Origin: Pristiophorus japonicus
Taxonomy: Eukaryota
Length of the DNA stretch: 64,000 nt
Reading direction: 5' to 3'
Assembly: GCF_044704955.1 (NCBI RefSeq)
Contig: NC_091980.1
Location: forward strand, 133,176,001-133,240,000
The notes below the pieces were generated by a model. It was not told the origin of the DNA. It saw only the letters and a program-made list of their open reading frames with translations, and ran no database searches. The translations under genes were made by a program, and so were the position numbers. Positions 1-64,000 of the stretch are shown here, piece after piece (positions within the stretch are counted from its first letter, which is position 1; each line of letters starts with the position of its first letter).

Positions 1-11
1 AAGTCACACAA
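1..11 (-). CDS. fth1: Ferritin copy 1, start of exon 4 (continues off the window)
   Basis: TTTCAG acceptor then TTG TGT GAC TT (LCDF), identical to the start of copy 3 exon 4. Confidence 0.8.
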
Positions 12-354
12 CTGAAAGAGGGAAACTAGTTATGTCCAGCAGCAGATTTCAAGGAATGTCAGCTTCTGCTTGAGAATTTAGATTTGAATCCTCTTGAACT
101 GGAGGATAGTCAAGTGGTGCAATTGAGATTGATGGAATTACTGCATCATTAGATTAAACTTACTGCACAATAGGTGCTCAGATCCCAGGACACATTTACT
201 AGTCTGTCTACAGTAAGTCAACTTACCCCATCACTTCCCAAAATAAAAACAAAGACACCAATACAAAGCTTTTGGGCATGGAGATCGTTATAATTAGGCT
301 CAGGAAAACAAGGATCCACAATCTCAACCCACATTAAATTCATTAAAAACTCAC

Positions 355-480
355 ATGAGGGTCTGTCCTCTCAGTGGAGAGTTTGTGGAGATCCAGCAGA
401 CTCTGGTTCACATTCTTCTCCATCTGCAGAGCTCTCTGCATCGCCTCCAGACCATTGCTCCACTCATCCTGCTCTGGTTT
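355..480 (-). CDS. fth1: Ferritin copy 1, exon 3
   Basis: AG/GT-bounded 126 nt: [42 protein letters not shown]. Confidence 0.93.
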
Positions 481-881
481 CTGGAAAGGAAATTCAAACA
501 TTTAGTTTACAATGGATTAAATAAATATTTGAAGGAAATTAGGGGTGCAATCAAAAGTCTACTTTACCATGAACCTATGTGAGAAATTAAAATTGCCATT
601 AAGCTATCGCAACCATGGGGTCATATTGATGAGGAAAATAGCATAGATGTACTCAGCGGGAAGCTAGGCAATTGCATGGGGAGAAAGGAATAGAATGATA
701 TGCTGACAGGGTGAGATGAAGCAAGGTGGGAGGAGGCTCGTGTGGAATATGAAAACCGGCAAAGACCATTTTGGCTGAATGACCAGTGTCCTGCAAATTG
801 AAAATAATTGCTTTAGAATGTACTGGGAACATTCAGTCTAAGGGGAGCCAGACAAAAGGCCACTCCTTTATTGAATCCAAC

Positions 882-1028
882 CTTGATGTCCGCCAAGATG
901 ATCCGTCCTCCACGCCGATTCTGGAATTTCATCAGTTTCTCAGCATGCTCACATTCCTCATGTGACTGCTCCTTGAAGAACTCAGCAAAGTGACGCAAGG
1001 CAACATCATCCCGGTCAAAGTAGAAAGA
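882..1028 (-). CDS. fth1: Ferritin copy 1, exon 2
   Basis: AG/GT-bounded 147 nt: [49 protein letters not shown] (E61/E62/H65 equivalents present). Confidence 0.93.
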
Positions 1029-1570
1029 CTACAGTGGGATCAGAAGAATAGTTGGTATTGAATGGCAGACACATTCTTGTAAATTACATCAATTCAATCT
1101 CAATATTTCACTTTTGTTCAAGGGTTAAGTCTCACTGAACTTATATGTACATGGACATGGAAACAATCTTGATACCCTTACCCAATAAAAAACCTGGGCC
1201 CTACATCAATGTGTTTTTGGGGGTCTGTAGGAGGATGGGAAAATAAGTATTTCCAGATTTCCACCACACTTGCAGGATAGACTATTTCCTGACTTTCCAT
1301 CTAAATGTCCTAGCTCTAATTTTAAGATAATATCCCCTTATTGCAAAGGCATTGTAGGGCAAGTTATTGAAGTGATTTAGAATGAGAATATGAACTCTGA
1401 ATTCCATGCATTGAGTGCAGAATGTATTCCAAAGAAACTTTAACAAGCTCAAAAGAGCCCAGGAAAGGGAGTCATTTAGATTAAAGATACTCAGAATAGG
1501 TGGGCTAGATACAGCACAGAATTCAGTAAATTCACATTACATAGTCTCCACTGTGAAGCAGTCAACTCAC

Positions 1571-1672
1571 CATAGAGAGATAAACATAAGAGGAATAGAG
1601 CTCCATGTTAATCTGCTTGTTGACAGCATCCTCACAGTCCTGGTGGTAGTTCTGACACACTTGAGAAGCCAT
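1571..1672 (-). CDS. fth1: Ferritin heavy/M-type subunit, copy 1, exon 1
   Basis: Translates [34 protein letters not shown], then GTGAGT donor; includes ferroxidase residues equivalent to human FTH1 E27 and Y34. Confidence 0.93.
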
Positions 1673-1686
1673 TTTTTTTTTACAAA

Positions 1687-1850
1687 TCTAAACTTTGTTG
1701 AAGTAACAAACTGAGATTTTAGTAACCACAAAATCCTGTATTTATACTGAGGGATAATCCAGGGTGCGGCAACCTAGAGGATGAGTGACAGTCTTCAATA
1801 TCCAATCAGAAGTTGCAGCCTCTCAGAGCACCAATCAAGTAATGGGAGGA
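1687..1850 (-). promoter_or_regulatory. Ferritin copy 1 promoter/5'UTR: TATA box (1739-1746), CCAAT-type boxes, degenerate IRE (1687-1705)
   Basis: TATAAATA about 67 nt upstream of the ATG; CCAAT at ~1802 and ~1831; all conserved in the three copies. Confidence 0.7.
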
Positions 1851-2212
1851 GGGTATATGGACTCCCAAAGCCAGTCAGATCTTTGAAGAATGAGCATCAT
1901 TGGCTGACAACTCAATGAGGATTTCAATTGTCCTAATTTTCCTCCACACAGTTCAAGTATCCAGAATCACAGGTTTAAATGAATCCTCTACTCTTTCGGC
2001 TAATCAATTGGGAAAAACTTATAAGTGCCCCTTTATGAGGGGGAATAAATTATAAGTTGTAAATCTGACAAAACTAACATAAAAACTTTTCAAATTATAA
2101 TTTATTTCCCTGTAACCATGCTGCACTCTAATCCCTCTGGTGCCCACCGGTCACGGAAAGCCTTAACCATACTGGCAGACTCCGCGTGCTCCCTCTCCAG
2201 GGACATAACATA

Positions 2213-2665
2213 ACAACATAAAAAATAAGAGCAGGAATAGGCCATTGGCCCCTCAAGCCTGCTCCACCATTGAATAAGATCATGGCTGATCTGATCTTGG
2301 GCTCAATTCCACTTCCCTACCCGCTCCCCATTACCCCTAACTCCTTTATCGTTCAAATATCTGTCTCCAACTTAAATATATTCAATGACACATCCTCCAC
2401 TGCTTTCTGCAGCAGAGAATTCCACAAATTTATGACGCTATGAGAGAAGAAATTCCGCCTCATCTCCATTTTAAATTGGCGACCCTTTTTTGTGAAACTA
2501 TGCCCCCTAGTTCTAGATTTCCCCACGAGTAGAAACATCCTCTCTGCATCTACCTTGTCAAGCCCCCTCAGTATCTTACATGTTTCAATAAGATCACCTC
2601 TCATTCTTCTAAACTCAGTATGGGCCCAACCTGCTCAACCTTTCTTCATAAGTCAACCCCTTCAT
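2213..2665 (-). mobile_element. CR1 LINE 3' fragment (predates the unit duplication)
   Basis: RT C-terminus MRGDLIET...RTRGH; same fragment at the paralogous site 23080-23539. Confidence 0.85.
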
Positions 2666-4040
2666 GCTTGAAACTATCATTAAGGAAGAAATAGCGGGAC
2701 ATCTAGATAGGAATAGTGCAATCAAGCAGATGCAGCATGGATTCATGAAGGGGAAATCATGTTTAACTAATTTACTAGAATTCTTTGAGGATATAACGAG
2801 CATGGTAGATAGAGGTGTACCGATGGATGTGGTGTATTTAGATTTCCAAAAGGCATTCGATAAGGTGCCACACAAAAGGTTACTGCAGAAGATAGAGGTA
2901 CGCGGAGTCAGAGGAAATGTATTAGCATGTTTAGAGAATTGGGTGGCGAACAGAAAGCAGAGAGTCGGGATAAATGGGTCCATTTCGGGTTGGAAATCGG
3001 TGGTTAGTGGTGTACCACAGGGATCGGTGCTGGGACCACAACTGTTTACCATATACATAGATGACCTGGAAGAGGGGACAGAGTGTAGTGTAACAAAATT
3101 TGCAGATGACACCAAGATTAGTGTGAAAGCGGGTTGTGTAGAGGACACAGAGAGGCTGCAAAGAGATTTGGATAGGTTAAGCGAATGGGCGAAGATTTGG
3201 CAGATGGAATACAATGTCGGAAAGTGTGAGGTCGTCCACCTTGGGAAAAAAACAGTAAAAGGGAATATTATTTGAAAGGGGAGAAATTACAACATGCTGA
3301 GATGCAGAGGGACCTGGGGGTCCTTGTGCATGAATCCCAAAAAGTTAGTTTGCAGGTGCAGCAGGTAATCAGGAAGGCGAATGGAATGTTGGCCTTCATT
3401 GCGAGAGGGATGGAGTACAAAAGCAGGGAGGTCCTGCTGCAACTGTATAGGGTATTGGTAAGGCCGCACCTGGAGTACTGCATGCAGTTTTGGTCACCTT
3501 ACTTAAGGAAGGATATACTGGCTTTGGAGGGGGTACAGAGACGATTCACTAGGCTGATTCCGGAGATGAGGGGGTTACCTTATGATGATAGATTGAGTAG
3601 ACTGGGTCTTTACTCGTTGGAGTTCAGAAGGATGAGGGGTGATCTTATAGAAACATTTTAAATAATGAAAGGGATAGACAAGATAGAGGCAGAGAGGTTG
3701 TTTCCACTGGTAGGGGAGGCTAGAACTAGAGGGCACAGCCTCAAAATACGGGGGAGCCAATTTAAAACTGAGTTGAGAAGGAATTTCTTCTCCCAGAGGG
3801 TTGTGAATCTGTGGAATTCTCTGCCCAAGGAAGCAGTTGAGGCTAGCTCATTAAATGTATTCAAGTCACAGATAGATAGATTTTTAACCAATAAGGGAAT
3901 TAAGGGTTACGGGGAGAGGGCGGGTAAGTGGAGCTGAGTCCACGGCCAGATCAGCCATGATCTTATTGAATGGCGGAGCAGGCTCGAGGGGCTAGATGGC
4001 CTACTCCTGTTCCTAATTCTTATGTTCTTATGTTCTTATG
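2666..4040 (+). mobile_element. 5'-truncated, relatively young CR1 LINE
   Basis: RT motifs YLDFQKAFDKVPH, GVPQGSVLGP, KFADD; (TTCTTATG)n tail; TTCAT TSD at 2661-2665 and 4041-4045; empty site in unit 2 at ~23535. Confidence 0.93.
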
Positions 4041-5552
4041 TTCATCTGATCTCTGAGCTCAGAGTGAGGAATGCCTCCGTGTTCATCATGTTAAATTTGT
4101 ATAGAACCTTGGCTAGACAACACTTGGAGTGCTGTGCACAGTTCTGGTCACCACAGAATCATATAGAATCACAGAATAGTACAGCACACAAGGAGACCAT
4201 TCGGCCCATCGAGTCTGTGCCGGGTCATTCAAAGAGCAATCCAGTTAGTCCCACTCCGAGTTTCTTTCCCCAAAATCCGTGCAATTTTTTCCTCTTCAAC
4301 TATTTATCCATTTCCCTTTTGAAGGCTACAATTGAATCTGTTTCCACCACCCTATCAGGCTGTGCATTCCAAATCCTAACCATTCGTTGAGTTTAAAAGT
4401 TTTTTGTTATGTCGGCCTCTGGCTTTTTTGCTAAGCACATTAATTCTGTGCCCTCTGGTTCTTGACGCTTCAGCTGGCCAAATCCGGAAGGAATGGGCTG
4501 CCAGATTGGGCCTGCGACAGATGGTGAGAGAATCAACAGAAGGGAAAAACCTACATGACCTCGTCCTCACCAATCTACCTGTCACAGACACATCTGTCCA
4601 TGACAGCATTAGTAGCAGTGACCACCACACAGTCGTTGTGGAGAAGAAGTCCCAACTTCACATTGAAAATGTCCTCCATCATGTTGTGTGGCGCTACTAC
4701 CGTCCCAAATGGGATAGATTCAGAACAGATTTATCATCTCAAATCTGGGTATCCATGAGGTGCTGTGGGCCATCAGTAGCGGCAGAATTGTATTCCACCA
4801 CAATCTTTAACCTCATGGCCCGGTATAACCCTCACTCTAGCATTGCCATCAAGCCAAGGGACCAACCCTGGTCAATGAGGAGTGCAGAAGAGCATGCCAG
4901 GAACAGCATCAGGCATACCGAAAACTAAGGTGCCAACCTGGGGAAGCACCACAGGACTACATGCATGCTAAACAGCGGAAGCAGCATGATATAGACAGAG
5001 CAAAACAATCACACAATCAACGGATCAGATCAAAGGTCTGCAGACTGACCACATCTAGTTGTGAATGGTGGTGGACCATTAAACAAGTAACGGGAGGAAG
5101 AGGCTCCATGAACATCCCCATCCTCAATGATGGAGGAGCCCAGCTCGTCAGTGCAAAAGACAAGGCTGAAGCGTTTGCAACTATCTCTAGCCAGAAGTAC
5201 CTCATGCATGATCCATCTCAGCCCCCTCCTGAGGTCCCCACCATCACAGAAGCCAGTCTTCAGCTAATTCAATTCACTTCACATGATATCAAGAAACAGC
5301 TGAGCGCACTGGATACAGCAAAGACTATGGGACCCGTGCACTTCCTGGCTCTCGTGCAAAACATTTGTGCTCCAAAACTGCCCAGGTATATCCTGTCCAC
5401 AAAAAGCAGGACAAATCCAATCTGGACAATTACCACCCCATCAGTCTACTCCCAATCATCAGCAAAGTGATGGAAGGTGTTGTCGACAGTACTATCAAGT
5501 GGCACTTATTTACCAAGAAACTGCTCACCTGCAGACTGTGGACAGTTTGGGT

Positions 5553-5955
5553 TAGAAACATAGAAACATAGAAAATAGGTGCAGGAGTAGGCCATTCGGC
5601 CCTTCTAGCCTGCACCGCCATTCAATGAGTTCATGGCTGAACATTCAACTTCAGTACCCCATTCCTGCTTTCTCGCCATACCCCTTGATCCCCCTAGCAG
5701 TAAGGACCTCATCTAACTCCTTTTTGAATATATTTAGTGAATTGGCCTCAACAACTTTCTGTGGTAGAGAATTCCACAGGTTCACCACTCTCTGGGTGAA
5801 GAAGTTCCTCCGCATCTCGGTCCTAAATGGCTTACCCCTTATCCTTAGACTGTGACCCCTGGTTCTGGACTTCCCCAACATTGGGAACATTCTTCCTGCA
5901 TCTAACCTGTCTAACCCCGTCAGAATTTTATATGTTTCTATGAGGTCCCCTCTCA
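5553..5955 (-). mobile_element. CR1 3' fragment nested in the LINE
   Basis: RGDLIETYKIL...GYGEKAG and (TAGAAACA)n tail; absent at the paralogous site ~30880. Confidence 0.88.
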
Positions 5956-7058
5956 GCCAGGAACACTCGGCTCCAGACCTCCTTACAGCTTGGTCCAAAT
6001 AGGGACAAAAGAGCTGCATTACAGAGGTAAGGTGAGAGTGACTGTCTTTGACATCAAAACAGCATTTGACCGAGTGTGGCATCAAGGAGCCCTCGTAGAA
6101 CTGATGTCAAAGGGAATCAGGTGGGAAACTGCCCTCTAGCTGGAGTCATACCTTGCACAGGAAAATGGTTGTGGTTGTTGGAGGTCACTCAGCTCAGCCC
6201 AGGAGTTGCTCAGGGCTGTGTCCTAGGCCCAACCATCTTCAGCTGCTTCATCAATGAGCTTTCCTGCATCATAAAGTCAGAAGTGGGGATGTTCTCTGAT
6301 GATTGCAGTGTTCAGTTCGATTTGCAACTCCTCAGAAAATGAAGCACTCTATGCCCGCATGCAGCAAGACCTGAACAACATTTGCACCACACAAGTTCCA
6401 GGCAATGACTATCTCCAACAAGCGAGAGTCGAACCACCTGCCCTTGACATTCAACAGCATTACCATCGCTGATTCCCCCACCATCAACACCTGGGGGTCA
6501 CCATTGACCAGAACTTTAACTGGTCCAGCTACATAAATGCAGTGGTAACAAAAGTGGGGGAGAGGCTGGGTATTCTGTGGCTTATGTCTCACCTCCTGAC
6601 TCCCCAAAGCCTTTCCACCATCTACAAAGCACAAGTCAAGACTGTGATGGAATACTCTCCACTTGCCTGGATCAGTGCAGCTCCAACAACCCTCGAGTAG
6701 CTTGACACCAGCACAGACAAAGCAGCCCGCTTGATGGGCACCCCATCCACCACCTTCCACATTCACTGCCTCCACCACTGACGCAACATGGCTGCAGTGT
6801 GTAACGTCTACAAGATGCATTGCAGCAACTCGTCAAGGTTTTTCAGCAGCACCCTGCCAACCTATGAGCTCTACCAACTAGAAGGACACAGGCAACAGGC
6901 ACATGGGAACACCACAACCTGCAAGTTCCCCTCCAAGCTACACACCATCCTGACTTGGAAATATATCGCCATCCCTTCATCGTCGCTGTGTCAAAGTCAT
7001 GCAACTCCCTCCCTAACAGTACTGTGGGAGTACCTTCACCACAAGGACTGCAGCGGTT

Positions 7059-10000
7059 TGTAATGTCCTTATTCTACAGCATGGAACCACACAAGGCACA
7101 TTCCAGGGACAAGGCCACTCAATGAACTTAACTCTTTATTCAGCACTCCAGAAGTGATGACCCTGCGTGGGACCTCCCTTTAAATACCTGAGTGATCAGG
7201 TAAGGAGTGTCTCCCACAAGTTCACCCCCTGTGGTCAAGGTGTGAATGTATGTTGAGTGTATTCAGTAATACAGTGGTGTTACATTGTAGTTACAAACAT
7301 GACATCACCTTCACCCCCCCCCATCCCCGAATGTCTTATTGGGATCATAGGTTTAGTCTTTCAGGTGGTCTACGCTCCCTCGTGGAGCGCCGCAGTTGGG
7401 GCTCTGGTTGTTGGACACTGACGTAAGTATCTGTCACCTGTGGTGATTCTAACCTGTCCGGGCTGACCGCAGGGACTGTACATTCCTCTGATTGCTTTTG
7501 TTACATGTTCACTGGCGGTAGTGTGAGCTCCATCTCATGGTCTTCTTCAGGTTCCTCCGTGTCCATGCTGAACATTTTTTTTACTTGGTCCAGATGCTTT
7601 CGGCATATCTGGCCATTGTTGAGTTTTACCACAATGACCCTATTCCCTTCTTTGTCAATTACGGTACCCTTGAGCCATTTGGGCTGCATCGCATGATTGA
7701 GGACGAATAGAGGATCATTTATTTCTATACATCTGCCCCTCGATTTACGGTCATGGTACTCGTTTTGTGCCTTACGCTTGTCCTCAACTATGTCGGTCAG
7801 AACTGGGTGGATGAGGGACAACCGAGTTTTGAGTGTCCGTTTCATGAGTAGTTCTGTGGGCGGGACCCCCTTGAGCGAGTGCGGACGGGACCTATAGGCC
7901 AGCAGGAGGTGCGATAGGTTGGCATTGTAGGGAGGGTCCTTGAATCCTGAGCATCCCTTGCTTAGCGATTTGGACTGCACATTCCGCCTGGCCATTGGAG
8001 GCTGACTAGAACGGTGCAGTCTTGACATGGTTGATGCCATTGCCCGAAATAAACTCCCGGAATTCATAGCTCGTGAAACACGGGCCATTATCACTAACCA
8101 GGATGTCCGGCAAGCCATGGGTAGCGAAGATCGCACGTAGGTTTTCCACAGTGGTGGATGACGTGCAAGAATTCAGGATGATGCACTCGATGCATTTGAG
8201 TACGCATCTACAATGATAAGGAACATCTTCCCCATGAACGGGCCCGCGTAGTCAACGTGAATGCGTGACCCTGGCTTGGTGGGCCAGGGGCTGAGCGGGG
8301 TCTCCCTGGGGGCATTACTCAGCTGGGTACATGTCGTGCACCTGCGAACACAGTATTCCAGTTCTGAGTCAATTCCGGGCCACCAAGCGTGTGACCAGGC
8401 AATGGCCTTCATCATCACAATGCCTGGGTGCTTGCTGTGGAGTTCCCTGTTGAACGCCTCCCTGCCCTTCTTGGGTATGACTACCCGGCTGCCCCATAGT
8501 AGGCAGTCAGCTTGGATGAAGAGCTCATCTATCCATCTGTGGAATGGTCTGACCACCTCAGGGCATGCTTTGTGTGCGGGCGCCCAATCCCCAGTCAGGA
8601 CATATTTCTTAATCATGGATAGGAGGAGATCCCTGTTTGTCCAGATTTTGATCTGATGGGCTGTGATAGGGGAGCCTGCACTGTCGAAGGCATCGACAGC
8701 CATGACCATCTCAGCGCTTTGTGCAGCTGCCCCCTCAGTGGTGGCCAGTGGGAGCCTGCTAATCGCGTCAGCGCAATTTTCAGTGCCGGGCTGGTGCCGG
8801 ATGGAGTAGTCATAGGCCGCTAGCGTGAGAGCCCATCGCTGTATGCGAGCTGATGCGTTGGCATTGACAGCCTTGCTGTCTGACAACAGGGATGTGAGCG
8901 GCTTATTGTCCGTCTCTAATTCAAACTTCCTTCCAAAGAGGTACTGATGCATTTTCTTTACACCATAGACACATGCAAGCGCTTCCTTCTCAACCATCCC
9001 ATAGCCCCGTTCTGCTTGAGAGAGCAACCTGGAGGCATAATCCACAGATTGTAGCTGACCATCAGCATTACCCTGCTGCAACACGCACCCAACCCCATAG
9101 GACGATGCATCACATGTCAGAACGAAACTTTTGCAAGGGTCGTACAGGGTCAACAGTTTGTTTGAACACAGTAGTTTTCGCGCCCGATCAAAAGCCCGTT
9201 CCTGACAGTCCCCCCAAAACCAATCACAACCCTTACGCAGGAGCATGTGTAGCGGCTCCAATAACGTGCTCAAGTTCAGCAGAAAATTCCCGAAATAGTT
9301 CAACAGTCCCAGGAATGAACGCAGCTCCGATGTGTTGCAGGGCCTGGGTGCTCATCGAATCGCCTCTGTTTTGGATTCGGTGGGCCAAATCCCATCTGCA
9401 GCAACCCTCCTGCCCAGAAACTCAACCTCGGGAGCTAAGAACATGCATTTAGGCATATTGAGTCGCAGGCCTACCTGATCCAGTCGGCGTAGCACCTCCT
9501 CCAAGTTGTGGAGGTGTTCCTCGGTGTCTCGACCCATGATGAGGATGTCGTCCTGGAATACGATCGTTCCAGGAATGGATTTAAGCAGGCTTTCCAAGTT
9601 GCGTTGAAAAATCGCGGCCGCTGATCGAATGCCAAACGGGCACCTATCATACGCAAACAGTCCCTTGTACGTGGTGATGGTGGTCAGTAGTTTAGATTCG
9701 TCGGCCAGTTCCTGGGTCATATAGGCCGAAGTGTGGTCCAACTTGGTGAACAGCTTGTCGCCTGCCAACGTGGCGAAGAGGTCCTCCGCTCTTGGGAGAG
9801 GGTATTGGTCTTGTAAGGACACCCGATTGATGGTGGCCTTGTAGTTGCCACAGATCCTGGCAGAGCCATCCGCTTTAAGAACGGGGACGATGGGGCTTGC
9901 CCAGTCACTGAATTCAACAGGCGAGACGATGCCCTCTCGCAATAGCCGGTCCAATTCGCTCTCGATTTTCTCTTGCATCTCGTACGGCACCGCTCTGGCT

Positions 10001-11811
10001 TTGTGGTGCACTGGCCTGGCATCCGGGGTGATGTGTATTTCTACTTTAGTGCCTTTGAACGTCCCGACGCCCGGTTGGAAAAGTGACTCAAATTGTTGTC
10101 GAACTTGCGAGGATGAACTTCGCCCCACCAAGGACATTGCGTGAACATCCCCCCATTTCCAGTTCATCTCGGCTAGCCAGCTCCTCCCCAACAGTGCAGG
10201 ACCATTGCCCGGGACAATCCAGAGCAGCAGCCGGTTCACTAAGCCATCGTGCGTGACAGCCAACATTGCACTGCCTAGCACCAGAATGATTTCTTTGGTG
10301 TAAGTCCTTAGTTGTGTCTCAATACATGCTAATTTGCGTCTACTAGCTTTGTGTGGCCATAGCTTCTCGAATTGTTGAACGCCCATGAGTGACTGGCTAG
10401 CCCCCGTGTCCAGCTTCATTCGTACTGGGATACCGTTCAATAAAACCCTCAGCATCATTGGTGACGTTTTGGTGTATGCACTGTGAATATTCGCCACATG
10501 GACCCGCTGAACCTCGGCATCCATCGATTTGCCTCAAAAGTCATCCTGCCTCACAGAATCCTCTTCTCGTCCACCTGCCTCATATATCTGTTTGGTTGCA
10601 GGCTTTCTGCACATATGAGCTAAATGGCCACTGAGGTTGCAGTTTCTGCAGACAAACTGTTGGAATCTGCAAGATCTGGCTGAGTGTTTCTCCCCACACT
10701 TCCAGCACAAGTTAAAGTTTCCATTGTTGGGGACAAAAGGGCTGTGGCCAGGAATTCTGCGCTGACTGTCCCTCTGACTGCTCTTAAGTACCCTATTAGT
10801 AATGTTAATGGCCCCATCATAGGCCGCATTGTCCACTGTGATGGCGTGAACATATGTTCAGCCTGCCATTGTCTCTGCTGAGGTCCTACTCTGGGGTCTT
10901 TCACTGCCTGATGAATGTCGGTCTGCTCCTGCCTGCCCGCAGGGCTCTGAGTAGCATTGAGGATGTTGACTCCCTGATCCATTACCGCATTGGAGGCAGA
11001 ATTGCGCGCGTAAATCATTTTCGTCTCTCCCTCCACCCCCCGCCATGAAAGTCTGAGCCACCAACGCCGCCGTTTCCAAGGTCAAGTCCTTGATCTCAAT
11101 TAACTTGCGAAAAATCCCCACATGACCGATACCATCGATAAAGAAGTCCCTTAGCATCTCCCCCCTGCAGGCGTCTGTGAATTTACAGAGGCAGGCCAAG
11201 CGCCTGAGGTCCGCTACAAAGTCTGATATGCTCTGCCCTTCACGACGTCGGTGGGTGTAGCATCTGTATCGAGCCATGTGTATGCTGCTCGCTGGCTTAA
11301 GGTGCTCCCCAATCAACTTGCTAAGCTCTTAAAACGTATTGTCCAACGGCTTTTCGGGTGCCAGTAAGTCCTTCATGAGCGCATAAGTCTTTGGTCCGCA
11401 GCTGGTCAAAAGATGAGCCCGACGCTTATTGGCCGCTGCATCCGTGACAAAGCTCTGCTGAAGCCTCTGAACAAAATCGTCCCAGTCTTCCCCAACACAG
11501 TACCATTCATCTGTGCTACCGGTGGCCATTCTCGTGGGTCGTGAATTCCCGTTTCTCGTCGCCAATGTAATGTCCTTACTCTACAGCATGAAAGCACATG
11601 AGGCACATTCTAGGACCAAGGCCACTCAGTCACCTTAACTCTTTATTCAGCACTCCAGAAGTGATGACCCTATGTGGGACCTCCCTTTAAATACCTGAGT
11701 GATCAGGTAAGGAGTGTCTCCCAAAAGTTCACCCCCTGTGGTCAGGGTGTGCATCTGTGTTGAGTGTATACAGTAATACAGTGGTGTTATATTCTAGTTA
11801 CAAACATGACA
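7059..11811 (-). mobile_element. Ty3/Gypsy LTR retrotransposon A (Mag-like), degenerate full length
   Basis: 246-bp TG...CA LTRs at 7059-7304 and 11566-11811; TSD CGGTT/CAGTT; PBS TGGCGACGAG; PPT; gag with Cys knuckles, PR LDTGA, RT FQDD, RNase H CDAS, integrase fragments. Confidence 0.95.
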
Positions 11812-12397
11812 CAGTTCCAGAAAGCGGCTCACCACCACCTTCTCAAGGGCAATTAGTGATGGGCAATAAATGCTGGCCTTGCCAGTGGTGCCCACATTCC
11901 GCAACAAATAAAAACGACATTAACATGGAAAGACTAAAGGAAACAATTTAATTGCACCCAGTGCAGTTCTCAGCAAAGTCCTTAATTAACTTGTAAACAC
12001 TGGATCATTGCAGCTCCAGCATCAATGGACAAGAAGTGGACAAATGGAGATCCAGTAGGATTTGGAAATGATGATTGCTATTTGTATGAAATGCACAACG
12101 GAACAAAATACAAATGGATATATTTATGAAGGAGCTGCTGTTATTAGGTGATAAATTGGTGGAAAAGGCATGGAGAGTGTACATGGGGAGGGGAAGAGTT
12201 TCAGGAGAAGTATCTATTTAACTAGGGAGTTTTCATTTATGCATTTAATGAAATACATTTTCTCATTCCAGGAGGATTATACTTTGTTGGAGTACAGTCC
12301 CACATGTATTCTTTGCCCAATTCCTTATTCATGTGGGAGTCGAGTCAGTGAGTGTTGGCAAGTTGGTCCCAGAACCAAACCCAATCGTGTATCCTAT

Positions 12398-13102
12398 GTG
12401 TGGTACAATAGAATACTGGTTATGTTACTGGAAAATCCAGAGGCCTGGACTAATGATCCAGAGGCAAAATCCCAGCACAGCAGCTGGGGAATTTAAATTC
12501 AGTTAATCAATTAAATACATCTGGAATAAAAAGCTCGTCCTGGTGATCATGAAACTACTGGATTGTCATAAAAGCCCATCTGGTTCACTAATCTCCTTTA
12601 GGGAAGGAAATAAGAACATTAAGAACATAAGAAATAGGAGCAGGAGTAGGCCATATGGCCCCTCGAGCCTGCTCTGCCATTTAATACAATCATGGCTAAT
12701 CCGATCATGGACTCAGGTCCACTTCCCTGCCCACTCCCCATAACCCGTTATTCCCTTATCAGTTAAGAAACTGTCTGTTTCTGTCTTAAATTTATTCAAT
12801 GACTCAGCTTCCACAGCTCTTTGAGGCAGCAAATTCTACAGATTTATAACCCTCTGAGAGAAGAAATTCCTCCTCATCTCAGTTTTAAATGGGCAGCCCA
12901 TTATTTTAAGATTTGCCCCCTTACCCAGGTGTAATCTGCCGTCCTTACCCGGTCTGGCCTATATTTGTCTCCAGGCCCACAGCAATGTGGTTCACTCTTA
13001 ACTGGCCTCTGAAATGGCCCACTGAAATGGCCCAGCAAGGCACTCAGTGCTACAAGGCTTTTCACCTTCAAGGGCAATTAAAGATGGGCAATAAATGCTG
13101 GC
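12398..13102 (+). mobile_element. tRNA-headed SINE with a LINE-derived tail, containing a nested minus-strand CR1 3' fragment (~12611-12915)
   Basis: Degenerate pol III-like head and tail CAAGGGCAATTA...GGGCAATAAATGCTGG; paralogues at ~32560-33210 and ~61270-61955. Confidence 0.6.
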
Positions 13103-13338
13103 TGTTATGTATTGATATGTGTATCGTCCTGGTATCTTAAATGTATTGTAAGCACAATGGTACTCCACAGAGGGCGCTGTGGTGGGAGACCTGAAAGTAC
13201 CTGCAAGAGGCAGTATAAAAGGCTGACCACCACTCCTGAGAGTCACTCTGGAGCTGTTCAATAAAGGACGAAGGTCACAGCAGTTAGATTAACACCAGAC
13301 CATGTGGAGTCAGTGATTTGTGTGCTACATACACCACA
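13103..13338 (+). mobile_element. Solo LTR
   Basis: TG...CA, 236 bp, internal TATAAAA and AATAAA; TSD CTGGC/CTGTC; empty sites in units 2 and 3. Confidence 0.85.
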
Positions 13339-15451
13339 CTGTCCTTGAGCTCAGACATTACTGGTCTGTATGGCAGTTACTTGCTTCTTTGCCCACACAG
13401 CTCAACCGGAAGTCTATAGCAGCAGTGGTTTACTGAGCTATCCGCAGTAATAACTGAATGCAAAAAGCACAGATGCATTTAAGGGGAAGCTAGATAAACA
13501 CAAGGGAGAATGGTACAGAAGGATATGCTGATAGGTCTAGATGAAGAAGGGAGTGAGGAGACTCACATGGAGCATAAACCACAGCATGGCTCAGTTGGAC
13601 CGAAAGGTCTTTTTCTGTGCTGTAAATTTGATATAATTCTTAAAACATGGGCACTTGTGAAGTTCTTCACATTGAGGGAGCTGAAGACATTGTCAGAAAC
13701 ATAAAGCTATCAAACCCATCAACACGCAAACCCAGGCCGACTCGTGGAATTGTGGCTCATCAATGTATGAAATTTTGTGACATCGACACTCCAAAAGTGC
13801 CCTTGAGAGTTGCAAAGACATTAACATGGAATGGCTGAAGATGGCAATTTAATTGCATCCAATTTATTTTCTCAACTAAATTCCTAACACTAACTTGTAA
13901 ACGCTGGATTATTACAGCTGTAGCTGAATAGGGGTGAAGGCGAGAAATGGAGATCCAGCAGGATTTGGACAGATTAATTGCTATTTGATATGAAATACAA
14001 AATGAGACTAAATATAAATTGATACATTGGGTTGATGAATTGAGGGATTAGGCATTGGGGCCCGGGTTTTGGGGAGGGGGGAGTGCTTTTCAAGATAAAT
14101 GTGTTTAACTTCTTGGGCATTTTGTTTTGGTCATTTAATGAAATACATTTACTCCTTTAATACCTTACCCAATTCCTTATTCATGTGTGAACCTAATTTG
14201 TGTTGGTAAGTTATTCAACCATGAGGGCAGCGGGCGGAAGGGAATCTATCCCAGAACCACCACAGTCGAGTATCCACACTAACCAATGAAGCTGTGACAG
14301 TAAGCTGATGCCACCTGTTGCTTTCCCTTCTCACCCAATTGTAGTCCCCGGGGTTTCAATGCATTCAGACATTACTGGTCATACAGCATTTGCTGCTCTG
14401 CCTACAAAGCTTAACAGAAACTCTACAGCAGCAGTGGTGAGTTCAGTTTCTGAACAACCTGCAAAAATAACTGAACAGGATCTGCAGCAGCTGCTGAATA
14501 CAAACTGCTAATTCCAGGGCCGATACACTTATTAAATAGGATGCTAATCAAGGCCTGAAATGGTGTAACTGTAAATCATTCCCCGTGTTTATCTCATGTT
14601 ACGGCAACTTGTATTTTGTCGTGTGGAGTTTTCATTTATGTAAGAGCAGAGAGAATGTTCACTAGTGGGAACAGGTATTTTTATTCAGCTGTCTAGAGCA
14701 AGCTCTGGAGTTCCCTTCCTAAACCTCACGACCTCCTTTAAGACACTTCTTAAAACCTACCTCTGACCATGCTTTGTCCCTCGTCAATACCGCATGTGGT
14801 GGTCAATTGTCTGAACATTATAGATCTTACAGCATGTGTCCGAATATCCAACATTACATCAGAGGCAACACAAAATTCTGAGGGGAGAGGATCAACAGCT
14901 ACTGGTCGTGGTCCATATCGGGGCCAATGACATACGTAGAAAGAGGGATGAGGTCCTGCAGGCAGCGTTTAGGGAGCTAGGAGAGAGATTAAAAAGCAGG
15001 ACCTCAAAGGTAGTAATCTCTGGATTACTCATGGTTCCACGAGTTAGTGAGTACAGAAATAGGAGTATAGAGCAGATGAATGCGTGGCTGGAGAGATGGT
15101 GCAGGAGGGAGGGCTTTGTATTCCTGAGACACTGGGACCGCTTCTGCGGAAGCTGAGACCTGTACAAGCCAGACCGGTTGCACCTCAACAGCACCGGGAC
15201 CAAAATCCTTGTGGGGAGAGTGGCGGTGGGGGTGCTGGTGGTTGCTAGTGCTGTTGGAGAAGGTTTAAACTAGCTTGGCAAGGGGATGGGAACCTGAGAA
15301 TAGAGTCAGTAGGGAGGGGAGTAAAGCTGGAATTGTAAAGCAAAAATGTAGAAAGTGAAGGGATAACCATCCGTGGCTAACTAAAAAAATAAGGGATGGT
15401 ATCAAATTGAAAATAAGGGCATATAATGTGACCAAAACTAGTGGGAGGCCA

Positions 15452-15696
15452 CACTATATTGTCCTTTATTAGAGTGATTGTAAGTTTGACCTTGTATTTT
15501 CTTACAAGAGTAATAAGCTTGTATTTCCCTGACTGTAATAAAAACAAAGTTCTTTGCATCAAATCAGTGTCCTTTGCACTTTGTCACGCCCCCCAAATAA
15601 ATCCAGAGTACAGAACTGAAGGGAGTGGGTGCGATTCAAGTCGCTCAAGTTGGTCAGAAGGGAACCTGACCCCATCATAGAGACCACCCCCTTACA
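15452..15696 (-). mobile_element. Probable truncated LTR fragment
   Basis: Non-CR1 segment replacing CR1 sequence; begins TGTAAGGG on the minus strand and has AATAAA near the other end. Confidence 0.4.
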
Positions 15697-16028
15697 GGAA
15701 TTAATAATGAGAACAGGGAAATGGCAGAGATGTTGAACAAATATTTTGTATTGGTCTTCACGGTCGAAGACACTAAAAACATCCCAATAATGGATAATCA
15801 AGGGACCAATCACTATCACTAATGAAGTAGTACTCGGTAAAATAATGGAACTAAAGGTGGATAAGACTCCTGGACACAACGGCTTATATCCGAGGGTCTT
15901 AAAATAAGTGTCTGCAGAGAAAGTAGATGCATTGGTTGTAATCCAACAAAATTCCCTGGATTCTGAGGCAGTACAATCAAATTGGAAACCTACAAATGTA
16001 GCACCCCTATTTAAAAAAGGAGGCAGAC

Positions 16029-19000
16029 TGTTATGTATGTAACACCTTGTAACCAGCATTCTACCGCCACCAGAGGGTACATCTGTTGGAGTCCCAAGGG
16101 ATCCCAGCATCCCTTGGGAGCACTGCATATAAGCAGGCCTCCCATGCTGTGCCAGCACTCTGGAGTCAGAATAAATAGACTAAGGTCACACTGACTCAAG
16201 TCTGCAGTACTCAGTCACATAACAACTGGCGACGAGTAATAGATAAAGAACCATCACGAGAGAATGCAGAGAACTGTTGGTATCCTGGAGAAAATCTCAG
16301 AAGGTGACGATTGGGAAGACTTCATGGAGCGACTTGACCAATACTTCGTGGCCAATGAGCTTGAAGGAAATAAGAACGCTGCCAAATGATGGGCGATCCT
16401 GCTCACCGTTTGCGGGCCAACAACCTATGGCCTCAAGAAGAATCTTGTTGCTCCGGTGAAAACAACAACCAAATCGTATGAAGAATTGTGTACGCTGGTC
16501 CAGGAGCACCTAAATCCGAAGTAGAGCGTTCTGATGGCAAGGTATCGATTTTATGTAAGCCAACGATCTGAAGGCCAGGAAGTGGCGAGCTACGTCGCCG
16601 AACTAAGGCGCCTTGCAGGACATTGCGAATTCGGTGGATTCCTCGGGCAAATGCCAAGAGACCTTTTTGTGCTTGGCATTGGCCATGAGGTTATCCTTCG
16701 CAAACTATTGACTGTTGAAACACCGAACCTGAGCAAAGCCATAACGATAGCCCAGGCATTTACGTTCACCAGCGATAACACCAAACAAATTTCGCAGCAT
16801 AAAGATGCATCGGCAAGTACTGTACACAAAATAACGTCGTATTCAGACAGGAATGCATATGGCAGAACGTACATGCCTGCAGCTGCATTACCTCAGATGA
16901 CTCAGAGTCCGCCATCAAGTGTGAATGTGAGGCAATTAACACCTTATTGGCGCTGCGGAGCTGATCATCGAGCCCACCAATGCTGCTTCAAACACTATGC
17001 GTGCAAAGACTGTGGAACAATGGGACACCTCCAGCAAATGTGCAGACGAGCTGCAAATCCTGCAAACCACCACATTGCAGAGGAAGACCGATCCATGGCG
17101 GATCAAACTGAACTCGAAATTCGAACCGAGAAGGCAGACGTGTACGGGGTACACACCTTCACCACGAAATGTCCACCGATCATGTTAACATTTGAACTGA
17201 ACGGAATTCCAGCATCCATAGAATTGGACACAGGTGCGAGTCAGTCCATCATGAGCAAAAAGGGCTTCAAGAGGCTGTGGTGCAAAAAGGCACAAAGGCC
17301 TAAGCTGAGCCCTATTCATACCAAGTTGAGAACTTACACTAGAGAGCTGATCTCTGTAATTGGCAGTGCAGCAGTAAAAGTCTCCTATGATGGAGTGGCA
17401 CACAAACTACCACTGTAGATTGTACCAGGAGATGGCCCCACACTGTTCGATAGAAGCTGGCTGTGAAAAATCCATTGGACGACATCCGAGCGCTCTCGTC
17501 CGTCGACGACGCCTCATGTGCCCAGGTTTTGAGCAAGTTCCCGTCGTTGTTTGAGCCAGGCATTGGAAATTTCTCCAGGGCGAAGGTGCAGATCCACTTG
17601 ATTCCCAGTACATGACTCATCAACCACAAGGCACGTGTGGTGCCATACATGATGCCAGAGAAAGTGGAGATCGAGTGGACAGGCTGCAACGAGAGGGCAT
17701 CATCGCACCGGTTGAGTTCAACGAGTGGGCCAGTCCAATTGTTCCGGTTGAGCGATGGCATGGTCAGAATTTGTGGGGACTATAAATAATGATTAATCAT
17801 ATTTCGCTGCAGGACCAGTATCCACTACCCAAGGCAGATGACCTATTAGCGACGCTGGCAGGAGGGAAGACATTCACCAAGTTGGACCTGACGTCGGCCT
17901 ACATGACGTAGGAGCTGGCGGAATCTTCGAAAGGACTCACCTGTATCAACACACACAAGGGTCTGTTCATCTACAAAAGATGCCCGTTTGGGATTCGATC
18001 GGCCGCGGCTATTTTTCAAAGGAACATGGAAAGTCTTCCAAATTCGACTTGTAGGACCGTGGTTTTCCTTTGAACAATTGCAGAACCTGGAAGAGGTTCT
18101 AAGTCAGCTAGATTGTGTGGGACTCAGGTTGCAACACTTGAAGTGTGTTTTCCTGGCGCTAGAGGTCAAGTTCTTAGGGAAAAGAATCGCTGCAGACGGC
18201 ATCAGACCCACCGACGCCAAGACGGAGGCCATCAAGAACGCGCTGAGACCACAGAACATGACGGAGCTGCGGTCGTTCCTGCAATTCCTCAAATATTTTG
18301 GTAATTACCTACCCGGGTTAAGCACATTGCTAGAATCTCTACATTTGTTGCTATGCAAGGGAGATGACTGGGTATGGGGGAAATCACAAAAGACTGCCTT
18401 TGAGAAAGCCAGAAATCTGTTATATTCCAACAAACTGCTTGTTCTGTATGACCCACGTAAACGTTTAGTGCTAGCTTGCGATGTGTCTTCGTATGGGGTC
18501 AGGTGTGTGTTACAACAAGCAAACAAATCGGGAACATAGCAACCGGTGCTTATGCGTCCAGGAGTTTGTCCAAGGAGGAAGGGCCGATAGCATGATTGAA
18601 AAGAAGCTCTGGCATGCCACGAGCAACCTGAAGAGGATACCACCAACTTTGACCATCCGATACTCACAAAAGTGGCAACCGACATCACAGTTGACCACGA
18701 AGCGGAACTCATCATCACCAGCAGCCCAGCAAGGCCAGCTGTGCAACAGCCCAGCGAAGGCCCAACTAACTCACCTGCACCTGTGTTTGTACCGAGACGA
18801 TCGACTAGGGAGCGGAAAGCCCCAGATCGTCTCACCCTGTAAATAAGTTTACTATTGTCTTTGGGGGGGGGAGGCGGGGGACTGATGTTTTGTATGCAAC
18901 ACCGTGTAACCAGAATTCTACCGACACCAGAGGGCGCATCTGTTGGAGTCCCAAGGGGTCTCAGCATCCCTTGGGAGCACTGCATAAAAGCAGGCCTTCT

Positions 19001-19098
19001 ATGCTGTGCCAGCACACTGGAGTCAGAATAAAGAGACTAAGGTCACACTTACTCAAGTCTACAGTACTCAATCACATTGCTTTATTAGAGACATAACA
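16029..19098 (+). mobile_element. Ty3/Gypsy LTR retrotransposon B, integrase deleted
   Basis: LTRs 16029-16224 and 18886-19098; TSD CAGAC; PBS TGGCGACGAG; G-rich PPT; gag-PR ORF 16534-17418; RNase H joins directly to the C-terminal tail near 18610. Confidence 0.94.
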
Positions 19099-20693
19099 CA
19101 GACAAAAAGCAGGAAACTATAGACCAGTTAGCTTAACACCCGTCATTGGGAAAATGCTGGAGTACATTATTAAGCAGTAGCAGAACATTTGGAAAAGCAT
19201 AATTCAATCAAGCAGAGTCAGCATGGTTTTATGACACGGAAATCACGTTTGACAAATTTGCTGGCGTTCTTTGAGGTGTAACGAGCAGGATGGATAAGGG
19301 GTAACCAGTGGATGTAGTGTATTGGGATTTCCAGAAGGCATTGGGAAAGGTGCCACATAAGATGTTACTGCACAAGATAAAAGCTCACGGGGTTGGGGGG
19401 TAATATATTAGCATGGATAGAAGATCGGCTAACAGAAAAGAGAGCCAGGAGAAATGAGTCATTTTCCAGTTGCCAAACAGTGACTAGTAGGGTGCCACAG
19501 GGATCTGTGCTAGGTCCTCAACTGTTCAAAATCTATATTAATGACTTGGATGAAGGGACCAAATGTAATGTAGCCACATTTGCTGATATAAAGATGGGTG
19601 GGAAAGCAAATTGTGAGGACACAAAAAATCTGCCAAGGGATATAGACAGGCTAAGTGAGTGTACAAAAATTTGGCAGATGCAATATAGAGAGAAAATATG
19701 AGGTTATCCACTCTGGCAGAAATAATAGAAAAGCAAATTATAATTTAAGTGGAGAAAAATTGCAAAGTGCTGCAGTGCAGAGGAACAGGCCTGGGGACCT
19801 CATGCATGAAACACAAAAAGTTAGTATGCAGGTACAGCAAGTAACCAGGAAGGCAAATGGAATGTTGGCATTTACTCCAAGGGGGCTACAGTATTAAAGC
19901 AGATAGCCTGCTGCAACTGTACATAGTATTGGTGAAATGAGGCCACACTTGAGTACTGCACACAGTTTTTGTCTTGATATTTAAAGAAAATATATACTTG
20001 CATTGGAGTGTTTACTAGGTTGATTCTAGAGATGAGCATGTTGGCTTAAGATAGGTTGGGCCTATACTCATTAGAGTGCAGATGAATGAGAGGTGATCTT
20101 ACTGAACATACAAGATAAGATCAATGAGGAGGCTCAACCAGTTAGATGTAGAGAAAATATTTCCACTCAGCAGGAAACTAAAACTAGGGGACACCTCTTT
20201 AGAACTAAGAGGAATCACTTCTCAGAGGGTAGCAAACCTATGGATTCTCTGCCCCAGAGAGCTGTGGAGGCTGGGTCATTGAACATATTTAAGGCAGAAA
20301 TGGACAGATTTTTGAAGTAAGTAAGGGTTATGAGGAGCAAACAGGGAAGTAGAGTTGTGTCAATGATCAGATCAGCAAGCTCAAGGGGCCAAATGGCCTA
20401 AGCCTGCTCCAATTTCTTATGTTCTCTAAAGTTCAGAATACCAGAACTGTTGCACAGCTCAGTGCAATTCCTGATTTAACACAACTAAGTTTGCATCATA
20501 GAAAATAAACAACTTACAAGGAGTCAAAACCCAGTCCAATATTGAATATTACAGTTATGTTACAGGTCACATCAAGCACCCAGATCTCACAGCTCTTTGT
20601 ACAAAGTCACCAGCAATCATTATCTACAGGACAGGGGTCCTGATTATGTAAATACAAGTCCTAAACACAATAAGCTTGATCCCATCAGTCAGT

Positions 20694-22541
20694 CTAGTTA
20701 CATTCTCCAACGATGTGCTTGTCAAACAGGTACCCCAGGCCATTTTCAGGGGCTCCCAGTCTTTTCAGGTTGGTGATGTGATCCGAAGCTTCTTGATCAT
20801 CTTCACTTGTTCATCCAAGTAGTGGGTCTCCAGGAAGTCACAACTGAAAGAGGGAAACTAGTTATGTCAAGCAGCAGTTATCAAGGAATGTTAGCTTCCA
20901 TTTGAGAATTTGGATTGTAATCCTCTTGAACTGGAGGATAGTCAAGTGGTCCAATTGAGATTGATGGAATTACTGCATCATTAGATTAAACTTACTGCAC
21001 AATAGCTGCTCAGAACCTGGGACACATTTACTAGTCACTGTCCACAATATGCCAACTTCCCCCATCCCTTCCCACTGCTCCCCAAATAAAAAACATTGAC
21101 ACACCAACACAAAGCTATTGGGTGTGGAGATCTTTTAATTAGGCTCAAGGACAAGGTTCCACAATCTCAGCCCACATTAAGAACTTACACGAGGGTCTGT
21201 CCTCACTGGAGAGTTTGTGCAGATCCAGCAGACTCTGGTTCACATTCTTCTCCATCTGCAGAGCTCTCTGCATCGCCTCCAGACCATTGCTCCACTCATC
21301 CTGCTCTGGTTTCTGGAAAGGAAATTCTAACAGTTCACTTACAATGGATTAAATAAACATTTGAAGGAAATTAGGTGAGCAATCAAAAGTCTACTTTATC
21401 AACAACCCATGTGTTAGCTTAATGGCAATTTTATATTCTATCACAACCACTAGAGTCATATTGATGATGCAAAAATAAGATGTATTTAAGGGGAAGCTTG
21501 GCAAGTGCATGGGGAGAAAGGAATAGAATAGGCGAGCTAAAGCAAGATGGGAGGAGCCCCACGTAGAATATAAAAACCAGTATGGCCGAATGGCTTGTGT
21601 GCTGTAAATTGGAACCAATTGCTTTGGAATGTATTGGGAGCAATCAGTCTAAGGGGAGCCAGAATGAAGGCCACCTCTTTATTGAATCCAACCTTCACAT
21701 CTCCCAAGATGATCCATCCTCCTCGCCGATTCTGGAATTCCATCAGTTTCTCAGCATGCTCACGTTCCTCATGTGACTGCTCCTTGAAGAACTCAGCAAA
21801 GTGACGCAGGACAACATCCTCGGTCAAAGAAGGACTATGGAGAGATCAGAAGAGTAGTTGGGTATTGCATGGCAGACCCATCATGTGTACAGGATATGAA
21901 AGGATGCAAAAAATGTTGTTGATTTTAATGGTTCAAAGTATCACTAAGCTTGTATGTAAATTGTCATGGAAACAATCTTTTGATACACTGGTCCAAGGTT
22001 TTTCATAGGCATTGATGTTTGCCAATTTATTTGGGGGGGGGGGGGGGGGGAAGAGAAAGTGGGGGGGCAGTTGCCTGTAGGAGGATGGGAAAGTAAGTTT
22101 ACCAGATTTCCACCACACTTGCAGGAAAGAATACTTCCTGACTTCCCTCCTAAATGTCCTAACTCTAATTTTATGATTAGATCCCCTCATTGCAAGGTAG
22201 CGAAAGACCATGGAGAGATTTAGAATGAGTATACAAATTCTGAATTCCATGCATTGAGTGCAGAATGTATTCCAAATAAGCTTCAACAACAACAACCTCA
22301 AAAGAGCCCAGGAAAGGGGAGTATAGATTCAAGATACTCAGAATAGGTGGGCTGGATACAGCACAGAATTTAGTAAATTCACATTACATAGTCTCCATTG
22401 TGAAGTGGTCAAAAATACAAAACTCACGATAGATAGATAAACATAGGAGGAATAGAGCTCCATGTTGAGCTGCTTGTTGGCCTGCTTGTTGGCAGCATCC
22501 TCACAGTTCTGGTGGTAGTTCTGACACACTTGAGAAAACAT
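20694..22541 (-). pseudogene. Ferritin copy 2, unprocessed pseudogene
   Basis: Exons 22428-22541 (12-nt ANKQ duplication), 21693-21834 (142 vs 147 nt, frameshift), 21189-21312 (124 vs 126 nt), 20694-20843 (further small deletions); the AATAAA present in copy 3 is lost. Confidence 0.9.
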
Positions 22542-22561
22542 CTTTATTCTTTTTTTCCAAA

Positions 22562-22720
22562 TCTAAACTTTGCTGCAGGAACAAACTGAGATTTCAGCAA
22601 CCTCAAAATCCTGTATTTATACTGAGGGAAATCCAGGGCGTGGCAGCCTAGAGGATGAGTGACAGTCCACAATACCCAGTCAGAAGTTGCAGACTCTCAG
22701 AGCACCAATCAAGTAAAGGG
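22562..22720 (-). promoter_or_regulatory. Ferritin copy 2 promoter remnant (TATA 22614-22621, degenerate IRE 22562-22580)
   Basis: Colinear with the copy 1 and copy 3 promoters. Confidence 0.6.
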
Positions 22721-23079
22721 AGGAGGGGAGATGGACTCCCAGAGCCAGTCAGATCTTTGAAGGATGAGCATCATTGGCTGACAACTCAATGAGGATCTCA
22801 ATGGTCCTAACTTTCCTCAAAAACAGTTGAAATATCCAGAATCCCAGGTTTAAATGAATCTCTACTCTTTAGGCTAATCAATTGGGAAAAACATCAGTGC
22901 CCCTTTATGAGGGGGAATAAACAATACGTTCCAAATCTCACAAAACTAATAAAAAAACTTTTCAAATTATAATTTAGATCCCTGTGTCCACGCTGCACTC
23001 CAGTCCCTCTGGTGCCCACCGGTCACGGAAAGCCTCAATCACACCGGCAGACACCGTGTGCTCCTTCTCCAAGGACATA

Positions 23080-23539
23080 ACAGAAGAACATCAGAAATAA
23101 GAACAGGAGTAGGCCATTAGGCCCTCGAGCCTGTTCCACCATTTAATAAGATCATGGCTGATCTGATCTTGGGCTCAGTTCCACTTCCCTGCCCGCTCCC
23201 CTTTACCCTTGACTCCCTTATCGTTCAAATATCTGTCTCCAACTCAAATATATTCAATGACCCAGTATCGCTGCTCTCTGGGGCAGAGAATTCCATAGAT
23301 TTATGACCCTCAGAGAAGAAATTCCTCCTCATCTCCATTTTAAATTGGCGACCACTTTTTCTGAAACTATGCCCCCTAGTTCGAGATTCCCCCACGAGTA
23401 GAAACATGCTCTCTGCATCTACCTTGTAAAGCCCCCTCAGTATCTTATATATTTCAATAAGATCACCTCTCATTCTTCTAAACTCCAATGAGAATAGGCC
23501 CAACCTGCACAACCTTTCATCATAAGTCAACCCCTTCAT
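23080..23539 (-). mobile_element. CR1 3' fragment
   Basis: ORF 23225-23539 is a CR1 RT C-terminus; paralogue of 2213-2665. Confidence 0.85.
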
Positions 23540-24739
23540 CTGATCTCTGAGCTCAGAGTGAGGAATGCCTCCAGCTGAATCACATCCGTGTTCAGCATGT
23601 TAAATTTGTATAGAACCTTGGCTAGACAACACCTGGAGTGCTGTGCACAGTTCTGGTCTCCACAGAATCATATAGAATCATAGAACAGTACAGCACACAA
23701 GGAGACCATTCGGCCCATCAAGTCTGTGCCGGGTCATTCGAAGAGCAATCCAGTTAGTCCCACTCCGAGGTTCTTTCCCCAAAATCCCTGCAATTTTTCC
23801 CCTTCAACTAGTTATCCATTTCCCTTTTGAAGGCTACTATTGAATCTGTTTCCACCACCCTATCAGGCCCTAACGTTGAGTTTTAAAGTTTTTCATTAGC
23901 AAAAGAACCAGAGGCGACATAATCACATTAATTCTGTGCCCTCTGGTTCTTGACGCTTCAGCTTTTGGAAACAGTTTCTCTTGATTTAACCTTCATGGTT
24001 TTAAACACCTCCACCAAATTGATCAAATCTCATCTTAGCCTTCTCTGCTCTAAGCAGAATATTATAAATAGGATGTAGAGTATTGACGAAGCTGCAAAAA
24101 TGATTCACAAGGATGATACCAGAACTGAGAGGTTATACCCATCAGGTGTGATTGGACAGGATGGAACTTCTTTCTTTAGAAAAGGGAAGGCGTAAGGGTG
24201 ACCTGATAGAGATCTTTAAAATTATATAAAAGCTGTTTTGATAACATAGGCATAGATAAAATGTTTCCACTTGTGGGCGAGTCCAAAACTAAGGCCCATC
24301 AATATAAGATAGTCACAAATAAATCTAAGAGGGACTTCAAAAGAAACTTCTTCAGAGGTTAGAATGTGGAACATGGTTTCTAAAGGAATATTTGAGGCAT
24401 AGAACATAGATGCATTTAAGGGGAAGCTGGATAAACACATGAAGGAGTAAGGATTGGAAGGATATGCTGATCGGGTTAGAAGATGATGGGTGGGAGGCGG
24501 CTCATGTGGAATATAAACTCCGGCATGGGCTGAATGGCCTTTTTCTGTGCTGTAAATTCAATGTATTTCTTAAAAAACGGCCACCTGTAAAGTTTTTCAC
24601 ATCAAGTGAGTTGAAGAATTTGTTTTGTCTGAAACTGAAGCCGTCAAACCCATCAGCACGCAAACCCAACCTGACTTGTAGAAGTGTGACTCATCAACGT
24701 TTGAAATGTGGTGACATCGATAGTCAAAAACTGCCATTG

Positions 24740-27700
24740 ACAGACACCAGGAGTACGGTAAGGCTGGCCAGACCCACCAGGGGTGACAGCACAGTGGTAT
24801 ACAATCGGGAGGGAGTGGCCCTGGGAGTCAACATTGACTCCAGACCCCATTAAGTCTCATGGCTTCAAGTCAAGCATGGGCAAGGAAACCTCCTGCTGAT
24901 TACCACCTATTTCCCTCCCTCAGCTGATGAATCACTACTGCTCCATGGTGAACATCACTTGGAGGAAGCACTGATAGTAGCAAGGGCACAGAATGTACTC
25001 TGGTTGGGGGACTTCAATGTCCATCACCAAGAGAGGCTCAGAAGCACCAATACTGACCGAGCTGGCCGAGTCCTGAAGGAACGGGCTGCCACATTGGGCC
25101 TGCGACAAATGGTGAGAAAACCAACAGAAGGGGAAAAACCTACATGACCTCGTCCTCACCAATCTACCTATCACAGACACATCTGTCCATGACAGCATTA
25201 GTAGCAGTGACCACTACACAATCGTTGTGGAGAAGAAGTCCCAACTTCACATTGAGAACACCCTCCATCGTGTTGTGAGGCACTACTACCATGCTAAATG
25301 GGATAGATTCAGAACAGATTTATCATCTCAAATCTGGGTATCCATGAGGTGCTGTGGGCCATCAGTAGCGGCAGAATTGTATTCTGTAGTGTCTCTGCAC
25401 CTTGTTACAAACTCACACGAGGCATGTATATATCAGACATGGTCACTCTGTGACCTTCACTTTATTCCCAGTACCAAAGAGTGCTGACCCTGGGTGGGAC
25501 CTCCCCTTTTATACTTGGAAACCCAGGTGAGGAGTGTCTTCCGCAAGCTCACCCCCTGTGGTCAGGGTGTGCATTTCAAGAGTACAGGTACAGTGTGCAT
25601 CAGTTACAGTTCCTTAACTATTGTCATTGCAAGATGGTGAAATACATGACATCACCTCCCCCCTTAAGTCTTTTAGTTTCAGAGATTAAGTCTATCGGGT
25701 GGTCGACGCTCTCTCATGGAGTGCCGCAGTTGTGGCTCTGGTGGCTGAGCCTCAGCACGCATCTCTGTCACTTGAGGTGATTCCGGCCTGTCTGGGCTGG
25801 CCGCCGGGACTGTGCATGCTGAGGGCTGTCTTTGTTGCTCATACGCTGATAGTGGAATGGGTGCCATCTCATCATGTTCTTCTTCCAGTTCCTCCGTGTC
25901 TATGCTGAACCTTGTCTTTACTTGGTCCAAGTGTTTGCGGCATATCTGCCCATTGTTTAGTCTGACCACCATGACCCTGTTTCCTTCTTTGCCAATTACG
26001 GTGCCCTCAAGCCACTTGGGTCCCAAAGCATGGTTAAGAACAAATACCGGGTCATCTATTTCTATACACCTCCCCTTTGAGCCTCGATCATGGAGCTCGG
26101 TTTGGGACTGGCGCTTGCCCTCAACAATGTCTGCCAGGTCTGGGTGAATGAGGCTCAGTCGTATCTTGAGCCTGCGTTTCATGAGGAGTTCCCTGGCGGG
26201 ACTCCCGTGAGCGAGTGCGGCTGGGACCTGTAGGCCAGCAGGAGACGCGTTAGGCTGTACTGAAGGGAGGGTCCTTGGATGCGTAGCATGCCCTGCTTTA
26301 TGACTTGGCCCGCCCGTTCCGCCTGGCCATTGGAAGCCGGCTTGAATGGCGCTGTCCGGACGTGCTTGATCCCATTGCCCGACATAAACTCCTGGAATTC
26401 ATGGCTGGTAAAATACGGGCCAGTCACTGACCAGGAAGTCCGGCAAGCCATGGGTCGCGAAAACCGTACGCAGACTCTCCACTGTGATTGAACTCGTGCA
26501 CGACATCCATATGATGCACTCGATCCACTTTGACTATGCGTCGACAATGATCAAGAACATTTTCCCCATGAACGGGCCCGTAGCCATGGCCTGGTGGGCC
26601 AGGGCCAAGGGCTGAGTGGCGCCTCCCTGGGGGCATTGCCCAGCTGGGCACACGTCGTGCACTTGCGAACCCAGTGTTCCAGTTCTGAGTCAATCCCCGG
26701 CTACCATACATATGACCGGGCAATGGCCTTCATTAACACGATGCCAGGGTGCTCACTGTGGAGTTCCCTGATGAAGGCTTCCCTTCCTTTCTGGGGCATG
26801 ACTGCCCGGCTGCCCCAGAACAGACAGTCGGCTTGGATGAAGAGTTCGTACATCCGTCTCTGAAATGGCCTGACTTCCTCGGGGCACGCCCTGTGTGTGG
26901 GCACGCAATTCCCAGTCAGGACACATTTCTTTATCATGGATAGGAGGGGGTCCCTGTTGGTCCAGAGTTTGATCTGTCGGGCTGTGATGGGGGTGCCGGC
27001 AGTGTCAAAAGCCTCAACGTCCATGACCATCTCGGCGTTCTGCTCTGACGTCCCCTCGGTGGTGGCCAGTGGGAGCCTGCTGAGTACGTCAGCGCAATTT
27101 TCGGTGACTGGCCAGTGCAGAATGGTGTAGTCATACGCAGCCAGCGTGAGGGCCCATTGCTGTATGCGAGCTGACGCGTTAGCGTTGACAGCCTTGGTGT
27201 TGGACAACAGGGATGTTAATGGCTTATGGTCCGTCTCTAGCTCGAACGGTCTTCCGAAAAGGTACTGGTGCATCTTTTTCACACCGTACACACACGCGAG
27301 TGCCTCGTTCTCGACCATGCCATATCCACGCTCTGCCTGGGAGAGCGACCTGGAGGTGTAAGCCACCAGTTGGAGTCGGCTATCATCGGCACCCTGCTGC
27401 AATATACACCCAACCCCGTAGGATGACACATCGCATGTTAAAACCAGTTTGTTTTTTTTAAAACAGGGGTCATACAAAGTCAACAGTTTGTTGGAACACA
27501 GCAGGTTCCTCGCCTTATTGAAAGCCCGTTCTTGATAATCCCCCCAAAACCATTCACACCCTTTACGGAGGAGCATGTGTAATGGATCCAACAATGTGTT
27601 GAAGTTCGGCAGAAAGTTCCCAAAATAGTTCAAAAGTCCCAGGAATGATCGCAACTCCGACGTGTTGCCGGGCCTGGGCGCCCGGCAAATCGCCTCAGTT

Positions 27701-30700
27701 TTTGATTCAGTGGGCCAGATCCCGTCTGCGACAACCCTGCTGCCCAGGAACTCGACCTCTGAGGCCAAAAACATGCACTTTGCCCTTTTCAGCCGCAAGC
27801 CTACCCGATCCAATTGGCATAGCACCTCCTCCAGGTTGCGGAGGTGTTCCTCGGTGTCTCGACCCGTTATAAGGATGTCGTCTTGGAATACGACCATTCC
27901 AAGGATGGACTTGAGCAAGCTTTCCATGTTTCGCTGAAAGATAGCCGCTGACGAACGAATGCCAAACGGACACCTGTTGTAGACAAATAGTCCTTTGTGC
28001 GTCGTGATGGTGGTCAGAAGCTTGGAATCTTCCGCCAGTTCCCGAGTCATGTAGGCCGAAGTGAGGTCCAGCTTCGTGAACAGCTTTCCACCTGCCAACG
28101 TGGCAAAGAGGTCCTCCGCTCTCGGAAGCGGGTATTGGTCTTGCAGAGACACTCGGTTGATGGTGGCTTTGTAGTCGCCACAAATTCTAACCGAGCCATC
28201 TTCTTTGAGGTCGGGAATGATGGGACTTGCCCAGTCGCTGAATTCAACGGCCGAAATTATGCCCTCTCTGAGCAGCCTGTCCAGTTCACTTTCAATTTTC
28301 TGGCTTTGGCTTTGTGGTGCACTGGTCTGGCGTCCGGAGTGATGTGTATCACTACTTTAGTGCCTTTGAATGTTCCGACACCGGGTTGAAAGAGTGACTC
28401 GAATTTTTGCAATACCTGCGAGCATGACCTTTGCTCCACGGATGAAATGGCGTGCACGATCCCCCATTTCCAATTCATCTCAGCTAGCCAACTCCTCCCC
28501 AAAAGCGCGGGGCCATTTCCTGGAACAATCCAGAGTGGCAGCCGGTTCTGTAATCAATTATGCGTTACAACCAAATTTGCACTGCCCAGCACTGGGATGA
28601 TCTCTTTGGTGTACGTACGTAGCTGCGTCTCAATGCGTTCCAGTTTGGGCCTGCCAGCTCTGTGTGGCCATAGTCTCTCAAATTGTTGGGCGCTCATGAG
28701 TGACTGGTTAGCTCCCGTATCCAGCTCCATGTGCACCGGGATGCCATTCAGTAAGACTTACATCATCATGGGTGGCGTTTTAGTGTATGAGCTGTGGATG
28801 TCAGCCACATGAACTCTCTGAACTTCAGCATCCATAGTTGTTCCCCAGGCCTCATCCTGCATTGCAGACCCCTCGTCTGGTTCCTCTGTCTCACAGACTA
28901 GCCTCGCTACTGCCTTTTTGCATATCCTGGTCAAGTGTCCACAGACATTACAAATCCTACAGGCATAAAGCTGGAACCTGCAGCTTTTGGCAGTGTGTCT
29001 ACCCCCACATCTCCAGCATGAGCTGAGATTGCTGCTAACAAAAGGACTATTCCCAGTCATGCCTCTCTGATGGCCCGTTTGGCTGTTTCTAAGCACTCTG
29101 AATGGTCCCATCATGGGATGCATTGTTCCTCGTGATGGCGTGAATTGCCAATCCCCTTTCCATTGTCCCTGTTGCGGGCCCACCCTGGAGCTTGTTGCTG
29201 CCTGGGCGGTGTCGAATTGCCCTTGGCTGCCAGCCTGGGCGGTGTCGAATTTCCCTTGCCTGCCTGGGGGTTCTGTATCATTTTTACAACAGTAACTGCC
29301 TGGTTCATCGCAACGTTAAAACCAGGGCTATGTGCGTAAAGTAGCTTGGTCTCCTCTTCTCCTGCCATAAAGGTCTCAGCTATCAACGCCGCTCCTTCTA
29401 AGGTCAGGTCCATGGTCTTTATAAGCTTCCTGAAAATCCCGGCATGATTAATGCCCTCGATGAAAAAGTCCCTTAATATCTCCTCCCTGCAGGCATCGGA
29501 GAACTTAGCGACTGGCCAAATGCCACAGTTCCGCCACGAAGTCCGAGACGTTCTGACCCTCCCGACGCTGGAGAGAGTAGAACCGGTGCCAGGCCATGTG
29601 TACGCTACTGGAGATGCTCACTGATCAGCTGGCTGAGCTCTTCGAAGGCCTTGTCCGCTGGCTTTTGGGGTACGAGCAGGTCTTTCATCAGCGCATACGT
29701 CTGTGGACCACAGCTGGTCAGTAGATGCGCCCTCCGCTTGTCAGCCGCTGTCTCTTCGAGCCAGCCCTTTGTGACAAAGCTCTGCTGGAGTCTTTACACA
29801 AAGTCGGCCCAGTCCTCACCCACACAGTAGCGTTCCTTTGTGCCACCGGTGGCCATCCTCATGGTTCAGTGATTCCCATATCTCGTCGCCAGATGTAGTG
29901 TCTTTGCACCTTGTTACAAACTCACATGAGGCATGTATATATCACTCTGTGATCTTCACTTTATTCCCAGGACCAAAGACTGCTGACCCTGGGTGGGACC
30001 TCCCCTTTTATAACTGGAAACCCAGGTGAGGAGTATCTCCCGCAAGCTCACCCCCTGTGGTCAGGGTGTGCATTTCAAGGGTACAGGTACAGTGAGCATG
30101 AGTTACAGTTACATAACTATTGTCATTGCAAGATGTCGAAATACATGACATATTCCACCACAATCTGTAACTGCATGGCCCAGTATATCCCTCACTCTAG
30201 CATTACCATCAAGCCAAGGGGAGCAACCCTGGTCAATGAGGAGTGCAGAAGAGCATGCCAGGAATAGCACAGGCATACCTAAAAATGAGGTGCCAAACTG
30301 GGGAAGTTGCAACACAGGACTACATGCATGCTAAATAGCGGAAGCAGCATGCTATAGAAAGAGCAAAACAATCCCACAATCAACGGATCAGATCAAAGGT
30401 CTGCAGACTACCACATCTAGTTGTGAATGGTGGTGGACCATTAAACAAGTAACGGGAGGGAGAGGCTCCATGAACATCCCCATCCTCAATGATGGAGCAG
30501 CCCAGCTCGTCAGTACAAAAGACAAGGCTGAAGCGTTTGCAAACAGCTCTAGCCAGAAGTGCCTCATGATCCATCACGGCCCCCTCCTAGGGTCCCCACC
30601 ATCACAGAAGCCAGTCTTCAGCCAATTCAATTCACTTCACATGATATCAAGAAACAGCTGAGCGCACTGGATACAGCAAAGACTATGGGACCCGTTCACT

Positions 30701-32057
30701 TCCCGGCTCTTGTGCAGAACACTTGTGCTCCACAAAAAGCAGGACAAATCCAATCTGGACAATTACCGCCCCATCAGTCTACTCGCAATCATCAGCAAAG
30801 TGATGGAAGGTGTTGTCGACAGGACTATCAAGTAGCACTTATTCACCAAGAAACTGCTCACCTGCAGACTGTGGACAGTCGGGTTCAGCCAGGACCACTT
30901 GGCTCCAGACCTCCTTACAGCTTGGTCCAAATAGGGACATAAAAGCTGAATTATAGAGGTAAGGCGAGAGTGGCGGACCTTGACATCAAAGCAACATTTG
31001 ACCGAGTGTGGCATCAAGGAGCACGAGTACAATTGAAGTCAATGGGAATCAGGGGTGAAACTGCCCACTAGCTGGAGTCATACCGAGCACAGGAAGATAG
31101 TTGTGGTTGTTGGGGATCAATCATCTCCGCCCCAGGAGTTCCTCAGGGCAGTGTCCTCGGCCCAACCATCTTCAGCTGCTTCATCAATGAGCTTCCTTGC
31201 ATCATAAGGTCAGAAAGGGGGATGTTCGCTGATGATTGCAGTGTTCAGTTCGATTTGCAACTCCTCAGAAAGTGAAGCAGTCTATGCCCACATGCAGTAA
31301 ACCCTGGACGACATTTGCGCCACACAAGTGCCAGGCAATGACTACCTCCAACAAGCGAGTTTCTAACCACCTGCCCTTGACATTCAACAGCATTACCATC
31401 GCTGAGTTCCCCCACCATCAATACCTGGGTGTCACCATTGACCAGAACCTGAACTGGACCAGCTGCATAAATACAGTGGGAGCAAAAGTGGGTGAGAGGC
31501 TGGGTATTCTGCGGCGAGTGTCTCACCTCCTGACTCCCCCCAGCCTTTCCACCGTCTACAAAGCACAAGTCAGGAGTGTGATGGAATACTCTCCACTTGC
31601 CTGGATCAGTGCAGCTCCAACTTGAGAAAATTGGATGGGCACCCCATCCACCACTTTCAACATTCACTGCCTCCACTACCGGCATACCATGGCTGCAGTG
31701 TGTAACATCTCGAAGATGCACTGCAGCAACTCTTCAAGGTTCTTCAGCAACACCTACCAACCCGCAAGCTCTACCAACCAGAAGGACACGGGCAGCATGC
31801 GCATGGGAACACCATAACCTGCAAGTTCCGCTCCAAGTTACACACCATCCTGACTTGGAAATATATAACCATTCCTTCGTCATCGCTGGGACAAAACCAT
31901 GGAACTCCCTCCCTAACAGCACTGTGGGAGTAGCTGCACCACAAGGACTGCAACAGTTCAAGAAGGCATCTCACCACAACCTTCTCAAGGGCAATTAGTG
32001 ATGGGCAATAAATACTGGCCTTGCCTGTGGTGCCCACATTCCACAACAAATAAAAAA
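24740..32057 (+). mobile_element. Degenerate CR1/L2-group LINE interrupted by Gypsy C
   Basis: Endonuclease motif WLGDFNVHH, RT fragments 30720-31625, 3' tail ~31985-32050. Confidence 0.8.
25385..30150 (-). mobile_element. Ty3/Gypsy LTR retrotransposon C, degenerate full length
   Basis: LTRs 25385-25651 and 29894-30150; perfect TSD TATTC; PBS TGGCGACGAG; 483-aa RT-RNase H ORF 26701-28152; integrase fragments. Confidence 0.95.
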
Positions 32058-32559
32058 GTCATTAACATGGAAAGACTGAATGAGACAATTTAAATTACTT
32101 AATTAACTTGTAAACACTGGATTTTTGCAGCTCCAGTATCAATAACATTTGAATCCATTCATGGACAAGAAGTGGACAAATGGAGATCCAGTAGGATTTG
32201 GAAAGGATGATTGCTATTTGTATGAAATGCACAACGGAACAAAATACAAATGGATATATTTATGAAGGAGCTGCTGGTATTGGGTTATAAATTGATGGAA
32301 AAGGCATGCAAGGTGTAGTTGGGGAGGGGAAGAGTTTCAGGAGAAGTATCTATATAACTTGGGAGTTTTCCTTTATGCATTTAATGAAATACATTTTCTC
32401 ATTCCAGGAGGATTATACTTTGTTGGAGTACAGTCCCACATGTATTCTTTGCCCAATTCCTTATTCATGTGGGAGCCTAGTCAGTGAGTGTTGGCAAGTT
32501 AGTCAACCATGAGATGGGGTGGGAGGGGTCCCAGAAACAAGCCCAATAGGGTATTCTAT

Positions 32560-33210
32560 GTGGGGTACGATAGAATAGTGGTTATGTTACTGGATAAACC
32601 AGAGGCCTGGGCTAATGATCCAGAGACAAAATCCCAGCACAGCAGCTGGGGAATTTAAATTCAGTTAATCAATTAAATACATCTGGAATAAAAAGCTAGT
32701 CCTGGTGATCATCTGATTCACTAATCTCCTTTAGGGAAGGAAATAAGAACATAAGAAATAGGAGCAGGAGTAGGCCATAAGGCTTCTCGAGCCTGCTCCG
32801 CCATTTAATATGATTATGGCTGATCCGATCATGGAGTCGTCCACTTCCCTGCCCGTTCCCTATAACCCCTTATTCCCTTATCGGTTAAGAAACTGTCTAT
32901 CTCTGTCTTAAATTTATTCAATGACCCAGCTTCCACAGCTCTTTGAGGCTGTGAAATCCACAGATTTACAACCCTCTGCGAGAAGAAATTCCTCCTCCGT
33001 TTTAAATGGGCGGCCCATTATTTTAAGATTATGCCCCCTTACCCGGGGATAATCTACCGTCCTTACCCGGTCTGGCCTATATTTGACTCAAGGCCCACAG
33101 CAATGTGGTTCACACTTAACTGCCCTCTGAAATGGCCCAGCACGGCACTCAGTCCTACAAGGCTGTTCACCTTCAAGGTGAATTAGATATGAGTAATAAA
33201 TGCTGGCCTG
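32560..33210 (+). mobile_element. SINE plus nested CR1 fragment (unit 2 copy)
   Basis: Colinear with 12398-13102. Confidence 0.6.
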
Positions 33211-36108
33211 AACTCAGACATTACTGGTCTGTATGGCAGTTACTTGCTCTTTGCCTACGCAGCTTAACAGGAAGTCTATAGCAGCAGTGGTTTACTGAGC
33301 TACCCGCAGTAATAACTCTGAATGCAAAGAACACAGATGCATTTAAGGGAATGCTAGATAAACACGAGGGAGAAAGGTACAGAAGGATATGCTGATAGGT
33401 CAAGATGAAGTGGGAGTGAGGAGACTCACATGGAGCATAAACCACAGCATGGCCCAGTTGGACTGAATGGTCTTTTTCTATGCTGTAAATTCGATGTAAT
33501 TCTTAAAACACGGGCACTTGTGAAGTGCTTCACATTGAGTGAGCTGAAGACTTTGTCAGAAACATGAAACCCATCAACACGCAAACCCAGGCTGGAATTG
33601 TGGCTCATCAATGTATGAAATTTTGTGACATCAACACCCCAAAAGTGCCCTTGACAGTTGCAAAGACATTAACATGGAATGGCTGAAGATGGCAATTTAA
33701 TTGCACCCAATTCATTTTCTCAACTAAATTCCTAAAATTAACTTGTAAACACTGGATTATTACAGCTGTAGCTGAATAGGGGTGAAGGAGAAAGGGAGAT
33801 CCAGGAGGATTTGGACAGATTAATTGCTATTTGGTATGAAATACAAAATGGGACGAAATATAAATTGATACATTGGGTTGATAAATTGAGGGATTAGGCA
33901 TTGGGCTTGGGTTTTGGGAAGGGGGAATGCTTTTCAAGATAAATGTGTTTAACTTTTGGGCCTTTTGCTTTGGTTATTTAATGAAATACATTTACTTCCA
34001 GAAGGATAACATGTGTTGGAGTACAGTTGCACAAGTATTCCTTCAATACCTTACCCAATTCCTTATTCATGTGTGAATCTAACTAGGTTAGTAAGATATT
34101 CAACCATGAGGGGAGCGGGCGGAAGAGAATCTGTCGCAGAATCACCAGACTCGGGTATCCACACTAACCAATGAAGGTGTGACAGCAAGCTGATGTCACC
34201 TGTTGCTTTCCCTCTTCACCCAGTTGTAGTCCCCAGGGTTCAATGCACTCGAATATTGCTGGTCTGTACAGCAGTTGGAGCTCTGCCTACAAAGCTTAAC
34301 AGAAAGTCTACAGCAGCAGTGGTGAGTTCAGTTTCTGAACAACCTGCAATAATAACTGAACAGGATCTGCAGCAGCTACTGAATTCCAGGGCCGATACCT
34401 TAATTAAATAGGATGCTAATCCAGGCCTAAAATGGTGTAACTGTAAATCATTCCCTGTGTTTAACACGTGTTATGGCAACCTGTATTTTGTCGTCGGGAT
34501 TTTGCATTTATGTAAGAGCAGAGAGAATGTTCACTCGTGGGAACAGGTATTTTTATTCAGCTGTCGAGAGCAAGCTCTGTGGTTCCCTTCCTAAACCTCA
34601 GTATCTCCTTTAATACACTTCTTAAAACTTACCTCTGACCAAGCTTTGTCCCTCGTCAATACCGCATGTGGCGGTCAATTGTCTGAACATTATAGATCTT
34701 ATAACATGTGTCCAAATATCCAACATTACTCCAGAGGAAACACAAAATTCTGAGGGGAGAGGATCAACAGCCAGTGGTCGTGGTCCATATCGGGACCAAT
34801 GACATCGGTAAAAAGAGAGATGAGGTCCTGCAGGCAGAGTTTAGGGAGCTAGGAGAGAGATTAAAAAGCAGGACCTCAAAGGTAGTAATCTCCAGATTAC
34901 TCGCGGTGCCACGAGCCAGTGAGTACAGAAATAGGGGGATAGAACAGATGAATACGTGGCTTGAGAGATGGTGCAGGAGGCAGGGCTTTGGATTCCTGAA
35001 ACAGTAGGACCACTTCTGGGGGAGGTGGGATCTGTACAAGCCGGACCGGTTGCACCTCAACAGCACCGGGACCAATATCTTCGCGGTGTGGGGCGGGGCG
35101 GGGTAGTTGCTTGTGCTGTTGGGGAGGGTTTAAACTAGCTTGGCAGGGGGATGGGAACCTGAGAAGAGAGTCAGTAGGGAGGAGAGTAAAGCTGGAATTG
35201 GAAAGCAAAAATGTAGGAGAGTTAATTTCAAGGATAGAGGAAACAAGCAGGAAAAAATGGTAAAAAAAATTATAAGCTCTTGGTCTAAATGCACGTAGCA
35301 TTCATAACAAAATAGATGAGTTGACAGCACAATTAGATACAAATGGGTATGATCTGACAGCCATTACAGAGACGTGGTTGCAAGGTGACCAGGACTGGGA
35401 AGTAAATATTCAGGGGTATTTAACAATTTGGAAGGACAGACAGAAAAGAAAATGAGGTGGGGTTGCACTGTTAATAAAGGATGGGATCAGTGCGTTAGTG
35501 AGAAACGACATTGGCTCAGAGGATCGCGATGTTGAATCAGTTTGGGTGGAGATAAGGAATAATAAAGGGGAAAAGTCACTGGTGGACGCAGTATATAGGC
35601 CCCTAACAGCAGTTATATTGTTGGATGGAGTATAAATCAAGAAATGATGGAGGCTTGTAATAAAGGAACAGCAATAACCATGGGCAATTTTAACCTTCTT
35701 ATTGATTGGTCAAAGCAAATTGGCCAGGATAGCCTTGAGGAAGAATACATCACGTGTATCCTGGATTCTTTCCTCCAACAGTATTTTGCAGAACCAATCA
35801 GGGAGCATGCTATCTTAGATCTCGTACGTGTAATGAGACAGGATTAATAAATGATCTCATAATGAAGGATCCTCTCGGAATGCGTGAGCATAACATGGTT
35901 GAATTTCAAATTCAGTTGGAGGTTGAGAAAGTTGGAGGTTCTCAAACCAGGGTCCTAAGCTTAAATAAAGGAGACTGCAAAAGTATGAGGGCATAGTTGG
36001 CTAAAGTGGATTGGAAAATAGACTAAAGTATGGGATGGTTGATGAGCAGTGGCAGACATTTAAGGAGATATTTCATAACTCACAACAAAAATATATCACA
36101 ATGAGAAG

Positions 36109-37495
36109 TGTAAGGGTCGAAAATCCAGTGCTACACTATATAAAAAAAAAAGGCACCCGGTAACAAGGAAAGAGCATGGGATCATCCTCTGATCGAACTT
36201 TGGCCAAGGCAAGCCACAGGAAGAAAGGCAGGCTGGGAAGAATGTCTGTGGCCGGACACTGATTTCGAGGGGCACAGGCTGGCTGAGAAGCCAGCCAATC
36301 CCGGGAAAGTGCATCCTGGGCTGACCAGTGAATCGTGCCGGGCCAGAAGCAGGGAAATCATCGACCAATGGGAAATACCAGGCCCATTTTGTAAAGAACA
36401 GCTTACCTGGATCTAATCAAGGAGATAGGCCTATTACCAGCCCATTACCCATGTACATAAAGACAATTGGAAAGCCTCACACCTCAGTACATCCCAACCC
36501 TGACAATAGCCAGCCAGACAATTAGGCACCGAGGTGCACAAGAAACAATGCTTTACATTTAACACCTCATCCCCACCTCGACTCAAACAATGAAACATTG
36601 ATTCAGTTTGGGCGCAAAAAGGGCCGGAACTGAACCGAATATAAAGGCAAGAGCAAGAAGGACGCACAGGCGGAGAAGGAGACGCACACAAGAAGGACAC
36701 ACGCTCAGAAGGAGACATACTCAGACAGAGACAGAGACAGACAACACCTCGAAGGAAGAGAGAGGGACTCAGCCTCGCAGCAAATAAAACCTCCAAGGAC
36801 GACTGGAGAAGCCCGATTTAAGGTAGGACCCACTATACCTGTCAAAAGGGAAACTGAGTATCACCCTGGTGTCTTTTCTCAACTGTCAGCTTAGGCTAGT
36901 TAGGTGTAAAGGAGGGGGTAGGTGATAGAGTGGGTGTAAGGATTTTAAACTTGTGTAAAACTTCCGATGTGTTCGTTCCTCCCATAGACCTTTTCTTAGT
37001 TCAAGGTGGTTCAACAAGCCAGTGCGTCGACCTTGTATTTCACTTGGTCCACACTTTGGGAGCTCGTACCAAATATACATGTGTGTATTAGCCTATGTGT
37101 TGTTTTAGCAGTGTAACCTTGTTTAAACGCGCACCTGGGTTTTAATAAAGTAGGACTTACCTGAATTTTCCAGGAACATTTCTTGTCTTTTGCATCTGAG
37201 TGTTTTATTGTGGGAAGCTCACTATCCACCTAAATTCTGAGGTCAGAACCAGATAGGGGTACAGGACGCCTCAAATACGTCAAGGTTGTGATTGGATATA
37301 AGCGGCCGCAGACATATTGGTGGTATCAAACATATCACTAAGCTGTAATTGGATATAAGCAGCCTTAGGCATATTGGTGGTATCAAACATATCACTAAGC
37401 TGTAATTGGGTATAAGCAGGAAGAAAAAGATCCACTGGTGATAGCAACTCAAATCACCATAGTCTGAACGCTGCGCCCAGTCACCAGCAACCGCA
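36109..37495 (+). repeat. 5' LTR of the provirus
   Basis: Colinear with 44620-45929; TATAAA ~36640, AATAAA ~36783; internal 57-bp tandem repeat 37291-37419. Confidence 0.88.
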
Positions 37496-37517
37496 GAAGG
37501 AAAAACCCCTGCAACTA

Positions 37518-39436
37518 ATGGCGACCCAGATGGGACATCAGTGGGAAAATGAGCTGACCACCTCAGAGAAGGTGATCCTGGAACATTCCAAATTTGGAGA
37601 CAGAATTAAAGATTCTGTGTTTTCTAAAGTTAATTTTTCTAAGGCTTGGGTTCAGAGCCTGACAAGAGCGCCGCATCCAGCAGACGCGGCGGCCCAGTGG
37701 ACTGCGGGCCCAAGCTATAGAAAGAATATAGAGAAGGCGATCTGGCTAATCTGCTTGACAAGTCAGGTTAGAGAGCTAGACCTCCAGGAAGGGAGGTTAC
37801 AGGATGAATTCAAAGAAGCAGTGATAACCTCAGCAGTCAGCAGTGCAGCGGGTACTAAGGTCACAGAAGAGTTAATAGAGGAAAGGAATAGAAGGGCACA
37901 GTTAGAGGAAATGTTCCGCAATCATCAGGAGTACCTGCAGAGTCAGGTTACAATGTCTCGGGCTGTGAAGCAGAAACATAGGGACGAAGTATAACCTATG
38001 CAAAGCAAGTATTGGAATTGCAGGGCCAGCTAGAGGATTTGCGTGTTGCCTATAAAGTCAATACGGAAATCAGCCGTGAGAAGGCAGATCATGCGCCCTG
38101 CCAGAAACGGATCCAATCCCTCCTCCAGGCTTGGTCCCAGATAAAGGGTGTGTGTCTGCTGGGGCCCAGGGGGGCTACCAATAAATGGGGAGTGGAGGAG
38201 GATCCGACGGCAGAAGCCAGTCGACTGCCTCCCAAGGCGCCGGTGGTGTGTCCGGCAAGCTTCAGGGAGGAACAGAGAGTGCAGTCCAAGAAGCCCACAG
38301 GGCATGGGACCGGCCAGGGAGAGTCAGTCCAGCCAAAAGGGCATGGGGCCGGCCAGATGGAGCCGACCCAGCCAAAGGTGTATGGGACACCCGTAGAAAG
38401 GGTCGAGTCTGTCAGTTTGATCACGGCTGAAGAGCAAGGGGAGCCAGTAGTAACATCAGCAGCGGGACCGATGTGCCTGGCTGTGCAGAGAAAGTACGGC
38501 TCCCCACAGGGTGCGCAACTCCAGGGACCGCTCGACAGCGAGTTTATTATCCCGCATAGGGTGCAAGCCCTAAAGGCTATGGTATCGCACATCCCCAAGC
38601 TGACTAGGCAAAGAGACCCGTATGCCCATTTCCTGGAAGTAGCGCAGGCAGTAGACCTCAATGCCTGCGATAATGCAGAAGCGGTTAAAGTGCTCCTATT
38701 CTCAATAGATGGAAGAATCTATCAGGCTCTTCCCCCTGTTTGTCGAGGGGGACACTGTACCTTGGAGGCTCTGAAAAGGGCCATCCTGGAAGCTGTGGGG
38801 TGGAACGAGGGAAGCCCTTTCGAAAGCATAGCAAAGACCCGTCAGCTAACCAGAGAGGCCCCACAGATCTATGTGGACAGGCTGTGGCTGGCGTATAGCG
38901 CAGCCTGCTGGGGCCTGCTCGACAGGGCTAATCTCACGGTAGAGCAGAGGGAGGCCTGGTTTCACACCATAATCGCAAACAGCCTGCCCAGTGTAAAGGA
39001 AAGGGCAGACCTCTGGTTTATCCCCGCAGACTCCAACCTCGCAGAGGACATGATAGGCAGACTGACCGCCACACGGCAGATGGAGGAGGAGGAGAAGCCT
39101 GAAAAACCCATAAAGGGTCGGGTGCACACGATGCAACCCAACCAAACCCCCAAGAAAGAGTGGCATCAGGAAGGGGGATATCCTTCCGATAAGAGGGAGG
39201 TTTGTTACGGGTGCGGCAAGCCGGGCCATTTCCGCAACAACTGCCGGACCAACCCGTACCGCACCAAGGAAGTAAAAACACTGCCGGAGGGGAACCCAGG
39301 CGGTGAGAAACCCAGGGCCACTGCAGCATTCGAGACTGTGGTGGAAACCCTCAGGCAGCTGCTGGCAGGTTCCAGCCAGGTGAACGTAGCTGTAGGCAGG
39401 GAGATCCCAACAGCTCCCCTACAGCAGAAGTTGTGA
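37518..39436 (+). pseudogene. gag: gag (one frameshift near 37990)
   Basis: ORFs 37518-37994 and 38012-39436; E/Q/L-rich helical N-terminal part; CCHC knuckle CYGCGKPGHFRNNC. Confidence 0.85.
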
Positions 39437-41753
39437 CTAGGCCCCACCAAGTCCGCCTACCTGTGTCCGCTGGACTACGACTCGTTGGGAAGACCGTGGG
39501 TAAAAATGGAGGTGGAGGGGAGCCAGGGTGATTATTTGTTGGACACGGGGGCTTCAAGCACCCTTGTCCACACAGAGGACCCGGCCTCCTCATCCCTGTC
39601 TAACGGTGTACCCTACGAGCTGGTCAGCTTCACAGGAGACGAGAGGGCTGGGTACTTCTCAATCCCATTGACCCTCAAGTTGGGAGCACTTACAACCAAA
39701 TGGAAGTGCGTCCTAATGCGATGGGAGCAGGCTAACAAGGGGATACTAGGGGCAGATTTCGTAAAAGCCCACTAGATTCTGGTGGATTTACGAAATCACT
39801 GTTTATGGGGAACAGTAGATCCAGGAGAGAATAACGAAGTCATGATTATTGAGAAAGTGCAGGACAAAGGGACCCTATGTACTGTGAAGCTGAAAGGGGG
39901 TTACAATTTGGAGCTTCTGGTCAGGAACACCCCGGCCGAGTACAGGGCCTATGTGCGAGCCAGTCTCGCAGCATTTGCCACCCACAAACACGATTGTGGG
40001 AGAGTCACCGGTGTCGAAGTCCGGGTAGATGGGGATCCCATGTCCCATCCTCGGAGGCAGTATAACTTCGAGAGAGGCAGAAGCCGACTTGGAGGTAGCA
40101 CTGAGCTCGCTGGTGGAGCAGGGTGTGTTGAGACCCATAGCCACACACGTGAACTCTCCCCTGTGGCCGGTCAGAAAACCGGACAACTCAGAGAGCCACT
40201 GTGGACTATCGGGTGCTCAATAAAAGCATCCCGGCTTATGCTCCCACAGTAGCCGCAGTGGCGGACCTGATCAGGGAAATCCCTGTGACTGCCACTACCT
40301 TTTCAGTGCTGGATATCTCCAACAGCTTCTGGTCCATCAGGCGGGTAGAGGGACCATGGCAGTCGATCCAAATCGACTATATAGGGCCCCTACCAACTGC
40401 CCAGGGAGGTTATAAATATTGCCTCGTCCTGGTGGATGTGTTTTCCAAGTCTTCCCTTAACGAACAGCTACTGCATGGGGGACGGCTAAGATCCTGGTCC
40501 GGGACGTGTTCTCAAGATGGGGTCTGCCACAGTTTGTGGAGTCTGACTGGAGAAGTCACTTCACCGGCCGGGTGATGTAGGCTACCTTAAAGGTACTGGG
40601 GATTAAAGCACGGTGGCATGTGGCTTACAAACCTCAGTCCTCAGGCCCTGTAGAACGCCTCAACCGCACTATAAAAGAAAGGCTCCGCAAGGAGACAGGG
40701 AATTTCCACAATCGATGGGTAGAGGTCCTGCCCCTAGTCCTCATGGTATCCGGGCCGGTCAGTCCAAAAGCACAGTATTCGTCCCACGAAATAATGACCG
40801 GGCGGCCCATGAGAACCCCAGTACACCTACTGGTGCCGAGCCTCACAGAAGGGCAACTTCGGGAAGCTAACCGGGACCATTTTGCTAGGAATCTGCTGGA
40901 ACAGCTGCAGCAGATTCACTGGCAGGCAGCCACCAACATGGGAAGACAGCACATTAGCAACAAGCTGCTGCTGGAGCCCCGCAGCCACCACAATTGGGAA
41001 GTAGGCGACCAGGTTATGGTCCGCAACTTTGCCAGGGTGGGGGTGTTTGAGCCACTGTACATGGGGCCCTACAGTATAGTGGACAAGGCAAACCCTATGG
41101 TTTATGCAGTCCAATTACCCCGCCAGGCAAAGTGGTTCCACATAAACTAATGCAAGCGGTTCAACCCTACTAGGGCAGGAAAAGGGAAGGCTTCCACAGG
41201 TAAAGAAACCCCACGGGAGACAGAGGACATTTCAGTGGATGTGGAAGCTGTAACAGAGGTCAACCTCGGCCCCGAAGCCCCACAACCCGGAATAGACCAC
41301 TGCCACAGTAAGACCATCACACAGCAGAGTGAAGTGGCACAGCCTGATAGGCAGGAAAGGGACTTAGCACAGGAGAAGGGAGTCCTGTGCAGTATAACAG
41401 AGAAAGGGATAGACCAGTGTGAGGACCAAGGGGTGCAGCCCGTAACATGGGACTCCGCGCCCCTGGTTAGGCATAGTTCCAGAGTGAGACAGCCTAGGAT
41501 GCCTTGCTCCCCAGAATACCTTCCCACCCGTCCCAGAGTCAGACGAGAAAAGAAGCACAAGAGTGGCAGACTCTGTGGTAAAAGGGACACCACCAAAAGG
41601 CCCGGAAAGATCCCAGACACCGAAGGGCCCACAGAAATTGAAGCAGGACACTTAAAAGAAGTCCTCCTGCAAGCTCTACAAAAGGGGGCAGTCCGGCTCC
41701 TGGGGCAAGGTCAGCAAGATGGCCAACCAAGCCAAGTCAGTATCAGAGACTGA
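39437..41753 (+). pseudogene. pol: pro-pol remnant: protease, RT N-terminus fused by deletion to the integrase core, long C-terminal tail
   Basis: LLDTGAS and ILGADF (PR); NSPLWPVRK, DYRVLN, LDISNSFWSI (RT); IQIDYIGP, PQSSGPVERLNRTIK, GPY (IN); several stops and frameshifts. Confidence 0.9.
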
Positions 41754-41917
41754 CAAGGCCACCCGGAGACGGGTGGCATTGTATATAGCCCGGTGTTCTG
41801 AATATAGTTTAGGGAGATTTTAAAGTGAGGTGATGGTGGTTTTTATTTTGTGATGTTACTCCGGTCTAGCCTGAAGAAGCCTCAGGCAAGACAGTGTTCA
41901 ATCTGGTGTTCCAGAAG

Positions 41918-44155
41918 ATGCTCCAGACCACCGCGATGTTATTTTCCTACCTGGGGACCTGCACCGGACAGAAACTCGACATCGAGATGGCTTTGTCATA
42001 TGGGTGATCCAGGGACAGGGCGCCAATCGTGACCACGGGAGAAGGGATCATGGAGGCAGAAGGCCAGGCCACCTACTTCCACAAGGGGAGATGACCTGGG
42101 TGGTTGGGTTCGAATTCCACCCGGTATTCGAGCCACGAGAGCTTTACCTATGGGGCCTCCATCCCTTGACCCGAAAATCGAGATGGCCACCTCCCGGGTT
42201 AGGATGACAGAGGGAAGGAGAGTGTGTTTAACGTGTGTTGGGGACATACCTTTGGGACACTGTCCGCGCTCAGTTTCCTGAGCCACTACCATCGAGGACA
42301 GCAGCTCAGACTGGGAACGTTTGAGCAATGACACCTACCGGACGATCACGGGGTCACCATGTGTTGGGAGAAATGGTGGGCCTATGATCAGGGGATCTAT
42401 TCCTGCTTATGGGGCTCAGCCCGAATATGCCCAGCTGGGCTGTCCATTGCTTTTGCCCGATGGTGGAAGGACTCGTGGAAGGGGATGGAATGGGATCGCA
42501 GCAGGGAAGATTGTGTGCTTACTCGCTTCCGGGTATCGGTCAACGCCACCGAGCTGCTGGCTCAGGTGAAGAAACCCCTGCCCACGCCCAAGCCTATTGA
42601 CAGTTATGGATGTCTGTCCACCACTCAGGGACCTGGGAATGGGTTAGTGTTAGTACCGACAGATAAGTTAGTATACCAGGGAGTACATTATACTGTTGCT
42701 TCAGTAATTCTAAACCTGACAGAAGTTCACCTACCTGCCTTCTGCCCCAGAGACACCGAGTTGTTGTATCAAGCTCTACTGAAGGAAATGTTCTGGAACT
42801 TTTGCGAGTTGGACTTTGGGGACATCAATGTAGCAGACTTGTATAGGCAGGAAGACACAACCGAACGAGGCAGGCAACGCAGGGGTGTCATGAACGACGT
42901 TTTTACGGGGATCAACACTGGGGCCTCTGTCATGAACAGCCTGGACGAGGTGCAGCTGGCCCTACAGATTAACAGGTTAAAATCACAGCTGCGCAGCATC
43001 CTTGGCAAGGAGAACCACGTATTGGGTTCCTCACTGCATGAGGGGGTAGCTATGACGGTACACCTTAAAGAAATCATTACTCAGACAGAGAAACATGCCC
43101 GAACCATAAATGTCCTGATCAGGGAGGACCGGCTGGCCTCCGATCAAGCTGCGCAGAATGAGGTGTGTGTAATCTACGGGGCCTGGTTGCTGGGAGGGGG
43201 ACGGAGTAACTTGGGGGACCTTAGGCAAGGTCGGGTCCCCTTGTGGATCAGTAACAGGCACCTGGAGGAACTACACCCCTATAACAGCACCCTCAGCTCC
43301 TGTCAACTCCGGGTAGCGTCCGAGGCCTACCCTGTCCCAGTTGACTGCGGGAAATCTAACCACACCATCATGGGCATAGTCGTACGGATGCCAGTCATGG
43401 GGCCATCCACCAAACCAGCACCCCTGTACCATGTCGAAAACATAGGAGTCATTCGAGAGGGGGTGCACGTCCGTTTCGCAATGGTCCCATCCTATGTCAT
43501 TATGTGGGGAACGCGCCATGACAGGGACAGACTTAGCTGGTTGCCGTAGCCGGAGCACAGGAAGCCACAGTGCGGGTTTAGCACTGCTGGGGCAGAACCT
43601 ATAAATTGCACGATGGAGGTGATGGCACCTGGCCATGTACCTCCACAGATAGCATATGTAGGTGGTGGGACGTATTGTGTCACCACAACTGCCCACCGGT
43701 ATAGACACGGCCCGAGTGAGTGGTGTGATATTCCGGACAGCAGTTTTTGCTTTAAATGCAGGGCGGAAGTTCAAGTGGCCCAGGAAAGGATCATTCCAAT
43801 CCCAGAACCCTCCACAGTTCACCTCACGGTACAATACAACGCAAGTGACCTGCAGAAGCAGAAGTACGCTGTCTGTTTTGGTTATCCTATACCATTACTC
43901 CCTGAAAAGCTCACTGCCTTGTTGAAGGCAGTGGAACTCAGCCAAAAGCATTATTACACCCTGGAACAAAGGACAAAGATTATAGCCCTCGAGATTGTAA
44001 ACATACAGGTACCAGCATGGTGGGACTGGGGTACCAGAGTAGACAGCCCTGTTTAGCTCCGTATGGCCTCCCACGCACTGGTTATTGCACAGTTAATTAT
44101 TGTCCTGTACCTTCTAGCAGTGCTTGTAAATCTAGGCAGGCTCAAAGGGCCGTAA
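41918..44155 (+). pseudogene. env: env: class I fusion glycoprotein, disrupted (5' end uncertain)
   Basis: Furin site RQRR (42872-42883), fusion-peptide-like GVMNDVFTGINTGASV, heptad repeat, Cys-rich region, N-glycan sequons, AWWDW, TM helix ALVIAQLIIVLYLLAVLV beyond a TAG at 44054. Confidence 0.8.
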
Positions 44156-44619
44156 TGTTCCAGAGACAGAAGCAAGACAGCCTTGTCTGATCATTAAGAA
44201 CGCTCTTTGTGTCCAGGTGTTCTTCCCTTTTTCAGAAACAAAGAAGGACACTCTGGCTGCCGTAACATCCCGAAAAAAAAAAAATTGCACGCGGAGACGG
44301 ACCAACCCTGTCACGAGGCACATCATGGACTCGTATACCATAGATATTCTCTGTGTAGTAACTGTGTGTTGGTGTGTTTTGAAACATGGCGCAAGAACCA
44401 CGTGAGTGTAATTTTGGGTTTGAAAGCTCTATGTAACTGAGACAAAGAGGTATGTGTTTTGTAATTTACCTGCAAGAAAGTGGGGTTAATGTACATAGTA
44501 AGAATGTTGTTGGTGCACCTGGGAGTAAACGGGCCTATAGGTCGACAATAATTATTGGGGAAGGCTGACACTTGGATTTTCACAGTCCTTTTATGTCTGG
44601 ATGTGTCAAGATGGGGGAG

Positions 44620-45929
44620 TGTAAGGGTCGAAAATCCAGTGCAACACTATTTTAAAAAAAAGGCACCCAGTAACAAGGAAACAGAGCATGGGATCATCCT
44701 CTAATCGGACTTTGGCCAAGACAAGCCACAGGAAGGCAGGCAGGCTGGGAAGGAAGGATGTCTGTGGCCAGACACTGTGAATTCGAGGGTCACAGGCAGG
44801 CTGAGAAGCCAGCCAATCCCGGGAAAGTTCACTGATTGCATTCTGGGCTGGCCATCGAGCCAGGCCAGAAGCAGGGAAATCGTCAACCAATGGGGAATAC
44901 CAGGACCATTTTGTAAAGAACAGCTTACCTGGATCTAATCAAGGAGATAGGCCTATTACCAGCCCATTACCCATGTACATAAAGACACTGGAAAGCCTCA
45001 CACCTCAGTACATCCCAACCCTGACAATAGCCAGCCAAACAATTAGGCACCTAGATGCACAAGAAACAATGCTTTACTTTTAACACCTCATCCCCACCTC
45101 GACACAATGAGACATTGATTCAGTTTGGGCGCAAAAGGGGCTGGAACCGAACCGAATATAAAGGCAAGAGCAAGGACACACAGGCGGAGAAGAAGACGCA
45201 CACAAGAAGGACACACACTCAGAAGGAGACATACTCAAGACAGAGACAAACAGAACCTCAAAGGAAGAGGGGGACTCAGCCTCGCAGCAGATAAAACCTC
45301 TGAGGACGACTGGAGAAGCCCGATTTAAGGTGGGACCCACTATACCTGTCAAAAAGGGAACAGAGTATCACCCTGGTGTCTTTTCCCAACTGTCAGCTTA
45401 GGCTAGTTAGGTGTAAAGGAGGGGGTAGGTGATAGAGTGGGTGTAAGGATTTTAAACTGGTGTAAAACTTCCACTGTGTCCATTCCTCCCATAGACCTTT
45501 TCTTAGTTCAAGGTGGTTCAACAAGCCAGTGCGTTGACCTTGTATTTCACTTGGTCCACACTTTGGGGGCTCGTACCAAATATACATGTGTGTATTAGCC
45601 TGTGTTGTTTTAGCAATGTAACCTTGTTTAAATGCCAAAAAAAGGACTGACCTGAATTTTCTAGGAACATGTCTTGTCTTTTGCATCCGAGTGTTTTATT
45701 GTGGGAAGCTCACTATCCACCTAAATTCTGAGGTCAGAACCAGATAGGGGTACAGGATGCCTCAAAAACATCAAGGTTGCGATTGGATATAAGCGGCTGC
45801 AGACAGATTGGTGGTATCAAACATATCACAAAGCTGTAATTGGGTATAAGCAGGAAGAAAAAGGTCCACTGGTGATAGCAACTCAAATCACCATAGTCTG
45901 AAGGTTGCACCCGGTCACCAGCAACCGCA
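44620..45929 (+). repeat. 3' LTR of the provirus
   Basis: Starts TGTAAGGGTCG immediately after the PPT; homology with the 5' LTR ends at ...AACCGCAGAA. Confidence 0.88.
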
Positions 45930-48016
45930 GAAAGAAAGACAAAGAAGGGATAACCATCCATGGTTAACTGAAGGAAATAAGGGATAACAAATTGAAAACC
46001 AGGGCATACAATGTGGCCAAAACTAGTGAGAGGCCAGAGGATTGGGAAATTTTTAAACGCCAGCAAACAAAATTAAAAAAATTTAAAAAAAGAGAGAGAA
46101 GATAGATGAAAGTAAACTAGCATAAAAATTAGTAAGAGTTTCTACAGGTACATCAAAAAGGAAAAGTGAGATGAAAGTAAATGTTGGTACACTGGAGGAT
46201 GAGACTGGGGAGTGAATAATGGAGAACAGGGAAATGGCAGAGATGTTGAACAAATATTTTGTATCAGTCTTCACAGTAGAAGACATTAAAAACATCCCAA
46301 TAGTGGATAATCAAGGGGCTGTAGGGAGGGAGCAATTTATTACAATCACTAATGAAGTAGTACTCAGTAAAACAATGGGACTAAAGGTGGTCAAGTCCCC
46401 TGGGCCAGATAACTTACATCCTAGGATCTTAAAGCAGTGGCTGCAGAGAAAGTAGATGCATTGGTTATAATCTACAAAAATTCCCTGGATTGTGGGACGG
46501 GACCAGGGGATTTGGAAAACTGCAAATATAACACCCCTATTTTAAAAAAGGAGGCAGATAAAAAGCAGGAAACTATAGACCAGTTAGCCAAACATTTGTT
46601 GGGAAAATGCAGGAGTCCATTATTAAGGAAGCAGTAGCAGGACATTTGGAAAAGCATATCAATCAAGCAGAGTCAGCATAGTTTTATGAAAGGCAAATCA
46701 CATTTGACAAATTTGCTGGAGTTCTTTGAGGATGTAACGAGGTGGATGGATAAGGGTGAACCAATGGATCTAGTGTATTTTGATTTCCAGAAGGCATTTG
46801 AAAAGGTGCCACATAAGATGTTACTGCACAAGATAAAAGCTCGGGGTTGGGGGCAATATATTAGCATGGATAGAAGATTGGCTAACTAACAGAAAACAGA
46901 GTCAGGAAAAATGGGTCATTTTCCAGTTGCCAAACAGTGACTAGTGGGGTGCCACAGGGATCAGTGCTGGGTCCTTAACTATTTACAATCTATATTAATC
47001 ATTTGGATGAAGGGACGGAGTGTAATGTAGCCACATTTGCTGATTTAAGATGGGTGGGAAAGCAAATTGTGAGGGGGACACAAAAAAATCTGCCAAGGTC
47101 TATAGACAGGCTAAGTGAGTGGGCAAAAATTTGGAATATAATGTGGGAAAATGTAAGGTTATCTACTTTGGCAGAAATAGAAAAGCAAATTATAATTTAA
47201 ATGGAGAAAAATTATAAAAAGTGTTGCAGTACAGAGGACAGGATCTGGGGGTCCTAGTGCATGAAACACACAAGGTTATTATGCAGGTACAGCACGTAAT
47301 CAGGAAGGCAAATGGAATGTTGGCCTTTATTGAAAGGGGGAAGAGAGTATAAAAGCAAAGAAGTCCTGCTACAATTGTACAGGGTGTTGGTGAGGGGAGG
47401 TCACACGTGGTGTACTGTGTGCAGTTGTGGTCTCTATTTAAAAAAATAAGATACTTATTTTGGAGGCTGAAGAGAAGGTTCACTAGGTTGATTCTGGAGA
47501 TGCCCAACCTATCTTCATTGGAGTTCAGAAGAATGAGAGATGATCTTATTGAAACATAAGATAATGAGGGGCCTTGACAAGGTAGATGCAGAGAGAATAT
47601 TGCCACTCAGGGGGAACTAAAACTCGGACAGTGTTAGATTTACAACCGAGTCGAAATTCCTCCTCATCTCAGTTCTAAATAGGTGGCGCCTTATTCTCTG
47701 CCCAAGAGCTGTGGAGGCTGGGTCATTAAATATATTTAAGGCAGAAATACAGATTTTTGAATAATGAGTGTAAAGGAGTATGAGGAGTGGGCAGGGAAGT
47801 GGAGTTGAGTCCATAATCAGATCAGCAGACTCAAGGAGCCAAATGGCCTACTCCTGCTCCAATTTCTTATATACTGATGTTCTTAAATTTCAGTATCCCA
47901 CAACTGTTGCACAGCTCAGTGCAATTCTCGATCAATGTAAATCAAGTTATGTTAATAGAAAATAAGCAACCACTCCAAACTCACAAGGAGACAAATCCCA
48001 GTCCAATATTGAACAG

Positions 48017-48022
48017 TTTATT
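48017..48022 (-). promoter_or_regulatory. Polyadenylation signal AATAAA of ferritin copy 3
   Basis: AATAAA ~143 nt downstream of the stop codon. Confidence 0.6.
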
Positions 48023-48164
48023 TACAGTTATATTACATGTCACATCAAGAGCCTGGGTCTCAGCTCTTTCTACAAAGTCACAAGCCATCATTGCCTGCAG
48101 GACAGGGATCCTAATTATATAAATACAAGTACTAAACACAAGAAGCTTGATCCCATCAGTCAGT

Positions 48165-48338
<174 letters not shown>

Positions 48339-48655
48339 TTATGTCCAGCAGCAGATTTCAAGGAATGTCAACTTATCCTTCAGAGTTTGGATTTTAATCT
48401 TCTTGAACTGGAGGATAATCAAGTGGTGCAATTGAGATTGATGGAATTACTGCATCATTAGATTAAACTTACTGCACAACAGGTGCTCAAGTCCTGGGAA
48501 TCAGACGCATGTACTCATCACTGTCCACAGTAGGCCAACTTCCCCCATCCCTTCCCACTGCTCCCCAAAATAAAAACAGAGAAAGACAAACAAAGCTATT
48601 GGGCATGTAGATCATTATAATTAGGCTCAAGGACAAGAAGGTTCCACAATCTTAC

Positions 48656-48781
48656 ATGAGGGTCTGCCCTCTCAGTGGAGAGTTTGTGCAGATCCAGCAG
48701 ACTCTGGTTCACATTCTTCTCCATCTGCAGAGCTCTCTGCATCGCCTCCAGATCATTGCTCCAGTCATCCTGCTCTGGTTT
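48656..48781 (-). CDS. fth1: Ferritin copy 3, exon 3
   Basis: 126 nt, AG/GT-bounded: [42 protein letters not shown]. Confidence 0.92.
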
Positions 48782-49159
48782 CTGGAAAAGAAATTCTAAG
48801 TTCATTTACAATGGATTAACTAAATATTTGAAGCAAATTATGGGTGCAATCAAAAGTCTACTTTACATGAACCTATGTTAATGGCAATTTTATGTTTATC
48901 GCAACCATTGCGGTCATATTGATGAAGCACAAAGCAGAGATATAGTTAAGGGGAGGCTAGGCAAGTGCATGGGGAGAAAGGAATAGAACGATATGTTGAG
49001 GGTGAGGTGAAGCAAGGTGGGGAGGAGGCTCGTGTGGAGTATAAACACCAGTTTGTTGAATGGTTTGTCATGTAAATTGGAAATAATTGCTTTAGCACAT
49101 ATGGGAACAATCAATCTAAGGGGACCGAGACAGAAGGCCACTCCTTTATTGAATCCAAC

Positions 49160-49306
49160 CTTTATGTCCGCCAAGATGATCCGCCCTCCACGGAGATTCT
49201 GGAATTTCATCAGTCTCGCAGCATGCTCACGTTCCTCATGTGACTGCTCCTTAAAGAAGGCTGCAAAGTGACGCAGGGAAACATCATCCCGGTCAAAGTA
49301 GAAGGA
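49160..49306 (-). CDS. fth1: Ferritin copy 3, exon 2
   Basis: 147 nt, AG/GT-bounded: [49 protein letters not shown]. Confidence 0.92.
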
Positions 49307-49447
49307 CTATGGAGAGATCAGAAGAGTATTTGGGTATTATATCACAGCCCCATCATAATGTGTAAAGTACATAAATTCAACATCAAAATTTCACTTTCGT
49401 TCAAGGGTTCAAAGTCTCACCTGAAATGGTATGTACATCATGGAAAC

Positions 49448-52400
49448 TGTTATATATGTGGACTTGTATTTATTCTGTACAGCCACCAGAGGGCTCATCC
49501 CCTGGAGTCCCAAGGGATCCCATAATCCCTTGGAGCAGAGCTATTTAAGGAGGCTTCACAGGTTGGAGGCACTCGAGACCTACAATAAAAGACCAAGGTC
49601 ACACTTTACTTTGAGCTCAATGTTCAGTCTGACTCGTTCTCCATAAACAGCTGGAGACAAGATACAGATAGCAAACCCAAAGATGGAGAAGTGGGCATCA
49701 TGGAGAAATTTTCTGGGAGAGATGGGAAACTTTTGTGGAACAACTCAACCAATACTTCGTGGCCAATGAGCTAGATGGGGAGGGAAAAAAAAAAGAAAAG
49801 AGAAAAAAAAAAAAAGCTGCCAAACACAGGGCGAGCCTCCTCACCATCTGTGGGGCACCAACGTATGGCCTCAAGAATCTGCTCACTCCAGCAAAACCCA
49901 CGGAGAAATCATAAAACAATTTGTGCACATTGATCAGAGAGCATTTGAGCCCAAAGGAAAGCATTCTGATGGCAAGGTACCAGTTCTATATCTACAAATG
50001 GTCTGAAGGCCAGGAAGTGGGGAGTTATGTCACCGAGCTAAGATGCCTTGCAGGACATTTGGAGCACATGCTCAGACATTTGTACTTGGCATTGGCCACG
50101 AAACCACACTTTGCACATTTTGACTGGAGACCCCAATCTTGAGTAAGGCTATAGCAATAGCCCAGTCGTTCATTGCCACCAATGACAATATGAAGCAAAT
50201 CTCAGTACACGAGTGCTGCTACAAGTACTGTGAACAAAGTGATGTTTTTGAATCACAACGTACAGGGCAGGTCACACATACCTGCAGCTGCACATCCACA
50301 GATGTCAGAGTCCACCATCAAGAGTGATGAATGCAAGGCCATTAACACTTTGTTGGCATGATCATTTCCATTCATGCTGATTCAAAGAGTACTTTTGCAA
50401 GGGGGAAAACAGTGGGACACCAACGTGTGCAGGAGTTGCAAAACCTATTAAACCTGCAAACCACCATGTTGCAGAGGAGGACAGATCCACAGAAGATCAC
50501 AACAAACCAGAGCCTCAGATAGGAGGCAGAGGTACATGGCGTGCACACATTCACCACGAATTGTCCCCAGATATTGCTGAATGTTGAACTAAAGGGACTC
50601 CCGGTGTCAATGCAGCTGGATACAGGCACAAGCCAGTCCATCATGGGCAAAAAGACTTCAAAGGTTGTGGTGCAACAAGGCCTCAAGGCCAATCTTAACT
50701 CCAGTTCGCACGAGACTAAGAACTTACACGAAATAACTGATTCCAGTAACCGGCGGTGCTACAGTAAAGGTCTCCAACAATGGAACAGTGCACAAGCTAT
50801 CACTCTGGGTGGTACCAGGCAATGGTCCCATGCTGCTTGGCAGGAGCTGTCTGGGAAAGATATGCTGGAACTGGGATGACATCTGAGCCCGCTGACAACA
50901 CTGTGTGCCCAAGTCTTAAACAAGCTCCTTTCGCTGTTCGAACCAGGCATCATGAAATTCCAAGGAGCAAAAGTGCAGATCCACCTAGTTCCAGGGGTGC
51001 GACCCATCCATTACAAGGCGAGAGCAGTAGTGTACATGAGAGAAAGGGTAGAGATCGAGCGAGACCAGCTGCAAAGCAAGGGCATCATTTCACTGATCGA
51101 GTTCAGCGAGTGGGCCAGTCCTGTTGTCCCAGTCCTCAAGGGAGACAGCACCGTCAGAATCTGTGGCAATTACAAAGTAACTATCAATCATTTCTCCCTG
51201 CAGGACCAATACTCACTACCAATGGCAGAGAACCTCTTTGCAACGCTGACAGGAGGAAAGACGTTCACAAAGCTGGATCTGACTTCAGCCTACATGACAC
51301 AGGAACCGGAGGAATCATCAAAGGCCCTTACCTGCATCAACACGCACAAAGGTCTTTTTGTTTATTACAGATGCCCATTTGGAATCCGATCAGCAGCAGT
51401 GATATTCCAGAGAAACATTGAAAGTTTACTGAAGTCGGTCCCGCCCAGCGTGGTCTTCCAGGATGACATCTTGGTCACAGGTCAGAACACAGTTGAGCAC
51501 CTGCAGAACCTGGAGGAGGTTCTTAGTCGACTCAAGCGCATGGGGCTCAGGTTAAAATGCATGAAGTGGAGTTCTTGGGAAGGAGGATTGTGGCAGATGA
51601 CATCAGGTCCACCAACGCGAAGACTGAGGCAATCAAGAATGCACCAAGACCACAGAACTACTTTGGTAACTTCTTCCCGGGTCTCAGCACCCTGCTAGAA
51701 CCACGACATATCTTACTACAAAAAGGGGGAGAATGGTTTGGGGCAAAAGCCAAGAAAATGCATTTGTAAAAGCGAGAAAATTGTTCTGCTCAAACAAACT
51801 GCTTGTGTTGTATGATCCATGTAAGCATTTGGTACTAGCATGTGATGCATCGTCATATGGAGTCAGGTGTGCATTGCAACACGCTAATGATTACAGGAAA
51901 TGGCAACTGGTTGCTTGTGCATCCAGGAGTCTGTCTAAGGCGGAGAGAGCCTACAGCATGACTGAAAGAGAAGCATTAGCATGTCTAAAGTGGTGAAGAA
52001 AATGCATCAATACTTGTTTAGGCTAAATTCGAATTGGAAACTGACCATAAGCCACATATATCCCTGTTTACCAAGTGTAAAGGGATAAATGCCAATGCAT
52101 CGGCCCGGATCCAGAGATGGGCGCTCATGTTGTCCACATACAATTACACCATCCGCCCCAGAAAACTGCGACATGTTCAGTCGGCTGCCATTGCCCACCA
52201 CTGGGGTGGAAATGGCACAGCCTGCAGATCTAGGCATGGTTATGGAAACATTTGAGTGAGCAGTCACCCATCACTGCCCGGCAGATCAAAACCTGGACAA
52301 GACAGGACCTCATTATCTCTAGTCAAAAGCTGTGTGCTTCATGGGAGCTGGTCCAGTGACCGAGTAAAAATGCAGGGAGATAAAGCCGTTCCAGTGACAC

Positions 52401-53890
52401 AAATATGAAAGCTCGATACAGGCAGACTGCCTCTGTGGGGCAATGGAGTAGTGGTCCCCAAGGGCAGAGACACCTTCAATGACCTCCATAGTACCCACCC
52501 AGGCATCGTAATGATGAAAGAGATAGCCAGATCCCACATGTGGTGGCCCGGTATTGATGCAGACTTAGAGTCCTGCGTCACAGATGTAATACATGCTCGC
52601 ACTTAAGCAATGTACCCAGGGAGGCGCCACTAAGTTTATGGTCTTGGCCCTCCAAACCGTGGTCTAGGGTACACGTCGACTATGCAGGACCGTTCTTTGT
52701 TAACATGTTCCTTATGGTTGTAGACGCGTACTCCAAGTGGATTGAATGAGATGTCGGCTAGCACGTCCGCTGCCACTACTGAAAGCCTGTGGGCCATGTT
52801 TGCCACACACAGCTTACCTGATGTCCTGGTGAGCGACAACAGGCCATGTTTTACTAGTGCAGAGTTCAAATAATTCATCAACCGTAACAGGATCAAACAT
52901 GTCACATCTGCCCCGTTTAAGCCAGCATCCAATGGTCAGGCAGAGAGAGAGCAGTACAAACCATCAAGGTGGCTTGAAGAGGGTAACTGAAGGCTCACTG
53001 CAGACTCACCTATCCCAACTCCTGCTTAGCTACTGCATGAGACCACTCACTGGGATCCTGCTGAACTGCTTATGAAAAGAGCATTTAAGACAAGGCTCTC
53101 ATTCATGCAGATCAGGGTGCACGAACAGGTAGAGAGCAGGCCGCTTCAACAAAGTGCATACCATGATAGCGCAAATGTGTCACACGAGATTGAAGTTAAT
53201 GATCTTGTATTTGTATTAAATTATGGACAAGGTCCCAAGTGGCTTCCCGGCACTGTCGTGGCCAAAGAGGGGAGCAGAGTGTTTCGGGTCAAACTTTTAA
53301 ATGCACTCATTCGCCAGAAACACTTGGACCAAATCAAACTCAGATTCACAGACTATCCTGAGCAACCCACCTTGGACCCTACCTTTTTGGATCCCCCAAC
53401 ATGCACAACAGTGGCAACTGGCACCACAGTTGACCACAAAGCAGAACCCATCATCCACAGCAGCAGTGCAGGGCCCAACACGCCAAGCAGCCTAGCAAGA
53501 CCAGCTGCAGAGTGGCCCAGCAAAGGCCCAAATAATTCACCACCACCAGCTTTCACACCGAGACAATCAACCAGGGCAAGGGCCCCAGATCGACTCACAT
53601 TGTAAATAGTTACACTGTTGACTTTGGGGTTGGGGGGGGGGGGGGGGGGCAGTGCAGCGGAGGGGGGGTGGCAGGGAGTGTTTTATGTATGTGGACTTGT
53701 ATTTACTCTGTACAGCCACCAAAGGGCTCATTCCCTGCAGACCCAAGGGATCCCATAATCCCTTGGGAGTGCAGGTATTTAAGGAAGCTTCACAGGTTGG
53801 AGAGGCACTCTGGAGACCTGCAATAAAAGACAAAGGTCACACTTTAATTTGAAGTAGGTGTTCAGTCTGACTCTCTCCATATACACAACA
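49448..53890 (+). mobile_element. Ty3/Gypsy LTR retrotransposon D in ferritin copy 3 intron 1 (antisense to the gene)
   Basis: LTRs 49448-49649 and 53679-53890; perfect TSD GAAAC; empty site CATGGAAACAATC in copies 1 and 2; RT FQDD ORF 50952-51698. Confidence 0.94.
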
Positions 53891-54329
53891 GAAACAATCT
53901 TTTGATACCCTTACTGAATGAAAAACCTTGGCCCAATATCAATGCATATTTTCTTTTGGGGGGGGGGGGGGGGGGGGGAGAGCTGTAAGAGGATGGGAAA
54001 GTAAGTATTTCCAGACTTCCAACACTTGCAGGAAAAAATATTTGTCTTCCCTCCTGAAATGTCCTAGCTCTAATTTTATTACATCCCCTCATTGCAAAGG
54101 AAAAATAGGGAAAGTCCATAGAGTGATTTAGAATGAATATGAATTCTGAATTGATGCATTGAGTGCAGAATGTATTCCAAATAAATTACAACAACAATCT
54201 CGAGAGCCCAGGAAAGTGAGTCATTTCGATTCAAGATACTCAAAATAGGTGGACTGTGTACAGCAAAGAATTTAGTAAATTCACATTACATAGTCTCTAT
54301 TGTGAAGTGGTCAACAATACAAAACTCAC

Positions 54330-54431
54330 CATAGAGAGATAAACATAGGAGGAATAGAGCTCCATGTTGATCTGCTTGTTGACAGCATCCTCACAGTCCT
54401 GGTGGTAGTTCTGACACACTTGCAAAGCCAT
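54330..54431 (-). CDS. fth1: Ferritin copy 3, exon 1
   Basis: [34 protein letters not shown], then GTGAGT; the four exons give 176 aa in frame. Confidence 0.92.
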
Positions 54432-54454
54432 CCTTATTCCTTATTTTTTGCAAA

Positions 54455-54610
54455 TCTAAACTTTGCTGAAGCAACAAACTAAAATATAACTAATTGCAAA
54501 CTCCTGTATTTATACTGAGGGATAATCCAGGGCGTGGCAATCTAGATAATGAGTGACAGTCCTCATTATCCAATCAGAAGTTGCAGCCTCTCAGAGTACC
54601 AATCAAGTAA
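54455..54610 (-). promoter_or_regulatory. Ferritin copy 3 promoter/5'UTR (TATA 54507-54514, degenerate IRE 54455-54473)
   Basis: Colinear with the copy 1 promoter. Confidence 0.7.
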
Positions 54611-55456
54611 AGGGAGGAGGGGAGATGGATTCCCAGAGTCAGTCAGATCTTTGAAGAATGAGCATCATTGGCTGACAACTCAATGAGGATCTCAATTGCC
54701 CTAACTTTCTTCAAACACAGTTTAAATATCCAGAATCACAGATTTAAATGAATCCTCTACTCTTTAGGCTAATCAATTGGGAAAAACTTATAAGTGCCCC
54801 TTTATGAGGGGGAATAAACTATGTTCCAAATCTGACACAATTAACATAAAAACGTTTCAAATTATAATTTAGTTCCCTGTATCCACACTGCACTCCAGTT
54901 CCTCTGATGCCCGCTGGTCATAAGCCTCAAGCAGACACCACATGCTCCCTCTCCAAGGACATAACACAAGAACATAAGAAATAAGAGCAGGAGTAGGCCA
55001 TTGGCCCCTCGGGCCTGCTCTGCCATTTAATAAGATCATAGCTGATCTGATCTCGTGCTCAGTTCCACTTCCACTTCTGTGTTCAGCATGTTAAATTTGT
55101 ATAGAACCTTGGCTAGACAACCCCTCGGAGTGCTGTGCACAGTTCTGGTCTCCTCAGATTTATATAGAATCACAGAATAGTACAGCATACAAGGAGAACA
55201 TTCGGCCCATCGAGTCTGTGCCGGCTCATTCGAAGAGCAATCCAATAAGACCTACTCCCCGGTTCTTTCCCCATAATCCCTGCAATTCTTTCCCCTTCAA
55301 ATATTTATTCATTTCCCTTTTGAAGGCATCTATTGAATCTATTTCCACCACCCTATCAGGCCGTGATTCCAAATCCTAATCACTCGTTGAGTTAAAAAGT
55401 TTTTTGTCATGTCGCCTCTGGTTCTTTTGCTAATCACATTAATTCTGTACCTTCTG

Positions 55457-56550
55457 GTGTGGCGTCAAGGAGCCCGAGTAAAATTGAAGTCAATGGGAAT
55501 CAAGGGTGAAACTGTCCACTAGCTCAGGAAGATAGTTGGGATTGTTGGAGGTCAATCTTCTCAGCCCCAGGAGTTCCTCAGGGCAGTGGCCCAGGCCCAA
55601 CCATCTTCAGCTGCTTCATCAATGACCTTCCCTGCATCATAAGGTCAGAAGTGAGGATGTTCGCTGATGATTGCACAGTGTTCAGTTCCATTTGCAACTC
55701 CTCAGAAAATGAAGCAGTCCACACCCGCATGCAGCAAAACCTGGACGACATTCAGGGTTGGGCTAATAAGTGGCAAGTAACATTTGCGCCACACAAGTAC
55801 TAGGAAATGACTATCTCCAACAAATCTAACCACCTGCCCCTGGACAGTCAACAGCATTACCATCACGGAATCCCCCACCATCAACACCTGGAGGTCACCA
55901 TTGACCAGAAACTTAACTGGACCAGCCACATATATACTGCGGTAACAAGAGCGGGTCAGAGGCTGGGTATTCTGTGCCGAATGTCTCAGCTCCTGACTCC
56001 CCAAAGCCTTTCCACCATCTACAAGGCACAAGTCAGGAGTGTGATGGAGTACTCTCCACTTGCCTGGATCAGTGCAGCTCCAACAATTCTCAAGAAGCTC
56101 GACACCATCCACAACAAAGTAGCCCGCTTGATTGGCACCCCATCCACCACCTTCAACGTTCACTGCCTCCACCACCAGCCAACATGGCTGCAGTTTGTAC
56201 CATCTACAAGATGCACTGCAGCAACTCACCAAGGTTACTTCAGCAGCAACTGCCAACCCATGAGCTCTACCAACTAGAACAGCACGGGCAGCACACTTAT
56301 GGGAACACCATCACCTGCATGTTCCCCTCCAAGTTACACACCATCCTGACTGGGAAATATATCACTGTTCCTTCAACGTTGCTGGGTCAAAATCATGTAA
56401 CTCCCTCCCTAACAGTACTGTAGGAGTACCTTCACCACAAGGACTATAATAGTTACAGAAGACGGCTCACCACAACCTTCTCAAGGGCAATTAGTGATGG
56501 CAACAAATGCTGGCCTTGCCAGTGGCACCCACATCCCAGAACAATAAAAA
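55457..56550 (+). mobile_element. CR1/L2-group LINE 3' part (unit 3 copy)
   Basis: GVPQG, MFADD, YKAQVRSVMEY and the same 3' tail as in units 1 and 2. Confidence 0.8.
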
Positions 56551-56721
56551 AGACATTAACATGGAAGGACTAAAGGAGACAATTTAATTGCACCCAGTGC
56601 AGTTCTCAGCAAATTCCTCAATTAAATTGTAAACACTGGATTATTGCAGCTCCAGCATCAACAACATTTGAATCCATTCATGGACGAGAAGGGGACAAAT
56701 GAGATACAGTAGGATTTGGAA

Positions 56722-59700
56722 AACATAGAAACATAAAAACATAGAAAATAGGTGCAGGAGCAGGCCATTCAGCCCTTCGAGCCTGCACCGCCATTCAATA
56801 TGATAATGGCTGATCATGCAACTTCAGTACCCCACTCCCGCCTTCTCTCCATACCTCCTGATACCCTTAGCCGGAAGGGCCACATCTAACTCCCTGCTGA
56901 ATATATCCAACAAACTTGACTCATCAATTTTCTGTGATAGAGAATTCCACAGGTTCACCACTCCCTGGGTGAAAAAGTTTCTCCTCATCTCAGTTCTATA
57001 TGGCTTACCCCTTATCCTTAGACTGTGACCCCTGGTTCTGGACTTCCTCAACATCGGGAATATTTTTGCTGCATCTAACCTGTCCAATCCCATCATAATT
57101 TTATATGTTTCTATGAGATCCACTCTCATTCTTCTAAATTCCAGTGAGTATAAGCTTAGCCGATTCAGTCTTTCTTCATATGTCAGTCCTGCCATCCCAG
57201 GAATTAGTCTGATGAACCTTCACTTCACTCCCTCAATAGCAAGCACGTCCTTCCTCAGATTAGGAGACCAAAACTGCACACAGTACTCAAGGTGTGGTCT
57301 CACCAAGGCCCTGTACAATTGCAGTAAGACCTCCCTGCACCGATACTCAAATCCTCTCATTATGAAGGCCAGCATGCCATTTGCTTTCTTTACTGCCTGC
57401 TGTACCTGCATGCCGACCTTCAGTGACTGATGTAACAAGACACCCAGATCTCGTTGCACCTCCCCTTTTACTAATCTATCACCATTCAGATAATAATCTG
57501 CCTTCCTGTCTTTGCCACCAAAGTGGATAATCTCACATTTATCCACATTATACTGCATTTGCCATGCATTTGCCCATTCACCTAACCTGTCCAAATCACC
57601 CTGCAGCCTCTTAGCATCCTCCTCACAGCTCACACTGCCACCCAGCTTAGTGTCATCTGCAAACGTGGAGATATTACATTCAATTCCTTCGTCTAAATCA
57701 TTAATGTATATTGTAAATAGCTGGGGTCCCAGAACTGAAACTTGCGGCACCCCACTAGTCACTGCCTGCCATTCTGAAAAGGACCCGCTTATTCCCACTC
57801 TTTGCTTCCTCTCTGCCAATCTGTTCTCTATCAACTTCAATACATTACCCCCAATACCATGTGCCTCAATTTTGTACACTAATCTCTTGTGTGGAACCTT
57901 GTCAAAAACCTTTTGAAAATCTAAATACACTACATCCACTGGTTCTCCCTTATCCACTACTAGTTACATCCTCAAAAAACTCTAGAAGATTTGTCAAGCA
58001 TGATTTCCCTTTCATAAATCCATGCTGACTTGGACCAATCCTGTCACTGCTTTCCAAATGCACTGCTATTACATCTTTAATAATTGATTCCAGCATTTTC
58101 CCCACCACCGATGTCAGGCTAAGCAGTCTATAATTCCCTGCTTTCTCTCTACATCCTTTTTTTAAAAGTGGGGTTACATTAGCTACCCTCCAATCCATAG
58201 GTACTGATCCAGAGTGCTTGGAATTTTGGAAAATGACCACCAATGCATCTACTGTTTCTAGGGCCACTTCCGTAAATACTCTGGGATGCAGACTATCAGG
58301 CTCTGGGGATTTATCGGCCTTCAGTCCCATCAGTTTCCCTGACACCATTTCCTGACTAATAAGGATTTCCCTCAGTTCCTCCTTCCCACGAGACCCTCGA
58401 TGCCCTAGTATTTTTGGGAGGTTATTCGTGTCTTCCTTAGTGAAGACAGAACCAAAGTATTTGTTCAATTGGTTTGCCATTTCCTTGTTCCCCATTATGA
58501 ATTCACCTGATTCTGAATGCAAGGGGCCTACATTAGTATTCACTAATTTTTTACTCTTCACATATCTATAGAAGCTTTTGCAGTCAGCTTTTATGTTCCC
58601 TGCAAGTTTACTCTCATACTCTATTTTCCCCCCGCTAATTAAACCCTTAGTAGTCCTCCTCTGCTGAATTCTAGGTTTCTCCCAGTCCTCAGGTTTGCTG
58701 CTTTTTCTGGCCAATGTATATGCCTCTTCCTTGGATTTAACACTATCCCTAATTTCCCTTGATAGCCACGGTTGAACCACCTTTCCTGTTTTATTTTTAC
58801 GCCAGACAGGGATGTACAATAGTTGTAATTCATCCATGTGATCTTTAAATGTCTGCCATTGCCTATCCACTGTCAACCTTTTAAGTATCATTCACCAGTC
58901 TATCCTAGCCAAATCAGGTCTCATACCATCGAAGTTTCCTTTCTTTAAGTTCAGGACCCTAGTCTCTGAATTAACTGTGTCACTCTCCACCTTAATGTAA
59001 AAATTCTACCATATTATGGTCACTCTTCCCCAAGGGGCCACGTACGACCAGATTGCTAATTAATACTCTCTCGTTACACAAGACCCAGTCTAGGATAGCC
59101 TGCTCTCTAGTTGGTTCCTCAACATATTGGTCTAGAAAACCATCCCTTATACATTGCAGGAAATCCTCCTCTACAGTATTGCTACCAGTTTGGTTAGCCC
59201 AATCAATATGTAGGTTAAAGTCACCCATCCCTAATTTCCTGTTTGATGCCATCCCCAACTACGCTACTACCGTTTGGTGGTCTGTAGACAACTCCCACAA
59301 ACATTTTCTGCCCTTTAGTGTTTCGCAGCTCTACTCATATAGATTCCACATCATCCAAGCTAATGTCCTTCCTTACTATTGCGTTAACCTCCTCTTTAAT
59401 CATTAACGCTACCCCACCTCATTTTCCTTCTTGTCTATCCTTCCTGAATATTGAATACCCCTGGATGTTGAGTTCCCAGCTTTGGTTACCCTGGAGCCAT
59501 GTCTCCGTAATCCCAAAGACGTCATATCCGTTAACAGCTATCTGCACAGTTAATTCGTCCAACTTATTACAAATGCTCCTCGCATTGAGACTCAGAGCCT
59601 TCAGGCTTGTTTTTTTAACACTCTTTGTCCTTTTAGAATTATGTTGTATCGTGGCCCATTTTGATTTTTGCCCTTAGTTTCTCTGCCCTCCACTCTTGCT

Positions 59701-60995
59701 TTTCTCCTTCCTACCTATAGCTTCTGCCCCCTTTTTACTTCCCTCTGCCTCCCTGCATAGGTTCCCATCCTCCTGCCATATTATTTTAATCCCTCCCCAA
59801 CAGCACTAGCAAACACTCCACCTAGGACATAGGTTCCGGTCCTGCCCAGGTGCAGACTGTCCGATTTGTATGGTCCCACCTCCCCCAGAAGCGGTTCCAA
59901 TGCCCCAGGAATTTGAAGCCCTCCTCCTTGCACCATTCCTCAAGCCACGTATTCATCTGAACTATCCTGCAATTCTTACTCTGGCTAGCACGTGGCACTG
60001 GTAGCAATCCTGAGATTACTACCTTTGAGGTCCTACTTTTTAATTTAACTCCTAGCTCGATAAATTCAGCTTGTAGGACCTCATCCTGATTTTTACCTAT
60101 ATCGTTGGTACCTATATGCACCACGACAGCTGGCTGTTCCCCCTCCCCCTCCAGAATGTGCTGCAGCTGCTCCGAGACATCCTTGATCCTTGCACCTGGG
60201 ACATAACTTACCATCCTGGAGTCTTGTTTGCGGCCGCAGAATCGCCTATCTCTTCCCCCTACAATGGAATCCCCTATCGCTATAGCTCTTCCACTATTTT
60301 TCCTGCCCTCCTGTGCAGCAGAGCTACCTATGGTGCCATGAACTTGGCTTCTGCTGGCTTTCCCTGATGAGTCCTCTCCCCCAACAGTACCCAAAACGAT
60401 GTATCTGTTTTGGAGGGAGATGACCGCAGGAGACCCCTGCACTACCTTCCTTCCACTGCTCTGCCTGATGGTCACCCATTCCCTATCTGGCTATGTAACC
60501 TTTACCTGCGGTGTAACCAACTCACTAAATGTGCTATTCACAACATCCTCAACATCGCGGATGTTCCAGAGTGAGTCCATGCGCAGATCCAGTGCCACAA
60601 TGCAGTCTGTCAGGAGCTGCAGCTGGACACACTTCCTGCACACATAGAAGCGTCCCTGATTTCCCACATAGCACAGGGGGAGCATGACATGAGTCTGGGC
60701 TCTCCTGCCATGACATAACCCTTAAATTACTTAATTTGGCAACAATGCCAAAGGTCACCTACTGATAAGAAAAGAAAAAGAAAAAGTTTTCACGTATTCA
60801 AAGTTTAGATTTTTAGTCCCAGCTCTTAATTTAAACCAATGCCCAAGAAAAAGAGAGAAATACTGACCAACCAATCACTTCCCTGCTTCCCTGTGTCACA
60901 ATTTGAATCTTTTTACTTCTTATTCTCCCAGGTCAGTTGGTGCTGGTTGCGCTGGCTCCCTTTGTCTCCCACTCCGATTGGCTGCTGCTCTCGGG
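56722..60995 (-). mobile_element. Near-full-length CR1 LINE
   Basis: ORF1 Cys motif CRKC plus esterase (59822-60475); ORF2 endonuclease-RT fragments 59600-56824; (CATAGAAA)n tail; site empty in units 1 and 2. Confidence 0.93.
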
Positions 60996-61269
60996 TGTTT
61001 GATAAAGAATGATTGCTATTTGGTATGAAATGCACAACGGGACTGAATACAAATAGCTATGTTTATGAAGGAGCTGCTGGTATTGGGTTTATAATTTGAT
61101 GGAAAAGGCATGCAGGCGGCTGGGGGGAGTTTCAGGAGAAGTATCTATTTAAGTATTCCTTTATGCATTTAATGAAATACATTTGCTCCTTCCAGGAGGA
61201 TTATACTTTGTTGGAGTACAGTCCCACATGCATTCCTTGCCCAATTTGTTATTCATGTGGGAGCTTATG

Positions 61270-61955
61270 TGTGGTAAAATAGAATAGTGGTTATGTTACT
61301 GGATAATCCAGAGGCCTGGACTAATGATCCAGAGACAAAATCCCAGCACAGCAGCTGGGGAATTTAAATTCAGTTAATCAATTAAATACATCTGGAATAA
61401 AAAGCTAGTCCTGGTGATCATGAAACTACCGGATTGTCATAAAAACCCATCTGGTTCATTAATCCCCTTTAGGAAAGGAAATAAAAACATAAGAAATAAG
61501 AGCAGGAGTAGACCATACGGCCCCTCGAGCCTTCTCTGCCATTTAATATGATGGTGGCGATCCGATCATGGACTCAGGTCCACTTCCCTGCCCGCTCCCC
61601 ATTAACCCTTATTCCCTTATCGGTTAAGAAACTGTCTATCTCTGTCTTATATTTATTCAATGACCCAACTTCCACAGCTCTCTGAGGCAGCAAATTCCAC
61701 AGATTTACAACCCTCAGAGAAGAAATTCCTCCTCATCTCAGTTTTAAATGGGCGGCCCCTTATTCTAAGATGATGCCCCCTTACCCGGGGCTAATCTGCC
61801 GTCCTTACCCGGTCTGGCCTATATTTGACTCCAGGCCCACAGCAATGTAATTCGCTCTTAACTGCCCTCTGAAATGGCCCAGCAAACCACTCAGTTGTAC
61901 AAGGCTGCTTACCAACACCTTCAAGGGCAATTAGGGATGGGCAATAAATGCTGGT
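61270..61955 (+). mobile_element. SINE plus nested CR1 fragment (unit 3 copy)
   Basis: Colinear with 12398-13102. Confidence 0.6.
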
Positions 61956-61974
61956 CTTGAGCTCAGACATTACT

Positions 61975-63753
61975 CGGGAGCAGCAAAGCAACATTACAGA
62001 TGGCTCAAGGCTGAGGTCCAACAAAAAACCCGGGACTTAAAGAACAGGTGGTGGATGGAGAAAGCACAGGAGATATAACAACTGGCCAACAGACACAATA
62101 TGCGAGGATTCTTCATCGCAGTCAAGGCCACCTATGGTCCAAACTCCCAAGGCCCCACACCATTGCTGGCCAAGAACGGGGAAACACTCATCAAGGACAC
62201 CGAGGCAGTCAGGGCTCGCTGGAAGGAGCACTTCGAAGATCTCCTCAATTGAGACTCTGCCTTTGACTCGAGTGTTCTCGACTCCATCCTGCAGAATGCG
62301 ACCCGCCACTACCTCAGTGAAACCCTAATGTTGCACGAGGTAGGAAAAGCCATAAAACAGCTCAAGAACTACAAGGCTATAGAAGCGGATGGAATCTCTG
62401 CTGAAGCGCTAAAGTATGGCGGAGAGACGCTGTTGGCGCAAATACATGACCTCATCACTCACATTTGGAGGAAGGAGATCATGCCGGGAGATCTCATAGA
62501 TGCAGTGATCGTGACCATCTTTAAAAAAGGATACAAGTCCGACTGCAGCAACTACAAGGGAATCTCCCTGCTATCAGCCACTGGGAAAGTTGTCACTAGA
62601 GATCTCCTCAACCGTCTTCTCCCTGTGGCCGAGGAGTTCCTCCCGGAGTCACAGTGCGGATTTCGTCCCCTACGGGGCACAATGGACATAATCTTTGCAG
62701 TGCGACAGCTGCAGGAAAAATGCAGGAAGCAGGGCCGACTGACCAACAGCTTGCAATGAAAACGATCAGCATTTCTGTCTTTTTAAAGTTTTGATTAGCC
62801 CTTACACAAGGCCTTCTTCGATCTTATCAAGGCCTTTGACACTGTCAACCACGAGGGTCTATAGAGTGTCCTCCTCCGTTTTGGATGCCCCCAAAAGTTT
62901 GTCAAGATCCTTCGTCTGCTCCACGACGACATGCAGGCCGTGATCCTTACTAATGGATCCATTACAGACCCAATCCACGTCCGGACTGGGGTCAAACAGG
63001 GCTGCGTCATCGCTCCAACGCTTTTCTCAATCTTCCTCTCTGCCATGCTCCACCTCACTGTCAACAAGCTCCCCGCTGGAGTGGAACTAAACTACAGAAT
63101 CAGTGGGAAGCTGTTTAACCTACGCCGCCTCCAGACCAAGTCCAAGATCACCCCAACCTCCGTCGTTGAGTTACAGTACGCGGACGATTCCTGCATCTGT
63201 GCATGTTCTGAGGCTGAACTCCAGGATATAGTCAATTTACTGAGGCATATGAAAACATGGACCTTGCGTTAAACATCCGTAAGACAAAGTTCCTCCATCA
63301 GCCTGTCCTCGCAGCACAGCACTGCCCTACAGTCATCAAGATCCACAGCGCAGCCCTCGACAACGTGGACCATTTCCCATATCTCGGGAGCTTCTTGTCA
63401 ACAAAAGCAGACATTGATGCGTAGATTCAACACTGCCTCCAGTGCGCCAGTGTAGCCTTCGGCCGTCTGAGGAAAAGAGTGTTCGAAGACCAGGCCCTCA
63501 AATCCACCACCAATCTCATGGTCTACTGGGCTATAGTAATACCTGCCCTCCTGTATGGATCAGAGACATGAACGATGTACAGAAGACACCTCAAGTCACT
63601 GGAGATATATCACCAATGATGTCTCCGCAAAATCCTGCAAATCCCCTGGGAGGATAGGCGCACCAAGATCAGTGTCCTCGTCCAGGCCAACATCCCCAGC
63701 ATTGAAGTGCTGACTACACTCGATCAGCTTCGTTGGGCAGGCCATATAGTTTG
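61975..63753 (+). mobile_element. RTE-clade LINE fragment
   Basis: LPESQCGFRPLRGT, GVKQGCVIAPTLF, ELQYADD motifs typical of RTE RT. Confidence 0.85.
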
Positions 63754-64000
63754 TGTTAAGTATGGAAGAACTCTACTAGATTGAGTACTGTGAGCTAAAA
63801 CTGATGTGACCTTAGTCTCTTTAATACAACTCCAGAATGCCTAAGCAGCATGGCAGACAACCTTTTATACTCTCTTGCAAGAGGTGTGCAGGTGACCCTT
63901 GGGCCTCCAACAGTTGCACCCTCTGGTGGCAAGTCTTACACAGTTACAATGTTTACATACATAACATCACTCCCCGCCACCCCCCTCACCGCAAAATCTT
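63754..64000 (-). mobile_element. 3' LTR (63754-63966) and PPT of another minus-strand Gypsy element extending beyond the window
   Basis: TG...CA segment followed by a C-rich tract, the same arrangement as elements A and C. Confidence 0.75.

Follow-up and report, generated by a model that had tools for sequence, protein, structure and literature searches.

A high-copy shark endogenous retrovirus, likely related to snakehead retrovirus, with an envelope predicted to resemble paramyxovirus fusion proteins

Snakehead retrovirus (SnRV) has endogenous relatives known as ‘clade Huo’ (PMC6001957) and as CmiERV lineage I of the elephant shark (PMC4422223), and so a cartilaginous-fish host for SnRV-like ERVs is already published. 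Lokiretroviruses (Wang and Han, PMC7947760) have LTR-gag-pol-env-LTR genomes, an F-type Env with an RXXR site and a dual RNase H, all of which recur in the ERV family examined here. According to another paper by these authors (PMC9040795), independent env acquisition by lokiretroviruses and canonical retroviruses is preferred because no similarity between their Envs is detectable. Foamy virus Env and the F proteins of paramyxoviruses and pneumoviruses are class Ib fusogens with a domain I-III core; the RBD of foamy Env is inserted within this core, paramyxovirus F carries no attachment module, and the extra module of coronavirus spike is N-terminal (PMC11468914). Foamy-like fish ERVs have no Cys-His motif, keep gag and pol independent and mostly use tRNA-Lys (PMC5210030), and ERV4 of Repbase has a 5-bp target site duplication and no zinc finger (PMC4299795).

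The sequence analysed here (the window, a stretch of 64,000 nucleotides) carries on its plus strand a provirus arranged as LTR, tRNA-Arg primer site, gag, in-frame TGA, pro-pol, env, polypurine tract and LTR. An initial annotation had reported an LTR-gag-pro-pol-env-PPT-LTR provirus, and this element is real, as evident by the LTR pair, the Pfam pieces and the motifs found in the letters. That annotation lacked three features described below, namely an Ig-like domain, a primer site for tRNA-Arg and the TGA-CTAG junction between gag and pro. Its view that the genome is that of a shark is consistent with the closest named Env, which comes from Pristiophorus japonicus (92% to one sister copy). 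At least 150 related copies are present in the genome. The copy in the window is dead, with gag, pol and env all broken, and is in itself an ordinary decayed insertion. We consider it probable that this defective germ-line provirus represents a high-copy shark ERV inside canonical Retroviridae, likely related to SnRV, whose Env is predicted to be F-type with a likely N-terminal Ig-like attachment domain.

Both LTRs (36109..37513 and 44620..45933) begin with TGTAAGGG and are 94.3% identical over 1,293 aligned bases (K2P 0.060). The 5′ LTR has TG...CA ends and an imperfect terminal inverted repeat, and its end was set from sister copies, where the LTR stops 5 nt before the primer site. These bounds correct the earlier ones, in that the 5′ LTR extends to 37513 and the 3′ LTR, as judged by LTR alignment, is short by ~15-18 terminal bases. 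The primer binding site (37519..37536) is complementary to the 3′ end of host tRNA-Arg(CCG); its complement was found by pattern search at one site in the host genome, which ARAGORN identifies as tRNA-Arg(ccg). A polypurine tract (44607..44619) directly precedes the 3′ LTR. Four of the five sister copies with both ends visible show a 4-bp target duplication and the family has a CCHC motif, neither of which agrees with ERV4.

On the basis of a codon-level match to sister gag, the gag gene spans 37550..39436 (start approximate); its frame shifts near 37990, and it contains a single CCHC zinc knuckle and ends in TGA. The pro gene is in frame with gag and separated from it by this stop, whose context, TGA CTAG (39434..39440), is a predicted readthrough site that is found in 5 of 6 copies examined, the remaining copy having TGA CCAG. 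No RNA structure above that of shuffled sequences was found 3′ of the gag stop (z +0.89). The aspartyl protease (39437..39775; LLDTGA; Pfam gag-asp_proteas, E 2e-7) is followed by a premature stop. Pfam also detects the gag zinc knuckle and integrase pieces in the window, both with scores below the curated cut-offs. Sister Gag yields only weak coiled-coil Pfam matches, an smc-like region being a feature of some lokiretroviruses.

In a further correction to the initial annotation, damage to pol goes beyond frameshifts, since residues ~302-941 of sister Pol are missing. A frameshifted RT N-terminus (39776..40338; tblastn to sister Pol residues 4-302), in which the previously reported words HKHDCG, NSPLWPVRK and LDISNSFWSI are present, is joined to integrase at a 4-nt microhomology (40335..40338). 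According to comparison with sister Pol, this junction marks an internal deletion of ~1.9 kb, or ~640 codons, that removed most of RT, the tether, RNase H and the integrase zinc finger. What follows is the frameshifted integrase core and C-terminal domain with a long pol tail (40335..41753; Pfam and sister Pol). We rejected the deletion as the mark of a non-autonomous subfamily because the junction is spanned by only one of 40 scored matches, namely the window copy, and because the 11 other top integrase matches all retain upstream pol. Sister Pol encodes PR, RT, a tether-like RNase H, a second RNase H and IN. Dual RNase H is common to all retroviruses. Both domains are present in sister Pol and are deleted in the window copy, and the tether still scores as a Gypsy-type RNase H.

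Env (41900..44150, ends approximate) is still 70% identical to sister env at the nucleotide level across 2.1 kb, although it is interrupted by several changes of frame and by a stop at 43547. No RNA dataset was listed as carrying the env of the window, which has no bearing on whether it is expressed. A furin-type RQRR site (42872..42883) precedes a predicted fusion peptide and heptad repeat, and a membrane-proximal AWWDW (44015-44029) is followed, in another frame, by the transmembrane segment (together 44015..44125; sequence and sister Env). The initial annotation had placed the furin site about 400 codons before this segment, and the spacing is confirmed in a natural open sister Env, where residues 327-330 (furin site) and about 730-755 (TM helix) are separated by ~400 residues. 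The earlier F-like reading of Env, drawn from its layout, is likewise supported, by fold matches and language-model features. We built a model from the natural 777-aa sister ORF rather than from the broken window copy, with middling confidence (pLDDT 59, pTM 0.40; Ig region mostly under 50). The top 16 VIA rows for PDB structures are all paramyxovirus or pneumovirus F or foamy Env, the best being NDV F (Z 12.0, rmsd 18.6, 330 aligned). BFVD returns glycoproteins of Mononegavirales, the F protein of baculovirus and the Env of walleye virus (best E 4e-14), and Atlas language-model features score 0.94 to Fusion_gly/Baculo_F clusters. At the sequence level, neither Pfam nor PDB yielded a fusion-protein family for Env, and none of the Envs scanned matches Pfam Fusion_gly (PF00523). 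A gamma-type Env is not indicated, since there is no TLV_coat match, whereas control Envs do match, and the post-cleavage ectodomain is ~400 aa. From the model, the family Env is therefore predicted to fold like a paramyxovirus F-type fusion protein.

Upstream of this predicted core, Env likely carries an extra Ig-like (antibody-like) attachment head, to judge from its sequence. A remnant split by a frame change lies at 42180..42410 in the window, and the same region of sister copies matches Pfam Ig_3 (E 1.7e-4 to 0.05, below cut-off) and Atlas Ig clusters (0.91). The putative module is N-terminal, as in coronavirus spike, in contrast to the within-core RBD of foamy Env and to paramyxovirus F, which has none. 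Ig folds occur in other retroviral elements, including gammaretroviral RBD-C (bioRxiv 2024.03.17.585361) and the nectin3 of crocodilian CrocERV31 (PMC4299795). However, RBD-C sits on a gamma-type SU/TM and nectin3 replaces env, whereas the Ig-like domain here is fused to an F-type core. Our literature search found no report of an F-type Env in SnRV or its related group, nor of an N-terminal Ig-like domain on the shark Env, although an F-like Env of SnRV or of an epsilonretrovirus may already appear in bioRxiv supplements, Repbase entries or Viro3D figure labels.

Phylogenetic analyses place the family among canonical retroviruses. RT trees position it inside the retroviruses in a clade that does not contain the lokiretroviruses (100/95; 100/99 in the RT+tether tree), and its PR-RT-tether-RH-IN order and env agree with this position. 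The retroviral rather than Gypsy character given to it earlier thus holds, and neither the Metaviridae RT nor the single RNase H of Ty3/Gypsy elements was found. The F-like Env and retroviral assignments of the initial annotation are supported, but its suggestion of a lokiretrovirus of cartilaginous fish is not and is now highly improbable. The F-type Env with RXXR and the dual RNase H with its Gypsy-scoring tether are both listed for lokiretroviruses, and the Env motifs resemble, by eye, the lokiretrovirus Env rows in the source paper. However, the AU test rejects joining the family to lokiretroviruses (p=0.0086), and in three trees a starred branch parts the latter from the taxa among which the family falls, with a sample of only two lokiretrovirus-type RTs, labelled by likeness to rows in that paper. 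Against the same rows, the RT motif is LPQG rather than CPFG, LPFG or MPFG, a separate gag frame with a stop and CCHC knuckle differs from the single Smc-Gag-Pol frame of Loki-Str, the fusion peptide is less hydrophobic, and about 240 extra N-terminal Env residues, including the Ig-like domain, are absent from two complete Env rows (Xtr, Str). The initial annotation had also stated that a Pol falling within a described ERV group would count against its reading, and this is largely what was found, the group being the SnRV-related ‘clade Huo’ reported from elephant shark.

Within the retroviruses, the family likely belongs to the SnRV-related group, as judged by sequence. RT is 50-52% identical to its closest matches, unnamed frog and coelacanth Pols, 43% to SnRV, the nearest named virus, 35-36% to two lokiretrovirus-type RTs and 36% to one gamma-type Pol. 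It groups with SnRV in RT-only trees (89/94 in one, SH-aLRT 85 in another; not starred), whereas the grouping collapses to a basal polytomy in the RT+tether tree. The IN tree, which is poorly resolved and contained no CGIN1 row, joins the family to neither SnRV nor lokiretroviruses, and one RT searched against viral contigs gave no useful match. This polytomy and the identity of the closest RTs would also suit a separate, unnamed basal lineage of frog, coelacanth and shark elements that has no specific kinship to SnRV and is possibly nearer to foamy-like ERVs. The AU test does not reject joining the family to foamy viruses (p=0.068), although no tree does so (no fish FLERV rows were included), the best solved integrase matches are PFV IN, and foamy Env is among the fold matches. 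We regard this alternative as unlikely, given the RT-only trees, the alignment of family Env to SnRV Env, and the CCHC knuckle and one-frame gag-stop-pro arrangement, which foamy-like fish ERVs do not share. Slightly less unlikely, and compatible with the SnRV-related reading, is a recombinant that joined an SnRV-type pol to an F-type env taken sideways from a lokiretrovirus or negative-strand RNA virus. Recombination between pol and env is common in ERVs of fish and amphibians, with SnRV-related viruses that carry a gamma-type Env as one example (bioRxiv 2021.11.23.469661). However, related Envs are known from several sharks, from a skate and frogs and, weakly, from SnRV itself, and any env capture would therefore be very old.

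The SnRV-related reading also draws on genome architecture. In both SnRV and the family, gag ends in an in-frame stop with gag-stop-pro-pol in one frame, Gag has a single CCHC knuckle, RNase H is dual and the part of Env after the cleavage site is long; the gag-pro frame with stop and the CCHC in Gag occur in the SnRV-related clade but are not unique to it. Between the Env profile of the family and SnRV Env, 281 collinear columns can be aligned (prob 81%, E 1e-5), with a core alignable across the cleavage site; for two gamma-type Envs the prob is 4% and 0.4%. HMMER scores SnRV Env near noise against the family profiles (5.7 bits; best shuffle 4.2; MLV-type Env 4.8), and the SnRV Env model leans towards the shark/frog fold because shark and frog Envs made up its alignment, leaving weak evidence that SnRV's own Env is F-type. 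Differences include the junction (UGA CUAG versus the UAG GGC of SnRV; PMC13517186), Env size (777 aa with a short tail versus about 1,100 aa with a 136-aa tail) and SnRV-type 3′ accessory ORFs, none of which were noticed in the family. BLAST found no Gag similarity to SnRV Gag beyond the knuckle.

A functional member of this SnRV-related family would be primed by host tRNA-Arg, would make Gag-Pro-Pol by readthrough of the TGA CTAG stop and would integrate with a 4-bp target duplication. Cleavage of Env at RQRR would yield an N-terminal piece (Ig head and F2-like strands) and a long F1-like piece predicted to hold the fusion peptide, heptad repeat, beta domains, second helix and TM. The putative Ig head may bind the cell, after which the predicted F core would refold and fuse the membranes. 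The family likely spread in part by Env-dependent reinfection. Between subfamilies, env has dN 0.18-0.19 versus dS 1.1-2.4. Ten young copies with open env give a dN/dS of 0.45, a value that is biased because these copies were chosen for open frames. The window copy landed in a LINE fragment and later decayed.

An F-like Env alone is no proof of lokiretrovirus identity. A canonical, non-foamy family that is abundant in a shark, has relatives in a skate and frogs and carries a predicted F-type Env would bridge the gap between lokiretrovirus and canonical Envs and makes the origin of env testable through structure-based trees. We tentatively suggest, at somewhat less than even odds, that the F-type Env is the ancestral retroviral Env, retained in lokiretroviruses, foamy viruses, walleye epsilonretroviruses and the SnRV-related group, with short gamma- and beta-type TMs as later replacements. 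The F core of the SnRV-related group might then be a self-contained entry machine that has exchanged its N-terminal heads, among them Ig-like domains that differ between sharks and frogs. If true, an ancestral F-type Env would overturn the view, preferred in print, that env arose independently in lokiretroviruses and canonical retroviruses. The Ig-like head, in turn, suggests a way for an F fusogen to act without a separate attachment protein.

The initial annotation had described a retroviral element on the forward strand, and every motif that it quoted was found in the sequence. The element is bounded by a pair of LTRs (36109 to ~45933, + strand) that are 94.3% identical across 1,293 aligned bases (K2P 0.060). 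The 5′ LTR ends at 37513, 5 bases upstream of an 18-nt primer site whose pattern has a single genomic match, called tRNA-Arg(ccg) by ARAGORN. The gag frame carries one CCHC knuckle and ends in TGA, with protease downstream in the same frame, and a purine tract lies directly 5′ of the 3′ LTR, which lacks its final 15-18 bases. The element is lodged in a LINE-like fragment (RT-like matches at 46.4-47.4 kb), and because its left flank ends in GAAG and its right flank opens with GAAA, its target duplication has no certain reading. Tandem units of ~57 bp (37290-37430) number three in the 5′ LTR versus two in the 3′ LTR. Elsewhere the window consists mostly of LINE fragments, and it also holds four decayed Gypsy-type pol regions (7100-10700 and 25400-29000 on the - strand, 16500-18500 and 50400-52600 on the + strand) that form two pairs, ~72-78% alike.

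This provirus is real but dead. Relative to Pol from a natural sister copy elsewhere in the genome, it covers residues 4-302 and 941-1415 alone; ~640 codons are missing, which takes away the RT active site along with the tether, RNase H and integrase zinc finger, and the two remaining parts meet at a joint with 4 bases of microhomology. This deletion looks private to this copy, since all 11 of the other best integrase matches keep the upstream pol sequence and only one of 40 scored DNA matches, the window itself, spans the joint. Frame changes and stops also occur in gag, pol and env. At the two substitution rates quoted in the available text of PMC4422223 (2.2e-9 and 2.2e-10 per site per year), the LTR distance translates to a very loose range of ~14 to 136 million years. 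Beyond the integrase C-terminal domain, pol extends for ~200 codons as a low-complexity tail (41150-41753) that sister copies and snakehead retrovirus (SnRV) share.

The element belongs to a large shark ERV family. In the 5.9-Gb genome, an integrase piece gave at least 150 scored matches among 26,642 candidates, a sister env piece at least 150 among 17,962, and the window LTR type at least 40 among 299, figures that are lower bounds or candidates rather than copy numbers. Judged by sequence, the family contains at least two subfamilies; their proteins are 70-88% identical, and the window LTR has no blastn match to the LTR from one sister subfamily. The sister subfamily is younger, because its env pieces are 96-99% identical among themselves, one LTR pair shows 99.8% identity (963 bases), and copies chosen for openness carry an open 777-codon env frame. 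Of five sister copies in which both ends can be seen, four have a 4-bp target duplication and one does not; a sixth copy, which has no 5′ start, falls outside this count.

Five primer-site variants, one of them the window's, occur across five sister copies (5′ LTR ends, sequences L067-L076). These look like matches to different tRNA-Arg isodecoders, the match to a host tRNA gene being that of the window's type only; if so, the variants would be a record of alternative tRNAs used as primers. At the gag-pro junction, five of six copies have TGA CTAG and the other TGA CCAG. UGA CUA is the alphavirus type II context for readthrough, and we infer from sequence that the gag-pro stop is read through; no RNA structure above shuffles was found downstream of it. 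The available text of a review lists UAG GGC as the SnRV readthrough context and gives fish and frog retroviruses other contexts with UGA (PMC13517186).

The initial annotation had suggested a possible cartilaginous-fish lokiretrovirus (Loki) or a related new lineage. Sister Pol comprises PR, RT, a tether that retains an RT_RNaseH score, a further RNase H and integrase. We labelled the reference rows ourselves from motif or alignment likeness: SnRV (a 10,688-nt sequence and one protein) agrees with the SnRV alignment row of the Loki paper and with the published SnRV length; the Loki-type rows are two teleost proteins bearing the Loki motif RCPFGYANSP; motifs served to assign the foamy and gamma rows. 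The family RT is 50-52% identical to frog and coelacanth proteins, 43% to SnRV and 35-36% to the Loki-type rows. Trees were built from 73 rows (quick), 34 rows (careful, a subset taken to limit computing time) and 27 rows (RT plus tether), in each case from sets without fish foamy-like ERV, Odin or CmiERV sequences. All three place Loki as sister to all retroviruses, in agreement with published work, and the family inside retroviruses (support 98, 100/95 and 100/99, respectively). Holding the family with Loki was rejected (p=0.0086), and holding it with foamy viruses was not (p=0.068). With RT only, the family joins SnRV and frog, coelacanth, turtle and ostrich Pols (89/94); this SnRV-containing group collapses when the tether is added, and the integrase tree gives no resolution. 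On these tree supports and constraint tests, the lokiretrovirus assignment is firmly set aside in favor of a canonical retrovirus, and membership in the SnRV group is likely. The Loki host range given in the initial annotation (lampreys, bony fishes, amphibians and reptiles) is the same in the available text of PMC7947760, whose table has six cartilaginous-fish genomes without an asterisk, taken here as Loki-negative.

The proposal of a paramyxovirus-F-style Env fared better. Natural sister Env carries a signal peptide and ~240 N-terminal residues; its core starts near residue 245, RQRR occupies 327-330 and the TM helix lies at about 730-755. Sequence searches returned no fusion-protein family for Env; a profile search of 1.84 billion proteins found 41 with E of 0.001 or less, and the named ones are from sharks and frogs. 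The closest named Env belongs to the sawshark Pristiophorus japonicus (92%) and the next to the skate Rhinoraja longicauda (53%), which fits a shark host. An AlphaFold model (33 alignment rows, pLDDT 59) has F proteins as its matches: the first 16 rows in a PDB-wide VIA search are all paramyxo/pneumovirus F or foamy Env (Z 12.0 for NDV F, 9.6 for PIV5 F, 8.5 and 8.1 for foamy), matches that carry high rmsd from mixed conformations, with unrelated rows beginning at Z 5.7. Of the 51 BFVD matches with E no higher than 0.001, the best are Mononegavirales glycoproteins and baculovirus F; Atlas related Env to the Fusion_gly and Baculo_F clusters at 0.94, with ~200 or more features in common. The family Env is thus predicted to be F-type. 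Between subfamilies, env dN is 0.18-0.19 and dS 1.1-2.4, values that indicate purifying selection, as expected if particles needed Env. The BFVD matches also include WEHV-1 Env (2e-8) and WDSV Env (1e-5), a hint that Env of the exogenous epsilonretroviruses of walleye epidermal hyperplasia and dermal sarcoma may be F-like as well. Separately, predicted host gene models P0109, P0081 and P0087 carry pieces of the family's env joined to F-box (fbxo15, horn shark), Niban-like (sawshark) and cadherin sequences, possibly as annotation artefacts or exonised env; the P0109 piece matches Baculo_F at E 0.001.

The Env N-terminus is probably an Ig-like domain, on the basis of Atlas Ig clusters (0.91, sister residues 75-200), Pfam Ig_3 matches below threshold and a bamboo-shark homologue titled 'Ig-like domain-containing protein' in UniRef, rather than a fold match. 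This front varies. A V-set-like form occurs in one homologue and also ends a frog Pol model, a Mustelus protein has a Cys-rich one, and another homologue has none. By eye, a C...W...YxC pattern at the SnRV Env N-terminus (sequence L035, 6131-6500) aligns with the shark domain; Pfam gave no Ig match there.

An SnRV-related group is already known from sharks: in the available texts, CmiERV lineage I of the elephant shark is SnRV-like (PMC4422223), and clade Huo is the SnRV-related clade, with the widest host range (PMC6001957). The portions available of further papers show foamy Env to be F-like (PMC11468914), note that reverse-transcribing viruses have class I homologues of F (PMC12583693, where SnRV was not found by name) and state no detectable similarity between Loki and canonical Envs (PMC9040795). 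An F-type or Ig-bearing SnRV-group Env is absent from the available text of PMC13524379, PMC13709493, PMC12440569, PMC12193657, PMC4299795, PMC5210030 and two bioRxiv preprints, and was not found in the literature outside subscription papers, Repbase and preprint supplements. This Env architecture and its bearing on env origin seem undescribed.

The family Env profile aligns with SnRV's own Env over 281 collinear columns across the cleavage site (prob 81%, E 1.2e-5), versus prob 4% and 0.4% for two gamma-type control Envs; HMMER alone does not clearly separate SnRV Env from shuffles. A model of the SnRV Env core finds F proteins as weak matches (best E 9e-5 in BFVD, 4e-4 in PDB), and it was built on the shark/frog Env alignment and so is not independent. 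The profile alignment and the core model suggest that an F-type Env is a trait of the group and no shark oddity.
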